In this document: piece after piece, positions 1-64,000 of the stretch | How the letters are laid out: the number at the start of each line of letters is the position of its first letter | Position numbering within the stretch: position 1 is the stretch's first letter | Origin: Schmidtea polychroa | Taxonomy: Eukaryota | Assembly (NCBI GenBank): GCA_044892525.1 | Contig: CM097885.1 | Coordinates: 20,462,001-20,526,000, forward strand | Direction of reading: 5' to 3' | Length of the DNA: 64,000 nt | The notes under the pieces: model-generated | Database searches by the model: none | What the model was told of the DNA's origin: nothing | Seen by the model: only the letters and a program-made list of their open reading frames with translations | Position numbers and translations under genes: made by a program

Positions 1-1010
1 ATATTTAGTTGGATTGCATGTAGAAGGTATTACTATAAGTTCTTTAATTTTATTTGGTTTTCATCGGTATTATGTAAGAAACTCGATCCTACCAGTTGTC
101 AAACTCATTGACTTTGTAATATTGTATCCTTAATCTCATTACAAATTATTCAAAATATATAGTCATTTTATTAAATTTATTTCGACTTTTCTTCTCCTAT
201 GCGATTTGTAATTTTAATTACACCTACACCATTTTTATAACATGAAAATTATGAGTTTATCATACATCTAGTTTTTAAGATATTAAATACATTTATGGAT
301 TTGAAAAGAGGGTATAAAATATAGTATATTGAACATTTGGATCTTTTAATATTTTTTCAAATTTTAATAAATTTCAACTTAAATATATAAAATCAAATTG
401 TTTACCTAGAAGGTTTTGAGTAACTTTTTTTGTAGTTCATACAGTGAATTTTGTTTTTAAAAAAATAGTTTGTAAAATCATTTAGGCCACAATAAAATAA
501 CTGACAATAAAAAAAATTTTCATCAGACTGCTCACAAAAAATTAAACAAAAATTCAGTAAATAAATGAAAAAATAATATAATAAAATAATATAATAATAT
601 TAATAATATAAATATAAATCAAATGGAAAATAAATTAAAAACAAGTGCTTGATAGTGACGGAAATATTATTTATTGTCTTAGATTTTGAATAGTTTACAG
701 AGAAAAAAAATTTGAATGATCTTATTCCACACTAATGTCGCCATAAAATATTTTAATTAAGTAAAGTTTATTTTCTTTAGATAATCATTTCAATACATAG
801 GTTTACATATAATTATTTCTTTTCTATCAACTTTGGCAGTTCAAATGGCAATTACTGAAAAATAGACGAATTTTACATAGTGTAGGAACTGGTTTTCTAA
901 TCTCGTGCAAATGTCAAAAATCAAAATTTTCAAAATAAAGTACATTTTCGTTTACAAAACTATAAAAACTTTATAAGAATATGAATTTAATTTTAATAGT
1001 TTTATCTATT

Positions 1011-1160
<150 letters not shown>

Positions 1161-1164
1161 AAAT

Positions 1165-1332
1165 GATGATTTCTTGGTAGCAGCACTTATTATTTAAAAC
1201 AATAAAGTAATAATCTAAGCCTTTTGCTACGAATAATGTGTTTATTGAAAAAATTCGACTATAAGATGAAAACATTAACAAGGACTATCTAATAGTTCAA
1301 AACCTTTTTATTAAATACATTATTCGCAGCAA
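1165..1332. repeat. Fragment of the terminal region of the Penelope-like family, followed by a short inverted copy of itself
   Basis: GATTTCTTGGTAGCAGC...AAGCCTTTTGCT...TTCGACTATAAGAT matches 36663-36778 and the reverse complement of 51955-52070. 1278-1332 is the same sequence in the opposite orientation. Confidence 0.75.
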
Positions 1333-1776
1333 TGGGATATATTTAATGTTGCACTATAAAATGGTCACAAGTAGTGGGTTACAGGTGGTCGAATGATTAA
1401 GTGCTGTTACCAGCGTAACCCAACATGCAACATTAGTTTCCGCTTGGTACCCGTTGAGTAATCAACGTTGGTACTGTACCAAGGGGTTGAATACTCGCAA
1501 AAAGTGAGCGCATCAAAGCACTATAATTGTCGAGTACTCCATGGGTTCACGGACTACCGATAGAAGGTGTGTGTCCGATTTCTCAGGTCCCTTTATCAAA
1601 ATTGTTCTCCCAACCTTACACACAAGCTCTCGTTTCTCAGGCAATCATAAGCATCTCAGACATTATCTAACGCTACAAAATACGTATTATTGTAACAACA
1701 AAAAAAATAAATATTATTTTAGTACTACAAGGTATATCAAACACACTACAAAATTACATAATCATGGAGAAAAAGT

Positions 1777-2277
1777 TCAACTCGGCCGGTTGGTGGGGCC
1801 GGTTAGTCCCGTCGTAGACGTTTGCGACGAACCCGCTTGCCTTTCGTATTCAGCCAGTCTGGCCTTCTTTAATTTTTCACGGATGTTTCGCCCAAGCCGT
1901 TTTCTTTTGGGCTTATTTTTAGCGGCTGGGGGATATATGGTTGCGAGTTCAACGGCCAGTGGCCGTATTTGTCTTGCTGCGGATTCCTGCACAAACTGCT
2001 CATTTCGTTCGGTTTCGAGCACCCGCACCTGCACTTTCAGGGCGCGAATCTCCATTTGGTCATGAGCGGCCTGTGTCTGCAGCTGGAGGATCTGGGCGGT
2101 TTTCTTCTTCATGGCTTCGGGACTAAACCAGGTCCCTTCGAACTCTCGACATTTTCCCTTCAACTTGTCTACCCGGACCCGGAGTTCGTCAGCACGTTGT
2201 TGGGCCTGCTCCCGATCCTTCCGGAGATTTTCCATTAACTTGTACACTAAAACACAACAGTTGTCAGTTTCCTTCAT
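1777..2277 (-). CDS. Orphan coiled-coil protein with basic C-terminal region (probably a 3' exon)
   Basis: GC-rich 166-codon ORF in AT-rich surroundings; heptad-like E/K/Q/R/L stretch; KNKPKRKRLGR basic patch; TTTTAG acceptor-like site near 2250 on the minus strand. Confidence 0.55.
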   Translation of the reverse strand: MKETDNCCVLVYKLMENLRKDREQAQQRADELRVRVDKLKGKCREFEGTWFSPEAMKKKTAQILQLQTQAAHDQMEIRALKVQVRVLETERNEQFVQESAARQIRPLAVELATIYPPAAKNKPKRKRLGRNIREKLKKARLAEYERQAGSSQTSTTGLTGPTNRPS

Positions 2278-2470
2278 ATCGAATAAAATGAAAATGTTAA
2301 TTATTAATTAACATTAGCAATTCCCGGTTACGACCTTATTGCACTTATTCAATTTACTATATGAATTCTAAGACTCCAAAAAAGAAATTTCCTTTATTTA
2401 AATAATACACATTAGAAGATAGCGGTGCTATAGATATAATGACTAAAATAAGTTATTTATAGTCTAATAA

Positions 2471-2835
2471 TCACGCTCGGCGTTTGCGGGGCCTTCCTCT
2501 TTTTCTCGGGGGTACCGTGGCCTCCTCCAATTCTTCCAGGGGCACTCCCTCCCTTTCTGCCCGGATTTGCATCTCTATCTTCTTAAGCCGGATCTGAGCG
2601 GCTTCCACATCCCAGGCCGCTTGATCTCGGGCCTCCTGTAACCGGTTATTCTCCGGCTCCACCTTCACCCATACCGGGGCATCTACTTCGGGGCCCGTCC
2701 GGATTACTCGATCTGCGCAATCCAGGTCCCGTCCCTGACCCCACCGATGTATATGGTACCAGATGTACCGGGTCCGGAGTCGGGTGATCGTCTGCTGGTC
2801 AGTACTCTCGTCACTGCTAGAGCTGGATTGAGACA
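2471..2835 (-). CDS. Orphan protein with C-terminal AT-hook/NLS-like motif
   Basis: GC-rich ORF running MSQSSSSSDES...PPRKRGRPRKRRA*; RGRP is the AT-hook core; TTACAG acceptor-like site lies just upstream of this ATG. Confidence 0.55.
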
Positions 2836-4496
2836 TGTCTGTAACATAAACATTAAGACCCATACATAACCACTGTGACTTATAAATAGACGTCACAACA
2901 AAACATACAGAAATTTCTTGTTTAAAATCAATAATACTTAACTACTAAATTTATTATAATTAATATAAATACTTCTAACATACCCAAATTTTATTTAATT
3001 TATGGATATACTTTTTAATTAAGTAAATTAAGGAAAAATTTACTAAAGTTAAGTGTTAACGTTAAAAAATTCGTACCCGAACCGAGAATCTCCAAAAATG
3101 GTTTTGTTTAAAATTATTATTTTAATCATTCGGCATTTATTTACCACTGGTTGGTAATTTGGATTTTATAAGTTAAAATTTTTAGGTAAAAGTGAATATC
3201 TCCACTAAATGCGGTTACGCCAGGCGAAGGGTACTAGTGGCGAGCTCAGTCTCTTGCTCACTTACTCTTCCACTGGTTGTATTCGTTATAAGTGGGAAAA
3301 TCATCATTTATCCGTTTGTGGTAATCTATTTCTTGATCTTATATACCTAATTTAGGGACAATTTGATGATTATTTTTCCAGCTGGAGCTATCGAGGTTCA
3401 GTTTCAGCAGTTCGTCCTATGACTCTTGATCAGGAAATCATGGCTTGTATTCATAAAGATTGTGTGAGTTGATTGATTGAAAGGGAAAAATTAATATTGA
3501 ATCTTTATTTAGCTGCAATTGACGACTTGTAGCCTTGCACGAACATTGATTAACTTGTTTGTATTCTGTGCGCTTTCAATATTCTATTGTCGTTTCAATA
3601 TGAGATTTTTATTTGTCTAAATTTATTGCAATTGTCAAATTTTATTAGTCAGTTATTATTGTAAACAAATTTATTCGAACAAAGTAGTAATATTTAATGA
3701 ATTTATAAATGTGAGCAACCGTTAAACATGATAAATATACTTAAGTCGATGAATGAAAATACTATTACCATAATATCTGCATGTAATTTGCTTTTATATG
3801 AAGAAACCCAAATATTTGGTTGGTTTGTAATGTGGTTCTAATTTAGAAATTTTTCATCTAAGTCATTTGGTATTAATGAACATGAAGTAGTTATGGTTAA
3901 TATGCTTTTGCCTACTTTAATTGAATTTATAAAGAAGTTGTATGTTTGTTTTTCGTTCGGGATTTAAGGGTCAGATTGCATAGGTGCTCATACGTCCTCA
4001 CCCATATCCCCCGGTGACTTGAATAATGGTAATATTTTCCTATGGGGGGGTGTTGCTAAAAATAGTCTTCAGAATTCTGATCCCTCTGATTGGCTCGGAG
4101 GGTCGTTTCTAAATTTAATTTCTTGGGGAAATCCTAAAATCAATATCAGATTGGGATATTAACTTTGACAAGTAATAATAATTGTTAATAATAATAATAT
4201 ATAATCAGTATAGTATTTATACATTTACTAATATATTCCACCATGACTAAGTGTATATGTATATATATATATATATATATTTACAATTAAATTATATATA
4301 TTAAGAACAATATTAGTAAAAATAATAGTCAAGTCATATATAACTGATCATTAATAGTAATAATAGCAACAATAGAGATAACCATAATAACCATGGTAAC
4401 AATAATAATAATAATGTTAATGATAATAATAAGGGTCGAACTGATGATAATAATGATAATAAGATTAACATTAATAATAATAATAATAATATTACC

Positions 4497-4579
<83 letters not shown>

Positions 4580-6549
4580 AAATAATAATATAAATAATAT
4601 TAGTGATAATAAGAATAATGGTAATAATGATGGTAATATTAGCAGTAACAGCAATAATATTAGGGTTAATATAATTTTACATGGTACAATTCGAAGCTTA
4701 TATTTCTCATTTTAAAGATTTCTATTCTATGATTTAGAAAGTTACTTTTGGTAATTTATAAATTTCCGTTTCTAATTTAAATTTTATATTTTTCAATTTA
4801 CACATTTATACGTTATAATTTCTAATTGTATGTATTATAGTGTATAACTTAATAATTTATGATTTTATACTTTATATTTTATAATTTTATATTTTATAAT
4901 TTATAATTTTATGTTTTACAATTCAGGGGTTTAGATTTTATAATTTGTAGTTATATATTTCGTAGTTCATAATTTTATATTTAATAATTCACGATTTTAG
5001 GTTTTATACTTTAGGATTTTATATTTCATAATTTATGATTTTATAATTTATACTTTATGAATTTCTAGTCAGCTTTACATGACTTTTTATAAGTTACTTT
5101 TGTTGGATCATCATAGTTTTCTAAAATGTTTTCAAGTTTGTCGGTAGCTATTCCCAGACTCTATTCCCGAAGTTCCACGTTTATGTATAATTAATAAAGA
5201 AACATTTCCGATACCCAAAATCTATAGCTCCTAATCGGGATTTTCCATTAATGACTTACATCAATATAATTAGCTCTAAGATCTGACAACTATTTATACA
5301 ATTATAGCTAAATATTTATACATTAATGAATGTTTAAAGTGAGAATTGGATTTAAAATCCTTACATTTACTTTGAATCAGCATAGCTAGATTAAGTTGTA
5401 CCGGCACGTATGCCGAATATCTTTCTTATCTCTATTACTTTATCAAAATTTTCTATTACAAAATTTAGTTCGGCATATGTCCAAGTATAATTGAAATTAC
5501 TGTGATGAATCAACTAGCTACATTAATGTGAGTGCAGAATTGTGTAATTTTAGGTACGAGCTCTGCTCAAATTAGAACCTTAGTGTAGAGTTATTATTCA
5601 GGATTTTAAGTGTTGATTTTAAATATGTGTTGCATAGAAGGTCGGGAAGAATATTGCTTCCATGGCCCCACTGTGACCACTTCCACAAACCTTAGTGTTG
5701 AGTGTTGAGTCAACCATTTACGATCGACCTTACATAAATACAAAGAGTCAGGCGAAGGGTTTCCTCGACCTAACTCCATGGCAGGACCATGAAGTAGTTC
5801 GACCTCCGGCTGACCCGAACAAAAAGGGTTTTATAGATAATAATAATGCATGTGTGAATGAGAAATAGAATTTAAGAATTATATGCAGGACCGATCAGAG
5901 ACGTACTCGGACGCCGCTGATCCGTCGAAAATTACTAGAACATAAAATCTTAATAATATTCTTAATGAACAAAAGGTTGCTATTAATAATATTACGTAGC
6001 ATAAAATTACATCAAATCAAAAGGCTTACTAATAATTTTCCAGAAAATTCTTCAGCAAAATATTGGCATAAAGATTGATTGTGACTGAAACGTGTCAGTA
6101 TATATACCTATTTAGTAGATAGATAGGGCACCGCTAGATCAGGACTCCGCTGGATCACATACCCCCCCACTAAGGGAAATTTTTAAAATTCTTTTCAAGG
6201 TCAAAATTTTTAATGTAAAGTTCATTTTTTTTTTAAAATTTGAAATTCGAGAGTTCCTGACAAGAGATATTATTATTTGAAAATAAAGGTCTTTGAAACA
6301 CAGGGATTATTATATATATATAGTCTGAATTTATCCGACAAGATATTCTGTCCTCCTATGGGTATTGCTCACATTCAACATGTCGCAAGGGTATTATTAA
6401 ACAAATCAACATTGTATTTTTATTATTTTATTATTATTATTATTATTATTTTTTTTTTATTTTTTTTTTCTAATATTTTAATTTTTTTTTTATTTATTAT
6501 TTATTTATATTTTTATTTTTATTATTTATTTATATTTTTATTTTTATTA

Positions 6550-6616
<67 letters not shown>

Positions 6617-6677
6617 TTTAATATTATTATTATTTTTATTATTATTATTATTTTTATTATTATTATTATTTTATTAA

Positions 6678-6758
<81 letters not shown>

Positions 6759-6781
6759 TATTTATATTTTTATTTTTATTA

Positions 6782-6856
<75 letters not shown>

Positions 6857-6857
6857 T

Positions 6858-6924
<67 letters not shown>

Positions 6925-7095
6925 GATTTACAAAATTATTATTATTTTTCATAATAAATTAAGACATTAAAAGATATATTGAATCACAGATCAATTCGAA
7001 AACAATACGTCATCTATATCAATATCATTGGCATCATTGGCTTCATTGTCATCATCATTGAAATCTGGACTCATTCCGCTAAAAAGTGGACGAAT

Positions 7096-8625
7096 TTATG
7101 AAATTACTTGATCAACATCTGGAACATCGACTCCTAAATAATGTCCATATGCGAGACTGGTATTAGGACCCACCCAAAGGCGCTTGTCATCGTTGTTCGA
7201 CAAGGCTATTTTATTATTTTTAAAAGTAAAGAGCTGGTGGTTTCTTGTACCTATTCTAGTTTGTGGTACCGAAAATACTACGCTGTTGTTGTAGCAGTCT
7301 AAATATGACTGGTGTCTAATATCAGTATTACCAAGCTGAACTCCCTTTGCTTTTAAATGATCTTTATCCCCTAACAAACTATAACACTTAGGTCTTAAGA
7401 AAACCCATTCCTTATACCCTACACCTTTACTTTCATCTTTAAACTTCCCTATTACCGAATCCAGGCTCTTAGAATATAAAGGATGAGCAGGATCGTAATT
7501 TGACGTGTCTAGAAGGCTGTCTCTTATCATTGCCGGCAAAAGAGTGTCAAGCTTACAGGGCTTTATCTCTAAGAAAAAGGAGTCAGTGTCACCGGCAACG
7601 ATATTTATATCACAATTAAATTCAGACCTGTACTTGGCCAATTCCACATATTGTAGTTGATACATTCTTAGTTTAGACAAATCTAACATTGTTTGACAAA
7701 TATAGCTAGGCCTGTCTAAACATATAGAGTCCTTATTCAGATGAGCCACAATCAGATCATCAGCAATTTTGATAGATTTTCTGAAAGTTGGCTTTGATGC
7801 ATATACAATCATCTTTTCAGCTGAATTGCATAGCCTCAAATTCATCCTTTTCTTTAAGTTCTCAACGGATTTCCCATATAAGCTGTTGTTATAAAGCTTA
7901 AACAAATCTCTATATAACTCACTGGTGGATTGTGGTCTTAATGTTGTGTTTTTATCAATGTACGATTTAAAAATGGGTGCTTGCGTGAATTTAACTGCTC
8001 TATAAATTTTAACCACCGTCACACCGAGTGAAAGATAAAGTTTAAGAAGTCTCCAATGAAGAACATAGTTCTTCTTTGGCCAATGCGTGAGCAACAGCTT
8101 CTCAACTTTGGAGTTCGGTGGACACATCTTTTCCGCAGCAATAGGAAAGTCATTTAAAAAATCATGCAAACATTCCGGAATTTCGATATCAACTTCCATA
8201 GTATACCCATATGGAAGGTTATCAATATCATCATTCACACATTCAAGTAAAACATCATTCAAATCATCATACACCCATACAAAGTCAGCATAAGGCAGAT
8301 TTTGGCTTAAGGCCCAACCATACAAATTATTAATATCTATGTACAAGAGTTCAGTGTCTTCAGAACTAGCAACATAATGTTTGTTAACAAATGTTAACCC
8401 ACCCCGTATCCCTCCTTCATAGAAATTAAACATTTCCATGTCCTGCAAAAGTTCTATAGGTTCCGTTAATGTGATAAGCGCTGAGGCCCATGACATACCG
8501 GGAATACCATAGAAATTTAGAGGTTCAAGACCATTGTAAGCAATGGCCTTCGCACGGAATTGTTGAAAATAGTCTGCAAGGAGAAATACATCTAATTTAA
8601 GGTAAGTCAACATGTAATCTAACAT
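7096..8625 (-). CDS. Protein-primed family B DNA polymerase, C-terminal polymerase part (left copy)
   Basis: YLKLDV (ExoIII), YIDINNLYG (Pol A), KLYNNSLYGK (Pol B), AGDTDSFF (Pol C), GKFKDE, LRPKCY, KAKGV. Confidence 0.92.
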   Translation of the reverse strand: MLDYMLTYLKLDVFLLADYFQQFRAKAIAYNGLEPLNFYGIPGMSWASALITLTEPIELLQDMEMFNFYEGGIRGGLTFVNKHYVASSEDTELLYIDINNLYGWALSQNLPYADFVWVYDDLNDVLLECVNDDIDNLPYGYTMEVDIEIPECLHDFLNDFPIAAEKMCPPNSKVEKLLLTHWPKKNYVLHWRLLKLYLSLGVTVVKIYRAVKFTQAPIFKSYIDKNTTLRPQSTSELYRDLFKLYNNSLYGKSVENLKKRMNLRLCNSAEKMIVYASKPTFRKSIKIADDLIVAHLNKDSICLDRPSYICQTMLDLSKLRMYQLQYVELAKYRSEFNCDINIVAGDTDSFFLEIKPCKLDTLLPAMIRDSLLDTSNYDPAHPLYSKSLDSVIGKFKDESKGVGYKEWVFLRPKCYSLLGDKDHLKAKGVQLGNTDIRHQSYLDCYNNSVVFSVPQTRIGTRNHQLFTFKNNKIALSNNDDKRLWVGPNTSLAYGHYLGVDVPDVDQVIS

Positions 8626-8637
8626 GTTATTGCAATT

Positions 8638-10950
8638 TTACTGAGTCCAAATAACTTGGGCTAATGCATACTCATCATTAGACACAGAATCCCAGATCGG
8701 AGGTAGTTCAAGAGTTGATTCCAGAACCTCAAGAGATGTAGCGAAGTCATAAGGAAAGATACCTTTGGCTCGAACAATTGCGCCATCAAAAACAGAAGAA
8801 GTTAAAGGCAGATCGGAAAGAGTCTTAACCGCTTTTGCTAAAGATGAATTAACAAACTGCATGCTGTCAATAAAACGAACAGGTAATTTGTTAATATACG
8901 CGATGAGAGAGATGAATTTCTCGGTAGTGGTCGGAATAATATTTAACTCCCAAGAAGGAAAATTATTCAAGCCATACTTCAAAATATGATGGAGATCATA
9001 CCCCCTCAAATTATGGAACACAACCGGTAACTGTCTCTGAATTCGCCGAGAAACATTACATTTCCTACAAGCAGCACCAAGATACTTACCTGAGAAGTGG
9101 CAATGGTCCCTAACTCTATCTCTAATGAATTTTTTACACAGATAACAGGTTATGGAATCTCTATATGCCCGCTGTTGAACGAAAGACAAAGTTTGCATGG
9201 GCTTTTTCCCATTAATTTCGTAATATGGCAGGACAATTGTGGCAGCAATTTCCTCCACCTTACGCAAGAAAGACAACACACAATCATCACCAACAAACTC
9301 ATAATAAAATTTTGTGTTATTATAATTATTAATTAATAACATGCCTGCTGTTATTGGCAAGTGCTTTTGATGGTGTATTATATCCTCGGGTAAAATTGCC
9401 TCAAAATCGGCATATATCACGAATGACGGGGTGATTGTCTTCGCATAATTTTGAAAAATTAAATTTTTATCTTTAGGGAGGGTGTATAGAGGTGTTCCTA
9501 TCTGGTTTTTTATGCATAAGGCGACATGAATATCAAATGCATTTTTATGTCTAAAACCATTGAGACAATGGGGACGCCAGTTCACTCTAATCCAAAGGTT
9601 GCAGGAGCTACTGGGATGTGAGTTCATTAATTTTTGTAAGTTAAAAACTGCGGTATAATGGAAATTATCACCGTCTTCCAATAAAAGTAAGTATATGGGT
9701 TCACCACCTATAACCTTAGATCGGTGAATAATATCTAATTGAGGATGATGTGGAATATAATTATCGTCAATTACATTTTCATAAGGCTTACCTGGGGTCT
9801 TTTTATAAATTAAAACATTTATTGATAAATTTAAATCCTTGTTTTTCCTTTCAAATTTGGGGATATCACATAATTTCATGGGGCAATCATCTATGGGGTC
9901 AAAATTTAACTCGTCAAGATAATTTTCATAGGAACTAACACGATTTCTATTTATATGTACTACATTGCGTTTTAACAGTGCTAAAATACTATAGATAAAG
10001 CACATATCGTCGGTGTTTTTGACGTTTACTATTGCTTTTTTAGAATTTAAAGCTGATGGGGTGGGGATATAACTATGTCCAACTAGCATATTCATATGTG
10101 TATTTTTAGTTAATATAAAATCTATTTCTTTGATTTTAACCACCCGCCATCCGCTTCCCAAATATGTGAACTTTTCAATTTTATTATTTAATCTGGTGAT
10201 TCCATTAATCAAAAAATTTTCTGAAAAAACTTCTGCGCTATTAGAGAAAAAATTATCTCTAATTTCCCCATCTTTTTCGAATTGGATTAAAACGGTGAAT
10301 TGTATTTTAACTGTGCCCATACCTTTGATTTCGGCAATTAATTTATTTATAATTTTATTTGTAAGGGAAATTTGCACCAAGTTATCCTTTTCCATATTAA
10401 AGCGTAAATTTTTTCTCGCCCCCTTAAAATCTATCTCAATTTCAGGTTCATCGTCAATATCGATCGAACTCTTATTATTTACTGAACCACCTATTTGAAT
10501 ATTATTTAAATCACTTATTTGATCTATTTTAGTAATTTTAGAGGGAACACCAGACCAAAAACTAACAGCAGGCTGTTTATTATTTAGAATATTATTTATT
10601 TTAGTATTTAGATTAGTATTATTTACATTATTATTTACATGTTTTGTATTATTATTTATAGGTTTTGTATTTATGTGTTTTGTGGTATTATGTGTTGATT
10701 GTTGTATTTTAATAAACAATATCTTTTTATTTAAAGAGAACCGATTTAAATGTGATTTGTGAATATTATAAAACTCTATATATTTAATGCTTTGGGAAGT
10801 CTCGCATATTGGACATATAAAGTAGTTGATACCATAGAATCTATGACCGTAGTATTTTTTCATATTTTTATGGCATATATTTGTATGATCATTTGATGAC
10901 ATGCAGTAGCGTGGGTATAATTTACCTGATAAATTATAAATATATATCAA
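8638..10950 (-). CDS. Protein-primed family B DNA polymerase, N-terminal/exonuclease part (left copy); same frame as 7096..8625, separated by one TAA
   Basis: VIYADFEA (ExoI); CYLC...DHCHFSGKYLGAACRKCN (EndoVII-like Zn insert typical of Polinton pPolB); FHNLRGYD (ExoII); FIDS; KGIFPY. The track start is TTG, so the true start is uncertain. Confidence 0.88.
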   Translation of the reverse strand: MIYIYNLSGKLYPRYCMSSNDHTNICHKNMKKYYGHRFYGINYFICPICETSQSIKYIEFYNIHKSHLNRFSLNKKILFIKIQQSTHNTTKHINTKPINNNTKHVNNNVNNTNLNTKINNILNNKQPAVSFWSGVPSKITKIDQISDLNNIQIGGSVNNKSSIDIDDEPEIEIDFKGARKNLRFNMEKDNLVQISLTNKIINKLIAEIKGMGTVKIQFTVLIQFEKDGEIRDNFFSNSAEVFSENFLINGITRLNNKIEKFTYLGSGWRVVKIKEIDFILTKNTHMNMLVGHSYIPTPSALNSKKAIVNVKNTDDMCFIYSILALLKRNVVHINRNRVSSYENYLDELNFDPIDDCPMKLCDIPKFERKNKDLNLSINVLIYKKTPGKPYENVIDDNYIPHHPQLDIIHRSKVIGGEPIYLLLLEDGDNFHYTAVFNLQKLMNSHPSSSCNLWIRVNWRPHCLNGFRHKNAFDIHVALCIKNQIGTPLYTLPKDKNLIFQNYAKTITPSFVIYADFEAILPEDIIHHQKHLPITAGMLLINNYNNTKFYYEFVGDDCVLSFLRKVEEIAATIVLPYYEINGKKPMQTLSFVQQRAYRDSITCYLCKKFIRDRVRDHCHFSGKYLGAACRKCNVSRRIQRQLPVVFHNLRGYDLHHILKYGLNNFPSWELNIIPTTTEKFISLIAYINKLPVRFIDSMQFVNSSLAKAVKTLSDLPLTSSVFDGAIVRAKGIFPYDFATSLEVLESTLELPPIWDSVSNDEYALAQVIWTQ

Positions 10951-11099
10951 ATATATTAATAGATTTAAATATTAATTGTTAATTGCATTTATATTTAATG
11001 ACTTTATTAACAATTCTTAACCCGTAATTCTTAAGTGTAACCATGTATAGGCAGAATTCAATTCTCTAGAATATGGCGCAATTACCATTTCAGTTTGGT

Positions 11100-11702
11100 G
11101 CTTTGTGTGTAATGCACACATGTTTTTACAATAAATTTGTATTTTTTCGCGCGGTTAACGTTATTTTCTTGGATTTTTATTCATATAATATATAGATAAA
11201 ATTTAATTTTCTATAATTATAATTGGTTAAAAACTATGTATCTTGTTTTGTGTGTAATACACACATGGTTTTACAATAAATTTGTATTTTTCATACATTT
11301 AACGTAATTTTCATAGGCTTTTATACATATAATATATAGATAAAATTTAATTTTCTATAATTATAATTGGTTAAAAACTATGTATCTTGTTTTGTGTGTA
11401 ATACACACATGTTTTTACAATAAATTTGTAGTTTTCATACATTTAACGTAATTTTCTTGAAATTTTATTCATATAATATATAGATAAAATTTAATTTTCT
11501 ATAATTATAATTGGTTAAAAACTATGTATCTTGTTTTGTGTGTAATACACACATGGTTTTACAATAAATTTGTATTTTTCATACATTTAACGTAATTTTC
11601 ATAGGCTTTTATACATATAATATATAGATAAAATTTAATTTTCTATAAATATAATTGGTTAAAAACTATGTATCTTGTTTTGTGTATGATACACACATGT
11701 TT
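11100..11702. repeat. 144-bp tandem array (~4.2 copies), each with a TGTGTGTA-A-TACACACA palindrome or close variant
   Basis: ACTATGTATCTTG recurs at 11233, 11377, 11521 and 11665, an exact 144-bp period. Confidence 0.92.
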
Positions 11703-11754
11703 TCCTGATTTTTTTTTTAATATTAATATCATTTTTAATATTTTTTTTTTAAAT

Positions 11755-11788
<34 letters not shown>

Positions 11789-12052
11789 TTAATAATAAAA
11801 ATATTAATAATAATAATAATAATAATAATAAAATAATAATAATAATAATAATAATAATATAAATAATAATAATATAAATAATAATAATAAAAATAATAAA
11901 AATAATAATGATAAAAATAATATTAAAAATATTAATAATAATAATAAAATAATAATAATAATATAAATAATAAAAATAAAAATAATAATAATAATATTAA
12001 TAAAAATAATAAAAATAATTATAATAATAATAATATAAATAATAAAAATAAA

Positions 12053-12087
<35 letters not shown>

Positions 12088-12162
12088 TAATAATAACAGT
12101 AATAATAATAATTATAATAATAATAAAAAATAAAAATAATAAAAAAAAAATAAATAATAATG

Positions 12163-12193
<31 letters not shown>

Positions 12194-12582
12194 TAATATT
12201 AAAAATATTAATAATAATAAAATAATAATAATAATATAAAAAATAAAAATAATAAAAATAATAATAATAATAGTAATAGTAATAATAATTTGTAAATAAA
12301 ATAAGATTTTGAAGAAAACAATCATGAAAATATTGAAAATAATCATGAAATTAATGCAAATTATGAAAATTTTAAATAAATCAAATTTAGTGTCAAAATG
12401 TGTTTTTAAAATATATCTAAGTTTTAAAATACCGCAACGTAATGTATTTTTATTCTATCCCTTCTTTGATTTTGATTGGACCGGAAAATATTCATTTTCT
12501 TTATAAGCAGTTGAAATTTTCAAAATCGTCACAATTATTTTTAAATTTTACAAATTTTCGACTAAAAAATTTTTGATTAAAA

Positions 12583-13077
12583 ATGGACATTGAATTAGAT
12601 AATATTTTACGCGCCATGTTGGCTGGAGAAAACGGTAAATTATTTTATTTTTATTATTATTATTATTTATTATTTTAGAGAATTTATGGTATGAAGTCAC
12701 CGAGGCCGACAACTATAATCAAGATCAGCCAATTATTATTAGTGAGGATGAAGAAGATATTTTATTAAGTAAATTTATTTTTAAAATTTAATTGAAAATA
12801 AAATTATTTAGTTGATCAGCCTATTAATGACGGTGAAAATGTTATTGAAGACAATACCCGAGATATTATCATGGAATCAATGGGTAAATTTATTTTATTT
12901 AATTAATGAATTACATAAACTTAAGGTGATGATACCTCAAATGTTGGATATGCCCCAAATATTAATGTAGTTTTTGATGACTATGCCCACATGTTTATTG
13001 AGGAGGAAATTAATCATGACTTTGTTTTTTATGGGGATGAATCTGAAGATGATTCCGATATAGAATCAAAATGTTAG
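12583..13077 (+). CDS. Four-exon gene for a very acidic 121-aa protein (exons 12583-12634, 12679-12768, 12812-12883, 12926-13077)
   Basis: Three GTAAAT...AG introns of 44, 43 and 42 nt, all phase 1. Splicing gives an uninterrupted 366-nt frame MDIELDNILRAMLAGENENLWYEVTEAD...GDESEDDSDIESKC*. Confidence 0.78.
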
Positions 13078-13142
13078 TTATATTTTATTAATATTTTTAA
13101 AATTAATTTAAAATTGGTTTTGATAATTAATTTGTTTAATAA

Positions 13143-13620
13143 CCACGTATAAATTATGAAAATGTTTCTGGAAATAATTATGAAAATGCTGAAAATTATG
13201 AAAATGTTCCTGAAATTATAATGAAAATGTTGAAAATTATGAAAAATATGAAAGTTTTTCTGAAAATAATTATGAAAATGTTGAAAATATTGAAAATTAT
13301 GATTACCACGTATAAATTATGAAAATGTCTCTGAAAATAATTATGAAAAATCAGAAATATATGAAGATGTTCCTGAAATTATAATGAAAATGTTGAAAAT
13401 TATGAAAAATATGAAATTTTTTTTGTGAAAATAATTATGAAAATATTGAAAATAATGAAATGTTCCAGAAACTTATGAAAATGTTTTTGAAAATAATTAT
13501 GAAAAATCTGAAAATCATGAAAATGTCTCTGAAAATAATTATGAAAAATCTGAAAATTATGACAAATATGAATATGTTCCTGAAAATGATGTTGAAATTA
13601 ATAAGTTGTTATGAAAATAA
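13143..13620 (+). repeat. Degenerate AATTATGAAAATG(TT) short-unit array
   Basis: Many AATTATGAAAA variants; CCACGTATAAATTATGAAAATGT recurs at 13143 and 13306. Confidence 0.8.
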
Positions 13621-13729
13621 TAATTGAATAGAAATAATACTTTGAAAATATTAATTGTCAAACATAGTTTGCATTGAGCACGCAACTACTTTCTCTAATA
13701 ATAATATTAAAAAAAAATAGTAATATTAG

Positions 13730-13769
<40 letters not shown>

Positions 13770-13959
13770 TATAATAATATTTATGATATCTCCCATATTT
13801 TATACCTCTGATAATGATAATATTACAATAAATTATATATGTATTCCGATTATTATTCCGTTTTATAATTATTATGCGATAAATACGGCTTAAGAATTGT
13901 TAATAAAGTCATTAAATATAAATGCAATTAACAATTAATATTTAAATCTATTAATATAT

Positions 13960-16272
13960 TTGATATATATTTATAATTTATCAGGTAAATTATACCCACG
14001 CTACTGCATGTCATCAAATGATCATACAAATATATGCCATAAAAATATGAAAAAATACTACGGTCATAGATTCTATGGTATCAACTACTTTATATGTCCA
14101 ATATGCGAGACTTCCCAAAGCATTAAATATATAGAGTTTTATAATATTCACAAATCACATTTAAATCGGTTCTCTTTAAATAAAAAGATATTGTTTATTA
14201 AAATACAACAATCAACACATAATACCACAAAACACATAAATACAAAACCTATAAATAATAATACAAAACATGTAAATAATAATGTAAATAATACTAATCT
14301 AAATACTAAAATAAATAATATTCTAAATAATAAACAGCCTGCTGTTAGTTTTTGGTCTGGTGTTCCCTCTAAAATTACTAAAATAGATCAAATAAGTGAT
14401 TTAAATAATATTCAAATAGGTGGTTCAGTAAATAATAAGAGTTCGATCGATATTGACGATGAACCTGAAATTGAGATAGATTTTAAGGGGGCGAGAAAAA
14501 ATTTACGCTTTAATATGGAAAAGGATAACTTGGTGCAAATTTCCCTTACAAATAAAATTATAAATAAATTAATTGCCGAAATCAAAGGTATGGGCACAGT
14601 TAAAATACAATTCACCGTTTTAATCCAATTCGAAAAAGATGGGGAAATTAGAGATAATTTTTTCTCTAATAGCGCAGAAGTTTTTTCAGAAAATTTTTTG
14701 ATTAATGGAATCACCAGATTAAATAATAAAATTGAAAAGTTCACATATTTGGGAAGCGGATGGCGGGTGGTTAAAATCAAAGAAATAGATTTTATATTAA
14801 CTAAAAATACACATATGAATATGCTAGTTGGACATAGTTATATCCCCACCCCATCAGCTTTAAATTCTAAAAAAGCAATAGTAAACGTCAAAAACACCGA
14901 CGATATGTGCTTTATCTATAGTATTTTAGCACTGTTAAAACGCAATGTAGTACATATAAATAGAAATCGTGTTAGTTCCTATGAAAATTATCTTGACGAG
15001 TTAAATTTTGACCCCATAGATGATTGCCCCATGAAATTATGTGATATCCCCAAATTTGAAAGGAAAAACAAGGATTTAAATTTATCAATAAATGTTTTAA
15101 TTTATAAAAAGACCCCAGGTAAGCCTTATGAAAATGTAATTGACGATAATTATATTCCACATCATCCTCAATTAGATATTATTCACCGATCTAAGGTTAT
15201 AGGTGGTGAACCCATATACTTACTTTTATTGGAAGACGGTGATAATTTCCATTATACCGCAGTTTTTAACTTACAAAAATTAATGAACTCACATCCCAGT
15301 AGCTCCTGCAACCTTTGGATTAGAGTGAACTGGCGTCCCCATTGTCTCAATGGTTTTAGACATAAAAATGCATTTGATATTCATGTCGCCTTATGCATAA
15401 AAAACCAGATAGGAACACCTCTATACACCCTCCCTAAAGATAAAAATTTAATTTTTCAAAATTATGCGAAGACAATCACCCCGTCATTCGTGATATATGC
15501 CGATTTTGAGGCAATTTTACCCGAGGATATAATACACCATCAAAAGCACTTGCCAATAACAGCAGGCATGTTATTAATTAATAATTATAATAACACAAAA
15601 TTTTATTATGAGTTTGTTGGTGATGATTGTGTGTTGTCTTTCTTGCGTAAGGTGGAGGAAATTGCTGCCACAATTGTCCTGCCATATTACGAAATTAATG
15701 GGAAAAAGCCCATGCAAACTTTGTCTTTCGTTCAACAGCGGGCATATAGAGATTCCATAACCTGTTATCTGTGTAAAAAATTCATTAGAGATAGAGTTAG
15801 GGACCATTGCCACTTCTCAGGTAAGTATCTTGGTGCTGCTTGTAGGAAATGTAATGTTTCTCGGCGAATTCAGAGACAGTTACCGGTTGTGTTCCATAAT
15901 TTGAGGGGGTATGATCTCCATCATATTTTGAAGTATGGCTTGAATAATTTTCCTTCTTGGGAGTTAAATATTATTCCGACCACTACCGAGAAATTCATCT
16001 CTCTCATCGCGTATATTAACAAATTACCTGTTCGTTTTATTGACAGCATGCAGTTTGTTAATTCATCTTTAGCAAAAGCGGTTAAGACTCTTTCCGATCT
16101 GCCTTTAACTTCTTCTGTTTTTGATGGCGCAATTGTTCGAGCCAAAGGTATCTTTCCTTATGACTTCGCTACATCTCTTGAGGTTCTGGAATCAACTCTT
16201 GAACTACCTCCGATCTGGGATTCTGTGTCTAATGATGAGTATGCATTAGCCCAAGTTATTTGGACTCAGTAA
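13960..16272 (+). CDS. Protein-primed family B DNA polymerase, N-terminal/exonuclease part (right copy)
   Basis: Translation identical to 8638..10950; ends at an in-frame TAA at 16270-16272. Confidence 0.88.
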   Translation: MIYIYNLSGKLYPRYCMSSNDHTNICHKNMKKYYGHRFYGINYFICPICETSQSIKYIEFYNIHKSHLNRFSLNKKILFIKIQQSTHNTTKHINTKPINNNTKHVNNNVNNTNLNTKINNILNNKQPAVSFWSGVPSKITKIDQISDLNNIQIGGSVNNKSSIDIDDEPEIEIDFKGARKNLRFNMEKDNLVQISLTNKIINKLIAEIKGMGTVKIQFTVLIQFEKDGEIRDNFFSNSAEVFSENFLINGITRLNNKIEKFTYLGSGWRVVKIKEIDFILTKNTHMNMLVGHSYIPTPSALNSKKAIVNVKNTDDMCFIYSILALLKRNVVHINRNRVSSYENYLDELNFDPIDDCPMKLCDIPKFERKNKDLNLSINVLIYKKTPGKPYENVIDDNYIPHHPQLDIIHRSKVIGGEPIYLLLLEDGDNFHYTAVFNLQKLMNSHPSSSCNLWIRVNWRPHCLNGFRHKNAFDIHVALCIKNQIGTPLYTLPKDKNLIFQNYAKTITPSFVIYADFEAILPEDIIHHQKHLPITAGMLLINNYNNTKFYYEFVGDDCVLSFLRKVEEIAATIVLPYYEINGKKPMQTLSFVQQRAYRDSITCYLCKKFIRDRVRDHCHFSGKYLGAACRKCNVSRRIQRQLPVVFHNLRGYDLHHILKYGLNNFPSWELNIIPTTTEKFISLIAYINKLPVRFIDSMQFVNSSLAKAVKTLSDLPLTSSVFDGAIVRAKGIFPYDFATSLEVLESTLELPPIWDSVSNDEYALAQVIWTQ

Positions 16273-16284
16273 AATTGCAATAAC

Positions 16285-17814
16285 ATGTTAGATTACATGT
16301 TGACTTACCTTAAATTAGATGTATTTCTCCTTGCAGACTATTTTCAACAATTCCGTGCGAAGGCCATTGCTTACAATGGTCTTGAACCTCTAAATTTCTA
16401 TGGTATTCCCGGTATGTCATGGGCCTCAGCGCTTATCACATTAACGGAACCTATAGAACTTTTGCAGGACATGGAAATGTTTAATTTCTATGAAGGAGGG
16501 ATACGGGGTGGGTTAACATTTGTTAACAAACATTATGTTGCTAGTTCTGAAGACACTGAACTCTTGTACATAGATATTAATAATTTGTATGGTTGGGCCT
16601 TAAGCCAAAATCTGCCTTATGCTGACTTTGTATGGGTGTATGATGATTTGAATGATGTTTTACTTGAATGTGTGAATGATGATATTGATAACCTTCCATA
16701 TGGGTATACTATGGAAGTTGATATCGAAATTCCGGAATGTTTGCATGATTTTTTAAATGACTTTCCTATTGCTGCGGAAAAGATGTGTCCACCGAACTCC
16801 AAAGTTGAGAAGCTGTTGCTCACGCATTGGCCAAAGAAGAACTATGTTCTTCATTGGAGACTTCTTAAACTTTATCTTTCACTCGGTGTGACGGTGGTTA
16901 AAATTTATAGAGCAGTTAAATTCACGCAAGCACCCATTTTTAAATCGTACATTGATAAAAACACAACATTAAGACCACAATCCACCAGTGAGTTATATAG
17001 AGATTTGTTTAAGCTTTATAACAACAGCTTATATGGGAAATCCGTTGAGAACTTAAAGAAAAGGATGAATTTGAGGCTATGCAATTCAGCTGAAAAGATG
17101 ATTGTATATGCATCAAAGCCAACTTTCAGAAAATCTATCAAAATTGCTGATGATCTGATTGTGGCTCATCTGAATAAGGACTCTATATGTTTAGACAGGC
17201 CTAGCTATATTTGTCAAACAATGTTAGATTTGTCTAAACTAAGAATGTATCAACTACAATATGTGGAATTGGCCAAGTACAGGTCTGAATTTAATTGTGA
17301 TATAAATATCGTTGCCGGTGACACTGACTCCTTTTTCTTAGAGATAAAGCCCTGTAAGCTTGACACTCTTTTGCCGGCAATGATAAGAGACAGCCTTCTA
17401 GACACGTCAAATTACGATCCTGCTCATCCTTTATATTCTAAGAGCCTGGATTCGGTAATAGGGAAGTTTAAAGATGAAAGTAAAGGTGTAGGGTATAAGG
17501 AATGGGTTTTCTTAAGACCTAAGTGTTATAGTTTGTTAGGGGATAAAGATCATTTAAAAGCAAAGGGAGTTCAGCTTGGTAATACTGATATTAGACACCA
17601 GTCATATTTAGACTGCTACAACAACAGCGTAGTATTTTCGGTACCACAAACTAGAATAGGTACAAGAAACCACCAGCTCTTTATTTTTAAAAATAATAAA
17701 ATAGCCTTGTCGAACAACGATGACAAGCGCCTTTGGGTGGGTCCTAATACCAGTCTCGCATATGGACATTATTTAGGAGTCAATGTTCCAGATGTTGATC
17801 AAGTAATTTCATAA
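16285..17814 (+). CDS. Protein-primed family B DNA polymerase, C-terminal polymerase part (right copy)
   Basis: Same motifs as the left copy; two amino-acid differences near the C-terminus (QLFIFK vs QLFTFK, GVNVP vs GVDVP). Confidence 0.92.
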   Translation: MLDYMLTYLKLDVFLLADYFQQFRAKAIAYNGLEPLNFYGIPGMSWASALITLTEPIELLQDMEMFNFYEGGIRGGLTFVNKHYVASSEDTELLYIDINNLYGWALSQNLPYADFVWVYDDLNDVLLECVNDDIDNLPYGYTMEVDIEIPECLHDFLNDFPIAAEKMCPPNSKVEKLLLTHWPKKNYVLHWRLLKLYLSLGVTVVKIYRAVKFTQAPIFKSYIDKNTTLRPQSTSELYRDLFKLYNNSLYGKSVENLKKRMNLRLCNSAEKMIVYASKPTFRKSIKIADDLIVAHLNKDSICLDRPSYICQTMLDLSKLRMYQLQYVELAKYRSEFNCDINIVAGDTDSFFLEIKPCKLDTLLPAMIRDSLLDTSNYDPAHPLYSKSLDSVIGKFKDESKGVGYKEWVFLRPKCYSLLGDKDHLKAKGVQLGNTDIRHQSYLDCYNNSVVFSVPQTRIGTRNHQLFIFKNNKIALSNNDDKRLWVGPNTSLAYGHYLGVNVPDVDQVIS

Positions 17815-18008
17815 ATTCGTCCACTTTTTAGCGGAATGAGTCCAGATTTCAATGATGATGACAATGAAGCCAATGATGCCAATGATATTGATATAGATGA
17901 CGTATTGTTATCGAATTGATCTGTGATTCAATATATCTTTTAATGTCTTAATTTATTATGAAAACTAATAATAATTTTGTAAATCTTAATAATAATAATA
18001 ATAATGAA

Positions 18009-18078
<70 letters not shown>

Positions 18079-18151
18079 TAATAAAAATAAAAATATAAAT
18101 AAATAATAAATAAATAAATTAAAATATTAGAAAAAAAAATAATAATAATAA

Positions 18152-18188
<37 letters not shown>

Positions 18189-18195
18189 TTAATAA

Positions 18196-18232
<37 letters not shown>

Positions 18233-18328
18233 TAATAAAAATAAAAATATAAATAAATAATAAAAATAAAAATATAAATAAATAATAAATAAAAAAAAAA
18301 TTAAAATATTAGAAAAAAAAAATAAAAA

Positions 18329-18362
<34 letters not shown>

Positions 18363-19613
18363 TAATAAAAATACAATGTTGATTTGTTTAATAATACCCT
18401 TGCGACATGTTGAATGTGACCAGTACCCTTGTGAGCAATACCCATAGGATTACAGAATATCTTGTCGGATACATTCAGACTATATATATATATATATATA
18501 TATAATAATCCCTGTGTTTCAAAGACCTTTATTTTCAAATAATAATATCTCTTGTCAGGAACTCTCGAATTTCAAATTTTAAAAAAAAATGAACTTTACA
18601 TTAAAAATTTTGACCTTGAAAAGAATTTTAAAAATTTCCCCTAGGGGGGTGAGTGGGGGTATGTGATCCAGCGGAGTCCTGATCTAGCGGTGCCCTATCT
18701 ATCTACTCCATTTAGTACACGTGTATGTATTGATGCATTAAAACAAACTCGAATTCTTTTTATTCCAGAATTTTCTATTTTGCGATTTTGATATTTTTAA
18801 TGGCAATTTTTGTGCCATAATTTTTGTTTTTATTTTTATATTTTTATTTTTTAATGATTTTTCGTTAAATTGACGTCCATGATGGATTTGTAACGGTTCC
18901 AGAACATTCTATTTTACTTTTAATTAATTTTTATTCTAACTGGTGTTTTTATGAATTTCTTTTTAAGATTTTTTATTTTTAATACTAATTTATTTATTTT
19001 CCCTAACTTTTGTTGTTCTAGATGACTTTTGTGATGGTCATCGCCATTTTTATAGAATGTTCTGGGTTTTTCTGGCATGTTTTACTGTTTTTATCGTTTT
19101 TTAAGTTACTCGAGTTTGTTTTTTGTAACTCTGTGTTTATTTGGTTATTTCCGAGTTCTATTTTGCATAATTTTATTTAATTTCTGTGTTTATTATTTGT
19201 TGTTTTCTCCTTTAATTACTATTGTTTATTTGGTGTAGTTTTGATATATTTAGTTATACTTCTTGCTTTTTGCATGCTGTGTACTTACACATTTCAGTCA
19301 CAATTAGAAATTTTGGGTCTAGAAGTCAGTTCTAGCCCAACACAAGTTGCACTATTTTTAATAGCAAACTGCACTATATTTTTTCCAAACATTACTTTAT
19401 TATTTAATGAGCACTATATTATTTTTTTTACTAAAATAATTCAAATCAAAACTTTTTATATTCAAAAATTTACTTTAGCACCTAGATAATTATTGATCTG
19501 AACTAAATAATTTTGAACCTGAACTAAAATTTTTTTGACTGAAACTCAGATAGCAAGAGCATCATGTCATGTTAATTTTTGCATAAGTCAGTGTTTTCGC
19601 GGCTTTTCTTTAA

Positions 19614-20304
19614 CCACTTAATGCACTAACCCGTGTCTGACACGTCCATTCCTTTTTGGTAAATTTTGAACATGCTCGTGTGTCACACATCCAATCATAT
19701 TACGTTGTAAAGAAAGTTTATATGATCGTGTCCGAAAAGGATACATTTCAAGATTTGTTTATCTATTGGATAATAGATGTAGGTAGTATTATTGAGTTAC
19801 AGAAATAAATTATAAATATTATAAACATCTAAATTTCCTGAAAATGTGCCACTAACGGAAAATAAAACTGCTCCACGTAGGTGTTGTGCTGTGTGCTGCA
19901 GTAAAAGGGATGAAAAGGGGAAGAAGCAAATGAAAGAAACAAGATATTGCAGAAATTGTGAGGTATTATTATGTGCCGTACCCTGTTTTATGGTAAACCA
20001 TACGAATTTAATTTTTGAGGATTTTCATATAAAATTAATTTTTTATTTTATAAAAAATAATAAAAAATTAATTTTATAATAAAATATTTTCTTATATCAA
20101 AACTAAATGTTTGTAATTATAAAATATATATATTATTTTTAAAAAATTACCATTATTATTTTCTTCCATCTGGTAAGAAATATTCTTGCTACGCCACTGA
20201 AAATACTTTTATTTTTTTCTTATTGTATATGGGTACTAGATTAGTGAAAAAAAAACTGATCATTTTTTGACAGAAAACTTTAAATTAATGTGTGCATTAA
20301 GTGG
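19614..20304 (+). mobile_element. Internally deleted piggyBac element retaining the transposase C-terminal Cys-rich domain
   Basis: TTAA|CCACTTAATGCAC...GTGCATTAAGTGG|TTAA. ORF 19846..20079 reads RRCCAVC...KETRYCRNCEVLLCAVPCFMVNH. Confidence 0.88.
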
Positions 20305-20789
20305 TTAAATAATATGTTTTTTCTTTCTCTCTTATAACTTCGATGCTGCTTCTGTATTTTTTGAAATGTGAAAAAGTAACAACTAATTACTCGACGGAAG
20401 CTCTTCTTGTCATTTTGTTTTACAGTTAGGGTGGCTTTACCGTTTTCTATAAATAAGCATGTATTTAATTTTGCACTATAAAATGTTATAATATAGTGCA
20501 GTTTTCTATTAAAAATAATGAAAATTGTGATCATTTTATAGTGCAACATTAAATACATGCCATTTTTTAATTTAATTTTAATTTTAAAATTAATTTAGTG
20601 CTTATAAAAGTTTTTTTTAGTGCAAAGAAAAGATTATTTTAGTGCATGTAAAAGATTTTTATAGTGGAACAATGTTATTTATAGTGCATTCCTGATTAAT
20701 ATGGTGTATTTAAATATTATAGTGCAACTTGTGATTAATTATAGTGCAGAATGTATTTGATGCCTCACATTATCACTTGATTGTTTTAA

Positions 20790-20850
<61 letters not shown>

Positions 20851-22008
20851 AATAAATTTAATCAAATAAAATTTATTAAATGAACAAGGCGGGAAATGCA
20901 ATTAGAAGAATCTTTAAGGAAATAAATCATCCAGATTTGGCTCAATTCATTGAACGGATAAAAGGAAATAATAATTATAATAGTTATTATTACCCAACCT
21001 CAAAATTTGGCAAATTATACGATAAAGAAGATTTTATTGAATATTGTTTTTTGAAAATTAATTGTTTTTATGTGATACACATTTGTTTGGATTTTAAAAT
21101 TGATATAATGTAACAATGTATATTGTTCAACAATAACTCCTGAGAGCAATTTGTTATTGAGAACTCCAATATATCATTTTATTGGAATTGTATCATTTTT
21201 ATATGGATGTGAAATTCTACAAAATTTATTGTTATATATTTTAATGAAGATCTATAGATAGTCAATAAAGGCTATTTATTATACAATTATTTATTATATA
21301 ATATTTATACAATTATTTATTATATAATATTTATTATATATATCATTAATTATATCATTATATATCATTATTATATATATCATTAACTCACATACCCTTC
21401 TGGTATGGATTTCCCCTTTAAAATTCCTAGTATTTTTATGTAGATCAACTCAAATATTTTGTTTTTGTTACAATTTCTAGGGTTGTTCTCGAAATTTCTC
21501 AGAGGTTTGGTGTAGGCCAACTCAAATTATTTAGTTGAAATTTAAAAGTAGGGTCTCATTAACTTAAAGTAGGTCAAACACACACATACTATATACAATT
21601 TTAAAAAATAGTCTAACTAAAAGCATTTCAAATAAGAAAATATCTGTATAGAAAAACTAAGTGTGTGCATATGTGTATGTGAAATGTTCAACAAAATAAA
21701 TTTAGTACAACTTTTAATTATTGAAAATTTTTATAAAAATTATACAGTTTACATCGACCTTAAAAGTAGGGACCTGTTAACTCAAAGTTGATTATTGAGA
21801 ATTTTCGACACAGTATTTTGGTGATCAATAGCTGATTTCTAACAGTCACATTTTTTCAGGTTCAGCAGAAAAATGATTCAAAATATCATGCACATTTTCA
21901 TGGATATTGATATTAATTTCTATAGTGTAATTATATGGAAGGATTTCAATATCTGAGTACATACTATCACTCAAAACAGCAACAATATTGTCATACATCC
22001 AATTAAAA

Positions 22009-22150
22009 TCACATTCTATCCAGAAAATCTTATATGTTAAGAAATGTTAAGAAATAAATAAATTTCATTTTCCAGTATTAGACAATATTTGAATAGTATG
22101 GAACGTATCAACAATTTCACTATTTGAAACAAATCAATTTTGTGTACGAA
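22009..22150 (+). repeat. ~140-bp direct duplication, second copy at ~24731-24868
   Basis: ACATTCTATCCAGAAAATCTT...GGAACGTATCAACAATTTCAC...TTGTGTACGA is present at both sites. Confidence 0.85.
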
Positions 22151-23699
22151 TTTTAAAGTTTTGTAGACTAAATATTTGGATTTGTACTATATTTTATTAA
22201 CTGTTCAGATCAAGATTGTAGATAAAGATAAAAGGCTTTGGGTGAAGCAGATGCTACGATACTCAACAATATCTTGTTTGATACACTTTTTGAAGATGGA
22301 ATTCCCGGATTTAATAATATCAGAATTAAAGGCGGTAACAATATATACAAAAAATCATCGATATCTTTTCTGATTCATACAATGTCAATTGAAAAGAAAT
22401 CAGTGGTGAAAATTATATATATTATATATATTATTTAACTAACATCTTCACAACAATTTTATTTATATCAATACAATATTTGACCCAATGGTAAAACAAA
22501 TAGTAATCGCGATCAAAAGTAATTGTTTACCCATTTTAATGATAATAGGTTTAAACTTTAAAATATTTTAATTGTCGTTATTAAAATTTGATATTTTATC
22601 AAATCAACTAATTGGAATGTAAAATATCACAAAAGTAATTTGTGATTTTCACGTTTCCTTAGTTATTTAAAAGTTAAAATTCACTAAATCAACAAATTTT
22701 CTTAATGTTTTAATTAATTTATTATGAAATAATATTATATTTAAATTTAAATTTAAATGGCGTCCAATTCTAAATGTGTAGAAATATTATAATATTTCAT
22801 TTATTTTCATTAGGAGCATAGATCAAATATTTTTCCCTATGTAATAATTCGGATGAAAATAAATGAAAACAGAAGCACATAAAAGGTGAATAAATAAATA
22901 AAAAAGACAACAGTTTATTTTTTAACATTTGTTTGTTATTTTTCCGAAGTGATTATGATTATAAATTATAAATTTATTATTATTAAACAGATTTTATATA
23001 CGAATTTTAGCTTAGAGTAGCAAAGTATTTTTATAATTTCTTTTGTAAATTGGAAATAAATTTTAATATATATAGAAATTGGTCAAGTTATGAGTTTTGT
23101 TGAGCCTATAGAAAATAATGATTAGTTCATTAATTAAAACAAATTTTGCTTTTTAATTAATAATGGACAATCATATTTTGAATTAATAGAATTTGAAATA
23201 AATGAATGAAACTTGGCTTTAGGGTTAAAAATCACAAAGGTTTATGTTGAAAATTATTATTTTGTTTTTTTTAATATTATGTTGAAAATCCAAGTGGAAA
23301 TGTTTCAACGCAAACACCTTAAAGATTATTTAATTATTTTTCTGTGTCATTTCTATATCGTTTGAGGAAGAAATGATTTTGTTTATATCGATAGACATTT
23401 TGTCATTTTGAAGGGAACAATGCAAGAATTTCGTTAAAAAATCCATTATTTTTTTCATTAAGTTATTCATGGTGACAGATTCGATAAGTCAAATAGAATA
23501 TTACAGAAAAAAAGGAAATTCAGAAAAAAAAGATTTTGTTTTAAGTTTCAAATCAACTAAATTGAGTATAAATAAATTACGAATTTAAAATTAGTAATGA
23601 AATTCTATGAAATAATTTTAATTAATGATAGTTAATATATTCGAATTACGAAATCAGTGGCGTAATTGCTTTGGTGAATAAAAATTACATATTAAATTT

Positions 23700-24350
23700 A
23701 TTTATATGTTATAGTTTCTTTTCTTTATATTTTCTATATATATATATATATATATATACAAATATGTATGTATTATATTTCATTTATATTTTATTTATAA
23801 ATTATTTATATTTATTTATATTTATTTATATTTTATTTATATTTTATTTATATTTTATTTATATTTTATTTATATTTTATTTATATTTTATTTATATTTT
23901 ATTTATATTTTATTTATATTTTATTTATATTTTATTTACATTTTATTTATATTTTATTTATATTTCATTTATATTTATTTATATTTATTTTTATTTTATT
24001 TATATTTATTTATATTTATTTATATTTATATATATTTATTTATATTTTATTTATATTTATATATATTTATTTATATTTTATTTATATTTATATATATTTA
24101 TTTATATTTTATTTATATTTTATTTATATTTTATTTATATTTATTTATATTTATTTATATTTATTTATATTTGATTTATATTTATTTATATTTTATTTAT
24201 ATTTATTTATATTTTATTTATATTTTATTTATATTTTATTTATATTTTATTTATATTTTATTTATATTTTATTTACATTTTATTTATATTTTATTTATAT
24301 TTTATTTACATTTTATTTATATTTTATTTACATTTTATTTACATATTTTA
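23700..24350. repeat. TATTTTATTTA-type (~11-bp) minisatellite with a shared leader; second copy ~31935-32110
   Basis: Tandem units are visible; both arrays follow TTTCTTTATATTTTCTATATA. Explains the F/I/L/Y ORFs here. Confidence 0.85.
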
Positions 24351-27299
24351 TATTATATTCACACTTGCAGAATAATGAATGCATTTCTGCATTTGAATGT
24401 ATTCGCATTATAATTTAAGTATTTTTGTTTTAAACTTTAAAAAGTAACGAAAATGAAAAAAACATTTACATGGTTTGCAATAAATTAGAACTTGCATATT
24501 TTCTTTTTCCGTTTTATGTTTTATCATTCTTCTTACTAAATATTAATAATAAATTAAATTGTAAACATAAAATAATGATATTTTCAATTTTATTAACGAT
24601 TATAAAAATAAAGTTGGTTAAAACAACACTTAAAAATCTCAATGTCAAGGTTTGTTGATATAACCAAAACTTGATATAAGGAAGGTAAACAAAAGGTTTT
24701 AATAGAAACCGAAAAAATATGAATAAAAATACATTCTATCCAGAAAATCTTCTATTTACATAATGTTTAGAAATAAATAAATTTCATTTTCCAGTATTAG
24801 ACAATATTTGAATAGTTTGGAACGTATCAACAATTTCACTTTTTGAAACAAATCTATTTTGTGTACGATTTAATTTTATATGATTTTACCAGGGACGTTT
24901 CTATAGTATAAAAAGGTTTTGCTGTAATTAATAAATTCTCTTATTTAAATATTATGAAATTCATATTTTTAACTTCAACTTGTTTTACTGAAATTATTAG
25001 TTATTTTAAAAATTGTATTTATATTAAAAATTAACTATGAATTAGTATAGATATCGATGTTTATTATTATTTTTCAATAAAATCACTTGAAAAAGGCTGT
25101 GCCGAAAATTCGCGAATGTAATAAAAACATCGATATTTTTAATGATTCACAGTCAAATTTTATTTATAAATACAATGTTAAATAAATTATTCGGCTATCT
25201 GCAAAAGTTCCAGAATTGCTAGAATGACCATTACAAAAACCTGAGTTATTTGCAATAGTAAATCTATAGTCATTAATTAAGGGTAAATCTTTATTATGGA
25301 ACACAATTTCCCATCAAAAATAGTTTGTGGAATTGTATATGCAAAAGGAGCAAGAGAATTGGTGAAATATTTTATTCAAAGAAACGCTAATGTTCCAAAA
25401 ATAAAATATTTCAAATAATATAATAAATGTACTTTCGTTTATGTTTGACTCATTTGATCTTTGAATATATTTTTATATTTTTAAAACGTATTTTTGAATG
25501 GCAAAACAAAAAGTAGAAAAACAGATTTAAACAATTCAATTACTACAAATTTAATATTTTAATTCGTAGAACCGAAAAAAGGATTAATTATTACTTAGTA
25601 ACAAATTTTTATAGTCATGCTTATTATGTAATATATTATTTGTTTTAATAAGAAATATTAATTTACTTAAACAAAATAATGAATTAAGATTTATAAACGA
25701 ACACTGTGGAAATCTTACAAGTGCGCAACGATTTAAACAAAATTATCAATTAATTTACATACTTAAAAATTTTCAGATATTCTTAGAAATTAAATAATTA
25801 AAATTTTGAAACTATGCACTATTAAAATGTAGAAATTGCTTTTAAAAACATATAAAAATAAAAAATAATATTTTGTTTAGATAATTCTCAATTTTCACAT
25901 TTTAATCAAGGATGACTACATATGTTTTTATAATAGAAAAATATCTCATACATTATTATATTAAACATTTAAAATATAAATGTATACTGGCCTTATGAGA
26001 ACGATGATTCTGATTTTTGAAAGATATAATTTAAAACTTATATTAAAATTTCACTCAGAAAGGTACATTATTTGTACATAATCATACAACTATTACATAA
26101 TATTGCCTAAGTACTAATTATATTAATGTAACATTAGATGACTTCATAGAAAATAGGCTAAATTTCCTAAAATCATTTCCGAAAAATAAAATATACCGAA
26201 ATATCACAGAATGAATCACGAGGTCTTCATTTCTAATGCTGAGAATAATTTATTATTAACCCCTTTCGGTTTGAATTAAGAAAATTGCCGATGGACATTG
26301 CAAAGTTACAGATTACAACTATCTCAAGAAGCTCATATTAAACTTTTGGAACACGAGAATTTAATTTGTATTATATTTGTTATGGAATACATAAAAGAGA
26401 AAAAAAATAAATACAAAAAAAACACAAAACTACAAATGTTCGACAAGCAGAAAAACTGCTTTAAACTTCTTTTTTATAATCCATTATGTAGGAGACAATT
26501 GACATTGTTCAAAACATTTTATTCTACATTTTGTATTTTTCATATGACACCAAAATAATGTTAAAATAATTTAGTCATAAAGTCATTCTGTGTTACGTAA
26601 TAAACATTATAAGATGGCATTTTTGGTAAAATAATTAAATATTATAGTATTCATTGTGCTATAATATATTCTGTATGTACTTTTGTATAGTTAGTTTTTG
26701 TAGGCAAACCTTTGATCAAAAGAGTGAATGTCCAAATATACATGAGGGTTTAATTTTCCATTTCTTATAATTTTAAGTCAATGGGTTACGAATCGCAAAG
26801 GGTTTTTAATATCATTGGTAGTGTAGAAAGACCCAGTGCACCAATGACCAGGAGGAGTTAAGATTTATAAAAATGTTGTTTTCAAAAAAGCCAGATTGGA
26901 AATCAATCTACAAATTTTCAAACGAAGTTAGCTCTTCTACTTAGTTATTTTTTTCAAATTTCAAACTCCAACAGGTAAACTTAGAAGTTAGTCAAACTTT
27001 GAACCTAGAAGTTTGCTAATATAGTAGGTTTGAAAAAATACTTGGGAGAAAATTTACCAAGTTTGGTAAAAACTGCGCTATTTAGAAAATTCCCGGGAAA
27101 ATAATTCTTCAGAAAATAAAATTCTTGGTATAAAAATGAAATTAATGAAACTTAATTCAAGTATTATATAAATGTAAATCAGTCAAATCAGTTACATATT
27201 TTTTATTAATTTCATCTAAATTTTGCATAATTCTTATAAGATAGTGAAGTGTTTTTGTTCCATTTGATTAAATCCATCTTTTGTCATCATAATTATTGA

Positions 27300-27850
27300 T
27301 GTATATTTTTCTTGATTATCAATATTTCTTTTCACCATGAATGAGTAATTTCTTTTACAAATTTTTTTTTCCATTTAAATATTCTAACTATGTTTACTAT
27401 ATTAAATTTTTGTTTTTCAATCAAATCATTATTAGGAATATTATTTTCATGTCTAATTTATTGAATTTCTTTGTAAATCAAACTTTTAAGTGTTCTGTTG
27501 AATCGTCCAATGACTGTATTGTGGGATGGACCTTATAAGTTGAATAAATTTCAATATCGTTTAAATGTTTTGTTATAAAACTCCGTACCATTATCGACAT
27601 ATAATTTACTAGAAAATCTATTTGACGACTCAATCATGTTTTCAAATGCGTCAATAATTGTTTCTCCTTTCTTGTTTAATAATGGAATAGCCCAAGTAAA
27701 TTAAGTATACAAATCAATGATTGTTAGGATATATTTATAATTTTTATTATTTTTCGAATTTACTGTTTCAATTTAATTTGCTGACCAAATATCATCCTTG
27801 TTAAAAACTTTAATTTTTAAAATATTTTTTGTATAATTCACTTGCTAAAA
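27300..27850 (-). pseudogene. Retroviral-like (rve) integrase remnant
   Basis: Manual translation KDDIWSAN*...YKYILTIIDLYT*FTWAIPLLNKKGETIIDAF...LYVDNGTEFYNKTF. Confidence 0.85.
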
Positions 27851-27939
27851 CCTTAAATTTATCATAATTATCGATTTTACAACCTACAACTATCGAACTT
27901 TGTCCTCGATCTAAAACAATAAGGTTCTGTCCTCCAACT

Positions 27940-28140
27940 AAGGTGATCTTTGCTTTCATTGCTGTTTTTGTAATTGCTCTTGTAAAGCTTTCCCCGAATT
28001 TCAATAAAGGCTTGAATTAAAAGAATGTCAGCATTTTATCAAGATTTTATATCTTTAACATGATATGTAATATCTTGTTTTAAAGCTGCTTGATCAACAC
28101 GATTTATTGGTTCTTCTCCTGGTTTATGAATATTATTTTC
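27940..28140 (-). pseudogene. Parvovirus-like phospholipase A2 domain remnant
   Basis: KPGEEPINRVDQAALKQDITY...**NADILLI matches the PIN-x-D-x-AA-x-x-HD-x-x-Y pattern, with the catalytic H replaced by Q. Confidence 0.65.
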
Positions 28141-28445
28141 AGCAGAACATCTCTCAAACTTGGACTATATCTTAAGGAATCATCAAAGCTGATTAAGCTG
28201 TTAATCCCCACGAACGTTTAGTCTCTGAACAATCTCCATATTCTAATCATAACGAACTTAGAAGACTTCCATTTATTCCACATTTTTTTTACCATTGTGA
28301 TCGCTCATTACCCAAGTTCCTTCATTAAATTTCTTTAATAAAGTGATAGATGATCACTCTATGAGTTTCCTGCAATTTGAAGGTGTTGCATTTGCTAAAT
28401 TCATAAAATAATGAGCTTTAATTTCTTTAAACAAATATTCTTTTA

Positions 28446-28680
28446 AAATTATTTAATTCCATTTTGATAAATTTTTTCTGCTCTTAAAGGTCTTAAATTT
28501 ACCCAATAAAACATGTCTTGTTCTTCATCATTAAAATTAAAACTAGAAATTGGTAATGTGTGATCTAAGTGCCATACACATCCTTGATTTTCCCAATTCA
28601 TTCCATCATAAAATTGAAATTCAATCCATAGATGAAAATTATCTATTGAACATCGTAAATATTTTATTAATGTTTGACTT
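28446..28680 (-). pseudogene. HNH-type endonuclease remnant
   Basis: WIEFQFYDGMNWENQGCVWHLDHTLPISSF...FYWVNLRPL, resembling HNH proteins of large DNA viruses and Polintons. Confidence 0.7.
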
Positions 28681-30227
28681 TTTTTATTTTAACGCTCTTC
28701 TAATACAGCTTTTTTTTTATTTGTAAATATGTAACAGATTTTAAAGGTTTTTATCCAGGTTGTATCAAAAAAAAATAGAAATAAAATACTCATAAACATA
28801 TAACAAAATAATTTATAATCAAATACCCGAGTATCAATAAGAAGAAAAGAGCAAAAATATTAAATATTAAATTCTTCAGATCTGCGGACTATTCTATTTG
28901 AACATTCATTGAACTGAGTCCTTGGCAAAACAATGTCTTTAATTTCGGTTTTAATAAAAGTTCAGTCAGTTATTTATATTTTTATCTCAAAAAGTTAACA
29001 TTTATCTCGTTTGTCATAAATTGTATATACCCAACATACATGCAACCCGATTGTCCCGACACTTTTTATTGGTGATTCTATCGGGTTCTACAAAATTCTT
29101 TATCACACACCTAAACAATTACATTTATAGATATAAAACTTTTAACATATATAAATGATTAGTAAATTTAACTTTTGGATTTTTAGCATATCGCGTTTTA
29201 GTCGTCTTTTTAATTTCTTCTTTATTCTTTCGTGAATAATCTTTATGATATTATAATATTTTCTCTTTGTGACATTGATAATATCTAGGATGATAAATTT
29301 TTCTACCATATTTTTGTTATCATTCTATACACTCTGAACTATAAACATAGTAATATCTCTTTAATCTAATCCTAAATTCGCAAATTGATTTTATTGTACA
29401 AACTTTTCTTGATGAAACAGCTTTCAACTTTCTTATTCCTAATAAACGCTGGTCTTTATACTTTTGTTCTCTTAACTTATTTTTTATACTTTCACATTTT
29501 TTACAAATACCAAGAAAATAAGATTTTCCATTTCTTTTAATAATTTTAAAAGATTAATTTTATTTTTTAATATTACATTTAGTATATATTTTTAAAGACA
29601 TTTTTATTATGAATTTAGCAAACACTGATATGTCCTTTTTTAAAACACAATTGAGCCCATTTGACCCAAATAGTTATATTTTGGAAAATGATGTTCTCCT
29701 TTATATTTAGTCCATGGAAATTCTGGTAATTTAGAATTCGCTTGTTGTAAATTCTAACCACTTTTTATTTTATGAACTTTAGTTTTTTCATGTTTTGCTT
29801 TGTGTGATTTTGAAATATTTGTTTCACAAGGTTTGCCAAGAATTTTATTTTTTCAAGAATAATTTTCTGGAGAGTTTTCCGAGAATTATTCCGAGAATAT
29901 TTTCTGGAGAATTTTTCAGGAGTAGTGTAGAAAGACCCATTCTTTCACCGTTTCATACAATGTTTACAAAACTTGGTAAATTTTTTCCCATGTATTTCTT
30001 CAAGCTTGCCATGTTAGCAAACTACATGGTTTAAAGTTTGACCAATTTATAAGTTTACCTGTTGGAGTTTGGAGTTTGAAATTTGAAAACTAACAAGGTA
30101 GAAAAACTAACTGGGATTGCTTTCCAAGGTGGCTTGTTTGAAAATAACTTTTTTTATAAATTTTCTACCCCTCTTGGTCAAAGGTGCACTGGGGGAAGAA
30201 TGAGTCTTTCTACACTACTATCATTAA

Positions 30228-31264
30228 CACATTGTTGTCGGGACACGGCAAATGCAGTTTTTGTCGACTGTCGGTTTATGACGGTAAACGGCATTATATA
30301 GGTTATTTATAAGCGTGAAATAAAATGCCTTGAACGGTAATTTGCTGCGTTGGTGCTAGGCGACAGTCTGTCAACGTTTTTTTGAGATGCCTTGTCCGGA
30401 TTGGCTAGTGTACAGCTTGTAAAGGCGTCGCCAGAAATCTAGAGTTCTTATGCGATCGCAATCTCCAGTTTATTTTGAGTCGTTTCACCTATTGAACTAT
30501 TTTTCATACCGCTCGCACTGCTTTGTTTACTGTTTGGTATTTTATTATTTGAATATATTAGCATTGTATAGGAAATGTCTATAAAAATGTCTTTACAAGT
30601 CAATGATAGTGACGATGAAGTGTATGCCGACAATTTATCTAACTGTTCATGGAATGATGATATTGAAGAGTTGTCAGACAACGAACCGAGTGATGATGAA
30701 CAAAGACCAGTTGTTTGCAAAATGCAATGATTGTACTGTAATCCTTCACAATGCCAGTTTTTTGTAAGTACTTACCAATCATCCACTACTTTTTACATGT
30801 ATTTTTATTATTTGTTTACTCAATTGTCATTGTTGTTATATACAAGCATATACTTGGAGGAATGTATGTGATACATGCACTTATAGTGTGTGATGGATTA
30901 TCAACATAAAAAGTGTACTGATTCCTTGAAAGAATAAATACTATGATTCATAAGTGGCATATATGGTATGAATAAACATGTTATCTTTTACATGGAATTT
31001 TCAAATATTGAATGTTATTTACTAAATTAATATCAGGTTTTTTATTCAGCTTTGAAATATGGTGAAATTATGATGTAATCAAAGCAATTATAATTTATTT
31101 TTGATGATCAAATGTCATATATGATTACTTTGAAAATTTCAATCGAAAATATTATTTGGTTTAGAAATTGTGTCAATTTTAAGAAAGCGATATATTTTTG
31201 CGCTAATTGCGAAAAACACCCGCTATAAGCTAGAGTATTGTTCGAGGTGCCAGACTACAATGTG
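30228..31264 (+). mobile_element. Non-autonomous piggyBac-like element
   Basis: TTAA|CACATTGTTGTCGGG...CCAGACTACAATGTG|TTAA; short acidic ORF near 30587-30730 resembles a piggyBac N-terminus. Confidence 0.75.
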
Positions 31265-32402
31265 TTAACAACAAAAAGGTGACTTGTCATTTAATCAATT
31301 GTAGTTTAAATGCTTTAGAATTCATTATTATTATTATAGGACTATCTTAGTCGAAAATATTTTCATTAAATACATTATTCGCAGCAAAAGGCTTAAATTA
31401 TCACTTTTGTATTATTAATATTATTATTATTATTATTATTATTGCTAACATATTGTATTTTAATCAAAAGATTTATTAATTCATTTTAGAAATAATGCAA
31501 TCTATTTTTATTAAAATAAAATTATTCAGATAAACTTAATTAAAATAAATACAGTTTATAGTACAAAATATAGAATACACCATTAAAGGGAGAAATGTTT
31601 ATTATAACAATTAAAATTATAAAATATTCAAAATTAATTACTTATCTTGAATAATTAGTATCAAAAATTTAGTCATAACTGGTGGAATTTCGTATGTAGT
31701 TTAATATTTTACCTTACCCACCAGAGTTGTCTATTTTTTATTTCTTTTACATTTATAAATATCTTAAATATTTAAAAAGCCTTTCAGTTAGATTATTAAA
31801 TAGTTTTTGTCTGTGTCACTACGTTTGGCAGTTTGTTTTAATATACAAAACATAATATACGAGCTTATTTGCCACTTATGTCACTTATATTGCTAAAATC
31901 TTTAACTTTTAATTTATTTTTTCATTACATATTTATTTTATTTGTATGTTATTGTTTTTTTTCTTTATATTTTCTATATATATTTTTTATATTTCATTTA
32001 TATTTTATTTATATTTTATTTATAATTATTTATATTTTATTTATATTTTATTTATATTTTATTTATATTTTATTTATATTTTATTTATATTTTATTTATA
32101 TTTTATTAATATTTTGAATTTTAAATAAATATTTTGATTTATTTAATTATAAAAAAATAAAAACGATTATTATATATTCTCAAAGAAGATAAAAATAATA
32201 ATAGATAAATGGTGAGGATGATAAAGGATTTTACTAAAATCTCTTAGACAGGTTTGGAAGATCTCTAGAAATGTTTATATCAAATTTATTTTGAAGATGC
32301 CAAAATGTTTCTATTAACATTCAATTTTATTAAGTTAACATTATTTTAAAAAAATTTCCTTCATAATGATTTCTTTATGAAATTAATTTCAATTCTCATG
32401 AG

Positions 32403-32841
32403 CAGGGCCGTAACAAGGCGTTATTGCGCCCGGTGCGGTTCATATATCTGGCGCCCCTAAAACCCGAATTCAAAACAGCCTACTATAATAATTATAATAT
32501 TCATGTTAAGATTGTTAACTATTTATTCATCTTCAGCTTTTATAAAAGGTAGTAATGTTCTTAAAATTCTGTTGCTAATTGAAAAAATGACAGGAACCCA
32601 TTTTGTGGACTAACATTTTACAAAATACACATCTATGAAGGCACGCTAATGGACCAGTCCAATCAGCAATGTTAAGATAGGCTAACTAGAGCGTCGTTTT
32701 GCAGGTCATTTGATAATTTCTTTTATTTATATTTTGTTATTTTTTGGTAACATTAAAAAATGTTACATTTCAATTTTGCGCCCCTTTCAGATGTGCGCCC
32801 TGTGCGACTGTACCGCTTGCACCACCCTTGTTACGGCCCTG
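32403..32841. mobile_element. hAT-type MITE
   Basis: 16-bp TIR CAGGGCCGTAACAAGG/CCTTGTTACGGCCCTG; 8-bp TSD CTCATGAG/CTCATGTG (1 mismatch); subterminal GCGCCC motifs. Confidence 0.88.
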
Positions 32842-33250
32842 CTCATGTGTAATAAATAAACTAAGATTAGTTGTTGTTTAATACTTAATAGAGAATATTC
32901 AGACATTTTATTGTTGTCCATAAAATATTTAATGGTCTACCAACAAATATTCACGGTCAAGCAAAAAGTAAACAAAATAAATAATAATATTTTATTGATA
33001 TTAAATATTATTATTATATTTTTGTTATTTTACAATTTATTTTACAATTCCACGTGAAAATAAATTGCATAGAAAATAATGAAAATGCATTTTGAGTAGG
33101 AGATAATAAATTATTTAACGAAAATATAATCAATTGTTTTTTTTAACAAAAATTACTATAAAAATGAATAAAAATCTGAAATGAATTCTAATAGTCAATA
33201 GAAATTTTATCTGATAATTTAAAATTGATCTATTGATGCTGTATATTGTT

Positions 33251-33300
33251 GTGGATCATCGTGGATCATTGTGGATCACTGTGGATCAGTGTGGATCGTC
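33251..33300. repeat. 10-bp tandem repeat (GTGGATCANN) x5
   Basis: gtggatcatc gtggatcatt gtggatcact gtggatcagt gtggatcgtc. Confidence 0.9.
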
Positions 33301-35225
33301 GTTATAATCTATGTATTTATTTAGTTTCTCTTGACAGTTGAACGTAATGTTACCGGAAATGAGATATTCAATCTCTTGATTATCCAATTACGCGGAGTAA
33401 TTTCAATTGTTTTAAACAAAAGAATCAACAGATTATTTTAAGCTATATAAAGCTCTTCTCTCGGATTGTTCAATTTTATATAAAATGTGCAATTGATTTA
33501 AAGAATTTAAAATATTTTTTTTATATATTTCATTTGTTTAAATCTCAAAGAAGTGATAGAAAACAGAAAATTTACAGATTTCCCATTTATTTATTCCAGC
33601 TTTTGAGTTATAAATTTAAATCATTTATACGCTATGTTATCACAGTAAAGACGAACAGGCCTCCAGAAAAGTGTAGATTATCACTGCTTTATGTTAATTA
33701 TATTCATAATTTCAACATAAATTCTAATATTCATTCATTAAAACGATCATGTTTTGATGATATTATTTAAACAAATATGCATGAGTAACTATGAGCTATG
33801 AATAAGGAATTTAACATACAATATCAATCAACAATATACTGTCACACAGTCGCATCTATTTTCATCTTGACAAAAGATAAAAGAAGCAACATAAATTATC
33901 CACTTTGATTTGATAAAAACGAAGCCAAAAATTTGTGTTGCTTAGAATTTCGTTTTAGATTTTTAATCAGGATGAAAATAAATGAAATATTGTCAAAAAC
34001 AAAAAAAAATCAAAAATGACTAAGAATAAAAATCTTTTGTAAATAGTTAACAATTTTAATTAATTAATTTTAATCTAATTAATTCCTTTAAAGAATTCAA
34101 TTAATTATATTCTGATATTCATCAAAGTAAATTGAATATTTTTTAAAACAGGTGAGAAGAAATATTCAATCATTGAGGAACCATGGAGAAAGATTTGGAA
34201 AAGTTTGTATTTTTTTTTGAAAATCTATTTTAGGACGAAATATTACATCTTATAAATAAATACAGCGTAATCGGCTTACGTATTTATTTATATGATTTCT
34301 ATTTTTATAAATGATTCCGATATTATTTTAAAATTTATCTAAACTGAGAATACTAATAAAAAACACATAAATATATGAGTGGTGTAAAATTTTGCTTTCT
34401 TAACATTATATGTTTTACCAAGCTAAATAACTTCTATTTTATATATTTTGGTTTGATACTGGATATGAAGATAAATATCAAATATTAAATATTACAATTA
34501 TAAATTATAATAATTTCAAATTAATTATTAAATATCAAAGTCTAATAACATATTAAATTAAATCTGTTTGAAACATGCATCACAATGGTTTTTGTTGTAA
34601 AATCGATTATTTTGTTTGAATTTTGTTTAAATACGCAGATATAATCAATATCCAAAGTTTTTAAATTCATAATAATATTCATACAGTTTTAATATGGAGA
34701 AATTCAAGGAGTTGTTTAAATAAATGAAAACAAGCGAAAATATTACATTTTATTTTGTCGACAATATTAAAATAATAAATACCATGTGTCCATAAGGTTC
34801 ATGTGCAATTAAAACAAATTAAGTTATGTGATAGAAGAAATTTGTAAAAAGCAAATTTAATGAAGAAAAATTGAAATTTATAAGTATTCTTGTAAATTTC
34901 CAACATTTGAACAATCTTAACTAATACAAAAAGGAATACGATTCTGTAGTTCTCTGAAAACATTTTCGATTTAATTTTAATAAATGTCAGAAATCATATT
35001 TGCTATCTTATCTTGCAAATAAATGCTAAATAAACCAACTTTTAATACATTAGTTTGTTTGAATAATATTGTTAAGTTATTATCGTAAAGCCGGTGCTTC
35101 AAATGATCAAATAAGACCCAACATAAATAATTATTGAATTTCAAAATAATTTTACAATGTCGTCAACTACACTTTAAATTTTATCTGCACTTTTCAAATT
35201 ATTTCTTTTTAAAGTGCAAATCATA

Positions 35226-35267
35226 ATAGTAGACAAGTTCCGAGCTTTTGGCTCTCATCAGTACTAT
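35226..35267 (-). ncRNA. Minimal type I hammerhead ribozyme motif with one core substitution
   Basis: Minus strand ATAGTA CTGATGA GAGC-CAAAA-GCTC GGAA C-TT-G TC TACTAT: perfect stems I and II; GAAA is changed to GGAA. Confidence 0.7.
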
Positions 35268-35699
35268 GCAGGAGACGCGAAGATTTCTGAATATTGCTGA
35301 ATAATTGAATTTCTGAAGGTTGGAAAATTTTGGCTTATAATAACTTATGAATTAATCATTAATTTATTGCACTATCATGACAAATCGATACTCAATTATT
35401 TTCTCCTGCCTCTGGTGCCTCAACCGACTTGTGTTGTCAAGAGGTTCAACAATATTCTTTGGAATTGTTGATCCTATGCATAAAGAAATATCAACTTTGG
35501 TTTCATCGTCAATGAGAATTAAACAACAGTCAATGATAATTCAGTCAACTAGTCAACATATTAACAAATTCTCTCTCTATGTACCGATTTATGGCGATGG
35601 CTTTTATAAATTAAATATTTTTAAACAAACTTCAAATGTTTACACCAAAAACCGCTGAGATACATTTCCTAAAGTGGAGGTAAGTGTATACATCAATTG

Positions 35700-36030
35700 G
35701 ACTCATTAAATTGACTCACCAATTCAATAAATTTAATTTATTTATTTATTTAAGCCATTTTTGAAACGGCTTTCAGTTAAGATGTTTAATTTTAAGTAAA
35801 TTTTAAGTCTTGGATTTTGATCCATATAGATATGAGATCATTATTCAAGTTCTTAAATATTACTTTTAGTCAACATTTGTATTATAAATTATTTTTAATT
35901 AATTTTCAGGTTTTTTAAGAAGTTTATGAAATTTATTTTATAATTATCTTGGAATTATTTTGATATAACGTAGGTCAGATCAATTTTTAATTATAATTAA
36001 ATCAATCGCCAAAAATATATTTTTTCTAAA
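35700..36030 (+). repeat. Dispersed ~330-bp repeat, second copy ~63620-63950
   Basis: CATTAAATTGACTCAC...ATCCATATAGATATGAGATCATTATTCAAGTTCTTAAATATTACTTTTAGTCAACA...AATCAATCGCCAAAAATAT is shared. Confidence 0.85.
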
Positions 36031-38970
36031 ACATTTTTAAAACAAATCAGATATTCTAATGAATATTTAACTTAATTTTAACTCAAAAATAATTATTACA
36101 ATGATATTTTGTCATTTTCATGACAATTTAATATAGTTTCTTTAAAAATACATTTTTTCAGCGATCATTTTTTTTCAAAATTGTTTAAAATCAAGTTATT
36201 GTAGAAACGTCTCCCAGCGGCGCATTTATATTTCTATTTCTATGTGTTTTAGTATATGTTGTTTTTATGTAAAGTATTTAATTTTCCTACTACTTTTTAG
36301 ATTTCGATAGTGTAAGGCGCATCTCATTGCATTATCAATGAGAACATCAGCGTGAAATCAGAGTAAGTATGTATGTTTCTATAATGTAAGATTATTGATT
36401 TTTTTCTTATATTATATGAAACGTATCTGAGTGGTTTCTGGTGTATTTGATTACCACAGGATTTGGAATATTCTGGTTATTCATGATTCTCGTTTTATTC
36501 ATTCTGCTAATTGAGTATCAATTTATCAGTGCTTTAAGAAAAATCAAATCAATGAATTAAATAAGTGAAAAAATCAACTGAAAATCCAATTCAAAATCGT
36601 TTTTGTAAATAAAATTATTAAGAAATTGATATTAAAAGTATATATGACAGTCTAAAGTGCTGACTTCTTGGTAGCAGAATTTATTATTTAAAACAATAAA
36701 GTTATAATTTAAGCCTTTTGCTGCGAATAATGTATTTAATGAAAATATTTTCGACTATAAGATAGTCCTTGTCAATCTTTTTGTTTAGTTGTTTAAATAT
36801 TATATATCTTTTAAAAGTTATTTTTGTTATGAAATTGATATTTATTTTTATTCAATTTTAAAAATTGCCATGACCAACAATCAAAGTAATACAATATTTA
36901 GAGAAAAATCTGGGGAATTCGAGAAATCATTTAAAGGAAAATATAAATTTGTTTTTAGTGATGCATCTAATATAACTGAAGATTTAGATGAGTACAGTTA
37001 TTATTTATGCAAAATCTTTGGAGCAAGACTACATTTATTTACTAGCAACCTATTTAAAATTTGTTAACGAAGCATGGATTACCTTTCAAGAATTTGGTTT
37101 AAATTTTATTCACAACTTGTGAAAACAAACAATGCTATCCAGACTTCAGATTTTGCAACAGTATTTATCCCTGTACTCTTTTTTACATTAACTAGGATAT
37201 CCACAACGAAACTTTTGTTAAAACTATTCACAACAAATATTTTCAAATTTTTGAAAGAAGAATTTGAAATTTACAGATTTTTCAAAGATTTTTCTATAAT
37301 ATTTAAAAAGATATATTTTCAATTTTGACACATTAATATCAATATTAACAATTCAAAATTTTTTCCTATTGAACTTTGGGATTTGCCGATACTTATTTAC
37401 ATAATTTGTTATCCTAATTCACTTTGCCAGTTGGTTTTAAAATTTTTAATCCATTAAAACATAACCATTAAAATTATTTGTTTTAATTTCTCAATAAAAA
37501 AAATCTTTTATATTTGTAATCTATATTAACAAAATATGTCTAAAATTATCAATAATTCATAATAGTAAAAACGGTAGGTTGTGTTTTTCTTTGTTCGTGT
37601 TTTTTTTATTTATTTTAATAAAATAATTAATGTTTTGTGCAATCATGATTGTGACACCAGGGGGTGCTGGTTTGAGATGAAAGATTTTTGTCTTCTTTTA
37701 ATCATTTAGTGATGAAATGGTCATTATTTCTAGAAATAATAAATTACAATATCCGTAGATATAAATCACACAATTTTAGACGAAAAACTATTTGATTGTA
37801 ATTTAATTTTATTTTATTTTTAATTTAATTATATAAACTGTATTATATATAATTATTTTATAATCTTTATATAATATTTTTTAATCATTGTTTCATTAAG
37901 ATTTGACATGAACAACGTATGGCTTAGTTTTAAAGAATTATTTTACAAATTTTTTTACTCATTTTTACCATAGGCCTCATTTTGGGATCACTTTATTATA
38001 TTTTGCTAACAACACTACTTTGACAGATGTCATATATTTTTGAGGTTAAATGTCATTTAGAGAGTTTGCTCCAACGTTTGTGTATTAATTTTCTTTCATT
38101 TTGTGATTATTTAAGGAAAATAATAATTGTTAGAGTTAAATTTGAAAAAAAATTAAAATTTGGTTAAAAATAGGTTTAATAAATTTAATACAATTCCAGA
38201 AAATATATTCGTTTTAAAAATTACCATTTTATGTGATGTTAAACAAACAAAAGTTGTTTTATATATTGTTTTAAAACAATTTCAATCAAATTATTACCCT
38301 GATATTGTAAATTAATAACTAAATAAATTTAAATTTTTTTTAAATTTAAAATTTCATTTACGTCTTTTTTAGTTTAATTATTTATTATATTATTTATTAT
38401 ATTTTCTTGCACATTTTTATTAAGTCATTTCTTTTATTTGGAATTTCGGATCATTACACATAACTGTTGTTATTTATTTAACTACTGCAACTGTTCCAGG
38501 TCTTACTTTGAAGGGTAAAAATATTTTCTGCCGAAAAACACAAATACCACAATTTATTTTTTTCGATGCGCATCTCAGTTGATTTTCAAGGTTTTCTTCC
38601 AACAGTGATTTTTGATAAATTAAATTTTAGAAAATAATGACCAGCGCCCATACGATTTTCACTTTTGCTAGTTATTGCTAATGGATGCACTTTTCAGCAA
38701 TGAAATATATTTTTTAGTCACTGTATGAAACAGTTTTACTACTTTCCGTTTAACACTAATAAAGTTTTTAAAATGACAACCAAAATTAAAGTTTTTATTG
38801 ATAACTGTGTGGACAGTAGTTTTGACAGTTCTGAAATAATGAAATATGTTATGTCAAAATTTTTAGTAAAAAAAGTTCTTTTTTATCATTTTATAGGAAG
38901 GGATTCTTACAAAAAGGTTTTGGAATGTTTCATGTCGTTTAAAAATATAAAACAAATTTAAGTTGTTTAA

Positions 38971-39497
38971 CCCTTTGACCACTATCGGGACATATATGTC
39001 CCAGTCAAATTTTAAAAATATATAGATGTCTTATTCTCTGTGCTATTACGACCAACGCTTGTTCCACTCGTGTTTATAGTATTTTCGACTAGTTTCGTCT
39101 AAACTCATTAATATACGTTCTGTCGGCTAGCAAATGTAACATTTTATTTCATTGGTTGTCACAGTTTACAGTATGTGCTTTGTGAAATAGTGGTTATAAT
39201 ACATTATTGTTTATTTTGGGAAGTATTTATTATCAAAAGGTAAGCACATTTATTTTTTTGTGTACATGTTTATATTTTTTCTTTAAAACTGCATGCAATA
39301 ATAGTTTTTGCCTTACATTTAGTTAGTGGGACGTATATATCCCGTTAGAAAACACTGTTGGGACATATTTTAAATTTTAAATTTGCAGCATAGGAAAAAT
39401 TTGAAATCAACCTTACACGTTTAAAACAAGCTATATAGCTGATTTCTATCGTTAAGGTTATAGAAATTTCTTTTTTTTTAAATTCGTCGTCAAACGG
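38971..39497. mobile_element. piggyBac-like MITE
   Basis: TTAA|CCCTTTGACCAC...GTCGTCAAACGG|TTAA; internal palindrome GGGACATATATGTCCC with a variant near 39328. Confidence 0.75.
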
Positions 39498-40446
39498 TTA
39501 AAACAAAGTATAATTATAAAAGATTATGCTATCTAAGGATTAAATATGATTTTTATTAGTGTTTCCAATGTTTAGTACTAAGGGAGGCTGTAGTTTTGCT
39601 GTCTGTGATAAATTTAGAAAATATTAGAGTATGAAATATATTTATTATCAAAAAATATAAGATCATTGTTTTTGAGTTAATAATAGTCATTTTCGTGTTT
39701 TCAAATGCAATACTTCCCCAAACCATGATATATGATAATTCTCACAAATTTAAATGAATTTAATTTAATTAAAAGCCTACCTAAATGTAATACGAATAAA
39801 CAAACCGCTCTGTCTCAGAAATCTCAGATCCTTCTCTAAAAGCACATATTAAATTGTGATGTTACTCAATATTTTTTTTCAATTTGTAAGTTATAGAATT
39901 TCATTGTAAACAAAATCAAAATAGAAATTTTAATCAATCTCATTTGAACTGTTGTTTAATTTTGAATTAATTAAATGCCCTATTCAGTCGTGATAAATTA
40001 ATTAAAATTTCATTTAATTTCAATAAACTAAACAATTCAGGTAACAATAAAATAATATTAATAGTCGATTTGATTTTTTTTTATAAATTTTGATATTGAC
40101 TTTTTTTTTTGCAACAAATAAAATTTGTTTTAATGTTTGATTTTGTTTGAACAAATTTGATTTTTAATTTTATTTATCAATCACATTGACAAAAGCACAA
40201 AAGCACATTGACAACAATTGATAAAAATTATATGTAATTAAAAAATCTAAAAAGTGATTATAATTTTAATTTTCTTTATTTGAGGTTTCCATTTATTCTT
40301 AATTTATTATTAATAAAGTTTTATCTGTTTATCTTAAATTCTCAATAGGAAATCAATCAAATATTTTTGTTTTAATGTAGGAATTATCAGATTAACGTGT
40401 GACTATTCGATTAATCACAGTCACTGAAATATTTATTGGTTTCTTG

Positions 40447-40592
<146 letters not shown>

Positions 40593-40594
40593 CA

Positions 40595-40895
40595 CTAGGG
40601 GCGCTGCCTCTGTTCGCTTCGCTTCACCAACACCGTTAGAACGTGGGGTTAATGTTAAAGTTAATATCCAGGGTATTCTTGGACAGGGGTAAGATTCAGT
40701 TTATTAATATGTTTACATAACTATTATAAAAGATAATATCATAGACCGTTTCAAAGTAATATAGAACACTAAGTACAAAAGTAAAAAAAAATTTTAAAAA
40801 AAATTAAATAAAAAAGAATAAAAATAAAAAATTTAAAAAAAAAGTAAGTAAAATTTGGATGGAGGGGACCACTAGCTTTTTTATATATAGAGAGA
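40595..40895 (-). mobile_element. Non-autonomous Helitron
   Basis: Minus strand A|TCTCTCTATATATAAAA...GC-rich subterminal region...CCCCTAG|T: TC...CTAG ends between A and T, with no TSD. Confidence 0.75.
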
Positions 40896-41170
40896 TTATA
40901 ATTTTTGGCTTTTTATTATTATTATTATTATTATTATTTAAAACAACAAAAATGAAAATATTTTCGACTATAAGATAGTCCTTGTCAATCTCCTGGAATT
41001 TAGCAATGTTCTTCCCGAAAATACCTTTCAATCTTTCTTTTATTCCTTTCTCTTAATTCTCATTGGTTCTAAATATTATTCGTTATTTTTTTATTTATTA
41101 AAAATTTTAAAAATTTTATTGCAAATTAAAATTAAAATGAAATAAAATAAATACCATAAAAAATTTCAAA

Positions 41171-41608
41171 ATGACAAAAAATAAAAATTTGTTCACAATG
41201 AAAAACTGTCATACACCGAATGATATGTGCTTTAGAAAAAACATATTCTATTGCGTCACGTGCAATGTATGCAATGAAATCTACATTGGAATTACACTCA
41301 GGACCTTGCACCAAAGAGTTGAAGAACACCTGGATCCTGATGGAACATCCTCGTTGGGCAGAAATCTCCGGCAGTGTCAGCCAACAGAGGAAAGAAAAAT
41401 TATTTCAATCGAAAATTTCATGGAAACTAATGGAAACATCCGAAAGAAAAATGTCAGAATCAAAGAAGCAATTCTCATCATAAGCAGACAGCTAACGATC
41501 TACACTAAAGAAGAAATCAATGAAAATATTTCAAAATATTTTAAAATAAAGCCTCCAATAACGATTTATATACGCTATTTAAATATTTCAATAAATGTGT
41601 CAATTTGA
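41171..41608 (+). CDS. GIY-YIG endonuclease, Penelope-like
   Basis: KNIFYCVTCNVCNEIYIGITLRTLHQRVEEH...IKEAILI...TKEE. Confidence 0.8.
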   Translation: MTKNKNLFTMKNCHTPNDMCFRKNIFYCVTCNVCNEIYIGITLRTLHQRVEEHLDPDGTSSLGRNLRQCQPTEERKIISIENFMETNGNIRKKNVRIKEAILIISRQLTIYTKEEINENISKYFKIKPPITIYIRYLNISINVSI

Positions 41609-42037
41609 TTTTTAAATCCTATCTTTTGAAAGTATATTTCCTAAAATTTTCTATATTATTTTAATTATTACTTTTTAATTTATTTTATTTTTTTATTAAT
41701 TTCTTTATATATTGTCAGTTATTCTCAAGGTCAATGACAACATGTCAAATTCACGATTTCATTGATTTCTTCTTTAGTGTTGATCTTTAGCTGTCTGTTT
41801 ATGATGAGTACGAGGAAGTTTTATGATGAAGAAATTTTTAAATTTTAAATTTTAAAAATTAAATTTTAGATTAATTTAAAAAAAAATAAGAAGATATTTT
41901 AATTAAAAATATCTTCGTAGAAAATTTGTTTAAATAAGAAAGTTTTAAGAAGATATAATTTGATACTGATATTTACTGAAATAAAATTTATGGAAGCAAA
42001 AATTGATTTTAATGTTTTACAGGATGAACATCCTAAT

Positions 42038-43084
42038 ATGGTGGCAGCGGTAAGCACTGATGCAATCACCGAAAGATTGCTACCAAAGGTATTCTGCCAA
42101 GGTGACGACTTGTAAAAGTTCATTAAAAGATGCGAAATTTATTTCGACGCCAAGGGAATCACGCAGAAGAAAGATCAGGAAAGATTAACATCTTGCATGA
42201 TTGATGAGGATCTCCTGGAAGTGTATGCCAAAACACTGAAAAAAGCCGAAGGATTTCAGGCTAGGTTGCGATTGGCATTCGATCGCGAAAGAGATGTTTT
42301 AAAGGATCTACAAAACTTGTTGAATTACAAGCGGAAGGGTGAAGAAATAGAAACGTATTTTAAAAAGGTGGAGGACCTTGTTGATAGGTTGTTTGAAAAT
42401 AAAGAATTTACCAAAGAGAAATTAACAGCAAGGATGTTAATAGTATGTGCGGAGAATAAAGAAGTTGAGAAAGAAGTGATACTACGGAAGATAAAAAGCA
42501 CAGAAGAAATAAAGGAAACACTAATTCTGATGGACAAAGTAGACAAGCAAAGAGATCAGATAAACAGTATGAAAAGTTACGCCAGAGTGGTCTATCAGGA
42601 ACCACAGAGAAGAGTACAATACAAGAAGAAAGAAAAGAGAGAAGAAAGTATCCGAAGAGAAATGCCAGAATGCTGGTTATGCCACAAAATAGGACACACG
42701 AAAATTGATTGTCCAATAAAAGGTAAAATAGAATGCTGGACATGTCATAGAAGCGGACATATAAGTAGAAACTGTCCAGATAAAAAAAAGCTCCAAGATG
42801 TTTTGGGTGTGGGAAAGAAGGTCATATAAGAAGATTGTGTCAGGAAATACGTTGTGAAAGATGTAGCAGAAATGGTCATATATCCGAGGAGTGTTATACA
42901 AAGATGAGGTACGGGAGAGCGATGGAGAGACAAAGATTCACGGGAAACAGATACAGTCGGATAAATGGTATCGAGGAAGAAGAAGAAAGGGAATCGTGTG
43001 TAGAGACAAATGAAGATAATTTTCGGAAGACGTACCCAAACAACAGGGCTCCCCAGTAGAGGAGTTGGTTGGAGCCATATTCTA
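42038..43084 (+). pseudogene. gag: gag of the outer element (CCHC knuckles; stops and frameshifts)
   Basis: CWLCHKIGHTKIDC, CWTCHRSGHISRNC, CERCSRNGHISEEC; in-frame TAA at 42113-42115. Confidence 0.9.
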
Positions 43085-44821
43085 ACAGAAAATTTGATGG
43101 GATATCCTCAAGGGGCAGAAAAGTGGGAGAATGTTGGAATGGTAAGCGAGAAAGTATACAGGTTCCTAAAGAGAGAAATTTTTGAAGAGGAAGTGGAAAG
43201 AATTGGAACCATTGAAACGCAGCAGGTTGTTGAAATTTTGTATACCAAATTGCAAGGAAGGACTAGTATAACAGTAAGGATGAATGGGGAAAATTTCGAC
43301 TGTTTATTAGACACTGGTGCAAGAATCAATGTAATGAGTGTGAACTGTTTTAACAAGCTACGAGGACAACAATTGACGAAAAGTGACGATAAGTTACGAT
43401 GCGCAAACGAGAGTACGATCGAGACAATAGGAAAAACGAAGGTGCAAGTAACCATTGGAAATGTTTCGAAGGAAGTTATATTCATTGTGGCAGAGAAAGT
43501 GACACCAAATGTGATTGGAGGAAGCGAATTACAAGAAACATTTGGATTTAGACTGTTAAAAATTAAAGATATCGAGGCTAGTGAAAAAGACAAGAACTAT
43601 ATTTGTAACATTGAAGCAAAATTTAGCAGAAAAATAAAGGATGAAGAACGATTGATACGAGCGTTGGAACAGTTAAAGATCAATGAAGATAGCAAATTAA
43701 AGGAAATTATAACAAACAGTGGAAACGTGTTTATGGCAGATAAATGGGATGTGGGTCGCACACATTTGGTAAAACACAAGATAGTTACAAGAGATGAGTC
43801 GATAAACATAAAACCATATCGCCAACCACTAAATTTGGAATCAAAGATTGAAGAAGCATTACAAAATTTGTAAGAAAATGGAATTATACGGAAATGTAAC
43901 TCTCCGTGGAATACACCGCTAATATGTGTATGGAAAAAAGAGAAAAAGGATATTAGACTATGCTTGGTAACAGAGAGGCAGGCATTTCCAATGCCAAACA
44001 TAGACGAGATGTTGGATTTGTTAGGAGGATCCGTCTTTTTCAGCTCAATCGATCTAAGTAATGCATATTACCAATTGGAACTAGAAGAAGAATCACAGGA
44101 GAAAATAGCTTTCTCAACGAAGAACGGACAATATTGTTTCAACAGAATGCTGTTTGGAATTGCAGCAGCACCAGGTACGTTCCAAGAAATGATGACAAAA
44201 GTATTAGGCAAATAAAGGGAGCAATGGTGTATTTGGACGACATCTTGATTTATTCAAGCAGTAACGAGAAACACTATACAATACTCGCAGAAGTGTTAAA
44301 GTCGATTGAGGAAGCAGGCCTAAGGATTAATCCAGAAAAATGCCAAATAATAAAGGAAGAAATCAGATTCTTAGGACACATAATCAGCAAAGAAGGAGTA
44401 CAGACAGATCCATCTAAAATTCAGGCCATACAGAACTTTGGGAAGCCTAATTGCATAAAGAAACTCCGAAGTTTTTTAGGTATTTGCAATTATTATAGAA
44501 GATTCATCAGTGATTATGCAAAGAAGGCAAGGAAGTTAAAACAATTATGTAGCGGACCAAGTAACAAAAAATTAGAATGGAGTGAAGGAACGAATAGCGT
44601 GTTTGAGGGATTGAAATTAGCACTCACGACGGCGCCAATCTTATGTTTTCCGGATCTGAAAAAGGAGTTCATTTTAGATACCAACGCTAGTTTCGATACC
44701 ATTGGAGCAGTACTTTCACAAAGAGATAAAGATGGAAAGGAAAGAGTAATTGCGTATGGATCACACTCGATGACGAGCCACGAGAAAGGATATTGCATTA
44801 CAAGAAAGGAACTATTGGCGG
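43035..44821 (+). pseudogene. pol: pol 5' part of the outer element (protease, RT, RNase H start)
   Basis: LLDTGA, YLDD, LRSFLGICNYYR, RKELLA; broken by stops, frameshifts and the nested insertion. Confidence 0.92.
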
Positions 44822-45157
44822 TGTTAGCCGCAACAACGTCGAATTCATTCTCAATCTCCATAATTAATAAATTAAACAAATAAAATTACTAAATTTATTT
44901 TATTCACAAAACTGCGCTTTTTTGTAATATTCAAACAATCTGTTCGAGGCTTTTTTTATTATTTTAATTTTGATACTGATTTCAATGCTGGTTTAATTTA
45001 TTTTAATATTTAATATATTTTAATTTATTTTTATATTTTAAACTTACTTTAATTTATTAATTTAAATATTTATATAAAAATTTATGTAATCTGATATATA
45101 CAATTTAAATGTTTATTAGCAATATCCAGTTTTAACTTAAACGTGAATTCTACCCTT

Positions 45158-46909
45158 TCATCCCCCTTCTTTAAATTCTTTAATCTTTTCAATATTCCTG
45201 ATTAAAGACTTCCCACTTTTATCTCTCAGCATATAGCTGCGATCGTGTATTCGTTTTGTTACCGTGTATGGTCCTTCATATCTATCTTGATCCTTGTTTC
45301 GTATTTCTCGTTTGATTAACACTTTGTCTCCAATATCCAACCTCCTTGCAGTTGTTGTTTCCTCATTTTGTCTTTTACTTTCAATTTTCAATGCGATATC
45401 GTTCCTGTTGATTCTACTATCATTATACCATTTTGATCTATCAATTTTCCTACCAAAAATAATTTCAGCTGGGCTTACTCCCGTTGTTTTTTGAATGGTT
45501 GCGTTGAGTGTATATTCTATATCTGGGATAAGGTCTGCCCAGTCTTTTGTATTTCCGTCTTTCAGCGATGCATTAATAAAATCTCTTATTGTCCGGAATT
45601 GTCTTTCGATTATACCATTCGTATTATGATTATATGGACTCGAATACACTATCTCGAACCCTGCATTTTTGCTTATATTCTTTATGCTATTAGCTTCGAA
45701 TGTTTTCCCGCAATCTACATGTAGTTCTTTGGGTGCCCCAAATTTTAGAATCCAGTTGTTTAACAATATCTTCCCAATTGTCTCTTCATCCTGTTTATTT
45801 ATAGCTGTTAACGAGATGTATTTGCTGTAATGGTCGATTATTGCGCAAATGTATCTTTTCCTGTTAAATGTTTCTTTCATTGGGCCACATATGTCCATAT
45901 ATATTTTCTCGAAGGGTTCGGATGCTTCAAGTACTTTTGGTTTCTCTTTCATCTTTGTAGTTACAACTTTAACTTTTTGACACGATTCGCAATTTGATAT
46001 TGTCGTTTTTACTTCCTTTATTAGATCTCTCATATCAAAATTGTTTTGTATGTATATGATAACTTTGTCAACTCCAGCATGGCACAGTAATAGATGTGTT
46101 TTGTTAATCATTTCTCTTCTTTTGCTCTCTGGTATCCATATTCTTTTATCTTTGGTATAAATAATATTATCCTCTATTATAAACCTTCCACTCTTTTGCG
46201 TTCTTATTTTATTTTTAATCTCCTCTATTTCATCACTATTCATTTGCCATTCCTCTCCTTTGTCTTCAGTCATTATATTTAACATTCTGGTTTTCATTCT
46301 TCCCATTTTAGGATTATCGTGTTCCATAAGACATTGTACACATGTGCCACACGTTTTCCTCGATAACATGTCTGCGTTAGTATGTAGTGTACCCTTTCTA
46401 AATTCCATTTTTATATCAAGGCTACTTAAATAGTTTATCCAGGTCTGGAATTGAGCTGTAATTGGCTTCTTCGTGGTTAGCATAAATGTTATTGCTTTAT
46501 GATCTGTACGTAGTGTAAATCTTTTTCCATATAAATAGTGATTGAAATGACGACAAAAATAATATATAGCCAGGAGTTCCTTTCTTGTAATACAATAGCC
46601 TCTTTCGTGGTCATTCATCGCATGTGAGCCATAAGCGATAACTTGCTCATATCCCATGTCATTCTTTTGTGATAAAACTGCGCCGATTGTATCGAAACTT
46701 GCATCCGTATCCAGTATTAATTCTTTCTTAAAATCAGGAAATACCAAAATCGGTGCGGTTATTAATTCCAACTTCATATTCTCAAAAGCCTGCTCACAAT
46801 TTTCATTCCATATTATTTTGTCGCTATTTTTACCACATATACTTTCTAAAGCTCTTGCCTTCTTTGCGTATTCTTTAATAAATTTTCGATAATAGTTGCA
46901 AATACCCAA
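45158..46909 (-). CDS. pol: pol of the inner element: RT connection, RNase H, integrase
   Basis: LDTDAS, RKELLA, TDHKA, H-x4-H...CESC, MDICGP, VDCG, NGIIER. In frame with 46925..48475 across a single TAA. Confidence 0.92.
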   Translation of the reverse strand: MGICNYYRKFIKEYAKKARALESICGKNSDKIIWNENCEQAFENMKLELITAPILVFPDFKKELILDTDASFDTIGAVLSQKNDMGYEQVIAYGSHAMNDHERGYCITRKELLAIYYFCRHFNHYLYGKRFTLRTDHKAITFMLTTKKPITAQFQTWINYLSSLDIKMEFRKGTLHTNADMLSRKTCGTCVQCLMEHDNPKMGRMKTRMLNIMTEDKGEEWQMNSDEIEEIKNKIRTQKSGRFIIEDNIIYTKDKRIWIPESKRREMINKTHLLLCHAGVDKVIIYIQNNFDMRDLIKEVKTTISNCESCQKVKVVTTKMKEKPKVLEASEPFEKIYMDICGPMKETFNRKRYICAIIDHYSKYISLTAINKQDEETIGKILLNNWILKFGAPKELHVDCGKTFEANSIKNISKNAGFEIVYSSPYNHNTNGIIERQFRTIRDFINASLKDGNTKDWADLIPDIEYTLNATIQKTTGVSPAEIIFGRKIDRSKWYNDSRINRNDIALKIESKRQNEETTTARRLDIGDKVLIKREIRNKDQDRYEGPYTVTKRIHDRSYMLRDKSGKSLIRNIEKIKEFKEGG

Positions 46910-46924
46910 GAAACTCCTTAAATT

Positions 46925-48475
46925 TTACACACATTTCGGTCTTTGAAATGATTGAATAGCTTCAATTTTGCTCTGATCCGTTTGGATGCCGTCTCTATTT
47001 ATAATATGGCCTAAGAATTTCACTTCACTTTTCAGTATTTGACATTTTTCAGGATTAATTCTTAGTTTAGCTTCTGCGATTTTCTGCAATACTCTTTCCA
47101 GCAGTTTATAGTGTTCTTCCATTGTGTTAGTAAAAATTGATATATCGTCCAGATAAACCATTACCCCGTCTTTCCATAAATCCTTTAATATCTTCGTCAT
47201 GAGCTCTTGAAAGTTTCCTGGTGCTGCCGCGATGCCAAACGGCATTCGGTTGAAACAGAATTGTCCCTCTTTCGTTGAAAAAGCTGTTTTCTCCTGTGAA
47301 TCTCTATCCAACTTCACCTGATAGTATGCGTTTCCAAGGTCAATAGAACTAAAATATCTAGTACCATGCAAAGCATCTAAAATCTCGTCAACGTTAGGCA
47401 TCGGGAACGCTTGTCTTTCAGTAATTTTGTTAAGTTGTCTAAAGTCCAAACAGAGTCTGATATCCTTCTTTTCCTTTTTCCAAACGCACACTAAAGGGGT
47501 ATTCCAAGGTGAATTACATTTCCTTATAATATTATTATCCTCCAGATTTTTAATGGCCATGTTTATTTTCTCTTCCAAGTTTATAGGCTGTCTTCTGGGC
47601 TTTATCATTATTGGTCCGCCATTTGTTTCAATTTTATGTTGAATTAAATCAGTGCATCCAACATCCCACTTGTCAGCCATGAAAACACATTTATTTCTCT
47701 TGATAATTTCTACAAGCAATTTATCTTCTTTTACTTTCAACTTCTCTATCGCATGTTGGAATCTTTCTTCATTTGTATTATTCCTCCCAAATTTAGCATC
47801 AATTTCACATATACGTTCGTTAGATATCATTTCACCTTCTTGAATCCATCTTAATTCAATACCGAATTGTTTCTGTAATTCTATACCACCAATAACATCT
47901 GGGACAATATTTTGTACGACGGTAAAGGTCACTATTTTTGTTAGCTTCCCTATCTTTACCTCAATTTGAACTTTTCCTATAGTCTCCAATTTACTGTCAT
48001 TTGCACACCTTAGCATTTCATCTGTTTTTATTATCTCGACTTTGTCCAATTTATCCAGTACTGCTTTAGACATTACATTAACTCGTGCTCCTGTATCTAA
48101 CAGACACTCAATTCCACGCCCCTGAATTTCAAGTGTTATACTTGGTCTACCTTGCATTTTATGATAAGTCATACGAGGTCCTTTCCATTCGTCTTTCGTA
48201 AATATATTTTGTTCCACTTTGTTCTTTATACTATTGGAAATTTCATTAATCCACTCAATCTTATCTTCATTCATATCAAATGACTTTTTTAGGAAACTAT
48301 ATACTTTTTCTCCTGTTCTTTCATCGCTACACATTATTTTGCTGTTTTCATTTCTATGATCTATACTGCTACTTTTATAAACATTAAAATTAGTTTTATC
48401 ATCCATATTATCACATAAATCTTTACTAAAAATATTAAAATTATCTACACTATTCAAATTATTTACATTATTCAA
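46925..48475 (-). CDS. pol: pol of the inner element: protease and reverse transcriptase
   Basis: LLDTGA, RLCLDFRQLN, MPFG, YLDD. The frame stays open upstream into the gag end. Confidence 0.93.
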   Translation of the reverse strand: MNNVNNLNSVDNFNIFSKDLCDNMDDKTNFNVYKSSSIDHRNENSKIMCSDERTGEKVYSFLKKSFDMNEDKIEWINEISNSIKNKVEQNIFTKDEWKGPRMTYHKMQGRPSITLEIQGRGIECLLDTGARVNVMSKAVLDKLDKVEIIKTDEMLRCANDSKLETIGKVQIEVKIGKLTKIVTFTVVQNIVPDVIGGIELQKQFGIELRWIQEGEMISNERICEIDAKFGRNNTNEERFQHAIEKLKVKEDKLLVEIIKRNKCVFMADKWDVGCTDLIQHKIETNGGPIMIKPRRQPINLEEKINMAIKNLEDNNIIRKCNSPWNTPLVCVWKKEKKDIRLCLDFRQLNKITERQAFPMPNVDEILDALHGTRYFSSIDLGNAYYQVKLDRDSQEKTAFSTKEGQFCFNRMPFGIAAAPGNFQELMTKILKDLWKDGVMVYLDDISIFTNTMEEHYKLLERVLQKIAEAKLRINPEKCQILKSEVKFLGHIINRDGIQTDQSKIEAIQSFQRPKCV

Positions 48476-48540
48476 ATTATTTAATTTATAAAAATTATTT
48501 ACATTATTATAACCAGCATTTTCATCAAAATCAAAATTAC

Positions 48541-49638
48541 CTAATAAATGGCTCCTATCATCGCCTCTTGTGATGGAGCTTCCTCGTTTGGGTATTGCAT
48601 TTCGTCGTATTTCTCTTCGGCTTCACTTGAATAATTCAGTTGATAGTTTGCATCTTGATTTCCAATTGCTGCTACCTCTCTTCTGTTATACTGATTGTTC
48701 TGTTGAAATCGGCCCCCTTTATTTCGGTGTGCTGCATTATTTCTTCCGTAATGATTCATTTTCGGCTTAAATCTTTCTAGGTTTGTATAGCATTCAGTTT
48801 CTTTGTGACCTTGTAGGTGACATCTCCTACACTGAATGTTTGGACATTCTCGGCGTACGTGTCCATATAATCCACATCCAAAACACTGAATCCTCCTCTT
48901 CATAGTACATTCTCGGCTTAAATGACCTGGTTTTTGGCATGTCCAGCATACTACGTTCTTAGTCGCTTCCAATGGTTTTGACATTGGCATCGTATTTGTC
49001 TGTGCGGGTCTTTGAACGGCATCTCTGTAGGTTTTGACGGGTTTCATATATGTTATAGGTCGGATGGAGTTAACATGGTTTATAGCTTTATTCACTTTCT
49101 CAACTTTTCTAATTGTGCTTTTAATTTCTTCTGACGTCTTTAGTTCTTGCATTTCTATTTCCTTTTTAACTTTTTTCTCTCGAGCCCCATTCATGAGTAG
49201 GCACTTTTTAATTTCTTCTTCGTTCCACTCATGTCGCAGTAATCTTTTGGTTAATTTCTCTACTTTTTCGATAAAGCGGTCTGCTGAATCGGATCCTTGT
49301 TCATAATTTAGAGCTTCCTTTAAGTCTTCGAATAATGATTTTGGCCTCGAAAATGCTGATCTGAGCTTCTCTTCAAATGTTTTTCCTTCTGCTTTTTCAT
49401 ATTCATCGTATAATGGTTTATCCAACAGTGTGGTAACCAGAATCATCTGCATCTTGACAGATGTTTTCGTAATATTAAAAGAATTTTGGCATTCTTTGAT
49501 GAATTCTTCCAGGTCGTCGTCTCTGTGGAATCTTTCTGGTAGCAACCTGCTAACCAATAGGTTTGTTGGCGTTGTCGCCATGTTAGCCGCAACAACGTCG
49601 AATTCATTCTCAATCTCCATAATTAATAAATTAAACAA
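48541..49638 (-). CDS. gag: gag of the inner element
   Basis: Three CCHC knuckles (CWTCQKPGHLSREC, CFGCGLYGHVRREC, CRRCHLQGHKETEC); likely start ATG at 49581. Confidence 0.92.
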   Translation of the reverse strand: MFNLLIMEIENEFDVVAANMATTPTNLLVSRLLPERFHRDDDLEEFIKECQNSFNITKTSVKMQMILVTTLLDKPLYDEYEKAEGKTFEEKLRSAFSRPKSLFEDLKEALNYEQGSDSADRFIEKVEKLTKRLLRHEWNEEEIKKCLLMNGAREKKVKKEIEMQELKTSEEIKSTIRKVEKVNKAINHVNSIRPITYMKPVKTYRDAVQRPAQTNTMPMSKPLEATKNVVCWTCQKPGHLSRECTMKRRIQCFGCGLYGHVRRECPNIQCRRCHLQGHKETECYTNLERFKPKMNHYGRNNAAHRNKGGRFQQNNQYNRREVAAIGNQDANYQLNYSSEAEEKYDEMQYPNEEAPSQEAMIGAIY

Positions 49639-49924
49639 ATAAAATTACTAAATTTATTTTATTCACAAAACTGCGCTATTTTGTAATATTCAAACAATCT
49701 GTTCGAGGCTTTTTTTATTATTTTAATTTTGATACGAATTTCAATGCTGGTTTAATTTATTTTAATATTTAATATATTTTAGTTTATTTTTATATTTTAA
49801 ACTTACTTTAATTTATTAATTTAAATATTTATATAAAAATTTATGTAATCTGATATATACAATTTAAATGTTTATTAGCAATATCCAGTTTTAACTTAAA
49901 CGTGAATTCTACCCTTTCAGGCGG

Positions 49925-51233
49925 TATATTATTTTTGCATTCATTTTAAGCACTATCTCTACGGAAGAAGATTCACGCTCAGGATAGACCACAAGGCAAT
50001 CACGTTTATGATGACAACCAAGAAGCCGATTACTTCACAATTCCAAACATGGATCAATTATTTGAGCAGTTTAGATATAAGAGTAGAAAAGAGAAAGGGT
50101 ATTAATCACCAAAATTCAGACATGGTGTCGAGAACTAAATGTGACACGTGTGTTCAATGTCAAATGGCCCACGAAGAAGCTAAGAAAGGAAAGATAAAAA
50201 CCAGATTACTAGACTCGATCAGAGAAGAGGGATGAAGCAACATCCAACATGGAATTGTAGAAGAAGTACTAAAGAAAACGATTATACCTGAAAATGAGTT
50301 ACAAGAAACAATAAAGAAAATACATAGACTATTGTGTCATGCTGGATTCGAGAAGATAGCCGATTATATGAAAGATAGATATGTTGGAAAACACCTGTGG
50401 AGTCAGATTCAGTAGATTGTTCGAAGTTGTGAGATTTGTCAAAAAACCAAGGCTTTAACAATAACAACGTAAGAACCAGTAAAAAAACAAGATTCGAAGG
50501 AAATGTTCGAAATTATATTTGTGGATATATGTGGACCGTTGACAGAAACAAAGGACGTAAGAAGTATATATTGTGCATAATAGATCAGTATAGTAAGTAT
50601 CAAGTCTTGACAGCGATAACAAAACAAGACGAAGAAACAATAAAGAAAACGATTTTAGAAAAGTGGATTTTAAGATTTGGATGCCCAAAGGAGATAAGAG
50701 TTGATTGCGGAAAGGCGTTTGAATCAGGAATGATGAGAGAATTCACAAAGATGCTAGATATTAAATTATGTTTTTTGAGTCCATACCATCACCAAACAAA
50801 CGGTCAGATAGAAAGACAATTCAGGACAATACGGGATTTGATAAATGCTACCTAACAGGATAGAAAAAAGACGGATTGGGCAGAGATATTACCAGAAGTC
50901 GAATTCACTTTAAATGCAACCAAACAAAAAATGACAGGGAAAACCCGGCAGAGATAGTTTTTGGAAAAAAGATTAGCAGGGAAAAAATGGTACGGGTCCA
51001 AAGAAATACCGATAAAGGAAGAACTAGAAGAACAAACAAGGAGAAAATTCAATGTAGGAGAAGAAGTATTAGTAAAAGTAGAAACACGCCACAAAGGCCA
51101 GGACAGGTATGAAGGTCCGTACAAAGTGATAGAGAAAGTGCATGACAGACGATACATCTTAAGAAATGAAGATGGAAAAAGGATCGAAAGAAATGTGGAA
51201 AAACTTAAAAATTTCTTAAGAAGGGGGATATGA
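49925..51233 (+). pseudogene. pol: pol 3' part of the outer element (RNase H end, integrase)
   Basis: Continues KELLA|VYYFC across the insertion; VDCG, NGQIER, GPY; frameshifted. Confidence 0.9.
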
Positions 51234-51466
51234 GGAAGTTTTATGATGAAGAAATTTTTAAATTGAAAATTTTAAAAATTAAATTTTAGATTAATTTTTA
51301 AAAAAAAAATAAGAAGATATTTTAATTAAAAATATCTTCGTAGAAAATTTGTTTAAATAAGAAAGTTTTAAGAAGATATAATTTGATACTGATATTTACT
51401 GAAATAAAATTTATGGAAGCAAAAATTGATTTTAATGTTTTACAGGATGAACATCCTAATAATGAG

Positions 51467-51769
51467 AATTGCTTCTTTGATTCTGACATTTTTCTTTCGG
51501 ATGTTTCCATTAGTTTCCATGAAATATTCGATTGAAATATTTTTTCTTTCCTCTGTTGGCTGACACTGCCTGAGATTTCTGCCCAACGAGGAGGTTCCAT
51601 CAGGATCCAGGTGTTCTTCAACTCTTTGGTGCAAGGTCCTGAGTGTAATTCCAATGTAGATTTCATTGCATACATTGCACGTGACGCAATAGAATATGTT
51701 TTTTCTAAAGCACATATAATTCGGTGTATGACAGTTTTTCATTTTGCACAAATTTTTATTTTTTGTCAT
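51467..51769 (-). pseudogene. Second GIY-YIG endonuclease copy, split by the outer Gypsy
   Basis: Near-identical to 41171..41480; its continuation is 41808-41756. Confidence 0.8.
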
Positions 51770-52070
51770 TTTGAAATTTTTTATGGTATTTATTTTATTT
51801 CATTTTAATTTTAATTTGCAATAAAATTTTTAAAATTTTTAATAAATAAATAAATAACGAATAATATTTAGAACCAATGAGAATTAAGAGAAAGGAATAA
51901 AAGAAAGATTGAAAGGTATTTTCGGGAAGAACATTGCTAAATTCCAGGAGATTGACAAGGACTATCTTATAGTCGAAAATATTTTCATTAAATACATTAT
52001 TTGCAGCAAAAGGCTTAAATTATCATTTTATTGTTTTAAATAATAAATGCTGCTTCCAAGAAATCATCAC

Positions 52071-52154
<84 letters not shown>

Positions 52155-55100
52155 ATATAATTTTTGGCTTTTTATTTTAATTGAACTCTTTTAATTTGTA
52201 TTTTTATTCTTCTGATATAGTTTTTTATAAGTTTTATAAATTAAGCCTTATTTGTGTAATCTAGTGGTTGTATACGTTAGTGTATTAAAAAAAATTATTT
52301 TTATTCAATTTCTTTTTTGATTTGATTTTTATCATTTTTAATGGCGATTTATTATTATTTAATATTTAATTTATTATATTATATTTTATTTTCTTTATTA
52401 TTATTTTCTTTATTATATTTTCTTTATTATTTTATCATTTACGACATGTTGGATTTCGCATATTTCGTCTTGAATTTCCTATTTGATTTTAATTATTGTT
52501 GTGTAAATTTTATTTTTTATTTTTTCTAATCTTATTTTCCATTATTTTAATAAATATTTTATTTCTGATTTTGATTTTTAATTTCATATTGAATTTCAAT
52601 TTGTATTAATTGTGTTATTTATTTTTGTTATGGTTGTGTTTATTTCTTGCAATATTTCTTGCATTTGTTATTTATTTTTAATTTACTTTTGTATTTAGAT
52701 GTTGGTATTTTGTCGGTTCATGTAACAGTGTGTAATGTTTTTTTGCGTTTCGAGTTGACTCGACTTATAGTTGTTTTTGCTTATTAAATTCTGGCGAGCT
52801 GTTAATCAAAATCTTTATTTAATTTGGGACAAAATCAGTTTTGCCAAATATTATCTAGAACCTAATTTTCTTTGTGATCATATATATTTTTTTAGATAAA
52901 TTTACAAAATTTGAGTTTAAAATATTTCATGTTAAAAAATCTCAGATCATTAAATCATGTTCATATTTTTTCAAATACCAAATCAAAAGGATTTTTGCTA
53001 GCTAAGTGGGTTGGTGTTGTAGTGACCATTGTCTTCCTATGAAATATTGACTTTTTATTTTAAAGAGCAATGTGACATTCGATATAATTTCTAATAATAG
53101 ACTAGTTTTGAGATTATTTAGCTCTCGCCTGTACAAAATGTGAAACTTAATTCCACAATTGATCGAATCAAATAACTTTGCTATTTCACCATTCCATAGT
53201 AGAACTACTTATTCAAAAATTAAACCATTTTAATTTATTTTATTTCGTATTTACTATGAAAATATTGTCATTAACACAGTTTAAATACTTACATTTTGTT
53301 GAGTTATTGGGTGATAATATTTGTAAAGTTAAAATTCTTACCCTGACTCCAACCGTGTCTTTGACTGACCCACAAAATACAATTGACAACCGAAATCTTT
53401 TTTTCACTTCACGAAATCTAATTTTCACTTTACACTGACAATCAATTCAACATTCTGATCGGTGATCATACAATGCTTATTGCAACACTTAGTGAGGAAT
53501 AGCACTCGTGTACAACACCGGATTGAAAGTCCACTAACTACTGATTTGTTTATTGACTGAGACTTTAAGTTGGTTGTTTTCTTTGACCTTCTTCAACAAC
53601 TTTATTCAAATATTAAAATAACTTCTTTTCGTTTATTTCTTAACTAGTTCTTTTAAGCAAATCTTCTACAATTCTTCACAATTATTTTTTCCAAATAATT
53701 CTTCACAAATCGTTTTCCAGTAAAGTTTTGTCTGATTTTGACTAATTTGTTGTCTCGGTTTCTTTCTCTATTTTGTGTCCGACAGTTCCTCTTTATATAG
53801 CTTGTTTCATTTGTGGCACTAGAGATAATCAAATGTTTTCCACTTTTCTTTCTCCCGTATCTCCCGACTGTTCTCATTTTATCTCTTTTTTATTAGGCCG
53901 GCTTTTATCGGCAATTCTGATATCTCTGACAAGCTGTGAAGATATTCCTTTTTCTTATTGTTTTGTTTTCAGAATTTCTGCTTTTTTCCTTTGTACTAAT
54001 TAATTAATAATGACCTGTGTTTTGCTTTCTAGTTTGTTTTCTTATGTTTGGTTTTTTTTTTCATTTTCCACTTCTTGTTACTTTCGTTTCCTTCTCCGAG
54101 TTCCACTAAATCGTACCGTTTTTCATGACGATTTTCCCCCAGTTAATTTACTATTTATTATATTATTTGTTATGTAGGTATCCTCAACAATTTTTGAGTT
54201 CAATTATTTACAATTCTTTACCATTTATTTTATTTGATTTACTTGTAAATTATCTGTAAAAAATGTAATTATCTTTATAAAAATGAGGGTAGGGTTTACA
54301 AAAATGACTAAAATTATATTTATAGAGTAGATTTTTAAAGGAATGTAAAAATAAAATATGCCCGTGATTATTTTTGTCCATGGCATAGTAGTCGGTGAAT
54401 GTAATAAAAAAATAACTGTAATATTCATAGATTAAAAATAAAATGCATAATGAGAAAGAATTGAATATTAAATTACTAAATTAGAAATAAATTAGAAATT
54501 TGAATAAACATTTTTTACGATTTCTGAAAAATAAATGAGATTTTAAATTTGGGTAATGTTTTTAATTTCAAACACGAAAATAATAAATTAATGGATAATA
54601 AATTAAGGGTAAATATTTATTAATACATATATTTTTATTCCTTTGAAATTTATAACATTAAAAAATACAGTTTTAAAATTTCATAATTATTATCATTTAA
54701 TTGAAAAGTTAGTTCAAAAATATTTATAAATTAAAATTAATTAAAAATATTTATGAAAAGTAATTGTTTTAATGTTTAATTCCCATATTAAATTTTATAG
54801 AGTTAAATAATTATATAAGACCAACTAAACATTTCCAAGTATTTATCAGTTGTTTTAATATGGCAAATGATTTTTATTTTATAGTTCCTAGCGCTTGCCG
54901 TTAGGGACCCTAAAAATATTAATATAATACAAAATGCGAATGGGAAACTTTTCCATATATTTAAATGTTATATTATATTTGTCATATTAAAAACAAATAC
55001 CTAAATAGTTAAAATAACTGATAAATAACTCATGTACGTGAGAATTTATAAGTTGGAACGATCTGCCACAATCGCAAAAATTACTATCTGTCAATTATTG

Positions 55101-55895
55101 CAAAATATGTGAGTCGATTTATACATTTTTTTCTATTTCTCTAAAAATAAATTTTTAAATATTTTATTTATATCGTAATTATAAATATATGATCAAATAA
55201 AGAATTAGAAAGTTTATTATTTTAAATGTAAAATTTTCTTGGAATTTATTAAAGAAAAATTAAAAAAATATTAAACACATTTCAAACAAAAAATTTTGGG
55301 AAAATGTTTAGCAGAAATTATTAATTAATTAAACAAAAAAAATTACCAAATTCATTATTCATTTCTCTGGGAGAACTGTAATTAATGGAATTTCTTATTT
55401 CTATTAAAGTTTTATTTATTTTTTCAAATTGTAATGAAAATGCAGTTTTCTTTTATATTCATAGGAATTATGAATTATATATTTTTTGTTTTACTGAAGA
55501 TATAATTTTTCATATTTTATTTTTATTGTTATAATTAATTACACATTGTGGAGGAGTGATCAAATTTCGGGTCTGATTGTATAGTCATTTGTATGTACAA
55601 TTCTAGGTCAGGTCGAGTTTTAACCGCGGTAAAGATGAAAGCCAAATAAATTTGATATTACTCTGTCATTAGAAATTGCATTGAATATCACATTGAAAAC
55701 TTTATTTTAAACAGTCAATTATTGAAAATCTAAACCCAAAGTTATTATCAAGTTATTTTGAATAAAATATGGATAATGTTTTAAGTATTTTATTATTCAG
55801 GCGTCAACTGAAACAAAATTGGCCCCATTTTATGAGTTTTAAGGTGTAGTTCTTTTGAAATAACTAAAAAGTTATATAAAATAAATAAAACTCAC

Positions 55896-56392
55896 ATATT
55901 ATCAGTACAAAAGTGGGATATCATTAAGATATTAAATGCCATTGCAATATCCGCTTCTGTTCGACAAGTTTCCTCTGGTCCGATTATCGCCCAAACCTTT
56001 TTCTCCACCGACATTTTGGCAACAGCTTGTATTGAATTGTTCATTTCCCCATAAGTCTCAACAAAATGAACACTGATTTGATAGGTTGATGGTAATAAGG
56101 ATTCTTTGCTATTATTTTGTGCCCAAGTGTTAATTTTGTTGACTGCGTAGGTTAGAGCACCCGAGATATGTCTTCCATGCCGTTTATAGTTGCGGATTTC
56201 TATGTCTGGCGGATATTCGGTCCCCGCTACGTAACCGATTATAATTATTGTCTGATTGCGATTGCGTTTTACATTCAAAGTTTCATCCAATTCTGATTGA
56301 GAATACCGCAGAGGATTTGTTTGTTGAAATAAATCCAAGAAAGTTATCAAAATCTGAACCAACGTCGGATACGTTAAACGTTGGCTAAGCAT
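55896..56392 (-). CDS. First coding exon of a receptor-type guanylyl cyclase / ANF-receptor-family protein
   Basis: GRHISGALTYAVNKIN...LLP...ETYG...AIIGPEETC..EA..A.AFN..MISHFC matches the extracellular ligand-binding domain pattern; GTGAG donor at 55895. Later exons were not identified. Confidence 0.8.
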
Positions 56393-56645
56393 TTCTGGTC
56401 ATTGTGAATCAAGCTTTGATTGCGTAGATCTATCGAAATCTGTCGAAGTTATATAAAAATAAATTTTGCAATTCATCATTGGATAATATTAATATATGTG
56501 TGTGTGTATAATTATATTTTTCTATATTGTTACATCTATTGGATAATTGTAAATATTATCTTGTAGATTTATTTATATAGTACTACTATTAATAATACTA
56601 ATAATGAAAATAATAATAATTATTATTATTATATAATTATTATAA

Positions 56646-56724
<79 letters not shown>

Positions 56725-59700
56725 TGTTAAATTTAATTTGTTGTTTATAATAATCTTATTTTATTTAAATTATTATGTTCCAAAATTAATAAATAAAAGT
56801 CAGCAAAATATTTTATCTGATGAAAATATTAGTAACAATAGGAAGTGAAATTCTTTTATCCATTATTTTCTAGTTGTTACTTATTTTTACTTATATTTAA
56901 TTTTCGTTTTCAGAATTAATAGAAAATAAAAGTTTTCTAATTTTCTGAAAATTTCAATGATTAAGGATAATCACAAAACTATTATTTTATTTATTATCTT
57001 TATTGAAAATTCCAGGGAAGTGTCATATTTTAAAGCATTGATGTTAATAAAGTTGATCCTTATTTATCAATCGTTTATTTTTAGTCTATTGTAAATAAAT
57101 AAAATTAGTTCAAACACGATCAATTCAGTCAGCAAAGTGATCTAGAAAATATGAGGATTTTGTCTTAACTTGTTCGTTTGTAGTTTGTGATCATTTGTCT
57201 CTTTATGATTAAGAATTTGCTCGATTATAGCTTTCAATATTGCTGTGGTCGTCTGTTAAGTTTCCTATTCGGGGAATATTTGAATAGAAATCATAAAATT
57301 TCAAGTTCAAAAATATAGCTTTTTTAATTCTTCCTGATGACTTGAAATAAATATCTCAGAAATCCGAATCCAAAATTTTAACAGTTTAATTTTTTTTTTG
57401 ATTTTGTATATCATACAAAAAAGCAATTATCATCTATTCCACATATATATTTTTTAATATAATATGCTCATTCACGCCTAAATATAACAACGTACATACA
57501 GCAATTTCATCGACCGTTATTTTTGCATACTGACAATACTGATTATCGATGTTTGACAGCTACTTCAAAGGGGCCTGTGGGGCATATGACTTTTGAAAAT
57601 ACTACGATTGGGCATGGTATTAAGAAGGTTGATAAACACTTACTTAAGGGTTGAGTTTTGCAAATAAACATGAAATCCTTTTAAACGTTTCTTTAAAATA
57701 AACCACCTTGATGTTATTCATTTTTTCTGGTGTTTTTGATGTAGAAATTAAAGTTCAGGTATTTTTTTACGTTTATTATTTGAAAATTTCTTATTATTTT
57801 GTATATAATAATATTTCTTGGCGCCTGCGCGTTATATTTGCTTTAATGCACGTTTTTGACACTCGTCTTTTAATGTGTCCATTATAGTTTGACTATTTTA
57901 GTCGGAAATTGAGAAATGTACATATGTAATTACGGTAACTACTTCATTACTTTACCTTCATAAAAAATATAAAATATTTTTGAATTTATTTTTGAGTTTC
58001 TGTGTTAAATTTTGTATTTTGATTACTCTGAATTTAATTCTTTGTATCTTTTACAATAATTTATATTTATTATATTCATTTAATTTTCGATTATACATCA
58101 ATGTTTACTATTTGTTATATAGAAAACATTAACCTACAGTCAAAAGCTAAAATACGATACATGTGTAATGTTAAAATTGCATAAACTTTTCTGCATTTAA
58201 TTTTAAATTACATCAAAAGTGATATTGTTAATTATTTATAATAATTATAATGAATATCGCTAGAAAAAATGTTTAAATTGTTTTAATCGTATTATTTAGA
58301 TTTAAATTAATTTCATTAATGATTTTATTTAATCCTGAATTTATTGTTTATTTTCATTCATTTATATTTGCAAACGTTTAAAATTAATGATGAAGCAATT
58401 ATCTAAAAATATTTAACTTGTGAATCGAATAAAAACAAATAATGTTGAGAATAACAATTTAAAAGTTTCGAAAATACAATTTTGCATTTTAAAAATGAAA
58501 TCCGGATTTAAAAAAATGAAAAAATTCAACTCAATTAAAAAACAAATTCAATAGAAAAGAATATGTACATTAATTAAGCACTTATATCCATTTCCGTTTA
58601 AAGTGCTCATCAATGTCAAAGTCTCAATTGGCTGCCTAGAGGGAATTTATTTTTTTTATACTTCTCAAGTAGTCCTAATGGTTGATATTAAACCAAATTA
58701 GTTATTATTATAATTGAACTCCATTTAAAGAGAAAACTTTATTAACTTTAACATAAATGTAATTTTTTTATTAGTCTGACTTAAATTATTTAATGAGAAT
58801 TTTTGTTTTAATAATTGCTGTTTGCAATGTTATTTTAAACGAATTCATAATTTCCATCTATCTGATTATTCAAAAAATACATCAAACAATTGAGGCTAAT
58901 CCTAATGCATTGAAATAAATAAAATACCTTATGGGGTCGGTCCGTTGAGTTACAATTAAAAATATTTTTATTTTTTTTTAAATATATTGTTCAGTAATTA
59001 AACAATTATTCAACAGTTAATTATTCCTACAATGCGCTATTTTTTAATTGTTAGATAATAAAATGATTTAACTAGAAAGTATGAGAATTATAAATTTGAA
59101 TACTTTTTCGTTTTAACTATTGACACGACCACAAATCTCAGTTGAAAAAAATTAAAATTTTCATAAATTTTAATAATTTTTTTGTTACAAACTTTAGCTA
59201 TGAGATTTGTTATTGAAGTCCATAATATTAAACGTTTTCGATTATGGATGAGTTTACATTTGGGCTCGAATCCGACTAGGACTTGGCGAGTTTTCAAAAT
59301 TCATGACTCGTATTTTCCGAATCCTTAAAACCCGAGTTTTCAGAAACCCTATGAATTTTTCCGAAAGCATTCGAAATATAATAAAACATATGCATTAGTT
59401 AATATTAAAACAAATTTGATATCTATCATGAAAAACATTATTAATTTTTCTGACATATTTCATTTTATATAATTCGTTATGCTTATATTAAAATTTTCAG
59501 AAAATGGGTTCAGAAAGCATAAAGATAGTGAATAAATAATGAATATATTAGAGAAAAAAATAAAGATTTGATGAAAATGGCTCCAGATTGCGTTTTTTCA
59601 AAATGATAATCTCAAGCATTTTGTTTATCCTAGCTCTTTTACGTGTCAAAAATTGTTATTTGAATACATAAAATTTTTATTTCCTTATAATTCACTGAAA

Positions 59701-61809
59701 ATGGTGAAAATAAATTGTAAAAAAATTAATCTGAAGCAAAAAACGTTGAAAGATTTGTGTGAAAAACAATTAATTGGATAAATTCAATTAAGCCTGTTGT
59801 TTTAATGACAAAAAGACAATATTTAGTTAATTGCCATTATGGAGGACAATATTGAACAACTGGTTTATTTTTAATAGTTATTATCAGTTGCAATAACATT
59901 ACAATCAGTAAATTATAAACTCATAATAATTAAATTTTTTCATCAATTTTAGGTAATAAAACAAATTTCCCAATTCTTAAAATCCAATATTATCGAACAT
60001 ATATGATTTATTTTACGCAAAAAAAATTAAGCAAACTATTTTTAAAATAATCTTTTCATAAAAACCCCCATTTTGAAATTTAACATTTTTGAAATTTTAG
60101 TAAGCTCTTCAACCTTTTCTCATTGCACTTTTAAAATTACACTTTAAATAATCGAATGCTTCTTTTAAATTTTTCATATTTTGCATATTGCCTATTCTAA
60201 TTTTTTTAATCTTTATTTTCAAGAATAAAATGTTTTAATTAAATTGAATTTCTTGTTTTATTAATTAGTTTGAAATTGTAAAATATTTTAAATGTAAATA
60301 AATGTAAAAAGTAAATATGAAACCCATATTTTAAATTTTAAATATTATGTTAAATAAAAACAATTTCAGTTTTAGAGACCAATCAGATTGGAGAGAAATT
60401 GAAAAGGGCAAAGCCAAGGCGTTTCGTAAAATTAAGTTTTTTTATCCTTAGTCCAAATGAAAATAGGTGAAATATTATCAAAAAAAGAAAACAGATCAAA
60501 GGTAAATAAAAAAATGAAAGATTTTATTGATGGAGTAGCTAACATATAATTTTGTTTCAATAAGATAATTTTTTAAATGTTATGTTTTTAGTTGTAATCT
60601 TATTTGCATAGAAAAGTACTTGACTAAAATAGGGGAAAATTAGATACAACAGTAATTGTTGTTACTTTGACATGTGATATGAGATAACAGGCCTGTTATT
60701 TGTTTACCTGCATGAAAATATCAACTAAATAAACAAATATGACTTTTTTTGATTATATTTTTTGTTTGATTTATAAGGTACACTTGTAAATATCGAAAAG
60801 GAAGTTGTGATAATGAAGGATTTTATTCTACACAATTACTTACAGAATATACTTGTTAGTATTTCATTTATAGTTATTTCTTTTTTAGAACTATCGATTG
60901 GAGTTTTTTTTATATTTAATATGAATTTTCTGCACTCCTTTTTATATAGACGCTGAAAATCCATGTTATGGAAAGAGTCCACCGAAAGGTTAAAAAGACA
61001 GTGGTGTAAACTCTTGTACAACATTTGACGTGCAAACTGTTTTTACGTAGAATTAGTTCCAGGAATTGCAAATCACATCACGTTTGGTAATACTTATTTG
61101 AATTACGAACTTAAACATAAATATAAAGTAGGCGATTATTACCCCATTTATTAAAGATGGATTGGACTTTCCATTGCCTAGAAAATAAATTTATGACAGC
61201 AGTAAAGAAAGTTTTTCAGTAAAAGTAAGTTTCAATTTCTAATAAAAGAATTGAGGAGATCAAATCAAGTACAAAAGATCATCTAATAAGATATAGAATG
61301 ACATTCGAGTTTGAATTTGGCAAAGGTATGATTGAAATAAATTCCTTAAATAAAATGATTTTAAAATTTTATTAAAAAATTTCGATAATTATTAGGAACG
61401 CATAATTTGTGGGGCGTGGTTGATAAAGTCATTGAATCCTAAAATTAATGTGCAGAATCCAGTGAATAATTGTGTTTTAAATATTTTTAAACAATTTTTT
61501 TGTATATTGTATGTGTTGATTGTGGTTTGGTAAATTAAATAATTAATAAAATTTTTTAAATTATTAAATTAAATTTTGAATGCTGAAATTTTAAAAAATA
61601 ATACATTGTTTTAATTATAATTTTTAAAAAGAATGAAATGTTTTTATTAAATAAAAATTTTTTTATATAATTAATAAAATTAATAAATTTGTTTAAAATA
61701 CTTAATTTATATAGTTATTATATCCTACCTGGTGATGACAGGAAAAGAATGTTTGATTGGCGTTTACCTTTTAATTAAATCATTGTCATGCATGTTTAAC
61801 TATTTATTC

Positions 61810-61878
<69 letters not shown>

Positions 61879-62460
61879 TAATAATAATAATCAATTAACA
61901 AATCATATCCCAAATCACTAAGGATGTCATTTATGTTATGACTCCTAATCTGACTACTGAAAATGAAGGCACGTATCCAAGGTTCTCCGAATATAATTTA
62001 AAAAATATTTCTAAAAATAAAAATTGAAAGAAAGTCAATGGTATAAAATTAAAATATAACATTTCTATAATTTGAAATAGTTTCTAAACTTTTCAATTTT
62101 AAATTATGAATTTATGGCATTTATGTTAGATTTATATCCAATAAAATTACAAATGATGGGGTAAAAAAGGGATTAGAAGCTCTAGTTGAACATTGTTTAT
62201 CTTTTTAATAGATAATTGAAAAGAACTTTTTCATAATTAAAAATTCTCAATTAACAAATTTACAGTAATTAATTATTTAATATGGGATTTGAGTGTAAAA
62301 TTATCCTTATATTCAGCTTCATTTTGCTGATCCCAGTATACTTCAGTTCTCTTCCATATGGAAATTGCAAATGTAAGCTGAAATGTGGAATCGCGATTTT
62401 TACCATATTCCTCCATTAACTTTTATTTCTTTCAATTTCACCACTGATTATTTTTTCTAT

Positions 62461-62619
62461 TGAATTTATTAAAAAGACAGTTTGAAGACAATAAATCAGT
62501 AATATATCGATGTTTGTTGATACTCACTTGAAAAAGGCAGTGTTGAAAATTCGCGGGTATCAACATACATCGATATATTACTGATTTATAGTCTTCAAAC
62601 TCTCTTTTTAATAAATTCA
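62461..62619. repeat. Long palindrome with 65-bp arms (foldback/MITE-like); decayed relative near 25045-25140
   Basis: TGAATTTATTAAAAAGACAG...GTTGATACTC pairs with GGGTATCAAC...TTAATAAATTCA with 4 mismatches. The loop CACTTGAAAAAGGC...GAAAATTCGCG recurs at ~25084. Confidence 0.85.
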
Positions 62620-64000
62620 TATTCCTCCAGCCTATATTGTAATTTTGAAATAAATTTGGTTTTAGTAACGTTATGTTTGATCAAACATTATTTGTGGATG
62701 TACAAAAATGAACCACTTTGAATGTGTAGACATATTAACTTTCCAAATAATGATTTGGACTCATATGATGATGGGACTGAATGAAACGGGTATCTTGCAG
62801 AATATGTCACTAGCAATCCAATTCCTCATTTTGCAAAAGTATTTTTATTTATTGTTGATGTGGAAGGGGCTGATAACTCATGATGTCTTGGATGACTTTC
62901 TATCAAATGACTTTTTTGAATCTGTTTATTTGCATTTGAAAAATGAAAAAAAAATCTCTTTTATTTTAAAAAAATAAGATTAAAAAATTTTTAAGGAAAT
63001 GTGAGTAAAATGAAATATTTTAATTTTAGAAGCTTTATTTTCTATATATTTTATTTGTCGAATTTTGCTAATAAATTGTAGACAATGATATTTACTACAA
63101 AGGATATTGATAAAAATAGATTAAAAACTTACAGTTTCAAAACGACACCCGCCGAGACTTCCTTATGAATTAACGAGTTTTCATTATTTTCACCGTCTAC
63201 ATCAAAAAGAAACTTTTTGTCATAAGAATATTTCACAATTGATTTATCTTTCACAATTACAAAAGTGAACTAATTTATCGGCAAATATGATCTGAATCAA
63301 TAGTTTTGTCGGGATTTTTATCTTTTCCGTGAGTCTAAAATTAGAAATTATCAATTAAAAATAATATTAGAGATAAGAATATTTATTTTTGCATGATTGT
63401 AAATGTAAATTATTCAAAGATTTCTATTAAATGTTATTTAATTAAAAATTACACAAAAAACTTGTTTCATCAAAATAAGTCATTGAAAATATTTTTTAAA
63501 TTTATAATACTTGCTCATTTTCAAAATTCCTTGAGATACGGGGTGTGCTAAATAAGTAGTGAGACTCTATAGAGGTAAATAAATGTACACCAATCACCAC
63601 TGTACATTCACCAGATACATTTTCATTAAATTGACTCACTAATTTAATAAATTTCATTTGTATAGAAATTTATCTTAGCCATTGTGGAAATGGCTTTCGG
63701 GTAAGATCTTTAATTTTATGTAAATTGCAAGACTTGAATTTTAATCCATATAGATATGAGATCATTATTCAAGTTCTTAAATATTACTTTTAGTCAACAA
63801 TTGTATTATAAATTATTTTTAATTATTGTATTATAAATTTCATAAAATTTATTTTTAAGTATTTTGGAATTATTTTGATATAATGTAAAGTCAGATATAT
63901 TTTTAATTATAATTAAATGAGTAAATCAATCGCCAAAAATATGTATTGTTATAAAACATTTCGGGAAAATTCGTCGAGTATGAATAAAATAATTTCTCAA

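Follow-up and report, generated by a model that had tools for sequence, protein, structure and literature searches.

Results

The window analysed here is a 64,000-nucleotide stretch of Schmidtea polychroa DNA. It contains an element of 12.6 kb (6114..18707) whose AGTAG...CTACT termini lie exactly at the two coordinates given for them in an earlier reading of the sequence (the original prediction). The element interrupts a host repeat, the left part of which (4317..6107) is 98.1% and the right part (18714..19346) 97.5% identical to an empty paralogue, L270. On the left it is flanked by CTATTT (6108..6113), the same as the empty site, and on the right by CCATTT (18708..18713), with one change since insertion, in agreement with the predicted 6-bp target-site duplication (TSD) with one mismatch. 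CTATTT is present once, with both flanks adjoining, in 9 of 11 paralogues of the host repeat; of the other two, one has a one-base variant and one a different sequence at the site. These empty sites show that the element came in by one insertion, bearing out the proposal that both ends were joined to the target in a single integration event. The left terminal region (6114..6415, forward strand), which begins AGTAGATAGATAGGG, was compared with the right one (18380..18707, reverse strand), which finishes CCCTATCTATCTACT; they differ by 5 substitutions in 294 aligned bases, and by indels besides.

The left arm (6114..11029, reverse strand) comprises the terminus, an AAT tract and the main exon of a protein-primed polymerase gene (pPolB), and is truncated within the last intron. 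The stretch of the right arm that is mirrored on the left runs over 13881..18707 (forward strand). The arms are inverted and align over 4237 nt at 99% identity as a single ungapped block, as expected from the inverted repeats of about 4.9 kb that had been described. The pPolB main exons (7096..10925, reverse strand, and 13985..17814, forward strand) read outward, also as predicted, and are recognised as protein-primed family B polymerase (Pfam DNA_pol_B_2, PF03175, E 6.5e-16), with 2025 relatives, the best at 64%, though a stop breaks both copies. Each arm had been said to hold a whole pPolB. This proved incorrect, because the stop is in frame in both arms (8638-8640 on the left, 16270-16272 on the right) and, upstream of the left exon, the predicted leader exons and the start codon are absent; the window copy is without an intact polymerase. 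The shared stop, which the first reading had overlooked, was found in none of 45 other arms scored and is private to the window copy. An alternative genetic code was ruled out because a sense codon stands at that place in each of those 45 arms.

Tblastn with the proteins of a full-length element of the same genome (element D, see below) gave no MCP, ATPase or protease match in the window element. For integrase there was no tblastn match to two same-genome integrases and no such ORF, and a search at the DNA level gave no match to a minor capsid gene. The predicted lack of capsid, ATPase and integrase genes was thus confirmed, and it extends to the protease. The element has the AG/AGT-type ends and a TSD within the 5-8 bp of Polintons, and its 4.9-kb arms exceed the 100-1500 bp of Polinton terminal inverted repeats (TIRs).

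The centre of the element had been called a unique core. However, positions 12440-13100 were matched at 94-100% identity by all 40 candidates scored among 992, the window's own included; the core is the surviving inner portion of a longer arm. A 144-bp tandem repeat module (11031..11723, forward strand) is one that, in intact palindromes from three lineages of the polymerase, lies on either side of a central cassette. Four pPolB leader exons (12583..13072, forward strand) were predicted from the sequence at 12583-12634, 12679-12768, 12812-12883 and 12926-13072, all phase 1 and with GT-AG introns; they would encode an acidic N-terminus and are absent from the left arm. This spliced leader had escaped the first reading. 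The arm-core junctions had been placed at 11026 and 13884, close to the measured positions of about 11021-11031 and 13881. At 11014..11035 lies a central deletion scar, with TTCTTAA repeated locally and TTAAG microhomology, which has cost the element the inner part of its left arm and the cassette that intact copies have at their centre. None of the 40 scored candidates besides the window has the same scar. The window junction is a later deletion scar, not the point of fold-back. The sole full-length match to the junction, at 82% (L120-121), turned out on inspection to come from another, small rearrangement. No listed contig piece from four read runs crosses the junction; contigs cover both sides.

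Both other copies and full-length relatives turned up in the same genome, and double-pPolB palindromes constitute a genome-wide class with at least three polymerase lineages, not a one-off at a single locus. Among 31 loci examined from a terminus search, 13 have pPolB in both inverted arms and 3 have capsid or integrase genes. A family pPolB 18-mer gave 655 matches, the first 100 of which include 19 pairs lying back to back, and an MCP 18-mer gave 1575 matches, with 2 inverted pairs among the matches listed. Like snap-back genomes, the palindromes duplicate a mirror of one genome end and have lost the other genes. TSDs match at 5-6 of 6 positions in 19 of 26 window-family palindromes, which are independent insertions; the remaining 7, without a clean TSD, count against a foldback model. 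Every copy seen was integrated. One-arm forms terminate in a cassette-type end; L059, for example, has a perfect TSD and stops at the cassette. Palindromes, by contrast, are bounded left and right by the outer-type end. Metagenome and viral contigs were scanned with single proteins and gave no matches. An alignment scan of other genomes gave 80 loci, 17 of them at least 8 kb long and none with a long inverted arm, which does not count as evidence because short-read assemblies collapse palindromes. A literature search did not find a palindromic polymerase-only Polinton class; Repbase, which lay outside the search, may list such non-autonomous elements.

Intact palindromes have a common central cassette bordered by inward Polinton ends, which is missing from the window copy. 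The first reading did not include this cassette. The junction motif AAAAACAGTAG/AGTAG has 908 exact occurrences in the genome, compared with 0 for the control, and its pairs among the first 100 listed are head-to-head in 35 cases and back-to-back in none. The mirror begins precisely at the last base of the cassette. The perfect repeat that extends into the cassette varies in length and is never long (0-39 bp across 6 window-family centres), so that it does not establish priming within one molecule in preference to annealing between two.

F2 is a young sister family. Of the F2 copies retrieved, the 15 whose ends pair are all palindromic and each has a perfect 6-bp TSD; because selection was by the pairing of centres or of ends, the sample is biased toward complete elements. 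The copies differ by 0-5 substitutions per 5.9-kb arm and are already palindromic at unrelated sites, the same 1.54-kb centre is present in 4 of the first 5, and most F2 cassettes have two unlike ends. Of 30 arms, 29 have an open last polymerase exon, all six motifs sought are present, and comparisons of F2 sub-lineages give a dN/dS of 0.16-0.22. As judged from these sequences, the F2 polymerase is under purifying selection. Across 24 F2 arms, there are 19 variable columns in which the variant is confined to the two arms of a single element and 10 in which it is confined to one arm, a pattern in favor of correction between arms. Telomere-healing arrays were rejected as a reading of the same-strand F2 polymerase matches at C1:0.38-1.34 Mb: these are tandemly amplified fragments with fixed breakpoints, which inflate the count of 923, and none of 8 stretches read there contains element ends.

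Full-length relatives with window-type or mixed ends are represented by D and L045-046. Element D encodes an integrase, an A32-type ATPase and a C5 protease. A Pfam search of its putative MCP gave no capsid match; the lead to a DJR-like capsid is PF21738, on 65% of one Atlas cluster (score 0.97), with recognition below threshold. L045-046 combines an outer-type end with a cassette-type one, and its TSD is perfect. The window-element polymerase is 90-97% identical at the DNA level to full-length elements of the genome. In a FastTree phylogeny of pPolB, a check proposed in the original prediction (built from 81 of 110 rows after removal of F2 rows that were nearly identical), capsid-bearing elements nest within two of the three palindrome clades: D and L045 in the window's clade and L067 in F3. 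The palindrome polymerases do not form a lineage separate from Polintons, as those of linear plasmids would. No capsid-bearing member of the F2 clade was in the sample placed on the tree, and a helper for F2 is therefore assumed. The ends and TSD length suggest that elements of the window class are likely mobilised by the helper integrase of full-length Polintons.

Comparison of the window arms gives 9 substitutions over roughly 600 outer bases and 0 over 3794 inner bases (Fisher p 1.5e-8). Twelve window-private variants each occur in both arms and none is synonymous, an all-nonsynonymous count that is inflated by the privacy filter. Both arms were read in 18 palindromes; in 10 of these the gene is broken at the same codon in both, at a place that differs per element. 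The best reading of these data is that the window arms were homogenised by conversion within the chromosome, after insertion. Across 23 palindromes, ends diverge by 1.5% versus 0.3-0.7% for interiors.

Discussion

Taken together, these data lead us to favor, with some confidence, the view that the window element is one decayed member of a palindromic Polinton/Maverick class, spread across the genome, that kept the polymerase gene alone, in both arms, and that was likely inserted by a helper integrase and likely formed by annealing of a displaced single strand at a central pair of Polinton ends, followed by mirror extension. The foldback derivative of the original prediction, brought in by a single integration in trans, agrees with the full-length relatives with the same ends, the empty site and the other palindromes with their own TSDs. 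A one-arm molecule (end, pPolB, leader, 144-bp repeat, cassette) would be copied by protein-primed strand displacement. Its free 3' cassette end could then anneal to the inner cassette end 0.2-1.8 kb away, and extension would give arm-loop-arm. The long stem may hold the arms alike through later rounds, and the helper integrase would insert the unit with a 6-bp TSD. Once in the chromosome the arms would keep converting one another and the centre may be lost through end joining; in this model, these two processes account for the shared stop and the one-sided core of the window copy. More tentatively, such elements might be polymerase-only satellites of Polintons, using their own working pPolB from both arms and integrase, perhaps also capsids, from helpers, with a portable cassette of inward Polinton ends that converts any recombined polymerase arm into a self-correcting palindrome and a second arm rebuilt in each cycle.

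The palindromes could instead be inverted dimers of two molecules, in which displaced strands or one-arm molecules annealed or recombined at the central cassette. Yeast inverted repeats with a 1-kb spacer give mostly intermolecular inverted dimers (PMC6103520), and spacers here are 0.03-1.5 kb. There are also chimeras with unlike arms: L035-036 and L039-040, whose arms diverge by 10-17%, and L153-154, a hybrid of F3 and F2. The hybrid, however, has no TSD and may be a later chromosomal crossover, and most copies carry private variants, and a 12-site recombinant tract, in both arms, which requires that one arm was copied or later corrected. We regard this origin as unlikely. That palindromes arose after insertion, the terminal repeat of a one-polymerase element being grown inward by host break repair with the TSD kept, is disfavored and quite improbable: the more diverged ends, the variable centre breakpoints of older copies, the private window junction and a mirror in element B that extends 2.7 kb into its flank agree with it, but the near-identical young F2 copies, all palindromic at unrelated sites with a repeated 1.54-kb centre, and the different ends of one-arm forms and palindromes do not.

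Precise 6-bp TSDs despite the lack of an integrase, ends common to full-length elements, and the positions of D, L045 and L067 on the tree make an autonomous linear-plasmid-like replicon family, unrelated to the resident Polintons and offered as an alternative in the original prediction, very improbable, even with the open F2 exons, the low dN/dS and the missing capsid-bearing F2 member in its favor. An assembly artefact, either a mirror made from foldback reads or arms homogenised by polishing, would explain why the listed contig pieces leave the window junction uncrossed and why base 10831, common to both window arms, is in no contig of the four runs. It is hardly credible, given that a single host repeat carries on from one flank to the other, with 6 bp exactly duplicated, that the arms differ at their outer ends and not beside the inner unique anchor, unlike what mis-mapping would give, and that there are hundreds of centres, differing TSDs and insertions confined to one arm.

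To our knowledge, Polinton replication has been modelled, not shown. Strand displacement and single-strand annealing can be read from the hundreds of natural palindromes described here, from their defined central repeat, and from the accompanying one-arm forms and mirrored variants, all of which point to specific molecules worth seeking. On this reading, a virus-like transposon spawns satellites that drop the virion genes and keep a polymerase under selection, a route toward plasmid-like elements. An animal genome has also gained hundreds of 10-17-kb palindromes, which act on the adjoining DNA by conversion, deletion and duplication.

Adenoviruses and the linear plasmids of Streptomyces are terminal-protein replicons in which an internal inverted repeat can give rise to a genome that carries the same end twice, on either side of a central loop; in adenovirus this comes about by recombination between internal inverted repeats, and the plasmids form long palindromes. 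Those cases are engineered or rescue events, whereas the class described here is natural, integrase-mobilised and high-copy. Palindromes of the Y-chromosome type undergo arm-to-arm gene conversion and have near-identical arms, mirrored mutations and less identical outer edges; here, unlike there, the palindromes are mobile elements of 10-17 kb and conversion mirrors disabling mutations.

Polintons/Mavericks, as described in PMC10748475 and PMC8097293, are 13-25 kb long, with TIRs of 100-1500 bp and one pPolB together with INT, ATPase, PRO and MCP/mCP. The present elements share with them AGTAG-type ends, a 6-bp TSD, a size near 13 kb and a PF03175 pPolB with an HNH/EndoVII-like insert. They differ in a repeat of 4.9-7 kb with a whole polymerase unit inside it, in the missing remaining genes and in a pPolB gene predicted to be spliced, and pipelines that need INT plus pPolB, as described in the same two sources, would overlook them. 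The snapback defective genomes of AAV (PMC8235507) also have one mirrored viral end, retain either the replication-gene or the capsid side and rely on a helper. AAV is, however, a single-stranded DNA virus with rolling-hairpin replication, and the snapbacks in that account neither integrate with a TSD nor are inherited as a repeat family; their breakpoints are not fixed by a portable cassette, as they would be in the palindromes described here.

Structure and insertion of the window element

The palindromic element occupies window positions 6114-18707. Its two ends match exactly over 47 bases and are flanked by CTATTT and CCATTT. As the original prediction stated, pPolB reads outward in each inverted arm (6114-11029 and 13881-18707), where its main exon lies, and the predicted lack of capsid, ATPase and integrase also held, since none of these, nor a protease, was detectable in the element with the proteins of a same-genome relative as queries. 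Both flanks belong to one copy of one host repeat. Because nine of 11 paralogues of this repeat have a single CTATTT between adjoining flanks (one has a variant base and one a different sequence), the insertion was one event with a 6-bp target-site duplication (TSD), as predicted. One copy of the duplication changed after insertion.

The prediction of a whole pPolB in each arm and a unique core failed. Both arms share an in-frame stop (16270-16272 and 8638-8640) that none of the 45 other scored arms has; the left arm ends within the last intron, without a start. The core, whose sequence recurs elsewhere, contains an AAT tract and a 144-bp tandem repeat. It also holds four predicted exons (12583-13072), spliced in phase 1 onto the main exon, which begins at 13985. 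Their splice dinucleotides are conserved in most copies (e.g. third acceptor 43/43, fourth donor 44/46; counts were noisy for two AT-rich probes), and a full-length element has the same layout of leader and main exon. We read them as predicted pPolB leader exons and not as a separate small gene. The window junction is a deletion private to this copy; it shows microhomology and a locally repeated 7-bp sequence, features typical of alternative end joining.

Elsewhere in the window, an element at 40951-51989 has 534-bp inverted ends (98%) and a GIY-YIG fragment, and contains two nested gypsy-like LTR retroelements of opposite orientation, with direct repeats at 41809-42038/51229-51461 and at 44822-45160/49581-49919. 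An exon-sized ORF at 55895-56398 (-), which matches ANF_receptor weakly and falls slightly short of the cut-off (E 2e-5), is likely a host gene.

Relatives in the genome

The genome is 781 Mb and AT-rich, with spliceosomal introns and TTAGGG arrays; the last 10 kb of C4 (L188) holds 1247 TTAGGG units, and the ends of C2 and C3 resemble large-subunit rDNA when judged by eye. Other copies were sought genome-wide with the terminus. The 39 of the 40 best matches examined represent 31 loci, classed from module maps: both inverted arms hold pPolB at 13, capsid and integrase are present at three, and the remainder are one-arm, interrupted or fragmentary. A family pPolB 18-mer had 655 exact matches genome-wide, and the first 100 listed include 19 pairs that lie back to back no more than 25 kb apart; an MCP 18-mer had 1575 matches and two inverted pairs. 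TSDs in 26 window-family palindromes matched at 6/6 positions in 15 (two within AAT tracts) and at 5/6 in four, with none in register in seven.

A full-length relative, element D (16.3 kb, 424-bp TIR, perfect TSD), has the window family's ends, 90% polymerase identity, and genes for integrase, A32-type ATPase and C5 protease as well as a candidate DJR-like capsid. D also encodes a short TBP-like protein (L019:3294-3731 (+); PF00352, E 1.7e-14); its gene and that of the ATPase are arranged head-to-head.

A portable central cassette

Less-deleted palindromes run from the 144-bp repeat through AAAAACAGTAG and a 0.2-1.8-kb cassette to the exact mirror CTACTGTTTTT. The cassette starts AGTAG and finishes CTACT, as a Polinton does, and the window element has lost this centre. 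The cassette is not a nested insertion, since its flanks are inverted, with no direct repeat. The junction motif occurs 908 times genome-wide (control 0), with 35 head-to-head and 0 back-to-back pairs among the first 100 listed, and is absent from all three capsid-bearing elements. Cassette ends are genuine, integrable ends, because a one-arm element ending at one (L059) and a full-length element with one outer-type and one cassette-type end (L045-046) both have perfect TSDs.

Leaving L018-type ends aside, central cassettes (e.g. L016:7549-8260; L112:9313 to L113:888) hold dense arrays of AP-1-like TGACTCA/TGAGTCA and of TGACCTTG motifs, lying between two divergent polymerase promoters. A 3.1-kb reciprocal palindrome (L124:7787 to L125:899; TSD 5/6) has cassettes as outer ends and the leader region in the middle.

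The same centre links arms of two further polymerases, F2 and F3, which share 56% and 66% protein identity, respectively, with that of the window family. All 15 F2 copies fetched (five picked by paired centres, 10 by paired ends) are 12.5-14.0-kb palindromes with perfect, all different TSDs, and the first five differ by 0-5 substitutions per arm. Six further F2-containing loci comprise two with a perfect TSD, three without and one single-armed; the TSD is also perfect in two F3 copies. Of 30 F2 arms, 29 keep the last exon open, and dN/dS between F2 sub-lineages is 0.16-0.22. A pPolB phylogeny (FastTree, 81 segments) placed the two arms of an element mostly as sisters and nested capsid-bearing elements in the window clade and F3, with none in F2. 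The architecture has thus moved from lineage to lineage and is not a single separate family.

A hybrid without TSD (L153-L154) has an F3 arm and an F2 arm flanking one cassette. At G000:C1:380000-1340000, F2 polymerase fragments are tandemly amplified on the same strand with fixed breakpoints and 1.4-4.6-kb periods.

Arm correction

The window arms differ by 9 substitutions in ~600 outer bases versus 0 in 3794 inner (p 1.5e-8), and the outer substitutions are mostly not present in other copies. Twelve window-private variants sit in both arms, 11 nonsynonymous plus the stop, a set in which the privacy filter favours nonsynonymous variants. Across 23 palindromes (two chimeric ones left out), the arms diverge by 1.5% at their ends and by 0.3-0.7% in the interior, and the same codon is broken in both arms of 10 of the 18 with both arms read; L102-104, with arms 3% apart, is an exception to this likeness. 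Of the variable columns in 24 F2 arms (12 elements, three without the motif being dropped), 19 occur in both arms of a single element and nowhere else, a 12-site tract among them; a further 10 are in one arm and 25 are common among elements. We infer that arm conversion occurs during replication and also after insertion.

The mirror of another palindrome, element B (G000:C1:55832000-55873000; L090-L093, L014-L015), runs 2.7 kb past its ends into the flank, and further inverted blocks accompany it, a chromosomal rearrangement around the palindrome.

Origin of the palindromes

pPolB replicons displace one strand, whose ends anneal. The palindromes probably arise when, on a molecule with one arm, the cassette's free end pairs with a closer partner, its inner end, and primes copying of a mirror arm. 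A helper's integrase would then insert the palindromic molecule, after which host repair would convert the arms and trim the centre. The main rival is that inverted dimers arise by annealing between two molecules, which is compatible with the chimeric elements and is favoured by yeast data for 1-kb spacers (PMC6103520). Expansion of an element into a palindrome in place, after insertion, agrees with the old copies but does not fit the young burst. Misassembly of the window palindrome is unlikely: no contig spanned the window junction, yet the host-repeat paralogues show a single CTATTT with both flanks adjoining.

Comparison with known systems

The window element works like the inverted-repeat palindromes of adenovirus and Streptomyces, and like AAV snapback genomes (PMC8235507). 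Autonomous Polintons carry integrase and virion genes, whereas the window element lacks both, and its repeat is far longer than the 100-1500 bp given for Polintons in PMC10748475. It fits a non-autonomous Polinton derivative and is not an autonomous Polinton. No double-pPolB palindromic Polinton was found in the literature searched, which included parts of PMC10748475, PMC8097293, PMC6431247 and PMC4028283, the founding 2006 paper and Repbase being outside its scope. One gene-poor foldback Polinton was seen in this genome. A 15-kb palindrome in which no Polinton gene was found (L026-L027, G000:C2:164675600-164690700; 7.2-kb arms, 99.2%; cassette-type ends, perfect TSD) sits inside a full-length Polinton, itself inside a double-pPolB palindrome. 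What the window adds is a foldback form that carries the polymerase, along with the portable cassette, one-arm forms and decay mirrored between arms.

Follow-up and report, generated by a model that had tools for sequence, protein, structure and literature searches.

Positions 12583–13077 of the window (the whole 64-kb stretch of DNA that was analysed) raise the question of whether a short, strongly acidic frame that opens only when three very small introns are removed is a gene, and, if it is, to which genome it belongs and what its product might do. The initial annotation had proposed three 42–44-nt GTAAAT..AG introns, all in phase 1, and a 121-aa frame, and recomputation reproduced this model exactly. 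The frame runs from the ATG at 12583 to the TAG at 13075–13077 once introns of 44, 43 and 42 nt, each beginning with GTAAAT and ending in TAG, TAG and AAG respectively, are spliced out. The parts of the gene are as follows.

12583–12634, plus strand: exon 1 (52 nt), with the ATG and an LxxIL-type stretch; the least disordered part by score
12635–12678, plus strand: intron 1 (44 nt), phase 1; a sequence model, masked as repeat (12637–12679) in the read comparison
12679–12768, plus strand: exon 2 (90 nt), with the first DQPI; some copies have a 3-nt in-frame deletion
12769–12811, plus strand: intron 2 (43 nt), phase 1; skipped exactly in one contig of run X6
12812–12883, plus strand: exon 3 (72 nt), with the second DQPI
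12884–12925, plus strand: intron 3 (42 nt), phase 1; a 42-nt skip in one contig of run X6
12926–13077, plus strand: exon 4 (152 nt), with the stop codon and an acidic tail carrying CK2-type sites

The gene had been described as invisible to the ORF track, and indeed no ORF of at least 100 aa spans it; retention of intron 3 would give a predicted 78-aa product. In the chance test, introns were defined by a GTAA[AG]T donor, a length of 38–50 nt and a [TCA]AG acceptor, with exons of at least 20 nt. Under these fixed rules the acidic gene is the sole multi-intron model in the 64 kb. Locally shuffled windows yielded a two-intron model in 24/100 cases and a three-intron model in 0/100, so the GT..AG introns open the frame beyond chance, as in a spliceosomal gene; the latter figure is optimistic because the intron rules were picked after the locus had been seen. 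The G+C content is 124/366 (34%) in the exons vs 10/129 (8%) in the introns (p 9e-10), and G in the exons is concentrated at the first codon position (52, 10 and 15 at positions 1, 2 and 3). The repeated DQPI motif was found again at residues 33 and 49, and the DNA sequence shared by the two copies, together with the symmetric phase-1 exons, suggests exon duplication. It is thus very probable, at roughly 0.9, that the locus is a genuine gene of four exons belonging to a multi-copy Polinton (Maverick) family.

Four of 12 sequencing runs, none of the 12 being on record as RNA, were compared: X1 and X2, which are DNA-type, X6, which is RNA-type by guess, and X5, which covers about 12418–12452 only. 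One X6 contig (depth 9.3) joins 12768 to 12812, which is the removal of intron 2 at its GT..AG ends. Another (depth 4.5) joins 12886 to 12929, a 42-nt skip at intron 3 that is placed 3 nt rightward because intron 3 and exon 4 start alike. Both joints are absent from X1 (3665 contigs) and X2 (781 contigs), which cover the introns; unspliced contigs are also present in X6. Up to about 12% of the letters (16 in 130) differ between X6 contigs and the window copy, and splicing is therefore shown for the family and not for this locus. Of the junctions that had been put forward for checking by reads, 12768/12812 and 12883/12926 were thus recovered from X6, in one contig each and from related copies, in one run of one study whose RNA status is guessed. 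The host spliceosome splices the gene, at introns 2 and 3 in related copies and, by the model, presumably at intron 1. Polinton genes are mostly identified by plain ORF scans and described as intronless; RNA-type joints at two of three mini-introns mean that splicing occurs in genes of this family, part of whose gene content escapes such scans.

The gene lies within the 2851-nt core of an element with the following layout (a dot denotes no strand).

6108–6113, dot: left 6-bp target-site duplication, one mismatch vs the right copy (5/6 identical)
6114–18707, dot: foldback Polinton/Maverick derivative, 12,594 bp, termini AGTAGA...TCTACT
6793–11029, minus strand: left inverted arm; pPolB at 7096–10971, in-frame TAA at 8638–8640
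11102–11703, dot: 144-bp tandem repeat, 4.2 copies
11752–12289, dot: (AAT)n tract
12416–12444, plus strand: upstream motif whose summed depth is several times that of the flanks; candidate enhancer
12502–12508, plus strand: TATAAGC box, 81 nt before the ATG; TATAAAC in 32% (X1) or 75% (X2) of depth
13142–13587, dot: 163-bp tandem repeat, 2.8 copies, between the acidic gene and pPolB
13881–18117, plus strand: right inverted arm; pPolB at 13939–17814, in-frame TAA at 16270–16272, candidate phase-1 acceptor at 13984
18708–18713, dot: right 6-bp target-site duplication

The Polinton setting assumed earlier was borne out. A protein-primed PolB is present, with a PF03175 match (E 6.5e-16) on its C-terminal half and a weak match to PF02945 (endonuclease VII), both copies being broken by stops. 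The ends are AGT-type terminal inverted repeats (TIRs) with a 6-bp target-site duplication (TSD; 5/6), as in the reference features given in PMC8097293. The acidic gene ends about 860 nt upstream of the right pPolB ORF and on the same strand. Between 6114 and 18707 there is no long ORF for the integrase, capsid, ATPase or protease of an autonomous Polinton and no TBP gene, and Rfam gave 0 matches over 6000–18800. The element is a non-autonomous foldback derivative in which this copy of the acidic gene rides passively. Contigs of X1 fall at 99% identity or above (672), at 95–99% (931), at 90–95% (1554) and below 90% (508); thousands of contigs at mixed identity indicate many diverged copies, summed read depth being no measure of copy number.

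The two arms, about 4.9 kb each with the outer part of the TIR, share the same pPolB stop and differ at 6/4099 positions outside the AAT tract, which would fit either recent copy-back formation or homogenisation of the arms. On the right side only, a candidate first exon for pPolB at 13783–13840 accompanies the phase-1 acceptor at 13984, which suggests that the right arm retains parental upstream context. Past the stop of pPolB, a short acidic frame in register with it occupies 17815–17922 (plus strand) and the mirror position in the left arm; it could be a small ORF or a former tail. GAAAAT-rich repeats at 13142–13587 and 12305–12375 translate piecewise, with frame changes, into Glu/Asn/Tyr-rich peptides and are either a minisatellite or a decayed coding repeat.

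Vertebrate Maverick genes are reported to be intronless, with TIRs of 46–1447 bp (PMC8097293), whereas the arms in the window are about 4.9 kb long and contain pPolB. Gene-containing TIRs are described in butterfly polintons (10.1101/2025.02.07.637071), introners in dinoflagellate Polinton-like elements (PMC11957031) and intron-bearing cargo genes in nematode Mavericks (10.1101/2022.07.12.499685). The window gene resembles such accessory or cargo genes (nematode wasp/krma and vertebrate accessory regions) in being non-core and intron-bearing, within an element with TIRs and a 6-bp TSD. It differs from Maverick cargo in that it has no enzyme fold or host homologue, is probably native to the element and resides in a non-autonomous foldback derivative. 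It is best described as an orphan spliced Polinton accessory gene; intron-bearing Maverick cargo is already published, and the function proposed here is a putative one.

Relatives of the pPolB are many, with up to 68% identity, and an alignment scan gave 54 loci. Single-sequence scans of viral and metagenome contigs with pPolB, and an alignment scan of viral contigs, gave no matches. The most informative relative, L004 (14 kb; P0176–P0179), is a near-complete element whose pPolB is 56% identical to that of the window. Its Pfam matches are an rve integrase, an A32 ATPase, TBP and a ubiquitin-conjugating enzyme, and its putative capsid and exonuclease, which have no Pfam match, are labelled by size and position. 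Two other L004 ORFs are of skewed charge, one acidic (142 aa, 29% Asp/Glu) and one basic (65 aa, 42% Lys/Arg); the family of the acidic one is represented by only four hits among 94 candidates.

TATAAAC stands 35–48 nt ahead of 8/16 L004 ORFs, with two more at 80 and 99 nt. The boxed ORFs include the acidic and basic ORFs, pPolB, the packaging ATPase and the putative capsid, and not TBP. The motif occurs 13 times in L004 vs 6.4 expected, a count reached by 3/300 shuffles. In L017 it precedes 2/3 ORFs. In L006 it precedes 2/11 ORFs and is not enriched (9 vs 5.3 expected; 36/300 shuffles), and the acidic ORF of L006 has no TATAAAC within 130 nt. The window copy has TATAAGC, farther from the ATG (81 nt) than the main L004 boxes; the chance of such a 7-mer within 100 nt is about 0.02.

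The L004 acidic ORF resembles the window gene in its about 30% Asp/Glu, few basic residues, upstream TATAAAC box and related pPolB. It differs in being intronless and next to TBP, and the two proteins are not alignable (389/1000 shuffles score as high; 150/500 with a profile). By sequence, it would be an analogue only. At L004:11333–12209 (minus strand) this ORF ends 4 nt ahead of TBP, its stop codon lying one base before the TBP start codon, and no TATAAAC box belongs to TBP itself, which suggests coupled translation from one transcript. A complex prediction for the L004 acidic protein and the L004 TBP gave no answer (score 0.01 vs a mark of 0.34). The ubiquitin-conjugating enzyme of L004 (PF00179, E 1.7e-12) lies at L004:13480–13974 (plus strand), and its TATAAAC box is at −80. 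In the window element, the motif at 12416–12444 shows 'go back' joints in X1 and X2, which suggest tandem copies in other elements, and is the sole part covered by X5.

The window gene probably belongs natively to the element, as an accessory gene, and was not recently captured from host DNA, because it lies upstream of pPolB, on the same strand and behind a TATAA(G/A)C box of the kind that marks core genes in the relative. The contrary view, which takes the gene for a captured piece of a host gene or for a decaying passenger without function that owes its splicing solely to retained host signals, is distinctly unlikely. Nematode Maverick regions with introns have been read as host-derived cargo (10.1101/2022.07.12.499685), the introns resemble other 41–47-nt GTAAAT intron candidates in the window, and both the variant spectrum and the intactness of the gene, described below, are what a passenger would display. 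Against this stand the Polinton-type box, the acidic ORF in a relative, the frame-preserving pattern of indels and the lack of a cellular homologue in searches with exon 4.

Variation between copies was examined in 40 of 69 variant rows, of which 25 lie within exons. Within these 25, 21 are non-synonymous, four are synonymous and none is a stop; the neutral expectation is 74–82% non-synonymous (synonymous share 18–26%), and the rows examined thus give no sign that amino acids are under purifying selection. In X1, rows at 90% or above comprise seven non-synonymous and four synonymous changes, and rows below 90% are non-synonymous in 14/14 cases (P 0.02–0.06, for a post hoc split), a weak lead towards diversification. 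Charge is unchanged in 15 of the 21 non-synonymous rows, with negative charge lost in three and gained in three. The scattered aromatics noted earlier are present in this copy, but all four Phe codons read otherwise, mostly as Ser, in 80–100% of X1 depth. Seven indels are listed: six are of one base and lie outside the coding exons, and the single exonic one is of 3 nt (P 0.026 if uniform, inflated because one-base indels favour homopolymer-rich non-coding DNA anyway). The frame-keeping indels weakly support constraint on the frame. The absence of variant rows in codons 1–33 was set aside as evidence, since the masked intron adjoins these codons and 29 rows lay outside those examined.

The pPolB has one lesion in 3830 nt, at which rate the probability that 366 nt of coding sequence stay intact by chance is about 0.91; the intactness of the acidic gene therefore says nothing on its retention. 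That it is the only intact-looking gene of the element is true and uninformative, and the argument that it was therefore retained by selection was rejected. The proposal that it is kept as cargo is likewise unsupported, intactness being expected by chance and 21/25 exon rows being non-synonymous, within the neutral range.

The acidity of the product was counted correctly by the initial annotation: among 121 residues, 36 are Asp/Glu (19 Asp and 17 Glu) and three are Lys/Arg (one Lys and two Arg). The protein has a mass of 14 kDa, a net charge of about −33 and a pI of about 4. Its charge-hydropathy (FoldIndex-type) score is −0.21 overall and negative in 9–10/11 windows, residues 1–21 being marginally positive and 71–101 near zero; by this prediction it is a highly acidic disordered chain, as a polyanionic chaperone would be. 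AlphaFold2 of exon 4 alone, from a single sequence, gave a pLDDT of 54.7 and no secondary structure. Five CK2-type sites are present, as expected in any acidic protein containing Ser/Thr. A motif scan of the protein found no LXCXE, CR1, CXXC, PIP box or basic run that could serve as a nuclear signal.

Remote homologues were sought with exon 4 alone and local ones with the whole spliced model. Exon 4 (50 aa) gave five candidates, none of which scored, and a best Atlas value of 0.88, below the 0.9 lead level. Its one match among 1.84 billion (E 1.2e-4) was an acidic repeat in a 3245-aa protein and was rejected. Pfam had nothing for exons 2, 3 and 4. The comparison of the spliced protein with other Polinton copies that had been recommended found no homologue at the 54 loci of the pPolB scan (best E 0.48), and 120 pPolB homologues gave a best E of 0.61. 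Literature searches turned up no paper on a Polinton TBP or on an acidic Polinton protein that is spliced, and one supplement of PMC8502044 has no hit for TBP, TATA or planarian names; the figure maps of PMC8502044 and bioRxiv supplements could still name such an ORF.

As to function, it is possible, at somewhat less than even odds, that the product is a mostly disordered polyanion chaperoning basic DNA-binding proteins. It would act by charge and not by a fold, as a chaperone or decoy resembling prothymosin or a nucleoplasmin tail. Candidate partners would be host histones or the small Lys/Arg-rich protein of the element, with the effect that the replicating or packaging genome is kept accessible. 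Among the roles put forward by the initial annotation, this comes nearest to the histone chaperone, which is the favoured one. This fits best because the gene encodes a sequence-tolerant, charge-balanced, disordered polyanion that appears co-regulated with a basic protein and packaging genes. Prothymosin-alpha, which is likened to the protein by its size and charge, and the acidic tails of nucleoplasmin and Nap1 are analogous in being highly acidic, disordered, small or regional and charge-driven in binding. The window protein differs in having no sequence similarity to them, more Ile/Asn/aromatics and no basic nuclear signal, and in being encoded by a mobile element. Histone chaperones have acidic disordered regions that are themselves described as DNA charge mimics (PMC10987829). 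If the protein serves the element's promoter or packaging, it offers a small, testable handle on the expression of integrated Polintons.

An alternative role is that of an E1A-like acidic co-activator or co-factor of the element's own TBP, which would have no DNA-binding domain and would tune the TATAAAC-box programme. The gene occupies the slot upstream of PolB that is given for 'Oncoid' genes, and shares CK2 acceptor motifs with the small ORF of the adintoviruses (Starrett et al. 2021, PMC8502044), but the window protein has no LXCXE, CR1 or paired CXXC. Its acids are interspersed with hydrophobics, and under a rule requiring 39-aa tiles to lie above the Kotha-Staller boundary for acid plus WFYL (PMC10550315), 6/83 tiles pass, or three without counting Phe. 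However, 648/1000 shuffles of the protein pass as well and the L004 acidic protein passes in 0/104 tiles, so the acidic transactivator proposed earlier agrees with the rule no better than a shuffled protein does. The abutment of acidic ORF and boxless TBP in L004 speaks for such a role and the lack of a TBP gene in the foldback element against it; on balance it is unlikely. A DNA mimic, also proposed earlier, would in a folded form of the Ocr, Ugi or phi29 p56 kind block a host DNA-binding enzyme, e.g. uracil-DNA glycosylase, during strand-displacement replication. The p56 protein protects protein-primed replication intermediates, and the 14/14 non-synonymous rows below 90% frequency are what an arms race might give. 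The composition is near that of Ocr (36 acidic and three basic of 121 vs 34 and six of 116; PMC3439906), but the likeness ends with length and charge bias. Ocr is a stably folded dimer, whereas the window protein is predicted to be unfolded, varies freely between copies, does not keep in most copies the four Phe that might form a core and, in searches with single exons, shows no similarity to known mimics. This makes a folded mimic very improbable.

The first three exons could also, or mainly, be a shared leader spliced alternatively to pPolB, as in adenovirus E2B, with exon 4 as one of two outlets. The pPolB frame opens at the candidate phase-1 acceptor at 13984, to which exon 3 could be joined in frame, and the box at 12502 is the only TATAA(G/A)C upstream of the right pPolB. 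Nevertheless, X6 shows exon 3 joined to exon 4, and the protein is unlike the 120 pPolB homologues. In addition, three relatives start pPolB only three residues earlier with Cys at the junction, where the exon-3 join would give Gly and the local candidate exon at 13783–13840 would give Cys. A shared leader is accordingly a very unlikely explanation.

A broader reading goes beyond the polyanion chaperone proposed above and is itself doubtful: that Polintons of a TBP-encoding lineage, as a rule, express from their own TATAAAC-box programme a disordered acidic protein that evolves fast and would partner TBP or a basic core protein. Host-type phase-1 mini-introns would have been gained, growth would have occurred by exon duplication, and diversification would proceed under conflict with the host. 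If true, animal Polintons would possess a regulatory or packaging module that relies on the splicing of the host and is so far undescribed.

Elsewhere in the window, two G+C-rich frames at 1777–2941 (minus strand), one of them coiled-coil-like and both basic towards the C-terminus, have no firm Pfam match and might together form a spliced gene that belongs to a different repeat. The region 40951–51989 holds gag-pol frames of the Ty3/gypsy type, nested and in both orientations, inside 534-nt inverted repeats, with a GIY-YIG fragment at 41141–41608. At 55892–56398 on the minus strand lies a host exon that matches ANF_receptor weakly (E 2e-5, under the curated cut-off).
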